Origin: a virus
Taxonomy: Duplodnaviria > Caudoviricetes
Virus record (IMG/VR): IMGVR_UViG_3300011437_000014
Span: 1 to 39,968 of that record
DNA length: 39,968 nucleotides
Direction: 5' to 3' (one strand)
This document shows, piece after piece, positions 1 to 39,968 of the stretch (its first letter is position 1; the number at the start of each line of letters is the position of its first letter). Both the position numbers and the translations under genes were made by a program. The notes under the pieces were generated by a model, which worked only from the letters and a program-made list of their open reading frames with translations, was not told the DNA's origin and made no database searches.

Positions 1-1
1 A

Positions 2-1237
2 TTTGCTCAAGAAATTATTCAACTTCATGGAGGTATCGGTGCAGTAGGAGTTAGATTAGGAAAAGTAGGAAATACTATGAAGTCTCTCATGGCTTCAGTA
101 GACTTATCTGCTCCTTTCCGTCAAGGTATTGGATTAGTTCATAGGGGAGAATTCTGGGGTGCATTTAGAGATATGTTCTCTTATGCTACTTCTCATAACG
201 CGTTCGAGAATCTTAATAAATGGATAGAGGACAGGCCAAGTTATATTATTGGTAGGAAAGCAGGATTATTCTTAGCTGATACCGCGTTAGGAGCTAGAGA
301 AGAGGCTTTTTTATCATCCTATCTCCATGATTTAGCAGAAATGGGGCCAGTTGGAAAAGCTGTTACTACTCCATTTAGAGCATCTGAACGAGCTTATGTA
401 GGATTTTTAAATAAACTTCGTGCTGATACCTTTGATAACCTTTTAAAAGAGGCTATTAAAGCAGGTCATAATCCTGAGAAGATTGCTCCTGCTATTGCTA
501 AGTATGTTAATGTATCTACTGGTAGAGGTAATCTAGGCCGATTGGGTAAAGCGGGAGAAGAGTTAAATATGCTCTTTTTCTCACCCCGATTAATGAGTTC
601 TAGACTAACTGTTCTTAATCCTAAATACTATGTAGATGCACCTCCCTTTATTAGAAAAGAAGCTCTTAAAACTTTAGCTTCTATTGGTCTGTTTATCGGA
701 ACTGCGAATGGGATAGGTAAATATGCCTTCGGCGCGGAACAAGAATCAGACCCTCGTTCATCAGATTTCGGTAAGATGAAATTCGGTAATACTAGATTAG
801 ACCCAGGAGGGGGATTTTTACAGTATATTACTCTAGCTTCTAGAATAGCAGCGCAATCTACTAAAAGTTCTACATCAGATAGAGTAACTCCTTTTAACTC
901 TGGTCCTATGTCTCCTAATACTTGGTCTACTGTATTTGGTGATGCTAGGCGACAAGGATTTATTGAAACTAAATTAGCTCCTTTAGCTGGATTGATTGAT
1001 GCTACTTTAAGAGGTCAGGATTTTGAAGGTAAGCCTATTGAAATGAGTAAGGAGTTAATGAATAGATTTACACCTATTATCATTCAAGATGCTGTAGAAT
1101 TAGCAACGGAAAATCCTGAGCTTTTACCCTTATTAATTCCTACCGCATTTGGAATGGGTAGTCAAACTTATGAACCTAGACAAACTCAAAGACGGGGAGC
1201 TTTTAGAGCGCCTTCTATTGGAAGTATGAGACCCTAA
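2..1237 (+). CDS. C-terminal part of a large internal virion/ejection-type protein (LPD38-like C-terminus), 5'-truncated by the window
   Basis: The frame is open from base 2 through the ATG at 77 to TAA at 1237. Motifs such as 'DPRSSDFGK...RLDPGGG' and 'KLAPLAGLIDATLRGQDFEGKPI' resemble the C-termini of large podovirus polyvalent/ejection proteins (recognised by eye). Confidence 0.55.
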   Translation, partial: FAQEIIQLHGGIGAVGVRLGKVGNTMKSLMASVDLSAPFRQGIGLVHRGEFWGAFRDMFSYATSHNAFENLNKWIEDRPSYIIGRKAGLFLADTALGAREEAFLSSYLHDLAEMGPVGKAVTTPFRASERAYVGFLNKLRADTFDNLLKEAIKAGHNPEKIAPAIAKYVNVSTGRGNLGRLGKAGEELNMLFFSPRLMSSRLTVLNPKYYVDAPPFIRKEALKTLASIGLFIGTANGIGKYAFGAEQESDPRSSDFGKMKFGNTRLDPGGGFLQYITLASRIAAQSTKSSTSDRVTPFNSGPMSPNTWSTVFGDARRQGFIETKLAPLAGLIDATLRGQDFEGKPIEMSKELMNRFTPIIIQDAVELATENPELLPLLIPTAFGMGSQTYEPRQTQRRGAFRAPSIGSMRP

Positions 1238-1254
1238 CTTTAAGGAGAATTCTA

Positions 1255-1443
1255 ATGTCTAAGATGCTATATAGAATAATCATTGCTATAATTTGTGTAT
1301 TTTTATTGTTTGCTTTGTTACCTCCGATATTTGCATTAATCGGATTTAATCCCGATGCTAACTTAATTTTAATTCTTCGTATTTGTATTGCTGGTATTGC
1401 TATTCTATATATTATTAAAGGAGATAAGCCCCTTCCTTCCTAG
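1255..1443 (+). CDS. Small two-TM membrane protein (holin or exclusion candidate)
   Basis: AAGGAG RBS upstream; two hydrophobic segments separated by NPDAN; basic N-terminus. Confidence 0.6.
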   Translation: MSKMLYRIIIAIICVFLLFALLPPIFALIGFNPDANLILILRICIAGIAILYIIKGDKPLPS

Positions 1444-1452
1444 AGTATTAGT

Positions 1453-2205
1453 ATGCCCTCAATTCAAGAAGTAGAAAAGTATTGGGATGAGAGACCTTGT
1501 AATTTAAAACACTCATCTTCTCCTTTTTTAACTAAGAAATATTTTGATGAGGTAGAAAAGAGAAAATACTTTGTAGAATCTCACATACCTAAATTTGCTG
1601 AATTTCCTATTTGGAAGAATAAGAGAGTATTGGAGATAGGATGCGGAATAGGAACTGACGCGGTTAATTTTGCTAGGCATGGAGCTAGTTATACAGGTAT
1701 AGAATTATCTCCTTTCTCTTTATGGATTACTCAGGAAAGATTTAGAGTTTATGGACTTAAAGGTAGGTTAATAAGGGGTGACGCGGAAAATACTCTTCTT
1801 GATTATTTTGATTTAATTTATAGTTTTGGAGTAATTCATCATTCTCCTAATCCTCATATTATTATTCATAGAGTAAAAGAGATGATGCATCCTAATTCTA
1901 TATTTAAATTAATGCTCTACTCTAAATATTCTTATAAAAATTTCAGAATCAAGTTAGGTTTAGACCAGCCAGAAGCTCAGGAAAATTGCCCCATAGCTAA
2001 TACTTATTCTTATAAGGATATTAAAAATCTCCTGGGCGGCTTTAAGATTCTTGAGATTAAGAAAGACCATATCTTTAAATGGGATATAGAGTCCTATAAA
2101 AGATATGAATACCGGCATAATCTTATTAGTCAGGTTCCTGGATTTAAACAACTAGAAAAAGTAGCTGGTTGGCATACTCTTATTACTTGTTGTCTTAAGC
2201 CCTAA
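1453..2205 (+). CDS. Class I SAM-dependent methyltransferase (small-molecule/glycan type)
   Basis: Motif I VLEIGCGIGTD, acidic residue at the end of beta2 (GIELS), GDAE and FDLIYSFGVIHH. No DPPY/NPPY or PCQ DNA-MTase motif. Confidence 0.85.
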   Translation: MPSIQEVEKYWDERPCNLKHSSSPFLTKKYFDEVEKRKYFVESHIPKFAEFPIWKNKRVLEIGCGIGTDAVNFARHGASYTGIELSPFSLWITQERFRVYGLKGRLIRGDAENTLLDYFDLIYSFGVIHHSPNPHIIIHRVKEMMHPNSIFKLMLYSKYSYKNFRIKLGLDQPEAQENCPIANTYSYKDIKNLLGGFKILEIKKDHIFKWDIESYKRYEYRHNLISQVPGFKQLEKVAGWHTLITCCLKP

Positions 2206-2362
2206 GAACTACTAACACAATACTCATAGTATCAACTTTATCTGATGTAATTTCTTTAAGAGGAAAAGAAATTCTATTATCTGTAGTTATAAAGACAGCA
2301 TCATCTCCTTTTCCTTCTGAGATTAATTTTAACATTGCATTAGCTAATTCAGTTACAGTCAT
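2195..2362 (-). CDS. Hypothetical 55-aa protein (below the ORF-track cutoff)
   Basis: MTVTELANAMLKLISEGKGDD...; ATGA-coupled to the upstream ORF; overlaps the end of the convergent methyltransferase gene by 11 nt. Confidence 0.55.
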   Translation of the reverse strand: MTVTELANAMLKLISEGKGDDAVFITTDNRISFPLKEITSDKVDTMSIVLVVLRA

Positions 2363-3270
2363 TTTCTCATCCAGTCTTCAGGATTAGAGTTAATTTTATA
2401 ACACTGTTGACAAACTCCCTTTTCTCCTTCTTTAGTTTTAATAGGATAAGCTAATCCTTCACTATCTTTGCCACAAATGTCACATTTAAAAGTATAACTT
2501 AAAGGAGATTTAAATGGTCTTTGTTGGGATTGGGTCTGAGCTTTAAAAAGACTTTTTAAAATTTCATCAAAGATAGAATTAAAATCTTCATTTACGGTAT
2601 ACTTGACTTCATCATAAACTGTATAGTGTCCCTTAAATCCTTCATAAGTCTGACCCTCTTTTGTTTCTGCTCGAAATCCTCCTGCTCTTTCTTTTTTAGT
2701 TTTTTCTTGTCTAACTCTTTCTTGTTCTCTTTCATGTTTTTCTCTAGCTTGCCTTTCAGCAGTTCTTTTCTCTTCTTCAGCTTTCTTCTTTTTTAATTCT
2801 TCATAAAAAGGATTATTATCATAATCAAAACCACTCCAATTAAAAGGACTATCAAAAGGACTAGAGTATTGCCTAGGAGATTCTTTTTTAAAAATTGCAA
2901 TTCCTAATTCATTAGCTATAGTCTGTAAAGCTTCCCTTACTTTAGGATATTTATGATAAGCTATATGAGTTATTTTAACTCTCTTCTCTAAACAAAAAGA
3001 TTTATTAAGTTGATGTATTTTAATCTTAAATTCAGGATAATGTTCTTCAACTATATTTTTAATATATCTAAACATAAAATCTTCTTTTCTAGGATGATAA
3101 GGTCCATGATCCCATATAGGTATCCAATTCCCTGGCTTTTCTAAAGCTTTTTCAATTAAAATAACTGACATTAAATAAGTTCTACCAACCCTCTTATCTT
3201 TCCAAGAATCAGACATTAACCATTCAATTACTTCTTTACTATGTCTTTGAACAGGAGTTAATACTATCAT
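2359..3270 (-). CDS. Hypothetical protein with charged coiled coil and C-terminal CxxC...CxxC Zn ribbon
   Basis: GAGG RBS; 303 aa; E/K/R-rich helix; CDIC...CQQC. Confidence 0.65.
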   Translation of the reverse strand: MIVLTPVQRHSKEVIEWLMSDSWKDKRVGRTYLMSVILIEKALEKPGNWIPIWDHGPYHPRKEDFMFRYIKNIVEEHYPEFKIKIHQLNKSFCLEKRVKITHIAYHKYPKVREALQTIANELGIAIFKKESPRQYSSPFDSPFNWSGFDYDNNPFYEELKKKKAEEEKRTAERQAREKHEREQERVRQEKTKKERAGGFRAETKEGQTYEGFKGHYTVYDEVKYTVNEDFNSIFDEILKSLFKAQTQSQQRPFKSPLSYTFKCDICGKDSEGLAYPIKTKEGEKGVCQQCYKINSNPEDWMRK

Positions 3271-3284
3271 AAAACCTCAAGAAA

Positions 3285-3372
3285 TGGTGCGAGAGGAGGG
3301 AATCGAACCCTCACGACTTATTAGGTCAACGGATTTTAAGTCCGGTGCGTCTGCCAATTCCGCCACTCTCGC
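3285..3372 (-). tRNA. trnL-TAA: tRNA-Leu (anticodon UAA), CCA encoded
   Basis: Reverse complement is GCGAGAGTGGCGGAATTGGCAGACGCACCGGAC-TTAAAA-TCCG...GAGGGTTCGATTCCCTCCTCTCGCACCA. Acceptor stem GCGAGAG/CTCTCGC, D-loop GG, long variable arm, GTTCGA T-loop, discriminator A. Confidence 0.96.
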
Positions 3373-3379
3373 TGTTTAT

Positions 3380-3628
3380 TTATTCTGTTCTAGTCATCCA
3401 ATCCTCAGCTAACATATCTGTCTGAGATGCTAACCAGGGAACAATCTTATCATCTGCTGTTTTCATAGCAATAAATGGAAGATTAGGAATTACTGGTATA
3501 GAATTAATAGGAGATTTAGTAATTTGCCATCCTGTTACTAAGAAAAGATACATACCTTTTCCATTCCATCCGGAACGAAGAATTCTATTTCCTAAATTAA
3601 GTTGTTCTAACGCTTGTCCGTAATTCAT
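3380..3628 (-). CDS. tad2: DUF2829 / Tad2-like anti-defence (nucleotide-signal sponge) protein
   Basis: Hallmark motifs MNYGQAL..L..G..I.RSGWNGKGMYL and VPWLASQTDMLAEDW of DUF2829. Confidence 0.8.
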   Translation of the reverse strand: MNYGQALEQLNLGNRILRSGWNGKGMYLFLVTGWQITKSPINSIPVIPNLPFIAMKTADDKIVPWLASQTDMLAEDWMTRTE

Positions 3629-3795
3629 TTCTTAATCTCCATCAAAAGTCTTAAAAGTGACTTACCTAATTCAACCATCTCTTCAAAGCTTTCAGAATGT
3701 TTAACGTCAGATTTATCAGCAGCTAAAATTTTAGCTAAATTGTAAGGAATAGTGATGTTCTTAGGTTCTTTCTTAGCTACCTTCTTTTTACTCAT
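3625..3795 (-). CDS. Hypothetical 56-aa protein
   Basis: MSKKKVAKKEPKNITIPY...; GGAG RBS; ATGA overlaps at both ends. Confidence 0.55.
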   Translation of the reverse strand: MSKKKVAKKEPKNITIPYNLAKILAADKSDVKHSESFEEMVELGKSLLRLLMEIKK

Positions 3796-3935
3796 TTCTT
3801 TTCTCCTGGTTTATCTGTCTGTTCTAAAGCATCAAGAATTATTTTCTCATCTGCTAAAGATATATTTTGAATTTTAGGATTATCAGCCAATAATCTTAAA
3901 ATTATTCGACATAGAGCGGCTAGAATTGGGTTCAC
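3792..3935 (-). CDS. Hypothetical 47-aa protein (GTG start)
   Basis: Fills the gap exactly with GTGA/ATGA overlaps; MNPILAALCRIILRLLADNPK... Confidence 0.5.
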   Translation of the reverse strand: MNPILAALCRIILRLLADNPKIQNISLADEKIILDALEQTDKPGEKK

Positions 3936-5137
3936 TTCTTAAATCCCTCCACATAAGCTGCAACTTTAGGATTGTTCATGTTTAATCTGTAAGCTACTTC
4001 ACCTGCATGATTTTCAATATTCACAACTCCCATCTGCATTAGAAGAACAATTACTTTATCCAAGTCCTCATGGTCTAATCTTAATCCAAGCGCCTTAAGT
4101 ATTTCTTTTCTTCCTACTAATTCAGTAGACCGACTGGCTAAATAAATCAAAACTTCAGAACGCTTTTGAACATCAGAAGAATCTGTTTTCTTAAGTGCCG
4201 CGGTTAATCTCTTAGTTGGTATGATTAGAGGTAATGTAATCTCAAAACTTTCATCTATGTCTGCTCTAATCAATTTCTGGTCTGCTCTTCTACCACAAGA
4301 AATTAGCATCGCGTTCTTAACTACAAAGTCTAATACTCTTGATACGAATCCAGTCTCATCTGCCAACGCGGGCGCTTTATTTCTAACAAAATCTTGATAC
4401 CATAAATCTAAATAAACTCTATCTTCTTTATCCATCTGAAATGGCCCTTTCATCTCTGCTAAGGGCTTAACCATTTCAGCTAACTTATCTGCATTAGGAG
4501 ATTTATCGGGAGTGAACATCAGAGAATTAATAGTATTAGGCTTATTCTCTGCTATCATGAACATCCTACCGATTAATCCTCCATGAATATTCTTCTCTGG
4601 GACAAAATCCTTAAATAATGCTTCATTAGTAGCTGTTAACCAAGTAATAGTAGGACTAACTAAGTTATGAGATTCCCCTGCTTTTAACCTATAATCCCAT
4701 TTACCTTCGTTCCAAATCCGGTCAAAGAGGTCTGTAAAAATATCCATCGCGGATGGATTACTAATAATTGATGAACTAAGTTCTGACCCTATAACACATC
4801 CACATGAATCTTTAAGAGGTTCTTTTCCAGGTCTTGATTTAATCGTTCCTAGTTCTTTGATAATAGCTTCAATAGTAGCGCGCCCATTTATCAATTTAGT
4901 ATTATCTATTCGAGTGATAATTTTCCTAGCGAGAGCTATCGCCGGTCCCTTTCTTACTCCCGATGGACCATATAAAAGAACATAAATATTAGGATAAAGA
5001 TTATAGTTCCCTCCCATATCGAACCATACTTTATCCCTAAGAATTGCACTTATGGTGGCAAGTCCGCTCCAATAATAAAATCTTTGAGGTGCTTCATATT
5101 CTTTCGTTGTCTCTAATAATTCATCTAGGAAGGACAT
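3932..5137 (-). CDS. DUF3987/YfjI-like P-loop NTPase, putative replicative helicase, with C-terminal winged helix
   Basis: N-terminal 'EAPQRFYYWSGL', 'LYPNIYVLLYGPSGVRKG' Walker A, 'GGLIGRM' motif; lies downstream of the DNA polymerase gene. Confidence 0.75.
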   Translation of the reverse strand: MSFLDELLETTKEYEAPQRFYYWSGLATISAILRDKVWFDMGGNYNLYPNIYVLLYGPSGVRKGPAIALARKIITRIDNTKLINGRATIEAIIKELGTIKSRPGKEPLKDSCGCVIGSELSSSIISNPSAMDIFTDLFDRIWNEGKWDYRLKAGESHNLVSPTITWLTATNEALFKDFVPEKNIHGGLIGRMFMIAENKPNTINSLMFTPDKSPNADKLAEMVKPLAEMKGPFQMDKEDRVYLDLWYQDFVRNKAPALADETGFVSRVLDFVVKNAMLISCGRRADQKLIRADIDESFEITLPLIIPTKRLTAALKKTDSSDVQKRSEVLIYLASRSTELVGRKEILKALGLRLDHEDLDKVIVLLMQMGVVNIENHAGEVAYRLNMNNPKVAAYVEGFKK

Positions 5138-5395
5138 CTATTCCCTGGCAAGAAACATATCATACAGTCTAGTATCTGGAACAATACCTTCTTTATCTGC
5201 TATAAATTTTAAACATTCTTTAGCTGCTAAACAATAAGCATTACTAGGATTCATATCGTCACATTGCCCTTTTCGATATGTTTTCCAAATTTTATCTCTT
5301 AATTGTTTAGGTAAACTAAACCAATGTCTTCTACACATAAACATTTCAGGAGGAACATTTATCTTACAATTAGTTGCATGACAATGATGACTCAT
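5138..5395 (-). CDS. Small Cys/His Zn-binding phage protein
   Basis: HHCHATNC...MCRRHW..LP..LR pattern typical of a widespread phage hypothetical family. Confidence 0.7.
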   Translation of the reverse strand: MSHHCHATNCKINVPPEMFMCRRHWFSLPKQLRDKIWKTYRKGQCDDMNPSNAYCLAAKECLKFIADKEGIVPDTRLYDMFLARE

Positions 5396-5595
5396 GATGT
5401 CTTATCAGCATAAATTCTTTCTAAAACTTCAGCTTGCTTATCACTTAGAGAACCTTTTTGTCTTAACTGGAGACGAATATCAATTACAAATTTTCGTTCC
5501 CAATCTGATAACTTATGTCTTTTCTCCATGCACTTATCTATCCAACTCATATGGAGTTGATATTGCTCAACTTTGTCGGTGTTCATTCTGTTCAT
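5392..5595 (-). CDS. Hypothetical protein (LSxWExxF...LSxKQ family)
   Basis: Motifs LSDWERKFV and LSDKQAEVLERIY; coupled overlaps. Confidence 0.7.
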   Translation of the reverse strand: MNRMNTDKVEQYQLHMSWIDKCMEKRHKLSDWERKFVIDIRLQLRQKGSLSDKQAEVLERIYADKTS

Positions 5596-5756
5596 TTCTT
5601 ATAACACTTCTTACATTTAGGAATAATCTTACAAATCTCTCCAGTTACTACTATTACACTTAATCTCTGTTTAGGAGTAAGACATTCAGGATTCTTATGA
5701 ATCACTGTTCCTAAAGTAAATCTTCCATCTCTTTGTTTATGAATTGTGATGAACAT
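5592..5756 (-). CDS. Hypothetical 54-aa Cys/His protein
   Basis: TAATG coupling to the polymerase stop codon; MFITIHKQRDG...HKNPEC...CKKCYKK. Confidence 0.5.
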   Translation of the reverse strand: MFITIHKQRDGRFTLGTVIHKNPECLTPKQRLSVIVVTGEICKIIPKCKKCYKK

Positions 5757-8233
5757 TAAGCCACCTTCCTTCTAAACTTCTCAAGATTACAATAATCAAT
5801 TCCTATTTCCACATCACAAGGTATTATGAGAGGCCGTCTAGGAATGGAACATTCATCAAATAAGATAGGTTCCAGAAAATAGCTTTTAATTTCCTCCACA
5901 TCATCATATAGTGCCATCCTATCCGGTATTAGAAAGGTCAGCGCGTCATGAGATTCACATACTATCTTAATATGCCAGAGTTTCTTAAGAACTGATAATC
6001 CTGCTTTTTTCGTAGAGTCTGAAACAGTTTGCTGGGGAATAAACGCGTAGGCACCTTTCCATAAATCTCTAGTGTCCATCTCATCAAAGAAATATCTGGA
6101 AGCACCATAGGTTCCGTAAATTCGTCTATTTTTACGAAGTAACTCTTGAATAGTATGATGAAACACAGTTTGAATCTTAGGAGTGTCCGAGGCCAAAACT
6201 TTAAGGCACTCACCAGCTCTCCATTCAGATATGCGTATCGGGATTTTGTATTTGCGTGCGTCTGTATTAACATTTATCATCGCCTCTCTTTTTGTAATTC
6301 CTAAGTGATAGGCATGTCTTAATGTTTTACCAACAAAACGCTCAGGACACTCGAATCCGAGAATCTTTTTAGAATAACTCTCCTCTTTACCTCCAAAGAA
6401 TTTAGCGGCAGTGAGAGCATGTTTGTCTCCCGTATCATAACTACGTAAGGTTTCTTCGTCATCTGCCAATAATGAGCAAACTCTCGCTTCCGCCTGAGAC
6501 TTGTCAATGTTGACGATGACATATTTTGGGTCACTGATAAGAATTGAGCGTAAGTCTTGCCCAATATCTCCATGCTTGGATATAGTTTGGAAAGCCCAAC
6601 CCATTTGTTCTGGTCTAATAGGAGGTTCAAGGACATTTGTAGAAGTTCTAAAGTTTTCAGTTCCAGTTATTTTAAAATTAGTTTTCATTCGGCCATCATA
6701 ATCAGGTTCAGCCTGAAGATAGCCAATAGATTTATTAACTCTTCGCCATTCTAAAATAATTTCACAAGTTCTAATCTGGTCTGGTTTCTTTACTGTATTC
6801 CCTAGTAATGCGGTTATGATTTGTTCCCCTGTCCCATCACGGCGAGGAATCTTCATCTTATCATAGAGAAGTTCATCTACTTGTTGCCAACTACCTATAT
6901 TAATAGGCTCTTTATATCCATAATTTTTACAGATGTCAAATAATTCTACTTCTAATTTAATTAACCAATTAATATATTTATGAATAAGAGCTTTTCTCTC
7001 ATTAGTATCTTCTTTAAATCCTACATTATCAATATGTTTATAAAGAGCATGGGTTTCCATTCTGAATAGAGAACTCTTAAATTCTGGGTCTATTTCTTGT
7101 AAATCCTTTCGCTGAACGTCAAATAATTCTCGGGTAACACAAGCATCTTTGCAGTTATAGAGGAAAAAATCTTCGATTTTATCAACTTTAGGATTGAATT
7201 CCCGACCCTCGAATTTATAATATGGTTCGAGGGTATCAATAGATGTATTAAAAGCCAGACCTTTAGGCATCTCACTAGAACGACAGTGAGCGCCAAGCAT
7301 AGTATCCCAATACAATCTAAGATAGAATCCAAGACGATTAATTTTATCTTCGTCATATTTAAAATTATGTCCAATAAAATTAAATTTAGTATCTGCTAGG
7401 AAATCAGCTAACATCTTCCAAATATAAGCTAAATCTCCTGTAGGTATAGTAGAAATCTTAAGCTTATAACTTTCATTTCCCTTCTTACTCTTAGCTTCTA
7501 CTTCAATAGGTAATGTATTCCAAAGAGGGATACAAAATCCTTCATAACTATTAAAACTTAACCCGATACAAACTGGTATCCCTTTAATAGCTTCAATATC
7601 TAACGCGCAATAAGGACTATTTCTATGTCTTTCTAAATATCTATAAACATCTGCTGATGTGCCGGCAATATGTAATAAACGGTGAGGTAATCTAAACTCT
7701 CTAAATTCTGATTGTTCTACTGCTCTTTTGACATCAAACTTTCTAACATATTTCTGCCAACTTTTCCATTGTCCTTCACCTGCACCATGAAGTTCTGCAC
7801 CAGGATGCCAAGTGAATATTGCTTTTTTACCTAAACATTGAAGAATAGAGCCGCGCCAGACGTTAATTCCATTATTCTTTCCCGACTTACCTACCATAGA
7901 GTAAAGAACGGGTTCACCCAAACCGAGAATAACATTAGGAGATACAGCATTAATCTCATTTGTGAGGTCTGCCATCGCTTCTGCATGATTTAATCCTATC
8001 TCTTTAAATTTTTTATGTTCATTATTAGGAAGCTGATGTTTGAATACGTAAGTTGTATAACAGCTATCTAGTTCGACTCCTGCCTCTCTTAAATCTTTTC
8101 TTAGAATTGAATAGGCCGCATTTACGAAAGGCCGACCGGCTATTAGTTCGTCATCTTTTGGAGCTAAGTCTACAATAGCAATTTTCGCTCCGAGAGGACC
8201 AATTCCTTCTATTCTTTGGGAAAGTTCAGACAT
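5756..8233 (-). CDS. polA: Family A DNA polymerase with N-terminal uracil-DNA-glycosylase-like domain and 3'-5' exonuclease
   Basis: ExoI LDIE, ExoII GHNFKYD, ExoIII YNCKDA; motif A DKSQAEAR, motif B RFVGKTLRHAYHLG, motif C SHDAL. N-terminal 'GPLGAKIAIVDLAP...GRPFV...TWHP' resembles UDG family 4. Confidence 0.93.
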   Translation of the reverse strand: MSELSQRIEGIGPLGAKIAIVDLAPKDDELIAGRPFVNAAYSILRKDLREAGVELDSCYTTYVFKHQLPNNEHKKFKEIGLNHAEAMADLTNEINAVSPNVILGLGEPVLYSMVGKSGKNNGINVWRGSILQCLGKKAIFTWHPGAELHGAGEGQWKSWQKYVRKFDVKRAVEQSEFREFRLPHRLLHIAGTSADVYRYLERHRNSPYCALDIEAIKGIPVCIGLSFNSYEGFCIPLWNTLPIEVEAKSKKGNESYKLKISTIPTGDLAYIWKMLADFLADTKFNFIGHNFKYDEDKINRLGFYLRLYWDTMLGAHCRSSEMPKGLAFNTSIDTLEPYYKFEGREFNPKVDKIEDFFLYNCKDACVTRELFDVQRKDLQEIDPEFKSSLFRMETHALYKHIDNVGFKEDTNERKALIHKYINWLIKLEVELFDICKNYGYKEPINIGSWQQVDELLYDKMKIPRRDGTGEQIITALLGNTVKKPDQIRTCEIILEWRRVNKSIGYLQAEPDYDGRMKTNFKITGTENFRTSTNVLEPPIRPEQMGWAFQTISKHGDIGQDLRSILISDPKYVIVNIDKSQAEARVCSLLADDEETLRSYDTGDKHALTAAKFFGGKEESYSKKILGFECPERFVGKTLRHAYHLGITKREAMINVNTDARKYKIPIRISEWRAGECLKVLASDTPKIQTVFHHTIQELLRKNRRIYGTYGASRYFFDEMDTRDLWKGAYAFIPQQTVSDSTKKAGLSVLKKLWHIKIVCESHDALTFLIPDRMALYDDVEEIKSYFLEPILFDECSIPRRPLIIPCDVEIGIDYCNLEKFRRKVA

Positions 8234-8514
8234 TACTCATCATCCCCATTCTTAATGGTTCTAAGAATAGTTAAAGCTTCCTCTCTAGTTTTAAGCCTAA
8301 GGTCTGGGTTAGTTTTTATTGCTCTTGCTAGATGAATAGCCTCAGAAACTGCTCCAATAGATAGTCCTAATTTTTGAGCAGTATCAGAAACTTTCCATTT
8401 ATCATTACGTTTTCCTGATTTATCTTTTCCTTTAGTTGTATGATAATCTAAAATAAATCGGGCGCGTTCATACCAACGTCTTTCTTCGCGTATCTTTCTT
8501 ATGTCATCACTCAA
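8233..8514 (-). CDS. HTH DNA-binding protein (ParB-type HTH half)
   Basis: WKVSDTAQKLGLSIGAVSEAIHLA helix-turn-helix; TAATG-coupled to the polymerase gene. Confidence 0.7.
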   Translation of the reverse strand: MSDDIRKIREERRWYERARFILDYHTTKGKDKSGKRNDKWKVSDTAQKLGLSIGAVSEAIHLARAIKTNPDLRLKTREEALTILRTIKNGDDE

Positions 8515-8539
8515 CCTTTTCCTCTTTTCCAGATTAGAG

Positions 8540-8603
8540 GCAAAAAGAACATGACTAGCCTAGTAGTGTGTAATCTGAAGAGAATACTCTTTCTAGGCTA
8601 GTC
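8540..8603 (-). terminator. Hairpin with U-rich tail, possible terminator or processing stem
   Basis: GACTAGCCTAG (8553-8563) and CTAGGCTAGTC (8593-8603) form a perfect 11-bp inverted repeat, followed on the minus strand by ATGTTCTTTTTG. Confidence 0.45.
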
Positions 8604-8722
8604 CTTACCCTCTTTTGCTAGCACTATTGAATCCGCTCCCTCGCCAGTTTTATTAGCACCCATATGGTTATGCTAATTAGCTGCTTACACGGTTAAGATT
8701 CGGCCAGTATATAGAGAGTAAA
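8604..8722 (-). ncRNA. Candidate rod-like structured ncRNA (~120 nt)
   Basis: Nested stems UUACUCUCU/AGAGGGUAA, CUGGC/GCUAG, GAAUC/GAUUC, CAG/CUG and AUUAGCA/UGCUAAU in a GC-enriched gap without an ORF. Confidence 0.45.
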
Positions 8723-8724
8723 CT

Positions 8725-8937
8725 CTAAACTCTTTCTAACGTATCTATTGCTGCTTGAATTTTAATAATCTTTTGAAGATGCTGGTCTTTTAAAGTCTGA
8801 AGTGCCCGTAATCCTTGCCCTTTATAATAATCTTCTTCTGTTTGAACTTGATTATAAGGTTTAGAAGTTTTTGCTGTTTGTTCATCACACATTTTAATTT
8901 TCCTTAAATTATCTACTAGGATTTTGGCCCTTCCCAT
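8725..8937 (-). CDS. Hypothetical protein
   Basis: 70-aa ORF on the operon strand. Confidence 0.55.
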   Translation of the reverse strand: MGRAKILVDNLRKIKMCDEQTAKTSKPYNQVQTEEDYYKGQGLRALQTLKDQHLQKIIKIQAAIDTLERV

Positions 8938-8998
8938 CTAGGAAAGTCTATCTTATTGATTATTCAATAGTATCCTAGTAGATAAACTCTAAACTACC

Positions 8999-9385
8999 CT
9001 AGGTCAAAGGAAGAAAATCTCCGGCCTTATTGGTAACACGATTGTTGAACTTATCATTAATTACCATGACCTTAACTTTTTTCCCTACACAATCATTGGG
9101 ATTAATCTGTGCGGATGTTGCCTCTCCCTTCACTAACTTTTCCCACTCAGCAGCAGGAAATCCACAAGCGATAAAGAAAGCCTTTCCCATAGAAACAGCC
9201 TTCTCACTAACCATGTAATCCTGCAAAGGATACTTTAAACCGTTATGTTCAACTTCGATACCCCACTTATGGAGCATAGAACCATCGTTAGCAGTATCGG
9301 GAGTATAGTGCATAACTTCTCCCATCTTCCAACCCGGTTCAACAACTTCCGCTCTAAGTGCATCCTTTGAGGTTACAGTAATCAT
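8999..9385 (-). CDS. DUF669-like single-stranded DNA-binding protein
   Basis: 'VVEPGW...' start and 'DCVGKKVKVMVINDKFNNRVTNK' end are typical of phage OB-fold SSBs found next to AAA_24 ATPases. Confidence 0.65.
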   Translation of the reverse strand: MITVTSKDALRAEVVEPGWKMGEVMHYTPDTANDGSMLHKWGIEVEHNGLKYPLQDYMVSEKAVSMGKAFFIACGFPAAEWEKLVKGEATSAQINPNDCVGKKVKVMVINDKFNNRVTNKAGDFLPLT

Positions 9386-9427
9386 GTTATATTCTCTTTT
9401 CTTTGTTTGTTGTGGTTGTTGTTTGTG

Positions 9428-9769
9428 TTAGTGTTTGTTAAATTTGGATTTTGTGTTTACCATTATGGGCCTGTCAGTCTCATCCTGACCTTTCTCCGCT
9501 TTAATGTCTTGTTCATTCTCAACCAAAGGATTATCCTTATGGTCTTGAAACATATGAGGAATACTATTATCTATGATAGTATCTAATAACCTCTTAGCTG
9601 CACAAGGAACACAGACAGTTCCGGTGAATTGGGTATCATCAGGACTAATAAATATTAATAACCATCTATTATCAATTTCATACTTTTTAAGCACATCATC
9701 GATAATTAAGGCTATAGCTTTAGCATCTTCAGCAGTTAAATATTTTGGTTCTTTCTTATTTTCAGTCAT
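9428..9769 (-). CDS. Hypothetical protein
   Basis: Probable start MTENKKE at 9769 (the track starts at 9784); contains CVPC. Confidence 0.6.
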   Translation of the reverse strand: MTENKKEPKYLTAEDAKAIALIIDDVLKKYEIDNRWLLIFISPDDTQFTGTVCVPCAAKRLLDTIIDNSIPHMFQDHKDNPLVENEQDIKAEKGQDETDRPIMVNTKSKFNKH

Positions 9770-9932
9770 GAGATAAATCCACATCTTTAGTTAATTTTTT
9801 ACATTCTTTACATTTAATATTTACATAATCTAATTTACCCCCTCTACCTACTGTAGATTGATAATGAATAGAAGAAGCAGCCATAATTTTATGAATTGTA
9901 AATCTTTTACATTTTTCGCAATAAATTTCCAT
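9762..9932 (-). CDS. 56-aa Zn-ribbon protein
   Basis: MEIYCEKCKRFTIH...IKCKECKK; fills the gap; AGGA RBS. Confidence 0.6.
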   Translation of the reverse strand: MEIYCEKCKRFTIHKIMAASSIHYQSTVGRGGKLDYVNIKCKECKKLTKDVDLSHD

Positions 9933-9944
9933 TAAAAAGAAATC

Positions 9945-10790
9945 CTAAAATGAAATAGTCTTCGGTCTATTAGGGTCAGCCGCGGGTGTTGCTTTTAATT
10001 CATCACTAAGCTGATTAAGAACTAATTGATAAGGGTCAGGATTATCTGTGAAATCAAAGTTCTTAATACCCCAAGATGTCTTACAATCATCTAAAGGTGA
10101 GCCTACAGTATTTACCTTATATTTAACTTGTTTATTATTTTCTCCCACACCTTCAAAAGATTTTTCAAATAACCAAATCTCATTAAAAAAGCCTGGAACT
10201 GCCGCGGGCGCTTTCTTTCCTTTTGTAAGGATAGTTCTAATAGTTTCCGTTACCTGTTGTCCCCCTTCAAAATATCTCATCTCATAAGGAGAGATATGTG
10301 CTTCTAATATACAATTAACCCCTTGTGTCTTAAGTTGTTGAAAGAAAGCAACTAAATCATTAATAATAGCAGAATCTTCAGCATTAAAATCTTGAAGTTG
10401 ATTAATAGGGATACCTCCGACCATATTAACCTTAATTCTTTTATCTGCTTTATTTTCTGCTACTTTCTGAGTGATAAGATGATTGAGAATATTATAGATA
10501 AATGAGGTTAGAGAAGCGGCTACAACAGTCTTATAGACGGGACGGGCAAGTATCTCATCCATCTTTTTGTCTATATTATAATACGATGTGCCGATAGGGT
10601 AGGAATCAAACTCTAAATCTTTTAGATTACCTTTATAATATTTAAGAACTGAGTCGAAGCGATTCTCAAAATCAAATACATAAGTAGGCCGGAGAATAGG
10701 AGAAGCGGAAAGAATAGTTTTGCCACTTCCATTAATTCCTTTCGATAAAAGAGATATAACTGGTCTAATTACTGCGTCTTCTGCTTTCAT
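9945..10790 (-). CDS. AAA_24 / Sak4-like ATPase (recombination/annealing)
   Basis: Walker A GINGSGKT, 'VFDFEN', 'ILEAH', 'VPGFFNEIW'; lies between the nuclease and SSB genes. Confidence 0.8.
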   Translation of the reverse strand: MKAEDAVIRPVISLLSKGINGSGKTILSASPILRPTYVFDFENRFDSVLKYYKGNLKDLEFDSYPIGTSYYNIDKKMDEILARPVYKTVVAASLTSFIYNILNHLITQKVAENKADKRIKVNMVGGIPINQLQDFNAEDSAIINDLVAFFQQLKTQGVNCILEAHISPYEMRYFEGGQQVTETIRTILTKGKKAPAAVPGFFNEIWLFEKSFEGVGENNKQVKYKVNTVGSPLDDCKTSWGIKNFDFTDNPDPYQLVLNQLSDELKATPAADPNRPKTISF

Positions 10791-10954
10791 TTTTTAACTT
10801 TCTCCAATTCTTTTAACCTTAATAACCAAGCTTTTGCATTAGAAAATTCCATTCTTTTACCCTTATCATACATATTTAATAATCTAGCATAATGTGATTG
10901 AAGTTTAACAGATTCTTCTAAAGCATGTTCTAATTCATCATAACCAAAAGTCAT
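10787..10954 (-). CDS. Hypothetical 55-aa protein
   Basis: MTFGYDELEHALEESVKLQSHYARLLN...; ATGA overlaps. Confidence 0.55.
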   Translation of the reverse strand: MTFGYDELEHALEESVKLQSHYARLLNMYDKGKRMEFSNAKAWLLRLKELEKVKK

Positions 10955-11118
10955 TTTCTCGGGTCCATTTCTTTAAGTTTAATTTCTCTTTTAACTAAAT
11001 TAAGTGCCTGTAATCTTTCTTGTTGTCCCTTAAGACAGGACTCACAAGTGCAAAGAGTAACTATAATATGATTTTCTTCTAAAACATCTTTAATTAATTG
11101 AAGTTCTTTTAAAATCAT
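10951..11118 (-). CDS. Hypothetical 55-aa protein
   Basis: MILKELQLIKDVLEENH...CTCESC...; ATGA overlaps at both ends. Confidence 0.5.
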   Translation of the reverse strand: MILKELQLIKDVLEENHIIVTLCTCESCLKGQQERLQALNLVKREIKLKEMDPRK

Positions 11119-11423
11119 TTACTCAACCCCTGTTCCAAACCTTTAAAGAAATCTTCTGCACTCTTGAGTTTCTCTTGTTTCTCTTCTTTACCTTTAACAC
11201 AATTAGCACAACAAGGTTCTGTCATTCTCAATGCTCGCCTATCAAGAATCATTTGTTCTTCACATCTATTACATTCCGCTATCTGTCCTCTGAGTAATGG
11301 AGCACTCAATTTAGTTTTCATAAATACATAATGAGTGCAACCAATTTTAATACACTTCATTACCCAGACAGACCTATCGCGTCCAATATCTACGCGGCGA
11401 TAGCGGTGGATGTGCTTTGACAT
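11115..11423 (-). CDS. Cys/His-rich Zn-binding protein
   Basis: Probable start MSKHIHRY; HxH...CxxxxCxH, CxxC and CxxC motifs. Confidence 0.7.
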   Translation of the reverse strand: MSKHIHRYRRVDIGRDRSVWVMKCIKIGCTHYVFMKTKLSAPLLRGQIAECNRCEEQMILDRRALRMTEPCCANCVKGKEEKQEKLKSAEDFFKGLEQGLSK

Positions 11424-11568
11424 TTTACTTACTCTTAGTATCAATTCCTACAATTACATCAAGATTATCAAGGATTTTATCTACTGCTTTACCAAGTGCC
11501 CGAATAGAAACAAAAAGAATAAATAATGTAGCCCACTGTAAAATTTCATTAAGAATGTCCATATAAAT

Positions 11569-12489
11569 TTAAAATTGAGAAGGGTCCCAATCCTTTCCTA
11601 CTGTAAAATATCTTTCTAATTTCTGTTCTCTAACTTCAGGACTAACAGAACAAATGCCGCCATTATACTTATCACTAAATTGACATGCAAAATGACCGTG
11701 AACACAACTAGTAGTATTCATAGGCCAGAATCCATCCTCATAAGAAATAAGTAACTGTTTAACCCAATAAGGTAATGTAACTGTTCTCCACTCTTCTAAT
11801 ATATGAGCATCAAATGGAAGTAACTCCATTTTAAATTTCTGCTCGGGTTTAAGACTCTTTTGAAATCCAAACCTCTGAACCCCAAAAGTATTAACTCCAC
11901 AAGCTATACAATATATCTTAAACTGATTACTCATAGATGTATAAAACCATCGTTCAGCTTCAGTCTTATTATCTACAGGTATCAATTTAAGAGTAGGAGT
12001 TCTTAATCCTAAGTCTATTCTCCCGGTTAAGATAATTCTAAGTTTAAGATTAGAGTCTTCATAAGCTATCTTCTTAAAATGCTGCTCTACAAATACCGGC
12101 TCCCAACTAGAGCTATGAATAAACTTAAAAAAGGATACTAAATTCTGAAATACATCGAGCGCGTCTTCAGCCTCTAAGTTATTAAAAGTTAATGCTGATT
12201 TTTTAGCTGCATCTACTCCAGCTATTGCTGCTATTTGATAATCTCCTGTATTAATTCTTTCTTTCCAATAGGTATGCAATCCTATATGAGCTAATTGTCC
12301 CTTTTCTATAGACTTAGAAACCCCAAAAATAGGAACAAGATGCCTATTGAAAACATAGTTATACCTTGCAGCGCATCCCATAAAAGCGGAGAGCACTTGA
12401 CTGTCAACTTGAACATTAGTCCACCTATCTTCTTTAACTACCTGTAGGTCTGGTTCAGTTGGTTTAATAATATTACTTTCTACTGACAT
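11569..12489 (-). CDS. PD-(D/E)XK Cas4/RecB-like exonuclease with putative Fe-S cysteines
   Basis: N-terminal 'FMGCAARY', 'G..AH', VEQ, GRIDL, VDNKT, QFKIY, and C-terminal C...C.F...C. Confidence 0.85.
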   Translation of the reverse strand: MSVESNIIKPTEPDLQVVKEDRWTNVQVDSQVLSAFMGCAARYNYVFNRHLVPIFGVSKSIEKGQLAHIGLHTYWKERINTGDYQIAAIAGVDAAKKSALTFNNLEAEDALDVFQNLVSFFKFIHSSSWEPVFVEQHFKKIAYEDSNLKLRIILTGRIDLGLRTPTLKLIPVDNKTEAERWFYTSMSNQFKIYCIACGVNTFGVQRFGFQKSLKPEQKFKMELLPFDAHILEEWRTVTLPYWVKQLLISYEDGFWPMNTTSCVHGHFACQFSDKYNGGICSVSPEVREQKLERYFTVGKDWDPSQF

Positions 12490-12497
12490 AATTTTAT

Positions 12498-12761
12498 CTA
12501 TTTTTTATCAATCCACTTAACATTCTTAGTAGTATTAAGCATATTAGCCACTGAGAAAATAGTAGAAGCACTAACAGTTATCTCATGTTCTTCTACTTCA
12601 TCTTCTTCATCTTTAGGTGCATCGGGATGTTTAGCAATAATAACTTCTTTCTTAAAAGTTACCTTACCATCTTCATTACAACTAATCTTAGTATCTCCAT
12701 CTTCAAGAGTAAAAGGCTTATGAACATATCTTTTCATCTTACCTGCACGATTTGGTAACAT
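12498..12761 (-). CDS. Hypothetical protein
   Basis: 87-aa ORF; may start at the internal MKRYVHK. Confidence 0.6.
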   Translation of the reverse strand: MLPNRAGKMKRYVHKPFTLEDGDTKISCNEDGKVTFKKEVIIAKHPDAPKDEEDEVEEHEITVSASTIFSVANMLNTTKNVKWIDKK

Positions 12762-12852
12762 TACCTATTCCTTCCTTCTTTATGACTCATAATATAGATA
12801 TCATGACGATAAAATTTATACCATCTATATAAATATCTAAAGAATTTTCTAA

Positions 12853-13104
12853 TCACTTCTCATCCCTCATCTTAATCATCCTCAAACAATCAAAAAGAAC
12901 TTCAGCTTGAGCACTAAGAGCTTTCAATAACTTAATATAAAGTTCAGGAGAAATAGTAGGATACATAGCTCTTATAGTATAAGCTAATTGATTAACTAAT
13001 TCTTTTTCAGACTCGTTAATACCGTAAAGTTCCCATAATTCCTTCTGTCTTTCTATCATCATTTTAATATCTTCAGATTTTAAATTTTTAAATTCTGAAA
13101 GCAT
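12853..13104 (-). CDS. Hypothetical protein
   Basis: GAGG RBS; abuts the upstream gene. Confidence 0.65.
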   Translation of the reverse strand: MLSEFKNLKSEDIKMMIERQKELWELYGINESEKELVNQLAYTIRAMYPTISPELYIKLLKALSAQAEVLFDCLRMIKMRDEK

Positions 13105-13578
13105 TTAGTCCTCTCTTACTATCGGTTCAATAATAGTAATATCTTTCTTCTTCTTCCAAGAATATCTAATGGTCTGCCATGTTCCGCTTCTAATGGAATG
13201 TTTAAACTCTTTAGGAGTTGCTATCATCCAAGCTACATAATCAACTAAATCTTTATTACGCTCAAGATATGGCTTACGTGGCATCCATCTTACTTGTATT
13301 GCTTCATCCTTATAAGTAATGGTATACCACTGACCGTTATCGTTATTATAAATTCTTCCTTCATTAAAAACCCAACCCCTTTTCTTAGCATCTGTAAGAG
13401 GGAATAAAGTAAATACCCTAATACCAAAATCAAAGGCTATATCAACAGACTCTTTATCAGAACCTATACAATCTCCCGTGCAGAACTCAGTTCCTTTCTT
13501 TAACTCAATAACCTTTAATAGCATATCCTTTTGATATTGAGTCATTCCTTTTTGAGTTCCGGTAAATCCTATTATCAT
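13105..13578 (-). CDS. SLOG-superfamily (YspA/DprA-like) nucleotide-binding protein
   Basis: MIIGFTGTQKGMT, GDCIGSD, YLERNKDLVD and RSGTWQTIRY motifs. Confidence 0.75.
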   Translation of the reverse strand: MIIGFTGTQKGMTQYQKDMLLKVIELKKGTEFCTGDCIGSDKESVDIAFDFGIRVFTLFPLTDAKKRGWVFNEGRIYNNDNGQWYTITYKDEAIQVRWMPRKPYLERNKDLVDYVAWMIATPKEFKHSIRSGTWQTIRYSWKKKKDITIIEPIVRED

Positions 13579-14045
13579 TTCTTTTCTATCTTCTCTAAAG
13601 AATCTGCAAATTCTTCTACAGTTAGAGCAGACCCAATTAAAGCTGTTCTAGCATCCATATTACCTAATTTTTCTTGATAAGATGCTAAACTTCTTTGTTG
13701 ACTAGCCCAATTTCTCATGTTCTTAATAAGTGTTTTAATAGTCATCTAATCATCCTCAAATTCCCAACCACATTCTTTACACTGCTTAACTTTCCCTTTA
13801 CTAATCAGTGCGTTCTTAGCTTTACAATTAGGACAAGTTCCTTCTGTCATATTTTATCTTTCTTTAAAAGATTAAAGCAAAGAATAACAATTATTATGGC
13901 TAAAGTAGTCATAACCAATCACTCAACGCAAGATAGTTAATATAATAACTAAGAGTCATTCCCTTAGTTTTAGCTTTTGTCCTAAGAATCTCTAATTGAA
14001 ACTTATAAGCTCCATAACTACCATGAGAACGGCGCGTTCCATTCT
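13575..14045 (-). other. String of translationally coupled micro-ORFs (<60 aa), including a CxxC..CxxC peptide
   Basis: Examples: MTEGTCPNCKAKNALISKGKVKQCKECGWEFEDD and MTIKTLIKNMRNWASQQRSL...; exact boundaries are uncertain. Confidence 0.4.
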
Positions 14046-14311
14046 TACTTTTCTTTAATCTCTTTAATGTCTTCTTTGCTGATGTCGTGGAACTTGATTT
14101 CTTCGACATATCTATCTAACCTCTTATTAAAATCAATAACTGTCTGGTCAAATTCATGACTAACATAACCGGCTCTTTTTAAGAAATAATCATTAAGAGC
14201 TATTGCTTCTTCTTGAGTTAGAACTAAAAATTTTTCATGTTTATCAAATTCTTGTCTAGGACAAACAATAACTCCTTCTTTTTCATCTAATGCAACTAAG
14301 ATAGTATTCAT
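14045..14311 (-). CDS. Hypothetical protein
   Basis: TAATG-coupled 88-aa ORF. Confidence 0.65.
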   Translation of the reverse strand: MNTILVALDEKEGVIVCPRQEFDKHEKFLVLTQEEAIALNDYFLKRAGYVSHEFDQTVIDFNKRLDRYVEEIKFHDISKEDIKEIKEK

Positions 14312-14553
14312 TAAGTTTCTTCTTTCTTCTTAGCAACCCCATTTAATCTTTCAATAGCCTGTTCCAGCGCGTTATAATCTCCAACTAATTGATTATTAAT
14401 CTTTCTAATATTACTATTACTATGAGAGTATCTTAAATCGGTAGCAATCATATGACGTATCTTACCTAATAGCATCATATGAGTATGAATAACATCGACA
14501 GGGATAAAATAAATCTGCTCTCCATTTAGTTCTGAAGGTCTAACTTTGCTCAT
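14311..14553 (-). CDS. Hypothetical protein
   Basis: Coupled 80-aa ORF. Confidence 0.65.
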   Translation of the reverse strand: MSKVRPSELNGEQIYFIPVDVIHTHMMLLGKIRHMIATDLRYSHSNSNIRKINNQLVGDYNALEQAIERLNGVAKKKEET

Positions 14554-14729
14554 ATCTTTATCTCATCAATAGGTCCACTAATTTCTAAATCTCCATAAAC
14601 TTCAGATAATATTTTAACTTCATCATCTTCTTCTTCAAACATTTCTCTAGCTTCATCTATAGTATCAGCTATTACTTCAACTACTTCTGTAATAGTTTGC
14701 TTTCTAGTAGCTCTAAATAATCTTTTCAT
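14550..14729 (-). CDS. Acidic 59-aa hypothetical protein
   Basis: MKRLFRATRKQTITEVVEVIADTIDEAREMFEEEDDE...; ATGA overlaps at both ends. Confidence 0.6.
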   Translation of the reverse strand: MKRLFRATRKQTITEVVEVIADTIDEAREMFEEEDDEVKILSEVYGDLEISGPIDEIKI

Positions 14730-14920
14730 ATATCAAATCCCTGCTCTCGTTTAGTTGCACAAGAGTTACAGTATCCATAATCAGGTCGGAGTTTAACTTT
14801 CCTTCCACATTCTTCACATTTCTTCCAAACTGATTCTTTCTGAACGCGGTGATAAAACTCTACATCTTCTTCTGATTCTGTTTTATAATGACCAAAGTTA
14901 TCATCGTAATAAGATGGCAT
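14726..14920 (-). CDS. Small Zn-finger protein
   Basis: CEECGR...YCNSCA; GGAGG RBS. Confidence 0.7.
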   Translation of the reverse strand: MPSYYDDNFGHYKTESEEDVEFYHRVQKESVWKKCEECGRKVKLRPDYGYCNSCATKREQGFDI

Positions 14921-14922
14921 AA

Positions 14923-16995
14923 TTATTTCCTCCCAAACCTCTTCTTAATAATCATCTCAGAGAGTTCTCTAATAATATCATTCTCTTCCCACTTAATATT
15001 CTCTTCTCCTACATTCATACTTTTTCTGAAGAAAGTCCTCTTTCTTTCAACAATCTCAGTGAGCATGGAATCAACAGTCTGGTCAGCGATGAGATATGGG
15101 ACTCTAATTGATACTTTCTTAGGATTTTTATCCTCATTGAAAAGGAAATCCTGAAGGTATGTCGGATAATCTTGATGAGTAAGCGGTCTTGAAAATCTAA
15201 GTTCTGCTTGTTCTTCATTTGCAGGATTCCATTGTCTTTCTAACATCATTGCGTTCTGACAGAACTGAATATTTAGTCCCTCTCCTGATGCTAGAGTAGA
15301 GGCTATTAAGATTCTGCATTGGGGGTCATTTTTAAACTTCTCAATAACTCTATTTCTCTCTTCTGGTCCTCTACCCCCAAATAATCGGAGAGTAGTTTTA
15401 TAACCTCTCTCTTTTAGAAGTTTATCTAATCCTTCAAAAGTTTTAGCCACATCACCATTCTGAAGCATATCTCCCACATCAATATGATGATGAAAGATAG
15501 TTAATTTCTCTGCTTCATCGGGAGAATTTTCTAACCACTCTAATGCATCTTCTATTGCTATAGGAGTCTTAGCAATACCTGTAATATGCTTAAGGACCAT
15601 TATCTGTGCTGCAATATTCTTCGGGTCTTCACCATCTATCATTGCAGCTTTGATAATATGAGCTACTCTTTCTTCCGCTTGGTCATAAGCTTTAGCATGT
15701 AGAGCTTCCATATCTACATATCTAATCTCTCGTCTAATTTTAGGAAGGTCCGGGAGAACTACATCTCTCATCCTTCTAATAACTAAGTCTTTTGTATACT
15801 CTCTGAAGACGGGTATATTTCTAATTCCGCCTTGTTTAATTTTTCCGGTTCTATTGTCAAGGTATGTTTCCACCCAACGATTTTTAAAGTTCTCATAACT
15901 CGGAAACCTAACCGGGTCCAACATATTAAGAACCGGAAAGTATTCAGAACCTCTATTCTTCCATGGCGTTCCGCTAAGCGGGATAAAATATTCTGCTTTT
16001 GATACCAGTTTTCTAAGTTCCGCGGTTCTAGTAGAATCTGGATTTTTAAAGTGTTGTATTTCATCAGCTACTACCGTCTTATACCCAATAGAATCTAACT
16101 TCTCACTACTCATATTTCTGAGAAGGTCCATTGAGATAATATAGAGTTTAATTCCGGGAAGAATTCTTGAGCGCGGATTCTCAATAATCTGTCCCATGAA
16201 ACCAAATCCACACCATTCAAGAGCTTCTTTAAGAGCTTGAAGTTTAAGAGTAGTTTTGCATACCCAAAGAACAGGAGTAGTTACTTCTTTATGAGCAAAA
16301 CAAAATAGTAAAGCTTGAAGAGTCTTTCCTAGTCCCGGCTCATCAGCTATTAATGCTCTACCTCCTGAAGTCTCAAGAAATCTAATACCCTCTATTTGAT
16401 AAGGATAAGGTCTCTTTCCTGATTCTGTTACATAATTATCTAAGTCAAATCCAGAAGATTTAATAGATTCTGCTTTAACTAAATGTCCACATTTTAATTT
16501 AGTCCAACGGACCCCGGACATTATGATAGAAGATTGTTCCTCTGCCTGTTTACTACAAGTCGGGCAAAGTTTATTTACCCTATGAAACTGTCTCTTAGGT
16601 TTAGTCTCTGATGGTTGAATAGCTCTACCATTATCAAGATTAATATATGCTCCACAAGGTTTAGGGTCAGAAAGTCCTATCTCAATACATTTACTCTTCC
16701 ATACTTCATTATGCCCATGAGAGTGACCAACTAGAGCGTGTCCTACCTCATGTAAGATAGTATCTCTTAAGTCTGCTTCCGAGCGCGTATTGAGATGAAT
16801 TAAACTTAATTCTATTCTCTTTGAGTCATGCCAGCACCTTCCAATATATTTCTCTGATTTAGAAAATATTGTGCGCCATCCTTGTTCCCAAAGACTTTTA
16901 AATGATGTTGCATCAGTCCTTGCATCGAAGATTAATGTTCCTAATTTCTTTAATTGTTCATCGCACATTTCTTGTGCGTCATATTGTCTAACCAT
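14923..16995 (-). CDS. SprT-like metalloprotease / Zn ribbon / SNF2 (HARP/SMARCAL1-like) helicase fusion
   Basis: N-terminus GRC...IELS...DTILHEVGHAL...HGHNEVWK. Helicase motifs PYQIEG, DEPGLGKT, DEIQH, LSGTP, GEGLNI, WNP..EEQA..R. Likely start MVRQYD at 16995 (the track starts at 17031). Confidence 0.9.
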   Translation of the reverse strand: MVRQYDAQEMCDEQLKKLGTLIFDARTDATSFKSLWEQGWRTIFSKSEKYIGRCWHDSKRIELSLIHLNTRSEADLRDTILHEVGHALVGHSHGHNEVWKSKCIEIGLSDPKPCGAYINLDNGRAIQPSETKPKRQFHRVNKLCPTCSKQAEEQSSIIMSGVRWTKLKCGHLVKAESIKSSGFDLDNYVTESGKRPYPYQIEGIRFLETSGGRALIADEPGLGKTLQALLFCFAHKEVTTPVLWVCKTTLKLQALKEALEWCGFGFMGQIIENPRSRILPGIKLYIISMDLLRNMSSEKLDSIGYKTVVADEIQHFKNPDSTRTAELRKLVSKAEYFIPLSGTPWKNRGSEYFPVLNMLDPVRFPSYENFKNRWVETYLDNRTGKIKQGGIRNIPVFREYTKDLVIRRMRDVVLPDLPKIRREIRYVDMEALHAKAYDQAEERVAHIIKAAMIDGEDPKNIAAQIMVLKHITGIAKTPIAIEDALEWLENSPDEAEKLTIFHHHIDVGDMLQNGDVAKTFEGLDKLLKERGYKTTLRLFGGRGPEERNRVIEKFKNDPQCRILIASTLASGEGLNIQFCQNAMMLERQWNPANEEQAELRFSRPLTHQDYPTYLQDFLFNEDKNPKKVSIRVPYLIADQTVDSMLTEIVERKRTFFRKSMNVGEENIKWEENDIIRELSEMIIKKRFGRK

Positions 16996-17227
16996 TATGT
17001 TGTCCTGAAACAATAATCCACTTAGCTCCACATCCTACAGCTAAGCAATGATAATGAATATGTCTTCTATACTCTAAGGAATAAATACAATCATCATTTG
17101 CTGGATTATGAGGATTACAATATACCACTTGAATTGGTCTTCTGTTACAATTCCAGCATGAATGTCTAAAGTTACTAAGATTGATTGTTTGCTTTTTGTG
17201 ATTCTGTAAATAATTTTGCATAACCAT
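16988..17227 (-). CDS. Cys/His-rich Zn-binding hypothetical protein
   Basis: CWNC...HIHYHCLAVGCG.KW; start uncertain. Confidence 0.5.
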   Translation of the reverse strand: MVMQNYLQNHKKQTINLSNFRHSCWNCNRRPIQVVYCNPHNPANDDCIYSLEYRRHIHYHCLAVGCGAKWIIVSGQHNG

Positions 17228-17429
17228 TACTAAGCATCTTAAGATTATCTTCTAAAATGTTAATCTTCTGATTAAGCGTCTCAATCATTGAGAGAAGATT
17301 AGTAATTCTTTCACTTTGGGTTATATTCATTTCCCCTTGAACAGTTAATACCTCTCTAATTAGCTTATTCGATTCTGCCATTGTCTCTACTATTAATAGG
17401 ACATCTTCAATAGGAACAGATAAGCTCAT
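17175..17429 (-). CDS. Coiled-coil hypothetical protein
   Basis: Heptad pattern; GAGG RBS; ATGA overlap. Confidence 0.65.
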   Translation of the reverse strand: MSLSVPIEDVLLIVETMAESNKLIREVLTVQGEMNITQSERITNLLSMIETLNQKINILEDNLKMLSNGYAKLFTESQKANNQS

Positions 17430-18364
17430 TTCTTTTCCTCAGCATTATCAGAAGAAGTCCCAACTACCTTATCAAACTCTCTTTGTTTCATTACCTTGAC
17501 CATTTCTTGATATTTCTCAAGAGACATTCCAAAAGATTTAGCCTCTTTCTCCATTGCAGTTAGCTTAACCTTACTCGGTCCTTTAGCCGCCTGTTCTCTT
17601 CCCTTCGTTATAGAAGAGATATTATTCTGAGCGCGCTCATTAGCCTTTACCTTATTAATGTAATCGACTAGAGGAACGAGATTTTCTTTGATTTGGAATA
17701 GCATTACTTGGAGAAGTTCAATCTTACTTTCTACCTGCTCTTTACTTACATTAACTAGAGCAATAGCATGATGATTGAAAATGTCATTACGATGATTTAG
17801 AACATGGTCAGAAGAGGTAAATCTGAGAGGCTCAGGAATCTGAAGTAAATCGTAAAATTGAGTCAACGCGGGCGAGTCTACTCTTATCTCAGTCTTAACT
17901 TTCTCTAATTCTGCTCTTTCTACTCCTAAAACATTCTTAAGGAGAGGTTCATAACATTCTTCACAGATAAAATAGTCTTTCTCCCACATTCTAGTTGCGA
18001 GTTTAAGACCAAATCCGCGTTCGAGGCATGATTGACAGTATTTCTTACCATCATTAGGAGCTTTCTTATTGTCTAGAAAATGAGTAGGTTTAATTGTGCA
18101 TACTTTTTCTTTATTACTATCTGGTATTAAATGAGGTTCTCCACAATCATCGCAAATGTAATGAGTAGGCTTTTCCTCTTTTATTTGGGGTTCATCGGTT
18201 CCTAGTAATATCTCAGGTTCAGGTTCTTTAATAGTTGCTCTTTCAGCTAAACTTAAAGAACCATTCCTCTTAGCAAAGTAACAAGAGGTGCATAGTTCCC
18301 CTGTTATATTAGGAGAGGTTACTTCCTTCTCTATCCCCAGAGTTTTACATTGATTACAGTTCAT
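17426..18364 (-). CDS. Multi-Zn-finger protein with C-terminal helical domain
   Basis: Several CxxC pairs (CNQC/CTSC, CDDC, CQSC/CEEC). Confidence 0.75.
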   Translation of the reverse strand: MNCNQCKTLGIEKEVTSPNITGELCTSCYFAKRNGSLSLAERATIKEPEPEILLGTDEPQIKEEKPTHYICDDCGEPHLIPDSNKEKVCTIKPTHFLDNKKAPNDGKKYCQSCLERGFGLKLATRMWEKDYFICEECYEPLLKNVLGVERAELEKVKTEIRVDSPALTQFYDLLQIPEPLRFTSSDHVLNHRNDIFNHHAIALVNVSKEQVESKIELLQVMLFQIKENLVPLVDYINKVKANERAQNNISSITKGREQAAKGPSKVKLTAMEKEAKSFGMSLEKYQEMVKVMKQREFDKVVGTSSDNAEEKK

Positions 18365-18367
18365 AAA

Positions 18368-18571
18368 TTAGTTCTCTAAAGTAGAGAGGAAAATTCTTTG
18401 AGCTTGTATATTTTGAGAAGCTATTTGAGCTAACTCTAAACTGGATTGAGAAGCAACTATTTTGGCATCTTTAATATTATGTTCTCTACCTACAATAGTA
18501 AAAGTATTGTAGAGCACATCAAATCCAATCGAGGAACGTCTAATTTGGAACATTAGATTATTCCAATCCAA
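18368..18571 (-). CDS. Hypothetical protein
   Basis: Short ORF; start could be MFQIRR at 18553 (TAATG coupling). Confidence 0.55.
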   Translation of the reverse strand: MDWNNLMFQIRRSSIGFDVLYNTFTIVGREHNIKDAKIVASQSSLELAQIASQNIQAQRIFLSTLEN

Positions 18572-18750
18572 AAAGAATGTTCTTCTTCGTAATTAGGAGG
18601 ATTATTACCTATTGACCAACTTAAATCAGTAGCTACAAATTCTCCTAATTTCTTTAGAAGTTTATTTATATCTGTTGATTTGAATCCCATTTCTAAATCA
18701 CTATCTTCGTTTAATGAGGTGATGTAAAGATAATACATTTTAAACTCCAA
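18553..18750 (-). CDS. Hypothetical protein
   Basis: Likely start MYYLYI behind GGAG. Confidence 0.55.
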   Translation of the reverse strand: MEFKMYYLYITSLNEDSDLEMGFKSTDINKLLKKLGEFVATDLSWSIGNNPPNYEEEHSFWIGII

Positions 18751-18798
18751 TCTTTGAGATAATCTACTAACAACACGTTATTCTAACGAATAGGTAGA

Positions 18799-19089
18799 TT
18801 AATCTGGCCATTTCTTGAGAAATTTCTTTTGTTCAATCTCAATATTTTTCCTTAAATGTTCAATTTGTAATCTAAGTGCATCCCCTAATCCATTCCTATA
18901 ACCCATTCTAATTAATGAGTCATTAGATTCTTTAGAGATAAAAAGTAAATAATCAACGCATCTGAGTTTAAGTTCTACTTGCTTTTCTTTCAGCGCGTCA
19001 ATATCTTTTTGCTCTTCAGGATTAGCCATTAAAATACTCCCAAATAAAGTCAATATCTCTCTGACTATTAATCTGATAATCTTTCCCAT
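18799..19089 (-). CDS. Hypothetical protein, first gene of the leftward operon
   Basis: 96-aa ORF directly downstream of the 19297-19325 promoter and its leader. Confidence 0.6.
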   Translation of the reverse strand: MGKIIRLIVREILTLFGSILMANPEEQKDIDALKEKQVELKLRCVDYLLFISKESNDSLIRMGYRNGLGDALRLQIEHLRKNIEIEQKKFLKKWPD

Positions 19090-19130
19090 TAATTGTGATA
19101 ATCATCTTCTTTTCCTTATTAAGTCTTGAA

Positions 19131-19585
19131 CCATAATAATTCTAACTTAAAAATATCATATAAGCTAGAGGTTCAAGTTCAGTCAACTATCAATCAAAGG
19201 TCGGCTCGGAGTCGGTCAAAGGTCGGTCAAGGCGGACCCCTCCTAAGTCGTTGACTCCGAAGGACTTAGCTCGCATACCCTCTCTCTCCCTAGTGAAGTA
19301 TACCACCCTCTGCCCCGCCTGTCAACTACCCCTAGGGTGTATATGATAGTTCTTCTATATATATATAAAATTATATAAGACACCCCTCTAAGACCCTATC
19401 CAGAGGGGGTGTATAGGGGGGATATATGATAGGGGGGAGAGGGGGAGGGTATCTCGTAAGTCGTTGATGTAGTTAGGGTTAGGTATGATTAGGTTTGACC
19501 GACCTTAGTTCGACCTTAGACCGACCAAGGACCGATTATTGACTGAATATGAACTAAGAAATATATGATATTTAAGAATTATTGG
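19131..19585. repeat. Large imperfect inverted repeat with 11-bp iterons and (TA)6 centre; putative replication origin
   Basis: Mirror pairs about ~19362: ATATCATATA 19153/TATATGATAT 19571, TTCAGTCAA 19178/TTGACTGAA 19547, GGTCGGTCAA 19230/TTGACCGACC 19495, ATACCCT 19275/AGGGTAT 19452. Confidence 0.85.
19297..19325 (-). promoter_or_regulatory. Sigma70-type promoter for the leftward early/replication operon
   Basis: Minus strand reads TTGACA-17 nt-TATACT with an extended -10 TG. Confidence 0.85.
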
Positions 19586-19749
19586 CATTAGGAGAGATAT
19601 TACTGAAATTGGGATACTGATTCCGCGCCTAATGGATATATTTGAAAGTGTAGCGATTCGATACTTTACAATCTCTTTACATTTTACAAATCATATATCG
19701 ATAGGAAAGGATAAGGACGCGACCGATCGGGTAAGTTTATGATAAGACA

Positions 19750-19789
19750 ATAAAAAACCCCAGAACCCTATTTCTAAGGCTCCGGGGTT
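19750..19789 (-). terminator. Rho-independent terminator
   Basis: Minus strand AACCCCGGAGCC...GGTTCTGGGGTT followed by TTTTATT, just downstream of the 19813 stop codon. Confidence 0.8.
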
Positions 19790-19812
19790 AGTCTAACGTC
19801 CTGGGTTAGAGC

Positions 19813-20370
19813 TTACTTCGTGCGGAATATTTCGAGCGTATACTCAGCAGGAACCAAACCAAACTCCTGAAGAGTCCTGTGTGCTGTCTCATCAGAGACG
19901 TTCTTTGTCCGCATTGCATCTCGAATCATACGGGCGTAAGCATTACCCATTGATTCCTCAGTGAGCGGCTTATGCTGATTGAATACACTCTGATAGCGTC
20001 GGTTCTTCGATGAAACGCGAAGGCTATCATTGATTGTTTCCAGAAGCGCGACGACAGCCTTTCCGGTTTCCACAGAACCTTTCAGTGCTTCATTGATAAA
20101 AGCAATCTGGTCATCGGAAAGTTTCGCACCTTCGAGTCTAAGAGCGGAAACGAGAGAAGGAACGACGGGATACTTAAATCCTTCGCTATCGTTCTTGTAA
20201 ATCTCTTTGCCGTCCTCGTCTTTGACGGTAATCTGAAAGGTTCCGATCCTGATTTCGATTTCAGGATATTCCGCGTGAGACTCTACAGCCGCGGCTACAG
20301 CTTCCTGATTCGAAACCTTACCAGAGAGCTTTTCAGTAACCTTGTCTGCGATGGTTTTCTTGATTCTCAT
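19813..20370 (-). CDS. GC-rich monocistronic hypothetical protein, probable immediate-early gene
   Basis: Start MRIKKTIADK at 20370 with AGGTGA RBS (the track extends to 20421); own terminator; codon usage differs from the rest of the genome. Confidence 0.8.
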   Translation of the reverse strand: MRIKKTIADKVTEKLSGKVSNQEAVAAAVESHAEYPEIEIRIGTFQITVKDEDGKEIYKNDSEGFKYPVVPSLVSALRLEGAKLSDDQIAFINEALKGSVETGKAVVALLETINDSLRVSSKNRRYQSVFNQHKPLTEESMGNAYARMIRDAMRTKNVSDETAHRTLQEFGLVPAEYTLEIFRTK

Positions 20371-20712
20371 TGTCGTTTCACCTGTATATGTTTGAGGTTT
20401 AAGATAAAGTATTTCCTTCAAGAGGGTAGAGCTAAAGCCTAAGCCTTAGTCCTATCATTGAGTGACGCGCCTTTATCTTAATCCGGCCCGCGCTGAAGGC
20501 CGCTCGTTCTACCGTTCCTGAATGGCGCCGCGAATGCCCGTCTCAGGATGAGGGAACATCAAGAGGATACCATAAGAGTCAAGACCTGAAACAAGAGAAT
20601 TGTAAAATCTTTTGAACTGGGCACGCGCTGACCATCGCGGTCTAATCCTTTCCTCCCCCAAGCTCCATCCCTAAGAATCATTAACGGTCCCTACCCTATA
20701 TGGCCTGCTAGA

Positions 20713-20873
20713 AGAGTCTCATCTGGGCTACTGCGCGTGAAGTGTGGAAAGCACACTAAGATTGCCCAAATATTAATTATCTTTTTAATTTTATTTTTTT
20801 TTTATTTTACGGGTCCCATCTTTACTTTTAGGAAAGAGTCTCATTTTTATTCTTATAGTTATTAGAGTCTCAT
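20713..20873. repeat. AGAGTCTCAT direct repeats (three, plus one degenerate copy)
   Basis: Copies at 20713-20722, 20835-20844 and 20864-20873; GGGTCCCAT at 20811. Confidence 0.7.
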
Positions 20874-21073
20874 CTATCTATGAAACAAAGTAGTTAAAAT
20901 AAATTATATCCTATCTCATCTAAATCCAGTTAGGTAATGCTAGGCCGAGATAAGGGCCGAGAAGGTAGCTAGGATAAGCCAGGCTAGGATATAGGTAGAC
21001 TTAATCCCTGATTAATAGTTCAGCGCAGGATAAGGTCGAGCGCGGGCTAATAGGTCATCCTAGAGGCTCTCGT

Positions 21074-21236
21074 CTGAAAGTTCAGTTTATCATTTTAAAT
21101 TACTATAATATTTTTAGTTTAGTTAATCTAAGAAAATATGATAAGAGATAGGAGGGATTGACTTTTAATCGGAGGTGTGATAAGATGAAGGAACCTAATA
21201 AAAATAAGCGGACTGAAAGTTCAGACTGAAAGTTCA
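21074..21236. promoter_or_regulatory. Three CTGAA-AG-TTCA(G) palindromic operator-like sites flanking the rightward promoter
   Basis: Copies at 21074-21085, 21213-21224 and 21226-21236. Confidence 0.65.
21158..21186 (+). promoter_or_regulatory. Sigma70-type promoter for the structural operon
   Basis: TTGACT-17 nt-TAAGAT with an extended -10 TG. Confidence 0.75.
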
Positions 21237-21302
21237 TTCTCTTCTATTATGATAACTAGACTATTGTTGAGTTATAAAGGTTAGAAGTGTAAAGAGATTC
21301 TT

Positions 21303-21419
21303 ATGTTTATTATATCCTGTCTTAAATGCAGAAGAAGTTTTGGAAGAGTTGGACATATCTTAATGCATTGGATAGGCAGCGCGTGTAAAGGAATCGAGCA
21401 ACCGGAGTTACCATTATGA
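21303..21419 (+). CDS. 38-aa C2HC zinc-finger microprotein
   Basis: MFIISCLKCRRSFGRVGHILMHWIGSACKGIEQPELPL; ATGA-coupled to the next gene. Confidence 0.6.
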   Translation: MFIISCLKCRRSFGRVGHILMHWIGSACKGIEQPELPL

Positions 21420-21919
21420 ATATTATAGTTCCTGATGAAGAACTTCAAGAAATTAGTATTGAAGATGCTATCAAATCTAATGATAAATCTCAGATTATTA
21501 TTAAGGGAGAATTTCAAGGAGATAGAGGAAAAGGCAGAGATGAATTAACTAAAGAAATTATAGCTCATGATGCGATTGCTTTAGGAGCTAGTAGAGCAGC
21601 AGAAATTCATGGAATAGAAAAACCTTCAGCTTCTAGATATTCTAACGGTCATGATATTAAAGATGAAGATAGCAAAGCTGGAATATTAGCAGCGCGTCAT
21701 AATATTGCAGATAAAGCGACCGCGAAATTAATGCAAGCACTTGATTTATTTGACCCTTCTTGTATTGAGAAGCATGTAGATATAGTCAAGTCAGCTAGCA
21801 TGCTTGCTAATATAGTAGATAAGGTAACTGGTAAGAATAATCAAGGTAATGCGGTCCAATTAATTCTTCATGGACCTAAACAAATTAATATTAATAGTTA
21901 TGAGGTAATTGATGTTTAA
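21416..21919 (+). CDS. HTH protein, putative terminase small subunit
   Basis: GGAG RBS; HTH-like ASRAAEIHGIEKPSASRY; helical middle and C-terminal beta strand; first large gene of the late operon. Confidence 0.55.
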   Translation: MNIIVPDEELQEISIEDAIKSNDKSQIIIKGEFQGDRGKGRDELTKEIIAHDAIALGASRAAEIHGIEKPSASRYSNGHDIKDEDSKAGILAARHNIADKATAKLMQALDLFDPSCIEKHVDIVKSASMLANIVDKVTGKNNQGNAVQLILHGPKQININSYEVIDV

Positions 21920-22193
21920 GAGAGTTCTTCTTCCTCAAATAATTATAATATTATTAATTTGCGCCATTAGTGTAGGATTAAAAGGAGAAGAAAAAGGATT
22001 AACTGAAATTCAAAAATTAAAAGCAGAAAATTTTAAATTAACTACTCAGTTAATTGCTTGTCAGAATAATCAAAATCAAGCAGCTCTAAAAAATGCACAA
22101 GCTGAATTAGTTGAAGATTTCCGTAAGACATTAGGAGCTAAAGATGAAGAAGTTTTTGATTGGAACACTCTTACTTTTAAGTCTAGTAAGTAG
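21909..22193 (+). CDS. Protein with signal peptide/TM anchor and coiled coil
   Basis: MFKRVLLPQIIIILLICAISVG hydrophobic N-terminus; GAGG RBS. Confidence 0.65.
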   Translation: MMFKRVLLPQIIIILLICAISVGLKGEEKGLTEIQKLKAENFKLTTQLIACQNNQNQAALKNAQAELVEDFRKTLGAKDEEVFDWNTLTFKSSK

Positions 22194-23484
22194 TGTTTCT
22201 GCTCAGACAACTATAAGCAGTTCTTCTCCCGCGATTTGGAATACTAGTGGGCAGGGTTCTATTAGTATTCAAGTTACTGGTATTACAGGGGGAGGAACTA
22301 TTACATGGGCTTGTTCAGTAGATAATTCTACTTTCGTTTCCTATCTTCTAACTCCTGTAGGTTCTTCTACCGCAGCTGCTACTACAACTTCTAATGGTAT
22401 TTATTCTGGGCCATTAGGACCATGTAATTCTTTTAGAGCTTCTATTTCAGCTGGTTCTGCTTCAGTATTTCAAAGAACTATCGTAGCTGTTAAACCTAGG
22501 TCCGTAGATTTATCTGGCGTGGGCACAGTTACATCTATAGCTACAACCTCTCCTATTACTGGCGGCACAATTACTACAACTGGAACTATTGCTTGTGCTA
22601 CTTGTGCGGTTACTACAGGAACATTAGGACAATTCTCTGCAACTACATCAGCTCAATTCTTTGGAGTTATTAGTAATGAGACAGGAGGTAGTGGAAATGT
22701 TGTAGGAAGTGCGTCGCCTACTATTGACTCTCCGATAATAACAACCCTATTAGATTTAACCGCTACTACTGGAGTCAGGTTTACGGCTGCAAGTGGAGCA
22801 CTAACATTAGCAGACCTAGCTGGAACTACTGAGAATATTACTTTAAGCTTAAGAACAGCTAATATTGCTACATTTAGTTCTTCTACCGGAGTAAATGACT
22901 ATTTATATTTAACTGAAGAAGTTAAAGCATTATTGACTCTTAGGACGGCTGATAATGATACTGGTTCTATTGCACCTAATTTAAATCTTCAAAGGTCTAG
23001 AGGAACTACAGCTTCTCCAGCAGCAGTAATAAGCGGAGATACTTTAGGGGAAATTAGGTTTTTTGGTTATGCAAATAGCGCCTTTCAACAGCCCGGAGCT
23101 ATGTTTGTTACTGTAGATGGTGCTCCATCAGGGAGCAATATTCCAACTTCTATTCATTTCAATAATAATAGTGGTTCTGGAGGAATAGCTCCTTTTCATA
23201 TTAGCTCAAATAACAACGTTATTATTGGTCCTGCAGCTACAGGTGTAACATTAGCTGGAGCAGCAGGAGTTCTAACTATTGCTGGATTAAGCGGAACGCT
23301 TGAAAATTTAACTTGGGATTTTACTGTAGCTAATACTGTATCTGTTGGAACTGGAACGGGCGTTACCAAGATTGATTTTGGAACAATCATCTTAGAAGGA
23401 GCATTTAACTCCTCGGATGGTTCGGCCGGTATTACTGGAGCTAGTTGCACAGCTTGGAAAAATGGTCTTTGCACTTCTAGCTAA
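22144..23484 (+). CDS. Thr/Ser/Gly-rich fibre- or adhesin-like protein with Sec signal peptide
   Basis: MKKFLIGTLLLLSLVSSVSA|Q; beta-rich body; 'RSRGTTASPAAVISGDTLGEIRF.GY' segment; C-terminal CTAWKNGLCTS. Confidence 0.7.
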   Translation: MKKFLIGTLLLLSLVSSVSAQTTISSSSPAIWNTSGQGSISIQVTGITGGGTITWACSVDNSTFVSYLLTPVGSSTAAATTTSNGIYSGPLGPCNSFRASISAGSASVFQRTIVAVKPRSVDLSGVGTVTSIATTSPITGGTITTTGTIACATCAVTTGTLGQFSATTSAQFFGVISNETGGSGNVVGSASPTIDSPIITTLLDLTATTGVRFTAASGALTLADLAGTTENITLSLRTANIATFSSSTGVNDYLYLTEEVKALLTLRTADNDTGSIAPNLNLQRSRGTTASPAAVISGDTLGEIRFFGYANSAFQQPGAMFVTVDGAPSGSNIPTSIHFNNNSGSGGIAPFHISSNNNVIIGPAATGVTLAGAAGVLTIAGLSGTLENLTWDFTVANTVSVGTGTGVTKIDFGTIILEGAFNSSDGSAGITGASCTAWKNGLCTSS

Positions 23485-23489
23485 CTATA

Positions 23490-23798
23490 ATGTCATTCTT
23501 ATTAGCTATGCAAAATAAAAGAGAGTATGATGGTGGCCAACCTTGGTGGGTTGGGTCAATTTATAAAATAGGAATTCCAGCAGCTATATCTTGTTATCTT
23601 ATTTATTTTTTAGTTCAAAAAGTTGATACTAAACAAGATGAAATATTTAGTTTATTAAAAGCTCATAATAATGTTATGTATCAGCAAATGGAAGAAGATA
23701 AAAGACAAGCTAATGAAATAGAACGAAGTAATAAATTTTTACAACAAATTTGTTTTAGTGTAACCCCTAACAGCAGAAGGCAGGAGTGTTTCAAATGA
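23490..23798 (+). CDS. Single-TM membrane protein (holin-like candidate)
   Basis: KIGIPAAISCYLIYFLV TM segment, then a coiled coil and a C-terminal Cys pair. Confidence 0.55.
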   Translation: MSFLLAMQNKREYDGGQPWWVGSIYKIGIPAAISCYLIYFLVQKVDTKQDEIFSLLKAHNNVMYQQMEEDKRQANEIERSNKFLQQICFSVTPNSRRQECFK

Positions 23799-24160
23799 AA
23801 AAGATTCTACTTGTCGTGTCTCTAGTTCTTCTTACCGTTCCTCTTTCTGGGCAAGTTATCTACCCTCTTACAATTATTGTAGGTTGGGATAGAAATCCTT
23901 CTACTGAAGCAGTTATTGATTATACATTAGTTCATAATAATGGAACTGGTAATCAAACATTTACTATTTTAGATTCTGCTTGCACTAATCCTATTGCAGA
24001 CGGTCAATGTAGACAAGCTATTTCTGTTCCTGGGGCTGGTTTACAGACTGTATCAATAGTAGTAAGAAATTTATGGGGAAGTAGTGTGCCGGAAGTAGTT
24101 ACATTTTCTGCAACTGCTCCAGGTAAAGCAAGAAATATTAAAATTCGTGTGGGAAATTAA
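23795..24160 (+). CDS. Secreted Ig/FN3-like protein
   Basis: Start MKKILLVVSLVLLTVPLSG|Q behind GGAG; 'VGWD.N....VIDY', 'VRNLWGSS' and 'PGKARNIKI' FN3-like pattern; one Cys pair. Confidence 0.7.
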   Translation: MKKILLVVSLVLLTVPLSGQVIYPLTIIVGWDRNPSTEAVIDYTLVHNNGTGNQTFTILDSACTNPIADGQCRQAISVPGAGLQTVSIVVRNLWGSSVPEVVTFSATAPGKARNIKIRVGN

Positions 24161-24165
24161 ATTAT

Positions 24166-24366
24166 GTGAATAAAAAATTTTATTCAGCCAATAAAATTTT
24201 ATGTCCTCATTGTGGTTCTATTCCAGCTAAGATAATTACATGTTGTTTATGTAAAGGTGAGAAGAGAATAATAACAAAGAGGATGTGGAGTTATCTTACT
24301 TGTGGGATTTGGGCTAGAAGATATTGCACTTGTGATGCTTGTAAAGCAATTAAAAAGATTAAATAA
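24166..24366 (+). CDS. Small basic Cys-rich protein
   Basis: CPHCG, CCLCKG, CTCDAC. Confidence 0.5.
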   Translation: MNKKFYSANKILCPHCGSIPAKIITCCLCKGEKRIITKRMWSYLTCGIWARRYCTCDACKAIKKIK

Positions 24367-24378
24367 AGGAAAAATAAA

Positions 24379-24606
24379 ATGGTTACAGCTACAGTTACAG
24401 GTGTTACAGGAGCAGGACAAAGTGTTACAAGTTTAGCTCTTAGTGGCATTACAGAAGTAATTATTAATCATGCTGCAGGAGCCATTTTTATTACTTATAC
24501 CCCTACTGGAACTAATAGTAAAAGAGTTTTTGAGCTTATGTTAAGTGGGCTTACTACTGTTTCTTATACTATTTCTGGTGCTGATGTAGCTTGGGTGTTT
24601 AGTTAA
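24379..24606 (+). CDS. Small beta-rich protein, possible virion component
   Basis: AAGGA RBS; Thr/Val/Gly-rich. Confidence 0.65.
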   Translation: MVTATVTGVTGAGQSVTSLALSGITEVIINHAAGAIFITYTPTGTNSKRVFELMLSGLTTVSYTISGADVAWVFS

Positions 24607-24614
24607 AACTTGAT

Positions 24615-26249
24615 ATGGTTCAAGTTTTAGACCCTGGTAATGATTTTATCAGGGAAATTAAACCTCACCCGCGTCAGGATGATTTCTTAAAAATTAGTGA
24701 TGAAATCTTTGAAGCTTTATATGGGGGCGCAGCTTATGGAGGGAAATCTTTCTTACTTACCCTCTTACCTCTTATCAGAGGATTTTATAAATTTAGAGGC
24801 TTCAAAGGTATCATTCTTAGAAGAAAGTTTCCTGACCTTGAAAGGGAAATTATTCGTCTCAGCAAAGAATATTACCCATTAACAGGAGCTACTTATAATG
24901 AAACTAAACACTCCTGGGAATGGAAAGAATATGGTTCATACATGGACTTTGGGCACGTTCAACATGCTCAAGATATTAAAATGTATGACTCTGCTCAGTA
25001 TAATTATTGTGCTTTCGATGAACTTACTCACTTTGAAGAAGCTCCTTATTTATACATGGTTGGGAGCAGAGTTCGTCCGGGTTCTAGTTTTAACATTGCT
25101 ATCGTTAGAAATGGAACAAATCCTGGCGGAGTAGGACAAACATTTGTTTATAATCGTTTTGTTAAGCCAGATGAAGGAGGATATAAAAGATTAGTAGATA
25201 AAATTACAGGATTATCGAGGATTTTTATTCCCGCGCTACCACAGGATAATCCTCATGGAATGGAGTATGACCCTTTATATTTACAGAAATTAGAAATTCT
25301 TCCAGAAGCGGAAAAAAGAGCTAAGAAATATGGAGATTGGCATGCGTTTGAAGGTTCAGTATTTCCGGAATTTAGGCCTATTAATATACCAGGTGAACCT
25401 GATAACGCAATTCATGTTATTCAGCCTTTTGAAATTCCTGAATGGTGGCCGCGCATCCTCAGTATTGATTGGGGAAAACGCGCTATGTGTCACGCAATTT
25501 GGGGAGCAATTGCACCAGATGGTAGAGTTTATATTTATCGAGAAAGAGGATGGAAAGGAAAGGATGTTCCTTATTGGGCAGCAGAAGTTAGAGAATTATC
25601 TCACGTTGAACCTATAGTTCATTTTATTCTTTGTGGAAGTGCTTGGCAGGAACGTGGAGTCGAAACAATCGCAGAACAGGTGCAGAGATATTCTGGGTTG
25701 GTTCCTTCTTCTAGTGATAATTCTCCTGGTTCTAGAGTTGCAGGGTTACAGTCTATTCATGATTTTTTAAGGTGGCAGCCTAGAGAGCATTTATTAAAAG
25801 CTCCTGGAGATGTTTATGATTTAGATAAAGCTAATTATATTTATAGAAATTACGGAGAAGATGCACTTATTAAATATCGGAATATGTTTATTGATGAGGA
25901 AGAAGTAAGTAATCTTCCTAAATTACAGATTTTCTCTAATTGTAATATCTTAATTGAGACTATTCCGGTATGTGTTTATGATGATAAAAAGAGAGAAGAT
26001 ATTCAAGAGTTTGATGGGGATGACCCAATAGATAATCTTAGATATTTTTGTAAAGCTGTAACGCGTTATGCTTCTGCTAATGATGAAGAATTGAATAGAA
26101 GAAAAGCAGTTAACGCGGTGGTAGCTCAATATCAGCAAGGACAGGATACTACTAAATTATATCGACAGATGGAGCGATTAGAACAAACTCAAAAAACTCA
26201 TCAACATGGTGTAACAAGAAGGTCGATATTAAAAAGGCGAAGAGGATGA
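24615..26249 (+). CDS. terL: Terminase large subunit
   Basis: PHPRQ adenine-binding motif, Walker A GGAAYGGKS, Walker B AFDE, GTNPGG coupling motif, nuclease SIDWG and DDPIDNLRY. Confidence 0.95.
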   Translation: MVQVLDPGNDFIREIKPHPRQDDFLKISDEIFEALYGGAAYGGKSFLLTLLPLIRGFYKFRGFKGIILRRKFPDLEREIIRLSKEYYPLTGATYNETKHSWEWKEYGSYMDFGHVQHAQDIKMYDSAQYNYCAFDELTHFEEAPYLYMVGSRVRPGSSFNIAIVRNGTNPGGVGQTFVYNRFVKPDEGGYKRLVDKITGLSRIFIPALPQDNPHGMEYDPLYLQKLEILPEAEKRAKKYGDWHAFEGSVFPEFRPINIPGEPDNAIHVIQPFEIPEWWPRILSIDWGKRAMCHAIWGAIAPDGRVYIYRERGWKGKDVPYWAAEVRELSHVEPIVHFILCGSAWQERGVETIAEQVQRYSGLVPSSSDNSPGSRVAGLQSIHDFLRWQPREHLLKAPGDVYDLDKANYIYRNYGEDALIKYRNMFIDEEEVSNLPKLQIFSNCNILIETIPVCVYDDKKREDIQEFDGDDPIDNLRYFCKAVTRYASANDEELNRRKAVNAVVAQYQQGQDTTKLYRQMERLEQTQKTHQHGVTRRSILKRRRG

Positions 26250-26617
26250 TTAAGACATTAAGAAAATTATTAAATTTACGAAGAGAGTGTCATGGATGTC
26301 AAATTCTTAAGGAACAACTGGAAAAGAAAAACATTGAAACTCAAATGTTATTGGATACGATTACTTCTATCTGTAAGCCAGCTGTAATTGTTCCTCAAAA
26401 TTCAGTAAGTCAAGAACCTATTAGACAAGGTAAAGTAAGATGGGATGTAAGACGTAGGATTCTTGAAGCAAACTCTAGGAAAGCTGCAACAATTAAGAAA
26501 GAACATCCCGAAATTAGTGAAGATATTCAAAAATTAGAAGAAGAACTCGGATTAAGTGATGAAGGAAATCCAAATGGAAATGATATTGCTCCCGAAGGGG
26601 ACGAATCAACGCATTAA
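26246..26617 (+). CDS. Hypothetical protein
   Basis: ATGA-coupled to terL; CHGC followed by a coiled coil. Confidence 0.7.
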   Translation: MIKTLRKLLNLRRECHGCQILKEQLEKKNIETQMLLDTITSICKPAVIVPQNSVSQEPIRQGKVRWDVRRRILEANSRKAATIKKEHPEISEDIQKLEEELGLSDEGNPNGNDIAPEGDESTH

Positions 26618-26798
26618 ACAATTAGAAAGTCAAAATCAAGTATTACATTATAATATTCATTCTGGTAGATGTATTCATATTAGTAATGAAGGTATTAAAT
26701 GTGGAGGGGCTTCTAGAAAAGATTTGGCTAATGGTTGGTTATGCACGAAGCATCAAGAATATATTTTGATAGCTACAAAACTTCATGCGGTTAATTAA
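26573..26798 (+). CDS. Small C3H Zn-binding protein
   Basis: Likely start MEMILLPK behind AAGGA; C...C...C..H; TAATG-coupled to the portal gene. Confidence 0.55.
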
Positions 26799-29062
26799 TG
26801 CGTATTAAAGAGCTTAGTGATGACCTCAAACAAAAACTAAACTCTATAGTCGACCATTTCGATTTAGAGGATAGAGAGGTTAGAGAACGTCAAGTTAGAG
26901 AATGGCGTAAGCTTAAACTTTATTGGGCTGGTTATCAAAGAATATGGTATGACAATGTAGCACATGATTGGAGAGTTTATGACGAGTGGCAGAATTTAGA
27001 AAATGATGATGCTGATTTCTATGATAAGCCTATTAATGTTTTAAGGGCTTATATTGAATCTATTATAGCAGCATTATCTATTACAATTCCTAAAGTTTCT
27101 TGTGTTCCTAAAGATGCTAATAATTCCGATGATTTATTAACTGCTAAAGCCGGTAATAATATTAGTCGATTAATTGCTAAGGAAAATGAAGAATCTCTTC
27201 TTTGGCTTTATACTCTTTTTGTTTATTGCACAGAAGGATTAGTAGCTGCTTATCATTATTCTAAAGAAGATGAAAAGTATGGAACCTATACTGAGCCTGA
27301 TGTAAAAGAATTTAAAGAAGAACATTATATTTGTCCTAATCCTGAATGTGGAGAACCTATTCCTACGGAAGATGTAGAATCTCCTATTATTGAAGAACAG
27401 AAGCTTTGTCCCTCTTGTCAACAGCCTTATGAACCTGCTTTATTATCTCTTCAAGAAGTTCCAGTTGAACGGGTTGTAGGAGAAGTTACTAAGAATAAGA
27501 AACACCAATGTATTGAAATTAGAGGGGGATTATATGTTAAAGTTCCACTCTATGCTAAGAAACAGGAAGATTGTCCTTATTTACGTTATTCTTATGAAAC
27601 TCATTTTTCAACTGTAATTAAAGAATTTCCTCATCTCGCTTCTAAATTTAAGAAGAGTGGTAAGATTGTATCTTCTGCTAATACGGGAGATTCTACTTAT
27701 GAAAGATGGGGAAGATTACCTATTCCTTATGTTTCAGATTATCCTACCTATACTCCTACAGTTACACATACTTGGTTAAGACCTTCAGCTTATTATGTTC
27801 TTTGTGATGATGAAGATGGTATTAAGAAGTTAAATAAATTATTTCCTACTGGCGTTAGAATTACAAAAATTAATGATTTCTTTGCTGAAGCCGTAGAAGA
27901 AAAATTAGATGACCGATGGACTTTAGCTTTTAATCCTTATTCAGATTATATTCATCATGACCCAATTGCGCTTCTTCTTATCTCAGTTCAAGATATTCTT
28001 AATGATTTAAATTCTCTTACTCTTCAGACTATTGAACAAGGGATTCCTCAAACTTTCGTAGACCCTGCGATTATAGATTTAGATGCTTATAGGCAATCTG
28101 AAGCCGCGCCGGGTAGTGTTTATGGAACTAAGGCGGTATCTGCTAGTAAAAATATTGCAGAGGGTTTTCATACATTAAAAACTGCTACTTTAGGAACAGA
28201 GGTATTGCCCTATGGGCAGAAGGTTCAAGAACTTGGCCAGCTTACTTCTGGTGCTTTACCTTCTCTCTTTGGTGGTAGCGGTCCTCAGGGTAGTAGGACT
28301 GCATCAGAATATGCTATGTCCCGAAGTCAGGCTCAACAAAGACTTCAGGGAATCTGGAAGATTTTAACAATTTTTTATAAGAATATTTACGGTAAGGCTA
28401 TTCCTGCGTTTTTACAGGATATGGTCGATGATGAGCAGTTTGTAGAAAGAAAGAATGACGGCTCATTTGAAAATGTAGTTATTAGAAAGATTGAAACTGA
28501 AGGATTAATTGGAGATGTTCTCTTAGATATTTCTGAGAATCTTCCTACCTCTTGGCAGCAAAAGAAGGATACTCTTGTAGAACTTTTACAAATGGGTAAT
28601 CCTATTCTTGCAGAAGCTTTAATTTCTCCTGAAAATATTCCTCTTCTTAGGGAAGCTTTTGGTCTTAATGAAATTGTTCTTCCTGGAGAAGAAGATAGAA
28701 ATAAACAACTTGAGGAAATTAAAGAATTACTTAATTCTGAACCTCTTAGTGAAACTGAACCTTCTGTTCCTGTTGACCAGTTATTAGATAATCATCAAAT
28801 AGAATCAGATGTTTTAAGGCATTGGTTAATTTCTCCGGAAGGAAGGGACCAAAAGAAAGTTAATCAATTAGGATACATGAATTGTTTACTCCACTATAAG
28901 TGGCATATGATGTTTTTAGAACAAGCTATGGCTGCTCAAGCCGCGATGATGAATCAGGGTAATCCTAATGCTGAGGGAAAACCTGCTTCAAAGAATAAGA
29001 ATAAAAAGAATACTTCAGCACCTATTGGAGATGAAAGTGAAACTCAAATTCCCATCCAGTGA
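26798..29062 (+). CDS. Portal protein (with Zn-ribbon insertion)
   Basis: 754 aa, follows terL; P22-like portal features such as 'PINVLRAYIESIIAAL', 'QDILNDL' and 'RTASEY'. Confidence 0.85.
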   Translation: MRIKELSDDLKQKLNSIVDHFDLEDREVRERQVREWRKLKLYWAGYQRIWYDNVAHDWRVYDEWQNLENDDADFYDKPINVLRAYIESIIAALSITIPKVSCVPKDANNSDDLLTAKAGNNISRLIAKENEESLLWLYTLFVYCTEGLVAAYHYSKEDEKYGTYTEPDVKEFKEEHYICPNPECGEPIPTEDVESPIIEEQKLCPSCQQPYEPALLSLQEVPVERVVGEVTKNKKHQCIEIRGGLYVKVPLYAKKQEDCPYLRYSYETHFSTVIKEFPHLASKFKKSGKIVSSANTGDSTYERWGRLPIPYVSDYPTYTPTVTHTWLRPSAYYVLCDDEDGIKKLNKLFPTGVRITKINDFFAEAVEEKLDDRWTLAFNPYSDYIHHDPIALLLISVQDILNDLNSLTLQTIEQGIPQTFVDPAIIDLDAYRQSEAAPGSVYGTKAVSASKNIAEGFHTLKTATLGTEVLPYGQKVQELGQLTSGALPSLFGGSGPQGSRTASEYAMSRSQAQQRLQGIWKILTIFYKNIYGKAIPAFLQDMVDDEQFVERKNDGSFENVVIRKIETEGLIGDVLLDISENLPTSWQQKKDTLVELLQMGNPILAEALISPENIPLLREAFGLNEIVLPGEEDRNKQLEEIKELLNSEPLSETEPSVPVDQLLDNHQIESDVLRHWLISPEGRDQKKVNQLGYMNCLLHYKWHMMFLEQAMAAQAAMMNQGNPNAEGKPASKNKNKKNTSAPIGDESETQIPIQ

Positions 29063-30323
29063 AGAATTATTAGATTGGCAATATGGTCTTGTCTCTAATG
29101 AAGAAGCCCCTGATGTAGAAGCTATTGGGTCAGAAACAACCACTAAAGATGATATTTTAAAAGAATTAAATTTAGAAGATGAAACTGATACCGAGCAGCC
29201 AGATAAGGATAGAGTTGAATCAGAAGAAGATGATGAAGAAGACAATGAAGGAAAAGAAAGAGACGATGACGACGAAGAAGAGGAAGATGAAGAAATAGAG
29301 ATTAAAGAACCAGGAGAAGAGGAAGAAGAGAGATTAGTAGTTCCAGTTAAGAAAGCAGAAATTCTTAAAAAATATCCTAATCTTGAAAAGGAATTTCCTG
29401 CTCTCTTTGCTTACTATTATAAAGCACAGCAATATACTGACATTATCCCTACAGTAGCAGATGCTAAGAGAGTAGTTAAAGATAGTGAAACTCTTGATAA
29501 TTTTAGAAAAGATTTAGAAGAAGGAAATACTGTTAAAGTTATTGCAGCTATTAAAGATTATTCTCCTGAAAATTATGATAAGTTTGTAGATAATTATTTA
29601 CAGACATTAGCTACTGTAGATAAAGAAGCTTATTTTCATGTAACTAATAATGTATTAGCTAATGCTATTCAATTTGGTCTTGCTAAAGCTAAAGAAAATA
29701 ATGATGAAGATGTTAAGGAAGCAATATTAATTTTTAATGAATTTCTTTTCGGTCAAAAAGAGCCAGTTCAAATTCGTCTCCGGGCAAAGAAAGAAGAAAG
29801 TGACGAATCTCAAAAACTCAAGAAAGAAAGAGAAGATTTTGAAAATCAGAAATTCACTGATGCAATAGGAGAGGTTACCAGTAGAGTTAATAATCAGGTA
29901 ATGTCTACTATTGATGCTAATATTGATAAAGATGGTAAGATGACCGCGTTTGTTAAGAGGAACGCAGTTAAAGAAGTAAAAGATAAGTTAGATGATGCAT
30001 TAAAGAATGATAAAGCTTTTCAAAGTGTTATTAATTCCTTGCAAAAGAGAGCAAAGGCCGAAAAACTTTCCAGTATAGCCCTGGACAAAATTAAACGTGC
30101 TTATCTTACGCAAGCAAAAACATATCTCCAACGAATTATTCCTAAAGTAAGGGCAGAAGCTCTTAAAGGTAGTAGTTCTGTTAGGAGACAAGAACCAACT
30201 CGATTTAGGAGTTCCACATCCTCAGAAGAAAATAAAAGTGGAAATAATTCTAGTAGTAAAAGAGATAGCAAAAATAGTAAAGATGGTCGAGGAATGAGGA
30301 CCGTCGATTTTTTAAATTCTTAA
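29031..30323 (+). CDS. Capsid scaffolding protein
   Basis: Lies between portal and capsid genes; very acidic N-terminus, helical body, basic C-terminus. Start is ATG 29031 or GTG 29037 (GGAG at 29027). Confidence 0.7.
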   Translation: MKVKLKFPSSEELLDWQYGLVSNEEAPDVEAIGSETTTKDDILKELNLEDETDTEQPDKDRVESEEDDEEDNEGKERDDDDEEEEDEEIEIKEPGEEEEERLVVPVKKAEILKKYPNLEKEFPALFAYYYKAQQYTDIIPTVADAKRVVKDSETLDNFRKDLEEGNTVKVIAAIKDYSPENYDKFVDNYLQTLATVDKEAYFHVTNNVLANAIQFGLAKAKENNDEDVKEAILIFNEFLFGQKEPVQIRLRAKKEESDESQKLKKEREDFENQKFTDAIGEVTSRVNNQVMSTIDANIDKDGKMTAFVKRNAVKEVKDKLDDALKNDKAFQSVINSLQKRAKAEKLSSIALDKIKRAYLTQAKTYLQRIIPKVRAEALKGSSSVRRQEPTRFRSSTSSEENKSGNNSSSKRDSKNSKDGRGMRTVDFLNS

Positions 30324-30341
30324 AACTGAGGATTTTATCTA

Positions 30342-31646
30342 ATGAAACTCTTTGGCCATAGTTTTCCGTGGCATCAGACTTTCGAAGGAAAGTTCTATGC
30401 TGTCACTGAAACTCAGGTTGCAGGTTTAGAACTTGAGCGCGTGCTGCCGAAAGTTCGGACAGTTTTTGAGCGTGATGACAAGTTCTATTCTAATATTGAA
30501 AAGCGCGATGTTGAAAAGATTTCTAATCGACAGATGCGCGTTCCTCTCGAATTACGTCCAGGTGGAAGCTTTGGATATTTTGATGCAGACGGTGGAGATT
30601 TAGGACGTGGCGGGGGACCAACTTGGGATAAGGCAGTGTTAAATTCAGTATTTGTTAGTGAGAATATTGAATATACTAAGCTTATCGAATGGTCTACAGA
30701 TGATAATCGTAAGGCGGTTATTTCTGCTGTCCGTCGTTTAACTGCTACGGCTCTTGATGAATTACGTAGACAGTTAGATGCCCAGATGATGCAGGCAGGT
30801 AATGGTGTAATTGGAACTATTACTACTGCAACTCCTTCTGCTGGCGTTGATACTTATGTTTGCACGACTGACGGTTTCGGCGTTCGCTTAATGCGATATG
30901 GTCAAACTATTCAGGTTTTCGATTCTACCTTAGCAACTCTTCGTGGTAGTGGTGTTATTACTACGTGGGATGTTGTTAATAAAACTGTTGCTGTTACTCC
31001 TTCTATTGCAGGCGCAACAACTGGAGATTTAATCGTTACTAATGGTATTAGTTCTCCTACTTCTTTACCTGCTATTTACGGAGTTCCATATCATCATTCA
31101 AATGCTTCTACGGGAACTTGGTTAGGATTCTCTCGTTCTGCAACTCCTGAAATTCGTGCAAATGGAGTTAATGCGGCTTCTGCTGCTCTTTCATTACCTT
31201 TACCGCGATTGGCTATTAATGCTATTGGCAATCGTGTTGGTTTAGATAATGAATTTTCTCCAGATGCCTGGATGCATCCTTGTCAGGCTCAGGCTTACGA
31301 GGAAATTGGTCAGTTAGTGTCTATTATTCAGAAGACAGCTAAAGATGAAGCCCTGAATCGTTATTTTGGGGATAATATGCAGATGGCTGGTGCTTCTGTT
31401 AAGAAGTCCTATAATTGGGATAAGACACGAATTGATTTCGTTTCTAAGGAAGTTTGGGGCCGCGGAGAGATTCGTCCTGTAGGATTTTATAAGTCTGATG
31501 GACGGTCAATCTTTGAAATTCGTGGAGGTTCTGGCGGTGTAGCAACAGCTGAAATCTTCTATATGTGTGTGGGCACGCAGTTCTTTGTTAATAATCCTGC
31601 TGCTTGTGCATATATTTATGGTTTAGCTGTTCCTTCTGGTTATTAA
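30342..31646 (+). CDS. Major capsid protein
   Basis: 434 aa after the scaffold gene; GAGGA RBS; HK97-like layout; codon bias typical of high expression. Confidence 0.85.
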   Translation: MKLFGHSFPWHQTFEGKFYAVTETQVAGLELERVLPKVRTVFERDDKFYSNIEKRDVEKISNRQMRVPLELRPGGSFGYFDADGGDLGRGGGPTWDKAVLNSVFVSENIEYTKLIEWSTDDNRKAVISAVRRLTATALDELRRQLDAQMMQAGNGVIGTITTATPSAGVDTYVCTTDGFGVRLMRYGQTIQVFDSTLATLRGSGVITTWDVVNKTVAVTPSIAGATTGDLIVTNGISSPTSLPAIYGVPYHHSNASTGTWLGFSRSATPEIRANGVNAASAALSLPLPRLAINAIGNRVGLDNEFSPDAWMHPCQAQAYEEIGQLVSIIQKTAKDEALNRYFGDNMQMAGASVKKSYNWDKTRIDFVSKEVWGRGEIRPVGFYKSDGRSIFEIRGGSGGVATAEIFYMCVGTQFFVNNPAACAYIYGLAVPSGY

Positions 31647-31662
31647 TAGTCTAGGAGACAAA

Positions 31663-31950
31663 ATGATTCCTGGAACTATTAGTAAGTTATCAGAAGACAC
31701 TCTTGCTTCTGCTGCATCCATTAGTCCTAAAACAGATATGGTTAAATTGACTGGTAGCACAGCTATTGCTACTATCAGACCTCCATATGAAGGATTTAGT
31801 GGTATCCTGTGTTTAGTCCCTCTTGATGGAACATTGGGATTATTAACTACAGGTAACATTGCCATTGCTGTAACTATGGCACAGGAGAGGGCTACATTTT
31901 TGGTTTACTCTAAACTTACGGATACCTGGTATCCGGGAGCGATTAGCTAA
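31663..31950 (+). CDS. Small virion/decoration-like protein, paralogue A
   Basis: AGGAG RBS; similar to the next ORF (TG...I.TI.PP, DG, TTGNIA.A). Confidence 0.7.
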   Translation: MIPGTISKLSEDTLASAASISPKTDMVKLTGSTAIATIRPPYEGFSGILCLVPLDGTLGLLTTGNIAIAVTMAQERATFLVYSKLTDTWYPGAIS

Positions 31951-32271
31951 ATGAGTGATTTAAACCATCAGAATTTTTCTACTACTCAGAGTGGTATTCA
32001 GCCAAAGCCTAATACTGTAGCTTCGGATACTACCATTGCTCCATCAACTTTGATGACTTATGTTACAGGAACGGTGCAGATTAAAACTATTACGCCACCT
32101 ATGACTGGTCAGCATATGTTGGTGCTTGTCTTTACAGATGGTTCTCCCGGCACAACTCTTACTACAGGAAATATTGCTGTAGCGATTGTTCCTACACAGA
32201 ATCTTCCGACAGTTCTTTTCTATAATCCGAATACTGCTCAGTATACAGGTTTTGCTACTAACCTGACCTAG
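31951..32271 (+). CDS. Small virion/decoration-like protein, paralogue B
   Basis: Shares the motifs listed for paralogue A. Confidence 0.7.
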   Translation: MSDLNHQNFSTTQSGIQPKPNTVASDTTIAPSTLMTYVTGTVQIKTITPPMTGQHMLVLVFTDGSPGTTLTTGNIAVAIVPTQNLPTVLFYNPNTAQYTGFATNLT

Positions 32272-32321
32272 TAAGATAGTGGGATGCGCATACTTTACCA
32301 CGCATACTCGGAGATTTAAGC

Positions 32322-33632
32322 ATGTATCAACTTTCAATTTTACTTCCTTCTGGACCTAACAATTCAGAGAAGTTAGCCAGAATATTAACTAATCTTAAGG
32401 AGACTATTTCAGATATTAGTAAAATAGAATTTGTAGTTTGTTTAGATAACGTAATTAATGAAGTTAATATCGAACGAAATGGTAATGTTGTTTATGTTTT
32501 CGCTCCTCCAAGTCAGCATCGTTCAACATTCTTTTTAGAGGCTTGGAAAGCATCAACTGGCCGATTTGTTTTAATGGCTAATGATGATATTATCTTTAAG
32601 ACAAAGAATTGGGATACTTTAATTCCTTATGATAAATATCCAGATGATTTAGTATTATTTTATTTTAAAGATAATCAATTTAATGAATCATTTTCTTGTC
32701 ATCCTATTTGGTCAAGAAAGGTTATGGAATTTGAACCTACATTACTTGACCCGTTATATTACATTACTAAATGTGACAATACTATTTGGGACTCTCATCC
32801 AGGTCATAGGAGACATTATCTTCCTGAAATAGAAATTGAACATATTCAGACTCCTTATGGACCGGAATGGGCGCCTTATTATGAGATGGATAATCGAACC
32901 TACTGGCAGGGAAATTTAGTAGGAATTAGAAATAAGGTTAGACATTGGATTACAGCTCAGACAGAACTTTATAATGCTAATGTTTTAATAGGAGTAGTTA
33001 CAGCAGAATATGCCAGGCGCGCGGATTTTTATGACCATTTAAATGCAATGGAAAGACCTAAGAACTCAATGAATATTTCAGTTCATGGTCAGTCTATTGC
33101 AAATAATAGAAATAAAGTAGTGGATAATGCTTTAGTTTATGGAAGCTCTCATGTTTTATTTTTAGATGATGATGTTATTCCTAAACCCGAGCTTCTCTAC
33201 TCTCTATTAAAGCACGATAAAGATATAGTTTGTGCTTTACAATGTCACAGAAATTTCCCTCATGCTCCTATTTTATTTGGAGAGTATGTAGGAAAAGAGG
33301 GATTTAGAAAATTAAATTTTTCCAATTTAACTGATGGATTAGTAAGAGTTGGGGCTGCCGGATTAGGATGTGTTCTAATTAAAACAGATGTCTTTAAGAA
33401 AATGGAAGCTCCTTGGTTTAGATTTGGAGAATTTAGAAAAGACCAGATGGCGGAAGATACTGGATTTTTTAAACGCGCCGGGGAGTTAGGAATTGAAGTT
33501 TATTGTGATTTAGGTTCTCAAGTAGGTCATATTGCTTCAATGATAGTTAGACCTATTAAGAAGCATATCGGATGGATTGTAGATTACGATACTAATAGTC
33601 AACAAGGTAGTGTGAGTTTTAAAGGATTATAA
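32322..33632 (+). CDS. Tandem GT-A (GT2-like) glycosyltransferase
   Basis: Domain 1: LSILLPS, MANDDII, WD, CDN, IEH. Domain 2: IANNRN, LFLDDDV, GLGCVLIK..VF, AEDTGF, VGHI. Confidence 0.85.
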   Translation: MYQLSILLPSGPNNSEKLARILTNLKETISDISKIEFVVCLDNVINEVNIERNGNVVYVFAPPSQHRSTFFLEAWKASTGRFVLMANDDIIFKTKNWDTLIPYDKYPDDLVLFYFKDNQFNESFSCHPIWSRKVMEFEPTLLDPLYYITKCDNTIWDSHPGHRRHYLPEIEIEHIQTPYGPEWAPYYEMDNRTYWQGNLVGIRNKVRHWITAQTELYNANVLIGVVTAEYARRADFYDHLNAMERPKNSMNISVHGQSIANNRNKVVDNALVYGSSHVLFLDDDVIPKPELLYSLLKHDKDIVCALQCHRNFPHAPILFGEYVGKEGFRKLNFSNLTDGLVRVGAAGLGCVLIKTDVFKKMEAPWFRFGEFRKDQMAEDTGFFKRAGELGIEVYCDLGSQVGHIASMIVRPIKKHIGWIVDYDTNSQQGSVSFKGL

Positions 33633-34195
33633 TGTCTAGAATCCAAAAATTAAGTCCTGAGAGATTACAGGAACTTAATAAACAGTTAGCTGATAAGTAT
33701 GGCTATAATGATGGAAGGCCTAATTTTAGAGTAATTTGGTCAGAGGATGAATTTGAAAAACGGTTAAGTAATTATACAGATGAAGGATTTCTTTTACTTA
33801 CTCCTGAAGTAAGAGACTTTCCTAAATATAAACAGTGGATTCAGGAAAGGTATATCTTAGAGAAGATTACTATTATTCCTGAGTTTGCTAAAGGACAATT
33901 AGTTGAGAAAGTTGGATATGAGCCTATCTGGACTTTTGAAACTAAATCAGGAGAATTTCTTCCTCCTATCATCGGAGCTTGTGTTTACATTATAGAACAG
34001 CTTCTTGAAAATGTAAGAAATGCTGGAGTTTATACTAAATATAAGGATACAGGAGAAACCCCTGAAGAAAGGATACAAAAAGTTCAAGAAATAGAAGAAA
34101 TGTTATTTGGTAATGAAACTGTAACAGGCGATGCGCTGGCATACAAAGAAGGCATAGTTGTTCCAGCCAACTACAATTCAGGAGAACTAAAGTGA
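33632..34195 (+). CDS. Hypothetical protein
   Basis: TAATG-coupled; 187 aa. Confidence 0.75.
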   Translation: MSRIQKLSPERLQELNKQLADKYGYNDGRPNFRVIWSEDEFEKRLSNYTDEGFLLLTPEVRDFPKYKQWIQERYILEKITIIPEFAKGQLVEKVGYEPIWTFETKSGEFLPPIIGACVYIIEQLLENVRNAGVYTKYKDTGETPEERIQKVQEIEEMLFGNETVTGDALAYKEGIVVPANYNSGELK

Positions 34196-34890
34196 CTACT
34201 CAATCTGCTGCATTTGCTCTTAGAAATAAAAGGACTATCCGAGCGCGTGTTAATCCTTTAGATGTTTGCACGGTAGTTAGTATTTTACCAAAAGCTTTTA
34301 GGGTTTATAATGCAACTATTACTCCTAGTCTTTATGAGATGCCTCCTGGGAGTTATGAAAAGCCAGAAATTCTTCATGTAGGTCCGGCATCTTGGTGGAA
34401 GGAAACAGGAGAGAATGAACCTCTATTAGAAATTCCTGATTCTTCTATGATTGTTGCTGATGCTTTAGTTAGAGATTTTATTGGTGGTATTCTTGGTTGT
34501 GACATGGCAGAAAGTTTACCTGGGTTATTTTTCATTCCTGGTAAATTAACTGTTGCTGAACTTAAAATAAAGCATAAAGATTTATTAGATTTAGCTAAAA
34601 CCAGACAGGATAATTGGTTTAATTTTCTTATCGACATGGGAGATGTTCTCTGGTCTAGTTCTAATGGTAACCCCCGCTCAATTTCAGGAGATATGAGATT
34701 AGCTGCGGACATGATGGGAGTTAAGGAAACAAAACCTTGGATGCAGAATTATGTTGCGGCAAAACTTGTTCCCTGTGTTGCTTGCGGTAATCTGCGTAAT
34801 CCTGAATATCCTATTTGCCCTTCTTGTAATACTATCGTGGATGCAACAAAATACAAGACTTTGGGATTAGCTCCTGTAGCTAAAGCTTAG
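34192..34890 (+). CDS. Hypothetical protein with C-terminal Zn ribbon
   Basis: GTG start with GGAG RBS; CVACG...CPSC. Confidence 0.75.
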   Translation: MTTQSAAFALRNKRTIRARVNPLDVCTVVSILPKAFRVYNATITPSLYEMPPGSYEKPEILHVGPASWWKETGENEPLLEIPDSSMIVADALVRDFIGGILGCDMAESLPGLFFIPGKLTVAELKIKHKDLLDLAKTRQDNWFNFLIDMGDVLWSSSNGNPRSISGDMRLAADMMGVKETKPWMQNYVAAKLVPCVACGNLRNPEYPICPSCNTIVDATKYKTLGLAPVAKA

Positions 34891-34898
34891 AGGATAAA

Positions 34899-35243
34899 AT
34901 GTCCGTAACTTCTAAGAGAGTAGTTTCAATCTCCTTTACAGGAGATGTAAATGCACCAAATTTGGATTATCCGGCAGCAGATAATGCCTCTTCTCCTGGT
35001 ATTATAACTGAAACAGTTTTAGCTTTAGGGGCTAACACTATTACAGTTCCTACAGGATTTAAAGGCTTTACTATTATCCCTCCTTCCGGTAATACAACTT
35101 TAATTACTCTCAAAGGAGTTACGGGCGATACCGGAGTTCCTTTACATTTAACTGACCCTACCTCAATAGGTTTAGATAGCACTGAATCTACTTTTGTGCT
35201 TACAGCTGCGGCACAAGTAACAGTTCGTATTATCTGGACCTAA
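34899..35243 (+). CDS. Small beta-rich virion-like protein
   Basis: GAGG RBS; Thr/Gly-rich. Confidence 0.7.
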   Translation: MSVTSKRVVSISFTGDVNAPNLDYPAADNASSPGIITETVLALGANTITVPTGFKGFTIIPPSGNTTLITLKGVTGDTGVPLHLTDPTSIGLDSTESTFVLTAAAQVTVRIIWT

Positions 35244-35253
35244 AAGGTTAAAA

Positions 35254-35949
35254 ATGGCAACTCCTGTTGTTATAATGCAAAGTGCAGCTTCATTACTTAA
35301 TGATACTGCACGAAGAAAGTTTACGGATACTGCTTTAATTCCTTATCTTAATATTGCATTATTAGACTTACAGGAAATTTTTCAACTTAATAATATTCCT
35401 GTAACTAATGAAGTTAATTCTCCTCCTGTAACGGTAGCAGCAGGAATAGATAGAATTGCTTTTACAGGAACAGTTCCTACGTTACCTCCTGATTTAGTTG
35501 AAATTAGACAAATGTGGGAAAGTCCTGCGGGATTAAATCAATGGACTCCCATGAAGAAGTTTGAATTTTTACCTCATTATTTAGAAAATGGAATTACTTC
35601 TTCTCAGTTTATGTTGTGGGCTTGGATTGATGATGAAATTAAATTAATTGCAGCTAATGCTGATAATGATATAAAATTAAATTATATTAAAACTATTTTT
35701 CCTACCGTTACTGCAGCCAATAAAATTACAAATCTTAAAGGTGTATTATCTCAGTCTTATTTACAGTATAGAACCGCGGCACTTGCTGCTTTCTTTGTTG
35801 GAGAGAATGAGGATAGGGCAGCGGTTCTTAATGACCAAGCTAATGATGCAATGATGAAGAGTTTGCAAATTAGTACTAAAGGTAAGCAATCTATTTCAGT
35901 TCGTCGTAGACCTTTTAGGGCAGCTTTTAAAACTAGGAGTGTATTCTAG
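35254..35949 (+). CDS. Putative head-tail adaptor (tail tubular A-like)
   Basis: N-terminal helices 'AASLLND...LIPYLNIAL', beta insert and C-terminal helices; position fits. Confidence 0.6.
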   Translation: MATPVVIMQSAASLLNDTARRKFTDTALIPYLNIALLDLQEIFQLNNIPVTNEVNSPPVTVAAGIDRIAFTGTVPTLPPDLVEIRQMWESPAGLNQWTPMKKFEFLPHYLENGITSSQFMLWAWIDDEIKLIAANADNDIKLNYIKTIFPTVTAANKITNLKGVLSQSYLQYRTAALAAFFVGENEDRAAVLNDQANDAMMKSLQISTKGKQSISVRRRPFRAAFKTRSVF

Positions 35950-37439
35950 TGCCTCAAGGTGTTAGAAATCACCTTCCAGTTACACTGGATAAATTTAAAG
36001 GTCTTTGGAAAAGAGATGATAATGATGAATCTTGTCCACTAGACCATTTTAGAGATGGATTAAATGTTCAATTTCAAGATAAGACATTTAAAACTCGGGA
36101 TGGAATAGATGGAATTGCAGGACCGGGAGATATAATTAGAGCTTATAAATATAAATCTTCTACATTAGGAGAAGGAATTCTTGCATTAGATTCTTTTGGG
36201 GATTTTTATCATCAATCTTATGGTCCTGATATTACTCATGGTCCTATATTAAGTGTTGTAGGCGCTACAGATTTTGCATTTATTGAATTTGCTGGACGGG
36301 CTTATATTTCTCCAATTACAGGAAATCATGGAACTGTAGGAGAATTTTTATATGTTTATAGTGGGGCAGGAGGGGCTGCAGTAGCTAGAAAAGCGGCGGG
36401 AACAGGAGTTCCATCTAGTGCAATAGTAGCTGCTAATGGAGCTGCTGGATTTACTGATGCAGGATTACATATATTTGCAGTAGTAGGAGAAACAGATTCA
36501 GGTTATTTAAGTCCTCCTACTGGAATGGTTGCATTTACTACAGGTGCAACTTCATCAGTATCTTTTAGTTCTGTTCCAGTTTTTACGGGGAGTTTCTGGA
36601 CTAAACGTCATATTGTAGCATCTAAAGTAACTCTTAATTTTAATGGAGATTTAGAAGGGCAGCAATTTTATTTTATTCCTAATGCAATAATTAATGATAA
36701 TGTAACTACTGTATTAGCAAATATATCTTTTTATGATATTGAATTATTAGATGATGCTTCTCATTTAATTGATAATTATTCAGAGATTCCTGCTAGCGCG
36801 GTATTAACTTTTTATAATGGTAGATTAGTTATAGCTAATGGGGATTTTGGGGAAGGTGTAGCTTATCTTAGTGAGCCAGGAGAACCTGAAGCTATTGACC
36901 AAGTAGATGGATTTATTATTCCCCCAGAAAGAACCAATCATATAACTAATGCTCAAGAATTTAGGGATGTTCTTTATATTTTTAAGAAAGATAGAACTCA
37001 CAGTTATATAGATAACGGTGATGTTCCTTCTATGTGGAATGAACCTACTACTATTGATAACGGTATAGGGTGTGGATTTCATGGAATTGGAACAGTATTA
37101 GATTCTTTAGGTGTTAATATTGAATATCTTATAGTAGCTCATTCTTCTGGACTTTATCAATTTTCAGGAACTTATATTAAACCTGAATTATCTTGGAAAA
37201 TAGAAGATTATTGGAGAGGAATAGATGGTTCAGATAGAAAAACTCAAGTTTATGTAGATTCTATTAATAAATTAATTTATGTTTTATTACAAAATGGTCG
37301 GATGTTAATGGCTGATTTTAAAGATGCTTTAACAGCAGAAGATATTAAATGGATACCTTGGTCTTTTGATGCTTTTATCTCTACTATTCTCTTGTTAGAA
37401 GGACCAAGATTTATTCTTGGTTCATCCGGTAATCCCTAA
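35949..37439 (+). CDS. Putative tail nozzle / DNA-stabilisation protein (P22 gp10 / T7 gp12-like), N-terminal part
   Basis: 'FKGL...NVQF...KTRDG' start, 'FYNGRLVIA...YLSEPGEPE', 'LYIFKKD', 'GIGC' and 'LSWKIEDYW' propeller-type motifs. Confidence 0.65.
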   Translation: MPQGVRNHLPVTLDKFKGLWKRDDNDESCPLDHFRDGLNVQFQDKTFKTRDGIDGIAGPGDIIRAYKYKSSTLGEGILALDSFGDFYHQSYGPDITHGPILSVVGATDFAFIEFAGRAYISPITGNHGTVGEFLYVYSGAGGAAVARKAAGTGVPSSAIVAANGAAGFTDAGLHIFAVVGETDSGYLSPPTGMVAFTTGATSSVSFSSVPVFTGSFWTKRHIVASKVTLNFNGDLEGQQFYFIPNAIINDNVTTVLANISFYDIELLDDASHLIDNYSEIPASAVLTFYNGRLVIANGDFGEGVAYLSEPGEPEAIDQVDGFIIPPERTNHITNAQEFRDVLYIFKKDRTHSYIDNGDVPSMWNEPTTIDNGIGCGFHGIGTVLDSLGVNIEYLIVAHSSGLYQFSGTYIKPELSWKIEDYWRGIDGSDRKTQVYVDSINKLIYVLLQNGRMLMADFKDALTAEDIKWIPWSFDAFISTILLLEGPRFILGSSGNP

Positions 37440-38863
37440 TGGCCGCTCCAACCAATATTGACGCAGCATCCGCTACTCTAATCAGTAGCCTACCTTATAA
37501 TATCATTCAACAAGTAACAGATGGGGGAGTTTGTTATACTGTTTGGTATAAAATTGTAGGTATTCCTGGAACTTTAGGAATAAGTGTAACTGCAGCTAAT
37601 TCTAATGGAGCCGGGAGTTATGTTCCAGACCTTAGTTTTTATGAATCAGACGGTGTTACTCCAATAATAGGAACAAACCTTTTAAATCCAATACAAGTTG
37701 GAACTTTAGCAGCAGTTACATATTATATTGTAATTGAGCCAAATGTGCCTGATTTATCATCGGCACTAATGGAATTAACAGTTATTAATAATCCTACAGC
37801 TCCTATATTAGCTTCTTATATTTTAATTCCAGATGATTCTAATTCTTTTGCTCCCCTTCCAGGAGTAATTTATAATCCTAATACTAATGAAGTAATTAAC
37901 TTAGTATTTCCATTTGCACAAGGAGAAGGTGGAGATATATTTCAAAGCGGAGTAATAGTATTAGAAGATTTCCCAAATGATGGTATAGTTTTTTATGCTC
38001 CTGATTTTGATGTTATTACATCGATTAGTTTAGCTCCTAATTTTGGATTTATAGCAATTAGAGTTAATCACTTTTTAAATTTAGTTATAGTTTTAGCTGA
38101 TAAAGGAGCAACTAGTTTAATTAGAACTTACAATGATGCGGGTGTTCAACAATCAACAATTACTGCTGCATTTGGTGGTTCAGAATCAATAGCATTAGCT
38201 AATGATGGAACCACCATGTATTATACTTCTGGAGGAATAGTTAGAAGGTGGAATATTAGTCTTAATTCTGCAATGGCAGATTTTATGGCGGCAGTAGGAA
38301 CTTATACTTTATCAGATATTTTAGTATTAGACAATGACGATGTTTTAGTATTATATCCATCTAATTCAAGTGGAGGAAATGTTCTTGTTATAAGATATAA
38401 CTCTGCTGGAGTTTTACAACAAACATATGATTTAGGTGCCCCCAGTTTCGTATTTAATCCTTCTGGTGCTATCCCCCGGATGGGATATGATGCTAATGGG
38501 GGTCAAACAGCATTTTGGGTATATTGGTTTCCTGTTGCTGGGATTTCAAGGGCAAGTAAAATTCAAATTAGTGATGGTGCTGTTCTTTTAGAATCTAATA
38601 TTAATGCTCAGCAAGTTGGAGAATTTACTCTTCCAAATCCTAGTGTTAATTTTGGACCCAGTTTATCATGTCCTATTATTATTTTAGGGGATAATAATGT
38701 ATTTACTACTCCTGGAAATAATACAGATGGAACATTATTTGTTACAGGAAGTCCTCCAGGGCCGAATGCTTCAGGATTATATGAAATGATAATTGGAAAA
38801 ACAAATGATACTATTTGGGTAGATGTTAGTTTAGGCACTCAAACAGATGTTCCTATTCCTTAA
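37439..38863 (+). CDS. Beta-rich tail-associated protein (Ig-like N-terminus plus beta-propeller-like repeats)
   Basis: TAATG-coupled; 'TVWYK', 'TYYIVI', repeated 'IR.YN.AGV.Q.T'. Confidence 0.6.
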   Translation: MAAPTNIDAASATLISSLPYNIIQQVTDGGVCYTVWYKIVGIPGTLGISVTAANSNGAGSYVPDLSFYESDGVTPIIGTNLLNPIQVGTLAAVTYYIVIEPNVPDLSSALMELTVINNPTAPILASYILIPDDSNSFAPLPGVIYNPNTNEVINLVFPFAQGEGGDIFQSGVIVLEDFPNDGIVFYAPDFDVITSISLAPNFGFIAIRVNHFLNLVIVLADKGATSLIRTYNDAGVQQSTITAAFGGSESIALANDGTTMYYTSGGIVRRWNISLNSAMADFMAAVGTYTLSDILVLDNDDVLVLYPSNSSGGNVLVIRYNSAGVLQQTYDLGAPSFVFNPSGAIPRMGYDANGGQTAFWVYWFPVAGISRASKIQISDGAVLLESNINAQQVGEFTLPNPSVNFGPSLSCPIIILGDNNVFTTPGNNTDGTLFVTGSPPGPNASGLYEMIIGKTNDTIWVDVSLGTQTDVPIP

Positions 38864-38870
38864 ATAATAT

Positions 38871-39200
38871 ATGCCTTTCATAGAAACAGCTTATTTAGGA
38901 AGTCCCGGGGCTCCTGTATTTGATGATGCGGATAATGTGCATCATTGCTCTATGATTAGAGTTAGAGTAGTAGGAACAGGAAATCTCTTAGCTACTCTTT
39001 ATAACATGGAAGAGGAGTTTTCAGAAATTATTGACCCTATAGTAATGGCTACAACTAATCCTAATATTGCTGAAAGATTAACTAATTTCGGAGAACAGAG
39101 AATAAGTTTAAGATTAGAAACAACTGAGATTGATGAGATTTTTAGAATTACTAGAATTTCTTTTTATCTTAAGCAACTCTGGACTAGTTTACCAGGATAA
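38871..39200 (+). CDS. Tail protein resembling the C-terminal domain of nozzle proteins
   Basis: 'FIETAYLG...ISLRLET...FRITRISF' pattern. Confidence 0.5.
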   Translation: MPFIETAYLGSPGAPVFDDADNVHHCSMIRVRVVGTGNLLATLYNMEEEFSEIIDPIVMATTNPNIAERLTNFGEQRISLRLETTEIDEIFRITRISFYLKQLWTSLPG

Positions 39201-39604
39201 TGCCTTTTAAACCGCGAACTAATCTAACTGGAACTGATAATCTTAATGCTAATTCTCTAAGAGAAACATTAAGACATGCGGGATTACATAATAGCAATGA
39301 TACTGAAAAACAGGCATTATTTCAAACTATTGATACTTTACTATTAGAACTTGCGAGAACTACAGATTTAGCAAAAAGCTTACAAGCTCAAGTTTCTAAT
39401 TTAAATATTATTATTAATAATATTACTAATTTAGCCAGTTTATCGTCTTCTGGCATGTTGGGATTAGATGGATTAGATGGACAAGATGGACAGGATAGTT
39501 TAGTTCCCGGTCCTCAAGGTCCACAGGGTATTCAAGGATTAATGGGACCTCCGGGAATAGATGGGGAAGATGGTGAAGATTTTATGTATCTTGTAATTCC
39601 TTAG
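39200..39604 (+). CDS. Protein with coiled coil and collagen-like Gly-X-Y repeats
   Basis: GLDGLDGQDGQD...GPQGPQGIQGLMGPPGIDGEDGED. Confidence 0.75.
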   Translation: MPFKPRTNLTGTDNLNANSLRETLRHAGLHNSNDTEKQALFQTIDTLLLELARTTDLAKSLQAQVSNLNIIINNITNLASLSSSGMLGLDGLDGQDGQDSLVPGPQGPQGIQGLMGPPGIDGEDGEDFMYLVIP

Positions 39605-39613
39605 GAGAATAAA

Positions 39614-39958
39614 ATGGCTAGAATTCCAAAAAGACTCTATGGTCCTGCTTTAATTGCTACAGGTCCGACTACAGTTTATACAGTGCCTGCGTTAACTAAA
39701 ACAATTATTAGATATATTCATATTAGTAATCCATCGGGCGCTCCTGTTACATTTTCTCTTTCAATTGGAGCAGATGCAGCAGGAACTAGATTATATCAGA
39801 CTTATAGTATTCCGGCAGCGGCAGCAGGTGTAGTTGATTCTGTTAGACAGATATTTGTTTATCTTATCATGGATGCTGCTGAGATTTTAACTCTTTCAGC
39901 AGGAACTAATAATATTTTGGTTATTGCTATTAATGGTGATGAAATTGTCCTCGGCTAA
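39614..39958 (+). CDS. Small tail/fibre-associated protein
   Basis: AGGAG RBS; 'TTVYTVPA...IIRYIHISN' pattern common in phage tail modules. Confidence 0.7.
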   Translation: MARIPKRLYGPALIATGPTTVYTVPALTKTIIRYIHISNPSGAPVTFSLSIGADAAGTRLYQTYSIPAAAAGVVDSVRQIFVYLIMDAAEILTLSAGTNNILVIAINGDEIVLG

Positions 39959-39968
39959 TCCTTCTAAA

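What the first reader, a model, noticed from the sequence alone, without database searches (positions are those of the whole stretch)
19131..19585. ~450-bp diverged mirror element with helically phased iterons: candidate bidirectional origin in an arm with no visible primase
Seen: short blocks are mirrored about ~19362 with nearly invariant spacing (coordinate sums 38724-38727), while the sequence between them has diverged. Each arm has three to four 11-bp units with a GGTCGG-like core (left 19196-19228, right 19494-19537). The centre is (TA)6 at 19356-19367. Inference: conserved spacing with sequence drift points to two oppositely oriented protein-loading platforms around a melting centre rather than a recent duplication. 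The whole early arm is in this window and encodes PolA, SSB and a DUF3987-like NTPase, but I recognise no DnaG or AEP primase. This may be an undescribed initiation system.
Basis: partly seen in the sequence, partly recalled or inferred. Interest (0 to 1): 0.85.

Follow-up and report, generated by a model that had tools for sequence, protein, structure and literature searches.

The report
Mirror origin of primase-less phages
A two-sided DNA switchboard (an easily melted core flanked by mirror-image protein-binding arrays) recurs across a large group of phages with no recognisable primase and is likely where they open their DNA to start copying it, which would give a testable handle on how such phages start DNA synthesis.

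Summary
The mirror is real: the best of 79,012 axes in the genome, and spanned by independent assemblies. It sits at the same place in relatives (significant in 23 of 27 elements tested). Each arm reads, outward from an AT core: inner palindrome, purine/pyrimidine tract, IHF-like 25-bp site, then 4-5 helically phased repeats. Repeat sequence differs by clade and follows the neighbouring gene g202 (19813-20421), not the small terminase, the HTH or the Zn-finger protein. The DUF3987 protein folds as an MCM-like SF6 helicase. No primase was found in the window or in four closed relatives. Cultured Pseudomonas phages PaP2 and FBPa48 (genus of PaMx41 and 119X, a published primase-less puzzle) carry the same geometry. 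Against a pure origin: synonymous-site GC skew shows no replication signal, and in Caulobacter phage Kuura the genome end falls 56 bp from the core, so the site is also tied to terminal-repeat formation. Best reading: a symmetric helicase-loading origin at the inner edge of the terminal repeat (0.5); packaging start 0.27; operator/centromere 0.13. No function was tested. Interest 0.78.

The parts
19175..19229 (+). Left array, five 11-bp phased units, core TCGGTC
   Evidence: no comparable tandem pair elsewhere in the genome (best outside 14.8 bits against 34.2)
19244..19268 (.). Left IHF-like site, TAAS-N17-STTA; one half close to WATCAANNNNTTR
   Evidence: consensus from PMC4585315; binding by IHF is inferred
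19275..19292 (+). Left pyrimidine tract, mirrored by the purine tract at 19432-19452
19297..19325 (-). sigma70-type early promoter (11 of 12 consensus), firing away from the core; left arm only
   Evidence: same position in 21 of 26 elements by scan, none at the mirror position of the right arm
19326..19345 (.). Left inner palindrome zone (TGTCC-N8-GGACA in many relatives; diverged here)
19351..19379 (.). AT core with (TA)6; predicted unwinding element
   Evidence: only one other 25-mer in the window is as weak; TA run polymorphic
19380..19412 (.). Right inner inverted repeat; zone where the terminal repeat of phage Kuura begins (56 bp from its core)
   Evidence: the terminus in this genome is inferred only
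19457..19481 (.). Right IHF-like site
19494..19537 (-). Right array, four 11-bp phased units, inverted relative to the left
19756..19789 (-). Intrinsic terminator that closes g202 before the element
19813..20421 (-). g202 (probable start 20370): no known family; beta-hairpin, long helix, C-terminal three-helix bundle; candidate array-binding initiator
   Evidence: binding not tested
20690..20820 (.). Second weak A/T tract upstream of terS; candidate outer boundary of a ~1.4-kb terminal repeat
   Evidence: weak: contig depth and analogy with Kuura
21416..21919 (+). Probable small terminase (by position; HTH-like motif seen by eye); does not track the arrays
3932..5137 (-). Stand-alone DUF3987 protein: MCM-like SF6 helicase, AAA+ plus winged helix, no primase domain
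   Evidence: PMC4889955
5756..8233 (-). UDG-fused family A DNA polymerase
17426..18364 (-). g312, Zn-finger/coiled-coil protein; a similar-sized gene sits in this position in all four clades; possible helicase partner
   Evidence: function not tested

Best explanation
The element is a conserved two-armed mirror around an easily melted AT core and is likely a symmetric replication origin, where a phage protein (probably g202) would coat both phased arrays and host IHF-like protein would fold them back to open the core and load two helicases. Shown: the anatomy, its conservation, the uniqueness of the arrays, the MCM-like fold of the helicase, and the lack of a recognisable primase. Inferred steps: (1) g202, expressed from its own promoter and closed by a terminator, binds one unit per helical turn. 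(2) An IHF/HU-family protein makes a U-turn in each arm, as in the loop-back model of oriC. (3) The core melts, helped by transcription away from it. (4) One DUF3987 hexamer is loaded per arm and the UDG-PolA follows. (5) Primers come from host DnaG, from a transcript or from nicks beside the core; this step is open. The site probably lies at the inner edge of the terminal repeat and may also launch the synthesis that duplicates that repeat.
For: Mirror significant (at most 5 of 200 shuffles) in 23 of 27 elements, with terminase identity down to 38%. 11-bp period in both arms in 15 of 15 clade A+B elements. Core is the weakest 25-mer in 11 of 18 genomes and has one rival in 4 more. IHF-like site scores p<0.05 in at least one arm in 17 of 27. 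Arrays are unique in 9 of 9 genomes scanned. g202 is the only one of 10 proteins more alike between array-bearing clades A and B (0.13) than between sister clades B and C (0.06). Within B, g202 groups the three same-motif phages (0.77-0.83 against 0.56-0.65) while TerS does not (0.45-0.48 against 0.50-0.53). Helicase model pLDDT 88.8 with top PDB hits MCM, E 2e-10. Weak core plus mirror in 5 of 7 distant GenBank phages found by helicase or polymerase similarity. Inverted period-10 arrays 133-184 bp from the core in PaP2 and FBPa48. Not seen in LUZ24 or P744, which have primase-helicases. Phased iterons, IHF and an AT-rich element define known origins (PMC5043065, PMC6742236; passages).
Against: GC skew at fourfold sites is about zero in early (-0.036), late (-0.029) and g202-like genes (-0.018), so there is no replication signature. 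The terminal repeat of Kuura starts 56 bp from its core, and the PaP2 and PaMx41 records start about 40 bp from theirs, which fits a packaging site. Clade C (5 genomes) and G010 have the same replisome and an AT core but no phased arrays. Aeromonas phage P5 has no mirror and Tiera only a weak one. The partial control CRP-207 showed a short AT-rich mirror at its weakest core (0 of 100). g202 has no ATPase or known initiator fold. Its co-variation rests on few genomes, could come from linkage or fast drift in clade C, and within clade B the SNF2 helicase follows the motif too. No DnaA boxes in the window element. Centres and the IHF pattern were chosen after looking at the data.
Confidence: 0.5

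Rival explanations
1. Packaging-initiation and end-forming site: terminase cuts beside the core to make the left end of the terminal repeat, and the arrays and IHF-like sites assemble the cutting complex, as cosB does in lambda (lambda layout recalled, not checked in a paper).
For: Kuura has a 606-bp terminal repeat by PhageTerm (PMC9959647, passages) that starts 56 bp right of its core. PaP2 and PaMx41 records start about 40 bp left of the core. In the window, contig pieces overlapping 19415-20790 have relative depth 1.38 (n=9) against 1.03+-0.19 (n=45), not explained by GC. Several contigs end near the core.
Against: TerS and TerL do not track the arrays. Packaging runs one way, so it does not need a mirrored outer arm. 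FBPa48 and Neko records start elsewhere, and how the PaP2 and PaMx41 starts were set is unknown. The depth boundaries were chosen after the fact, contig depth is not copy number, and 4 of the 8 runs may be the source. Contig ends at TA or poly-A runs are expected from assembly alone.
Confidence: 0.27
2. Operator or centromere-like site: g202 binds both arrays and loops the DNA to control the early promoter or to position phage DNA in the cell, like ParR on parC or StbA on stbS.
For: R1 parC has two sets of five 11-bp repeats around a promoter (PMC2241845, passages). R388 stbS has an 11-bp cycle and needs no NTPase (10.1101/2022.04.29.490116, passages). An early promoter lies between the arrays in 21 of 26 elements. 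g202 has its own promoter in most relatives.
Against: Here the arrays are inverted, about 265 bp apart, and none lies at the g202 promoter or any other promoter. The most perfect mirrors (clade B) lack the sigma70 promoter by scan. A conserved melting core is not needed by an operator. No partition NTPase or integrase was found and no relative was found in GTDB genomes.
Confidence: 0.13
3. Hairpin-telomere resolution site or recombination (att/res) site.
For: Symmetry about a (TA)n centre with IHF-like sites between arm repeats and core resembles such sites (recalled).
Against: No protelomerase or recombinase family hit in the window or four closed relatives. The centre is not a perfect palindrome and is poly-A in several relatives. 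No joints or inversions in 8 runs.
Confidence: 0.04
4. Assembly artefact or recent chance duplication.
For: Contigs sometimes break at the TA run (run X1).
Against: Independent contigs span it without joints. Arms are only 45% complementary. The same layout occurs in diverged and cultured phages.
Confidence: 0.01

Closest known systems
Iteron origins of plasmids and lambda (P1, F, RK2, pSC101, R6K; PMC5043065, passages)
   Same: Helically phased, replicon-specific repeats, an AT-rich unwinding element, an IHF/HU-type bend, a neighbouring candidate initiator gene, and nearby transcription.
   Different: Two inverted arms around one core, a 10-11-bp period, no DnaA boxes, no Rep-family protein, and a phage SF6 helicase with PolA instead of host DnaB and Pol III.
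E. coli oriC loop-back module (PMC6742236, PMC4585315; passages)
   Same: Order of core, IHF-like site, then an array of initiator sites.
   Different: Duplicated as a mirror; the repeats are not DnaA boxes and change between clades; g202 has no AAA+ domain.
Archaeal ORB-DUE-ORB origins that load MCM (PMC6742236, passages)
   Same: Oppositely oriented sites flanking an AT-rich element, and an MCM-family helicase.
   Different: No Orc1/Cdc6; the helicase lacks the MCM N-terminal domain; the one characterised DUF3987 helicase runs 5' to 3' (PMC11724360, passages).
Phage N4 replisome (PMC4889955, PMC10201439; passages)
   Same: UDG-fused PolA with a DUF3987 helicase.
   Different: N4 dns carries an AEP primase domain; this group has none.
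Jamesmcgillvirus phages 119X, PaP2, PaMx41
   Same: Stand-alone DUF3987-type helicase beside PolA, same gene layout around an intergenic mirror with inverted phased repeats. 119X is listed in print as lacking a primase (PMC4889955).
   Different: Different repeat sequence, weak whole-arm similarity, and ORF1 shows no significant match to g202 profiles. No origin for them was found in my searches.
Plasmid centromeres R1 parC and R388 stbS
   Same: Two arrays with an 11-bp period around a promoter.
   Different: Those arrays are direct and autoregulate the binder's own promoter (39 bp apart in parC); no melting core is described.

Membership tests
Iteron-type replication origin | Helically phased repeats unique to the locus | tested here: met
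Iteron-type replication origin | AT-rich unwinding element beside the repeats | tested here: met
   (nearest-neighbour energies recalled)
Iteron-type replication origin | IHF/HU-type site | tested here: inconclusive
   partial consensus match in 17 of 27 elements with a pattern chosen after viewing; host unknown
Iteron-type replication origin | Cognate initiator of a Rep family | tested here: inconclusive
   no Pfam, PHROG, NCBIfam or fold match for g202; co-variation only
Iteron-type replication origin | Starts DNA synthesis or supports autonomous replication | not testable with these tools
   needs nascent-strand mapping; skew gave no signal
Bacterial oriC | DnaA boxes | tested here: not met
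   none within 300 bp in the window; 1 of 27 family elements has one, at the edge
Archaeal ORB origin | Orc1/Cdc6 initiator gene | tested here: not met
   no such family among 65 ORFs
Archaeal ORB origin | MCM-family helicase | tested here: met
   AAA+ and winged helix only
Terminase pac/cos site | Virion DNA end at the site | tested here: inconclusive
   met in distant Kuura; only a depth hint in this genome
Terminase pac/cos site | Repeats bound by TerS | tested here: inconclusive
   TerS does not co-vary with the motif; binding not testable
parC/stbS centromere | Direct repeat arrays at the binder's own promoter | tested here: not met
   arrays inverted and absent from the g202 promoter
Protelomerase target site | Protelomerase gene and a near-perfect palindrome | tested here: not met
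SF6 DUF3987 helicase (gene 3932-5137) | MCM-like AAA+ with C-terminal winged helix | tested here: met

The most novel reading that the evidence does not exclude
One symmetric site both starts replication and defines the genome end: nicks 40-55 bp either side of the melted core supply 3'-OH primers, two SF6 helicase-PolA machines copy the two strands in opposite directions by strand displacement, and the same reaction duplicates the terminal repeat. This primase-free initiation system would be shared by a widespread podovirus group that includes 119X and PaMx41.
Probability: 0.2. Interest if true: 0.92.

Novelty: new variant of a known kind. Interest (0 to 1): 0.78.

Why it matters
A global survey of viral replication proteins names Pseudomonas phage 119X as a notable case with no primase and suggests non-canonical priming (PMC4889955). 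This finding supplies a candidate start site and a candidate initiator gene position for that replisome type, and the geometry is present in cultured members of that genus; PaMx41 is already editable with Cas13a (10.1101/2022.03.30.486325, passages). It would be a bacterial-virus origin that loads an MCM-like helicase from two mirror-image arms, and possibly couples initiation to genome-end formation. It also shows that the database label 'DNA primase' on these DUF3987 genes is probably wrong.

Tried and rejected
GC skew: the window's cumulative minimum lies at about 19.5-20.5 kb but follows the coding-strand switch; fourfold-site skew is flat. HTH 8233-8514 as array binder: absent in G002, G016 and G017, which have arrays. 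g202 fold: no hit above Z 5.0 in 48,161 chains, no viral hit at E<=0.001, no PDB sequence hit, no Atlas hit; weak matches cover only the three-helix end. g312: Atlas hits under 0.8, leads only. Complex prediction g202 plus helicase: no verdict. Rfam: nothing at 18400-21500. GTDB scan with the helicase alignment: 118 pattern hits, none confirmed, so the host is unknown. A pattern scan for promoter plus two inner palindromes in viral contigs found 0. One search used a pattern one base too long and is uninformative. No RNA holder was listed. Trees for TerS, TerL and the AAA protein did not finish; pairwise scores were used instead. Earlier findings of the scan: none. A GAGTCTCA motif near terS is not conserved across genomes. 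L103, L001, L003, L004 and L100 are this genome or near-identical to it and were not counted as relatives.

Full report
Setting. The window is one 39,968-base phage record without terminal repeat. A late arm on the plus strand carries terminase, capsid and an SU10-type adaptor. Holders are freshwater sediment and groundwater metagenomes. Closed relatives are 43-50 kb, so a few kb are probably missing, between tail-region genes. The host is unknown.

Observation. Confirmed. Axis sum 38725 gives 103 of 230 complementary pairs, the best of 79,012 axes, and 0 of 200 shuffles reach the gapped score. Three of four runs not marked as possible source hold a single contig across the element with no joint. 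Among four possible-source runs, three span it, one breaks at the TA run, and one shows a longer TA run.

Anatomy. Outward from the AT core (19351-19379), each arm has an inner palindrome zone 35-55 bp out, a pyrimidine/purine tract, a 25-bp TAAS-N17-STTA site about 105-110 bp out, and an 11-bp-period array 130-190 bp out. One half of each 25-bp site is close to the IHF consensus WATCAANNNNTTR (PMC4585315 and 10.1101/382655, passages); reading it as a symmetric IHF-family site is my inference. The left arm alone holds a sigma70 promoter firing into the early genes. To the right lie a terminator and g202.

Conservation. Searches with TerL, SNF2 and g202 and whole records gave 27 elements including the window, always between the early arm and terS. 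The mirror reached at most 5 of 200 shuffles in 23 of 27; L115, G015, G006 and G020 missed. Centres were picked from earlier mirror scans or AT runs, so this test is not blind. Helicase trees (the SNF2 tree is the quick one) give four clades. All 15 elements of clades A and B have best period 11 in both arms. Clade D mostly has period 10. Clade C (5 genomes) and G010 have no arrays. Repeat cores differ by clade. Arrays are unique in 9 of 9 genomes scanned. The core is the weakest 25-mer in 11 of 18 genomes, with one rival in 4 more, and 2, 3 and 13 rivals in the rest (energies recalled). The promoter is found in 21 of 26 left arms and at the mirror position of no right arm.

Which protein. Of 10 proteins compared, only g202 is more alike between A and B (0.13) than between sister clades B and C (0.06); TerS gives 0.10 against 0.33 and the helicase 0.28 against 0.57. 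Within B, three phages with the same motif have g202 scores of 0.77-0.83 against 0.56-0.65 to a fourth with another motif, while TerS gives 0.45-0.48 against 0.50-0.53; SNF2 follows the motif as well. The HTH is missing in three array-bearing genomes. This points to g202 but rests on few genomes and cannot separate binding from linkage. g202 is a small family (65 representatives at E<=0.001, a few of them partial or repeat-like hits) with a confident model from residue 45 and no clear fold match.

Replisome. The DUF3987 model (pLDDT 88.8) matches MCM subunits (E 2e-10). This agrees with its published assignment to SF6 (PMC4889955, passages) and with a characterised 5' to 3' DUF3987 helicase (PMC11724360, passages). 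No primase family appeared in 65 window ORFs or in 242 ORF pieces (from ORFs of 70 aa or more) of four closed relatives. A divergent primase is not excluded. Host DnaG serving a phage helicase is known from SPP1 (PMC3561973, abstract). Primer-independent activity is reported for the YerA41 polymerase (PMC9023294, abstract), placed in a UDG-fused subfamily (PMC13697223, passages); kinship with this PolA was not tested.

Distant and cultured phages. In 5 of 7 GenBank records found by helicase or polymerase similarity, the weakest core of the early/late divergence region is flanked by a mirror at 0 of 200; Tiera and a partial record missed. PaP2 and FBPa48 have inverted CAAGGT arrays of period 10, 133-184 bp from an AT core, though whole-arm similarity is weak (13 and 5 of 200). 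Their layout matches the window: terminator, then a 212-aa ORF in the g202 position, with no significant profile match to g202. Aeromonas P5 has the TA core but no mirror. Controls LUZ24 and P744 show none; the partial control CRP-207 shows a short AT-rich mirror. 119X, of the same genus as PaP2, is named in print as lacking a primase.

Evidence for a genome end. Kuura has a 606-bp terminal repeat by PhageTerm (PMC9959647, passages). It begins 56 bp right of the weakest core, which has a period-10 array on the left and only two inverted copies on the right. PaP2 and PaMx41 records begin about 40 bp left of the core, FBPa48 and Neko elsewhere. In the window, 9 contig pieces overlapping 19415-20790 by over 40% have relative depth 1.38 against 1.03+-0.19 for 45 pieces outside (59 listed pieces used; 84 more were not shown by the tool). 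The bounds were chosen after the fact and contig depth is not copy number, so this is a weak hint of a ~1.4-kb terminal repeat holding g202.

Evidence against the origin. Fourfold-site GC skew is flat in all gene classes, so the skew minimum is a coding effect. Clade C replicates with the same enzymes without phased arrays. No function was tested.

Verdict. A real, widespread cis element that works like an iteron-IHF-core origin built twice in mirror image. It is not a member of oriC, ORB, parC or protelomerase-site families by the features tested. Origin 0.5, packaging start 0.27, operator or centromere 0.13. Ten literature searches listed no description of this element; two searches returned nothing, only top listings were seen, subscription papers are missing from the library, and I opened no supplements (the supplementary file of PMC4889955 bears on the primase claim). 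Lambda cos layout and T7-type repeat duplication are recalled, not checked.

Noticed in passing
window 3380-3628 (-): Tad2-like anti-defence protein (Pfam PF11195, E 3e-25).
   Followed up: no
window 3285-3372 (-): tRNA-Leu(TAA); the same tRNA is annotated in EBPR podovirus 3.
   Followed up: no
window 14923-17031 (-): SNF2 helicase fused to an N-terminal SprT-like domain; clade D relatives and G020 have a form about 170 aa shorter.
   Followed up: partly
window 8233-8514 (-): Lone HTH directly upstream of PolA, where distant phages have a full ParB-like or methylase gene; possibly a remnant. Cold-shock-domain genes sit there in G006 and G007.
   Followed up: partly
window 20421-21416; G007, G009, G015, G017, G018 upstream of terS: Second structured non-coding region with an A/T tract; several relatives show a G/C run, a further IHF-like site and a sigma70 promoter before terS (seen by eye). 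Kuura's outer repeat boundary lies at such a G/C run.
   Followed up: partly
g202-like genes, 15 genomes: Higher GC at fourfold sites than other early genes (0.41 against 0.22 in the window), as expected for a gene tuned to a higher-GC host.
   Followed up: no
G004, G011, L012, L022: The g202-position gene of clade D is inverted in these records.
   Followed up: partly
L124 / G021 left arm: Clade-A-type repeat motif in a genome whose helicases group near clades B and C; possible cassette exchange. Its g202 is not on the contig.
   Followed up: partly
L225 (MW202554) near 35886: Perfect DnaA box 40 bp from the AT core of its mirror, the only such case.
   Followed up: no
L104, L109, L111, L114, G001, G005, G011, G017 inner arms: 18-bp palindrome TGTCC-N8-GGACA 28-60 bp from the core, often in both arms; binder unknown.
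   Followed up: partly
window 1453-2205 and 32322-33632 (+): Methyltransferase and glycosyltransferase genes among late genes; possible virion or DNA modification.
   Followed up: no
L233, L239, L224, L226 records: Stand-alone DUF3987-type helicases are annotated as 'DNA primase' or 'putative primase' in GenBank/RefSeq; probably a propagated mislabel.
   Followed up: partly

Follow-up and report, generated by a model that had tools for sequence, protein, structure and literature searches.

A small gene of an AT-rich phage, called X here, is probably expressed at a very high level, mainly by means of the tRNAs of a host that is richer in GC than the phage itself. The only tRNA encoded by this phage, tRNA-Leu(UAA), probably serves as an optional booster of the late genes and not as a switch. 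This reading follows from two observations taken together: TTA and other A-ending codons are avoided in every X gene examined, and the use of TTA in the major capsid gene rises with the presence of the phage tRNA. The avoidance in X is conserved among relatives and confined to the reading frame.

The window, that is, the whole stretch of 39,968 nucleotides that was analysed, is a record of an AT-rich phage and is classed as linear and 86% complete. The early arm on the minus strand carries a SNF2 helicase, a PD-(D/E)XK nuclease, a family A polymerase and a primase-like gene. Terminase, capsid and an SU10-type adaptor are encoded in the late arm on the plus strand, and X is placed between the two arms (Table 1). 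The helicase (14923–17031, minus) has an N-terminal SprT-like domain, and the polymerase (5756–8233, minus) begins with a uracil-DNA-glycosylase-like domain. In the related record G002, the polymerase (3188–6634 of L012) has 1148 aa, and its alignment with the 825-aa protein of the window falls into two parts, which suggests an inserted element, e.g., an intein. A SAM methyltransferase-like gene (1453–2205, plus) and a glycosyltransferase-like gene (32322–33632, plus) are found in the late arm.

Table 1. Positions of gene X and of the associated features in the window.
Feature	Position	Strand	Remarks
Gene X, 185 aa from ATG	19813–20370	-	No family match; TTA-free; GC3 0.48; conserved family; predicted beta-hairpin and helices
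Shine-Dalgarno-like AGGTG	20379–20383	-	Ends 8 nt ahead of the ATG at 20370; read from the sequence
Intrinsic-terminator-like hairpin and T tract ending the X unit	19750–19789	-	15-pair stem 19789–19756 followed by a T run; just past the X stop
Nested imperfect palindrome, AT-rich centre at about 19363	19140–19580		Candidate replication origin and/or packaging end
Near-consensus sigma70-type promoter, TTGACA-17-TG.TATACT	19297–19325	-	In a palindrome arm; faces the early genes; top minus-strand site of the window
tRNA-Leu(UAA)	3285–3372	-	Sole tRNA of the window; towards the distal end of the early arm
Major capsid protein gene	30342–31646	+	ATA 0/25, AGA 1/27, CAA 1/14 but TTA 17/27; internal control
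SSB-like gene	8999–9385	-	Named from size and position only; no family match; second-highest GC3, 0.39; TTA 2/7
First seven early genes behind the promoter	14923–19089	-	Ordinary TTA use, 52/138

Codon counts in the window refer to 64 open reading frames that were treated as genes. Over these genes, TTA is the commonest Leu codon (548 of 1071, 51%). The 13 Leu codons of X consist of five CTT, five CTC, two CTG and one TTG, and neither TTA nor CTA occurs. This lack of TTA has a binomial probability of about 1e-4, or about 0.006 after correction for 64 genes. With an overall GC of 0.464, X has the highest GC3 of all 64 genes, followed at some distance by the SSB-like gene; the value for the window is about 0.22. 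The avoidance is not specific to TTA, as other A-ending codons are shunned as well (ATA 1/12, CAA 0/6, AGA 2/11, AAA 5/16). An initial annotation of this DNA had described X as a TTA-free gene in a TTA-rich genome, richer in GC than the other genes and equipped with its own terminator, and had placed a single UUA-reading tRNA near the far end of the early operon. The recount, the comparison of codon usage and GC3 gene by gene, the stem with its T run and the position of the tRNA, about 16 kb downstream of the sigma70-like promoter, agree with this description. The 400 nt upstream of the window's own X hold only weak promoter matches (8 of 12). A structured leader upstream of the gene was rejected (z = +0.9), and an Rfam search over 18900–21500 gave no match.

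Searches with the X protein returned 13 close proteins and 64 representatives, about 60 of which are credible, and a shorter form of the protein makes up 962 clusters. X and the capsid served to collect 20 related phage records. In nine of these, the gene was detected by a profile of X, at the same place, between a putative small terminase gene and the early genes. These nine relatives use TTA for 1 of 68 Leu codons, whereas the rates of the individual genomes, added up by hand, predict about 25. In nine further records, the slot is filled by a TTA-free gene with the top GC3, but these genes were selected for their position and their GC3 rank; a codon count on them is circular and provides no independent test. 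When their profiles were compared with X, a good link was obtained for two (96.5% with the short form), a weak one for six (28%, 20%) and none for G026, which leaves seven of the nine with a weak or absent sequence link. Over all 19 genes at the position of X, these nine included, TTA is found in 1 of 172 Leu codons against 63 expected; G017 and G020 are outside this set, since their contigs break at that place.

The avoidance acts in-frame only. TTA triplets number 1, 61 and 24 in frames 0, 1 and 2 of the X genes. An expectation scaled to the shift in GC gives 23.6 TTA codons over 17 genes against 1 observed (P 2e-10), and in the same genes, ATA is used in 1 of 117 cases against 15.8 expected. 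Additionally, a promoter-like site scoring at least 10 lies within 400 nt upstream of 12 of the 19 X genes, compared with 34 of 400 random windows. The orientation of X is inverted in four records (G005, G010, G026 and G030), and the gene thus behaves as a self-contained unit. The phage collection contained no cultured or annotated relative for X, for its short form or for the capsid.

The tRNA is optional in this family. Among 30 records found through the capsid, 12 have tRNAs, and all 12 include Leu(TAA), in one case together with Ile(TAT). The two closest relatives of the window carry Leu(TAA) too. The 20 records that were classed comprise 13 with and 7 without a tRNA; G030 (52% complete) was left out of this comparison, and G026 (GC-rich, on a long branch) was left out of the pooled tables. 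The absence was checked by ARAGORN without introns, which found 0 tRNAs in the eight records tested, and the relaxed intron mode gave noise. A tRNA may have been missed, since five of the seven records without one are classed as linear with 94–100% completeness. On the tree used for the tRNA states, which is a terminase tree only, there are at least six changes of state, and the states are unclustered (330 of 500 shuffles were as low).

The median share of TTA among capsid Leu codons is 0.39 in the 13 records with the tRNA and 0.00 in the seven without it (Mann-Whitney p=0.0024). The capsid ATA, AGA, CAA and AAA shares and the capsid GC3 do not differ between the two classes (p>0.35), and ATA stays at about 1% in both. 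Pooled capsids contain TTA in 147 of 361 Leu codons with the tRNA and in 13 of 173 without it (G026 left out), and 11 of these 13 come from one exception, G015, in which no tRNA was detected though the usual slot lies inside the contig (capsid TTA 11/27). The TTA share is 0.48 versus 0.29 on the late strand and 0.33 versus 0.27 on the early strand, and X is TTA-free in either class (0/101 with the tRNA, 1/54 without it). Three strongly supported sister contrasts agree with this (0.30 vs. 0.00; 0.14 vs. 0.00; 0.30 vs. 0.00/0.07). Six sister contrasts give 5 to 1, which is not significant alone, and three of them lie on weak or long branches. Together, the sequence comparisons support a tie between the tRNA and TTA use in late genes. 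The second tRNA of G005, Ile(UAU), lies at L101:1498–1571; the ATA share of this genome, 0.34, is among the highest, and ATA is nevertheless avoided in its X and capsid genes. When six relatives without a tRNA were pooled, TTA made up 25% of the Leu codons in the genes for terminase, portal, polymerase and helicase, so the host must be able to read TTA.

The codon pattern is an unusually clean case of codon compensation, a phenomenon that has already been described, and it fits the quantitative form of compensation set out in the accessible parts of earlier work (PMC4810235, PMC10264068, PMC5683454, PMC12482277). Compensation is presented as the most accepted hypothesis for phage tRNAs in the part of the review available (PMC10264068), and deletion of the T4 tRNAs reduced the burst size while replication continued, according to the available text of PMC4810235. 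The present phage resembles T4 in being AT-rich and in having a tRNA for an over-used A-ending codon. Leu(TAA) is present in all tRNA-bearing records, and the use of TTA in the capsid follows it with one exception. However, T4 has eight tRNAs, including Leu-UAA, whereas this family has one, with six or more gains or losses in its history, and for this reason, one codon in one gene can be compared with and without the tRNA. Such relatives provide clean comparative support for T4-type compensation. PMC13015707 compares phages across hosts, and no within-family test of gain and loss was seen in its accessible part. No paper on this phage family or on such a test was found in the literature searched, in which subscription journals were mostly not represented. 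Codon classes of early and late phage genes differ; here, the split appears to follow the level and the timing of expression, and most early genes are not TTA-poor.

A sequence of events can be proposed. AT-biased mutation would drive these genomes towards TTA, ATA, AGA, AAA and CAA, and selection would clear those codons only from the most heavily translated genes, namely, X, the capsid gene and the SSB-like gene. The phage tRNA would build up from the distal early arm until TTA is no longer costly, so that the late capsid gene could keep TTA and still purge the other rare codons. X would be made in bulk before the tRNA, as a unit with its own host-polymerase promoter and terminator, and for this reason it would purge TTA as well.

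The initial annotation went further and proposed that X is made immediately and that the remaining programme relies on the phage tRNA in a bldA-like manner. The comparisons support the optimised codons, the age of the gene and the link of the tRNA to late TTA, but they do not support the dependence of the other genes. A timing switch at which all genes but X wait for the tRNA is very improbable. It would explain why X is TTA-free and stands alone, why the sole tRNA lies at the distal end of the early arm and why genomes with the tRNA have a higher late-strand TTA share. However, half of all Leu codons in the window are TTA, the first seven early genes use it in an ordinary manner about 15 kb ahead of the tRNA, seven of the 20 classed relatives have no tRNA, with TTA kept in the core genes of the six that were pooled, and each of the two candidate-host genomes examined has a tRNA-Leu(TAA) gene itself (L324, L326). 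Viable-looking relatives without the tRNA thus largely refute the switch. In Streptomyces, the tRNA and the codon are the same, but TTA is rare there and confined to a gated set of genes, and the regulated bldA tRNA is its sole decoder and is required for these genes (available part of PMC2000904). In the present phage, no Leu codon is commoner than TTA, relatives manage without the tRNA, and the features by which bldA control is defined in that source are lacking. The view that X is a recent horizontal import or a locally GC-rich patch with a passive codon bias can hardly be upheld. The flanking non-coding DNA is also GC-richer (0.41–0.46 over 19001–21000), and a local mutational contribution to the GC3 of X is possible. 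Nevertheless, the avoidance is frame-specific and exceeds the compositional expectation, orthologues with 16–47% identity keep the same bias at the same locus, and no copy of X was found in the cellular genomes searched; on these sequence comparisons, an import is refuted. In another explanation, the tRNA is kept against host anticodon nucleases or tRNA depletion, with the rise of TTA as a by-product. This is a published hypothesis (accessible part of PMC10264068), and the distribution of the tRNA is patchy. In the window, the tRNA stands directly behind an anti-defence gene similar to Tad2 (Thoeris anti-defence 2; 3380–3628, minus, Pfam E 3e-25), which ends 8 nt before it. As the driver of the pattern, this explanation is quite unlikely, since the tRNA always serves the codon most inflated by the AT bias, the single extra tRNA, Ile(UAU), reads ATA, and only TTA tracks the tRNA in the capsid. 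It is compatible with compensation.

The preference of X and the capsid for AAG, CAG, ATT/ATC and CGT/CGC suggests a GC-richer host, in line with the earlier view that X is written in host-style codons; the preference looks optimised for translation. Regarding the identity of this host, there is a weak hint of Acidobacteriota. Cellular-looking homologues of the head genes were found in only two of 401 Acidobacteriota genomes, and a tRNA-Leu(TAA) gene is present in each of these candidate-host genomes; the assignment to this phylum depends on G035 (unpublished). In G052 (C46, 21869–49997; L182, L183), homologues of the terminase, portal, capsid, adaptor and a tail-nozzle-like gene are scattered, in a GC-rich chromosome, among ordinary host genes with a GC3 of 0.76–0.81 and almost no TTA, and they are possibly a domesticated phage head module. 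Searches of 401 and 301 genomes of two other phyla returned only the seed contigs and one weak match. Three capsid matches of 68–69% come from MAGs that belong to three unrelated lineages, and these appear to be phage contigs that were binned wrongly. A spacer search of positions 1–20000 of the window against 381 Acidobacteriota genomes was uninformative, as tRNA matches dominate among the matches listed. Cultured Acidobacteriota phages are GC-richer, 51–58% according to the available part of PMC11924767, and none of them matched.

Directly downstream of X lies a nested palindrome of about 430 bp with C-rich tracts around an AT-rich centre. IHF-consensus-like boxes occur in both arms (19244–19256 and 19457–19469), the early sigma70-type promoter is inside one arm, and the outer arrays consist of short repeats (10–11 bp) that differ between lineages. 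A profile of the palindrome matches 8 of 18 relatives at E<0.01. By eye, the same layout is seen in 12 displayed elements and in most of a further set, on the early-gene side of X wherever it is located, and the palindrome or the AT-rich centre adjoins X in most relatives. As is typical of origins, repeats, IHF-like sites and an AT-rich centre recur in a conserved order, and the element is likely a replication origin and/or a packaging end. In 6 of 14 elements, a TAAGT..ACTT box is found no more than 200 nt from the centre, compared with an expectation of 0.012 per 400 bp, and the IHF consensus alone is not enriched over the window. The fuller box, TAAGTnnTTGA-n9-ACTTAG (19244–19269 in the window), which we take from the IHF consensus to be two overlapping inverted IHF-like sites, extends well outside this family, to an estimated 720 viral stretches in the collection. 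Contigs of G011, G024, G025 and G006 start or stop at or near the palindrome, so that a genome end or a break in the assembly may lie there. Ahead of the helicase, a conserved CxxC-rich gene of 312 aa (17426–18364, minus) has subfamilies that parallel those of X. Its product is a candidate origin-binding or helicase-loading protein, as good a candidate for binding the palindrome as X, and the covariation of the repeats with X is inseparable from linkage with this gene.

No consistent match for X, with either 67 or 19 members, was found in Pfam, PHROGs, NCBIfam, PADLOC or PDB sequences. In the ESM Atlas, X matched nothing, and the matches of the short form were all to unnamed viral clusters. 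The AlphaFold model of X (pLDDT 92, pTM 0.72) predicts a long beta-hairpin and three helices, the last of 34 residues, followed by a small helical bundle; the hairpin, the long helix and the C-terminal helices would be shared by the short form. Foldseek searches with the two models gave nothing at E<=0.001, and the absence of a match does not show a new fold. Ribbon-helix-helix and HU/IHF-like folds were compared, the short form presumably having a ribbon-helix-helix-like spacing, and the result was not convincing (VIA best Z 5.0, with an rmsd of 2.7 and 48 residues aligned in the C-terminal helices only; next 3.6). The dimer modelling covers the short homologue from G018 and not the window's own X. 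It predicts an intertwined homodimer with a score of 0.56 (best of three controls 0.00), with a contact agreement of at least 90% between runs and pLDDT of at least 74; the mark used is attained by most solved pairs (20 of 30) and by a single chain in only 1 of 23 cases. An Asn is invariant in 67/67 and 120/120 sequences, with conserved basic residues at +4 and +8 from it. The N-x7-R/K spacing resembles, as we take it, a bZIP basic region, and this reading was set aside because the Asn is placed at the modelled dimer interface.

Three roles can be considered for X. A bulk dimer next to a two-fold symmetric array of repeats is most simply read as a DNA-architectural or origin-binding protein, and X may tentatively be regarded as an abundant homodimer of this kind, acting on the adjacent element as phi29 p6 does. 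However, the X proteins are weakly acidic, with a net charge of −1 to −7, and the palindrome could equally be bound by the product of the 312-aa gene or by terminase. Such acidity is more in keeping with a host-takeover or anti-defence protein, e.g., a nuclease inhibitor, a DNA-end protector or an RNA-polymerase binder, which would be needed in bulk at entry under the same codon logic. This second role is possible, if on the unlikely side. The stand-alone unit with its free orientation, the near-consensus promoter in 12 of 19 records and a divergence much faster than that of the capsid (44–47% against 71% identity to the two closest relatives) speak for it. On the other hand, X is far less acidic than Ocr, the classical, strongly acidic DNA mimic, and its slot is filled in all 19 records that cover it, which would be more typical of a core function. 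X might also be expressed outside the lytic programme, in a carrier state, in superinfection exclusion or as a repressor of the early promoter, while the tRNA is silent. This would explain a near-complete purge in X but not in the neighbouring early genes, and a predicted dimer with its own promoter and terminator adjoins the repeats that flank the early promoter. Such a role is doubtful, as a tyrosine integrase was found in 0 of 20 records (control 14/14), no close integrated prophage was among the genome matches and repressors are usually expressed weakly. Well-known examples of such proteins are phi29 p6, an abundant early DNA-architectural protein, and T7 Ocr and lambda Gam, which are first-expressed anti-defence proteins. 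X would resemble them in being small, predicted to be dimeric, probably abundant and early and located beside an origin-like or end-like element; no link in sequence or fold was found, and the likeness is a functional analogy with no homology claimed.

Why phages carry tRNAs is still argued, with codon compensation and defence evasion as the main positions. In this phage family, the variable stands by itself: a single tRNA came or went on six or more occasions, and the use of TTA in the capsid follows it, whereas five control measures do not. A TTA-free gene in a genome with tRNA-Leu(UAA) can mark heavy expression on host tRNAs, with no switch. X itself is a conserved and probably abundant protein for which no family or fold was detected, from a large uncultured phage lineage, and it is worth a structure. 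More speculatively, X may be the founder of a large family, with 962 clusters in the short form alone and no detected fold relative. It would be a core protein, a dimer expressed at a massive level, and its task would be to open or organise the symmetric origin or genome end beside it. The lineage would be widespread, AT-rich and podophage-like, possibly infecting Acidobacteriota, and its single tRNA, repeatedly gained and lost, would retune the capsid codons each time. If this is true, the gain and loss of the tRNA in this family would be a ready-made natural experiment for the codon-compensation hypothesis.
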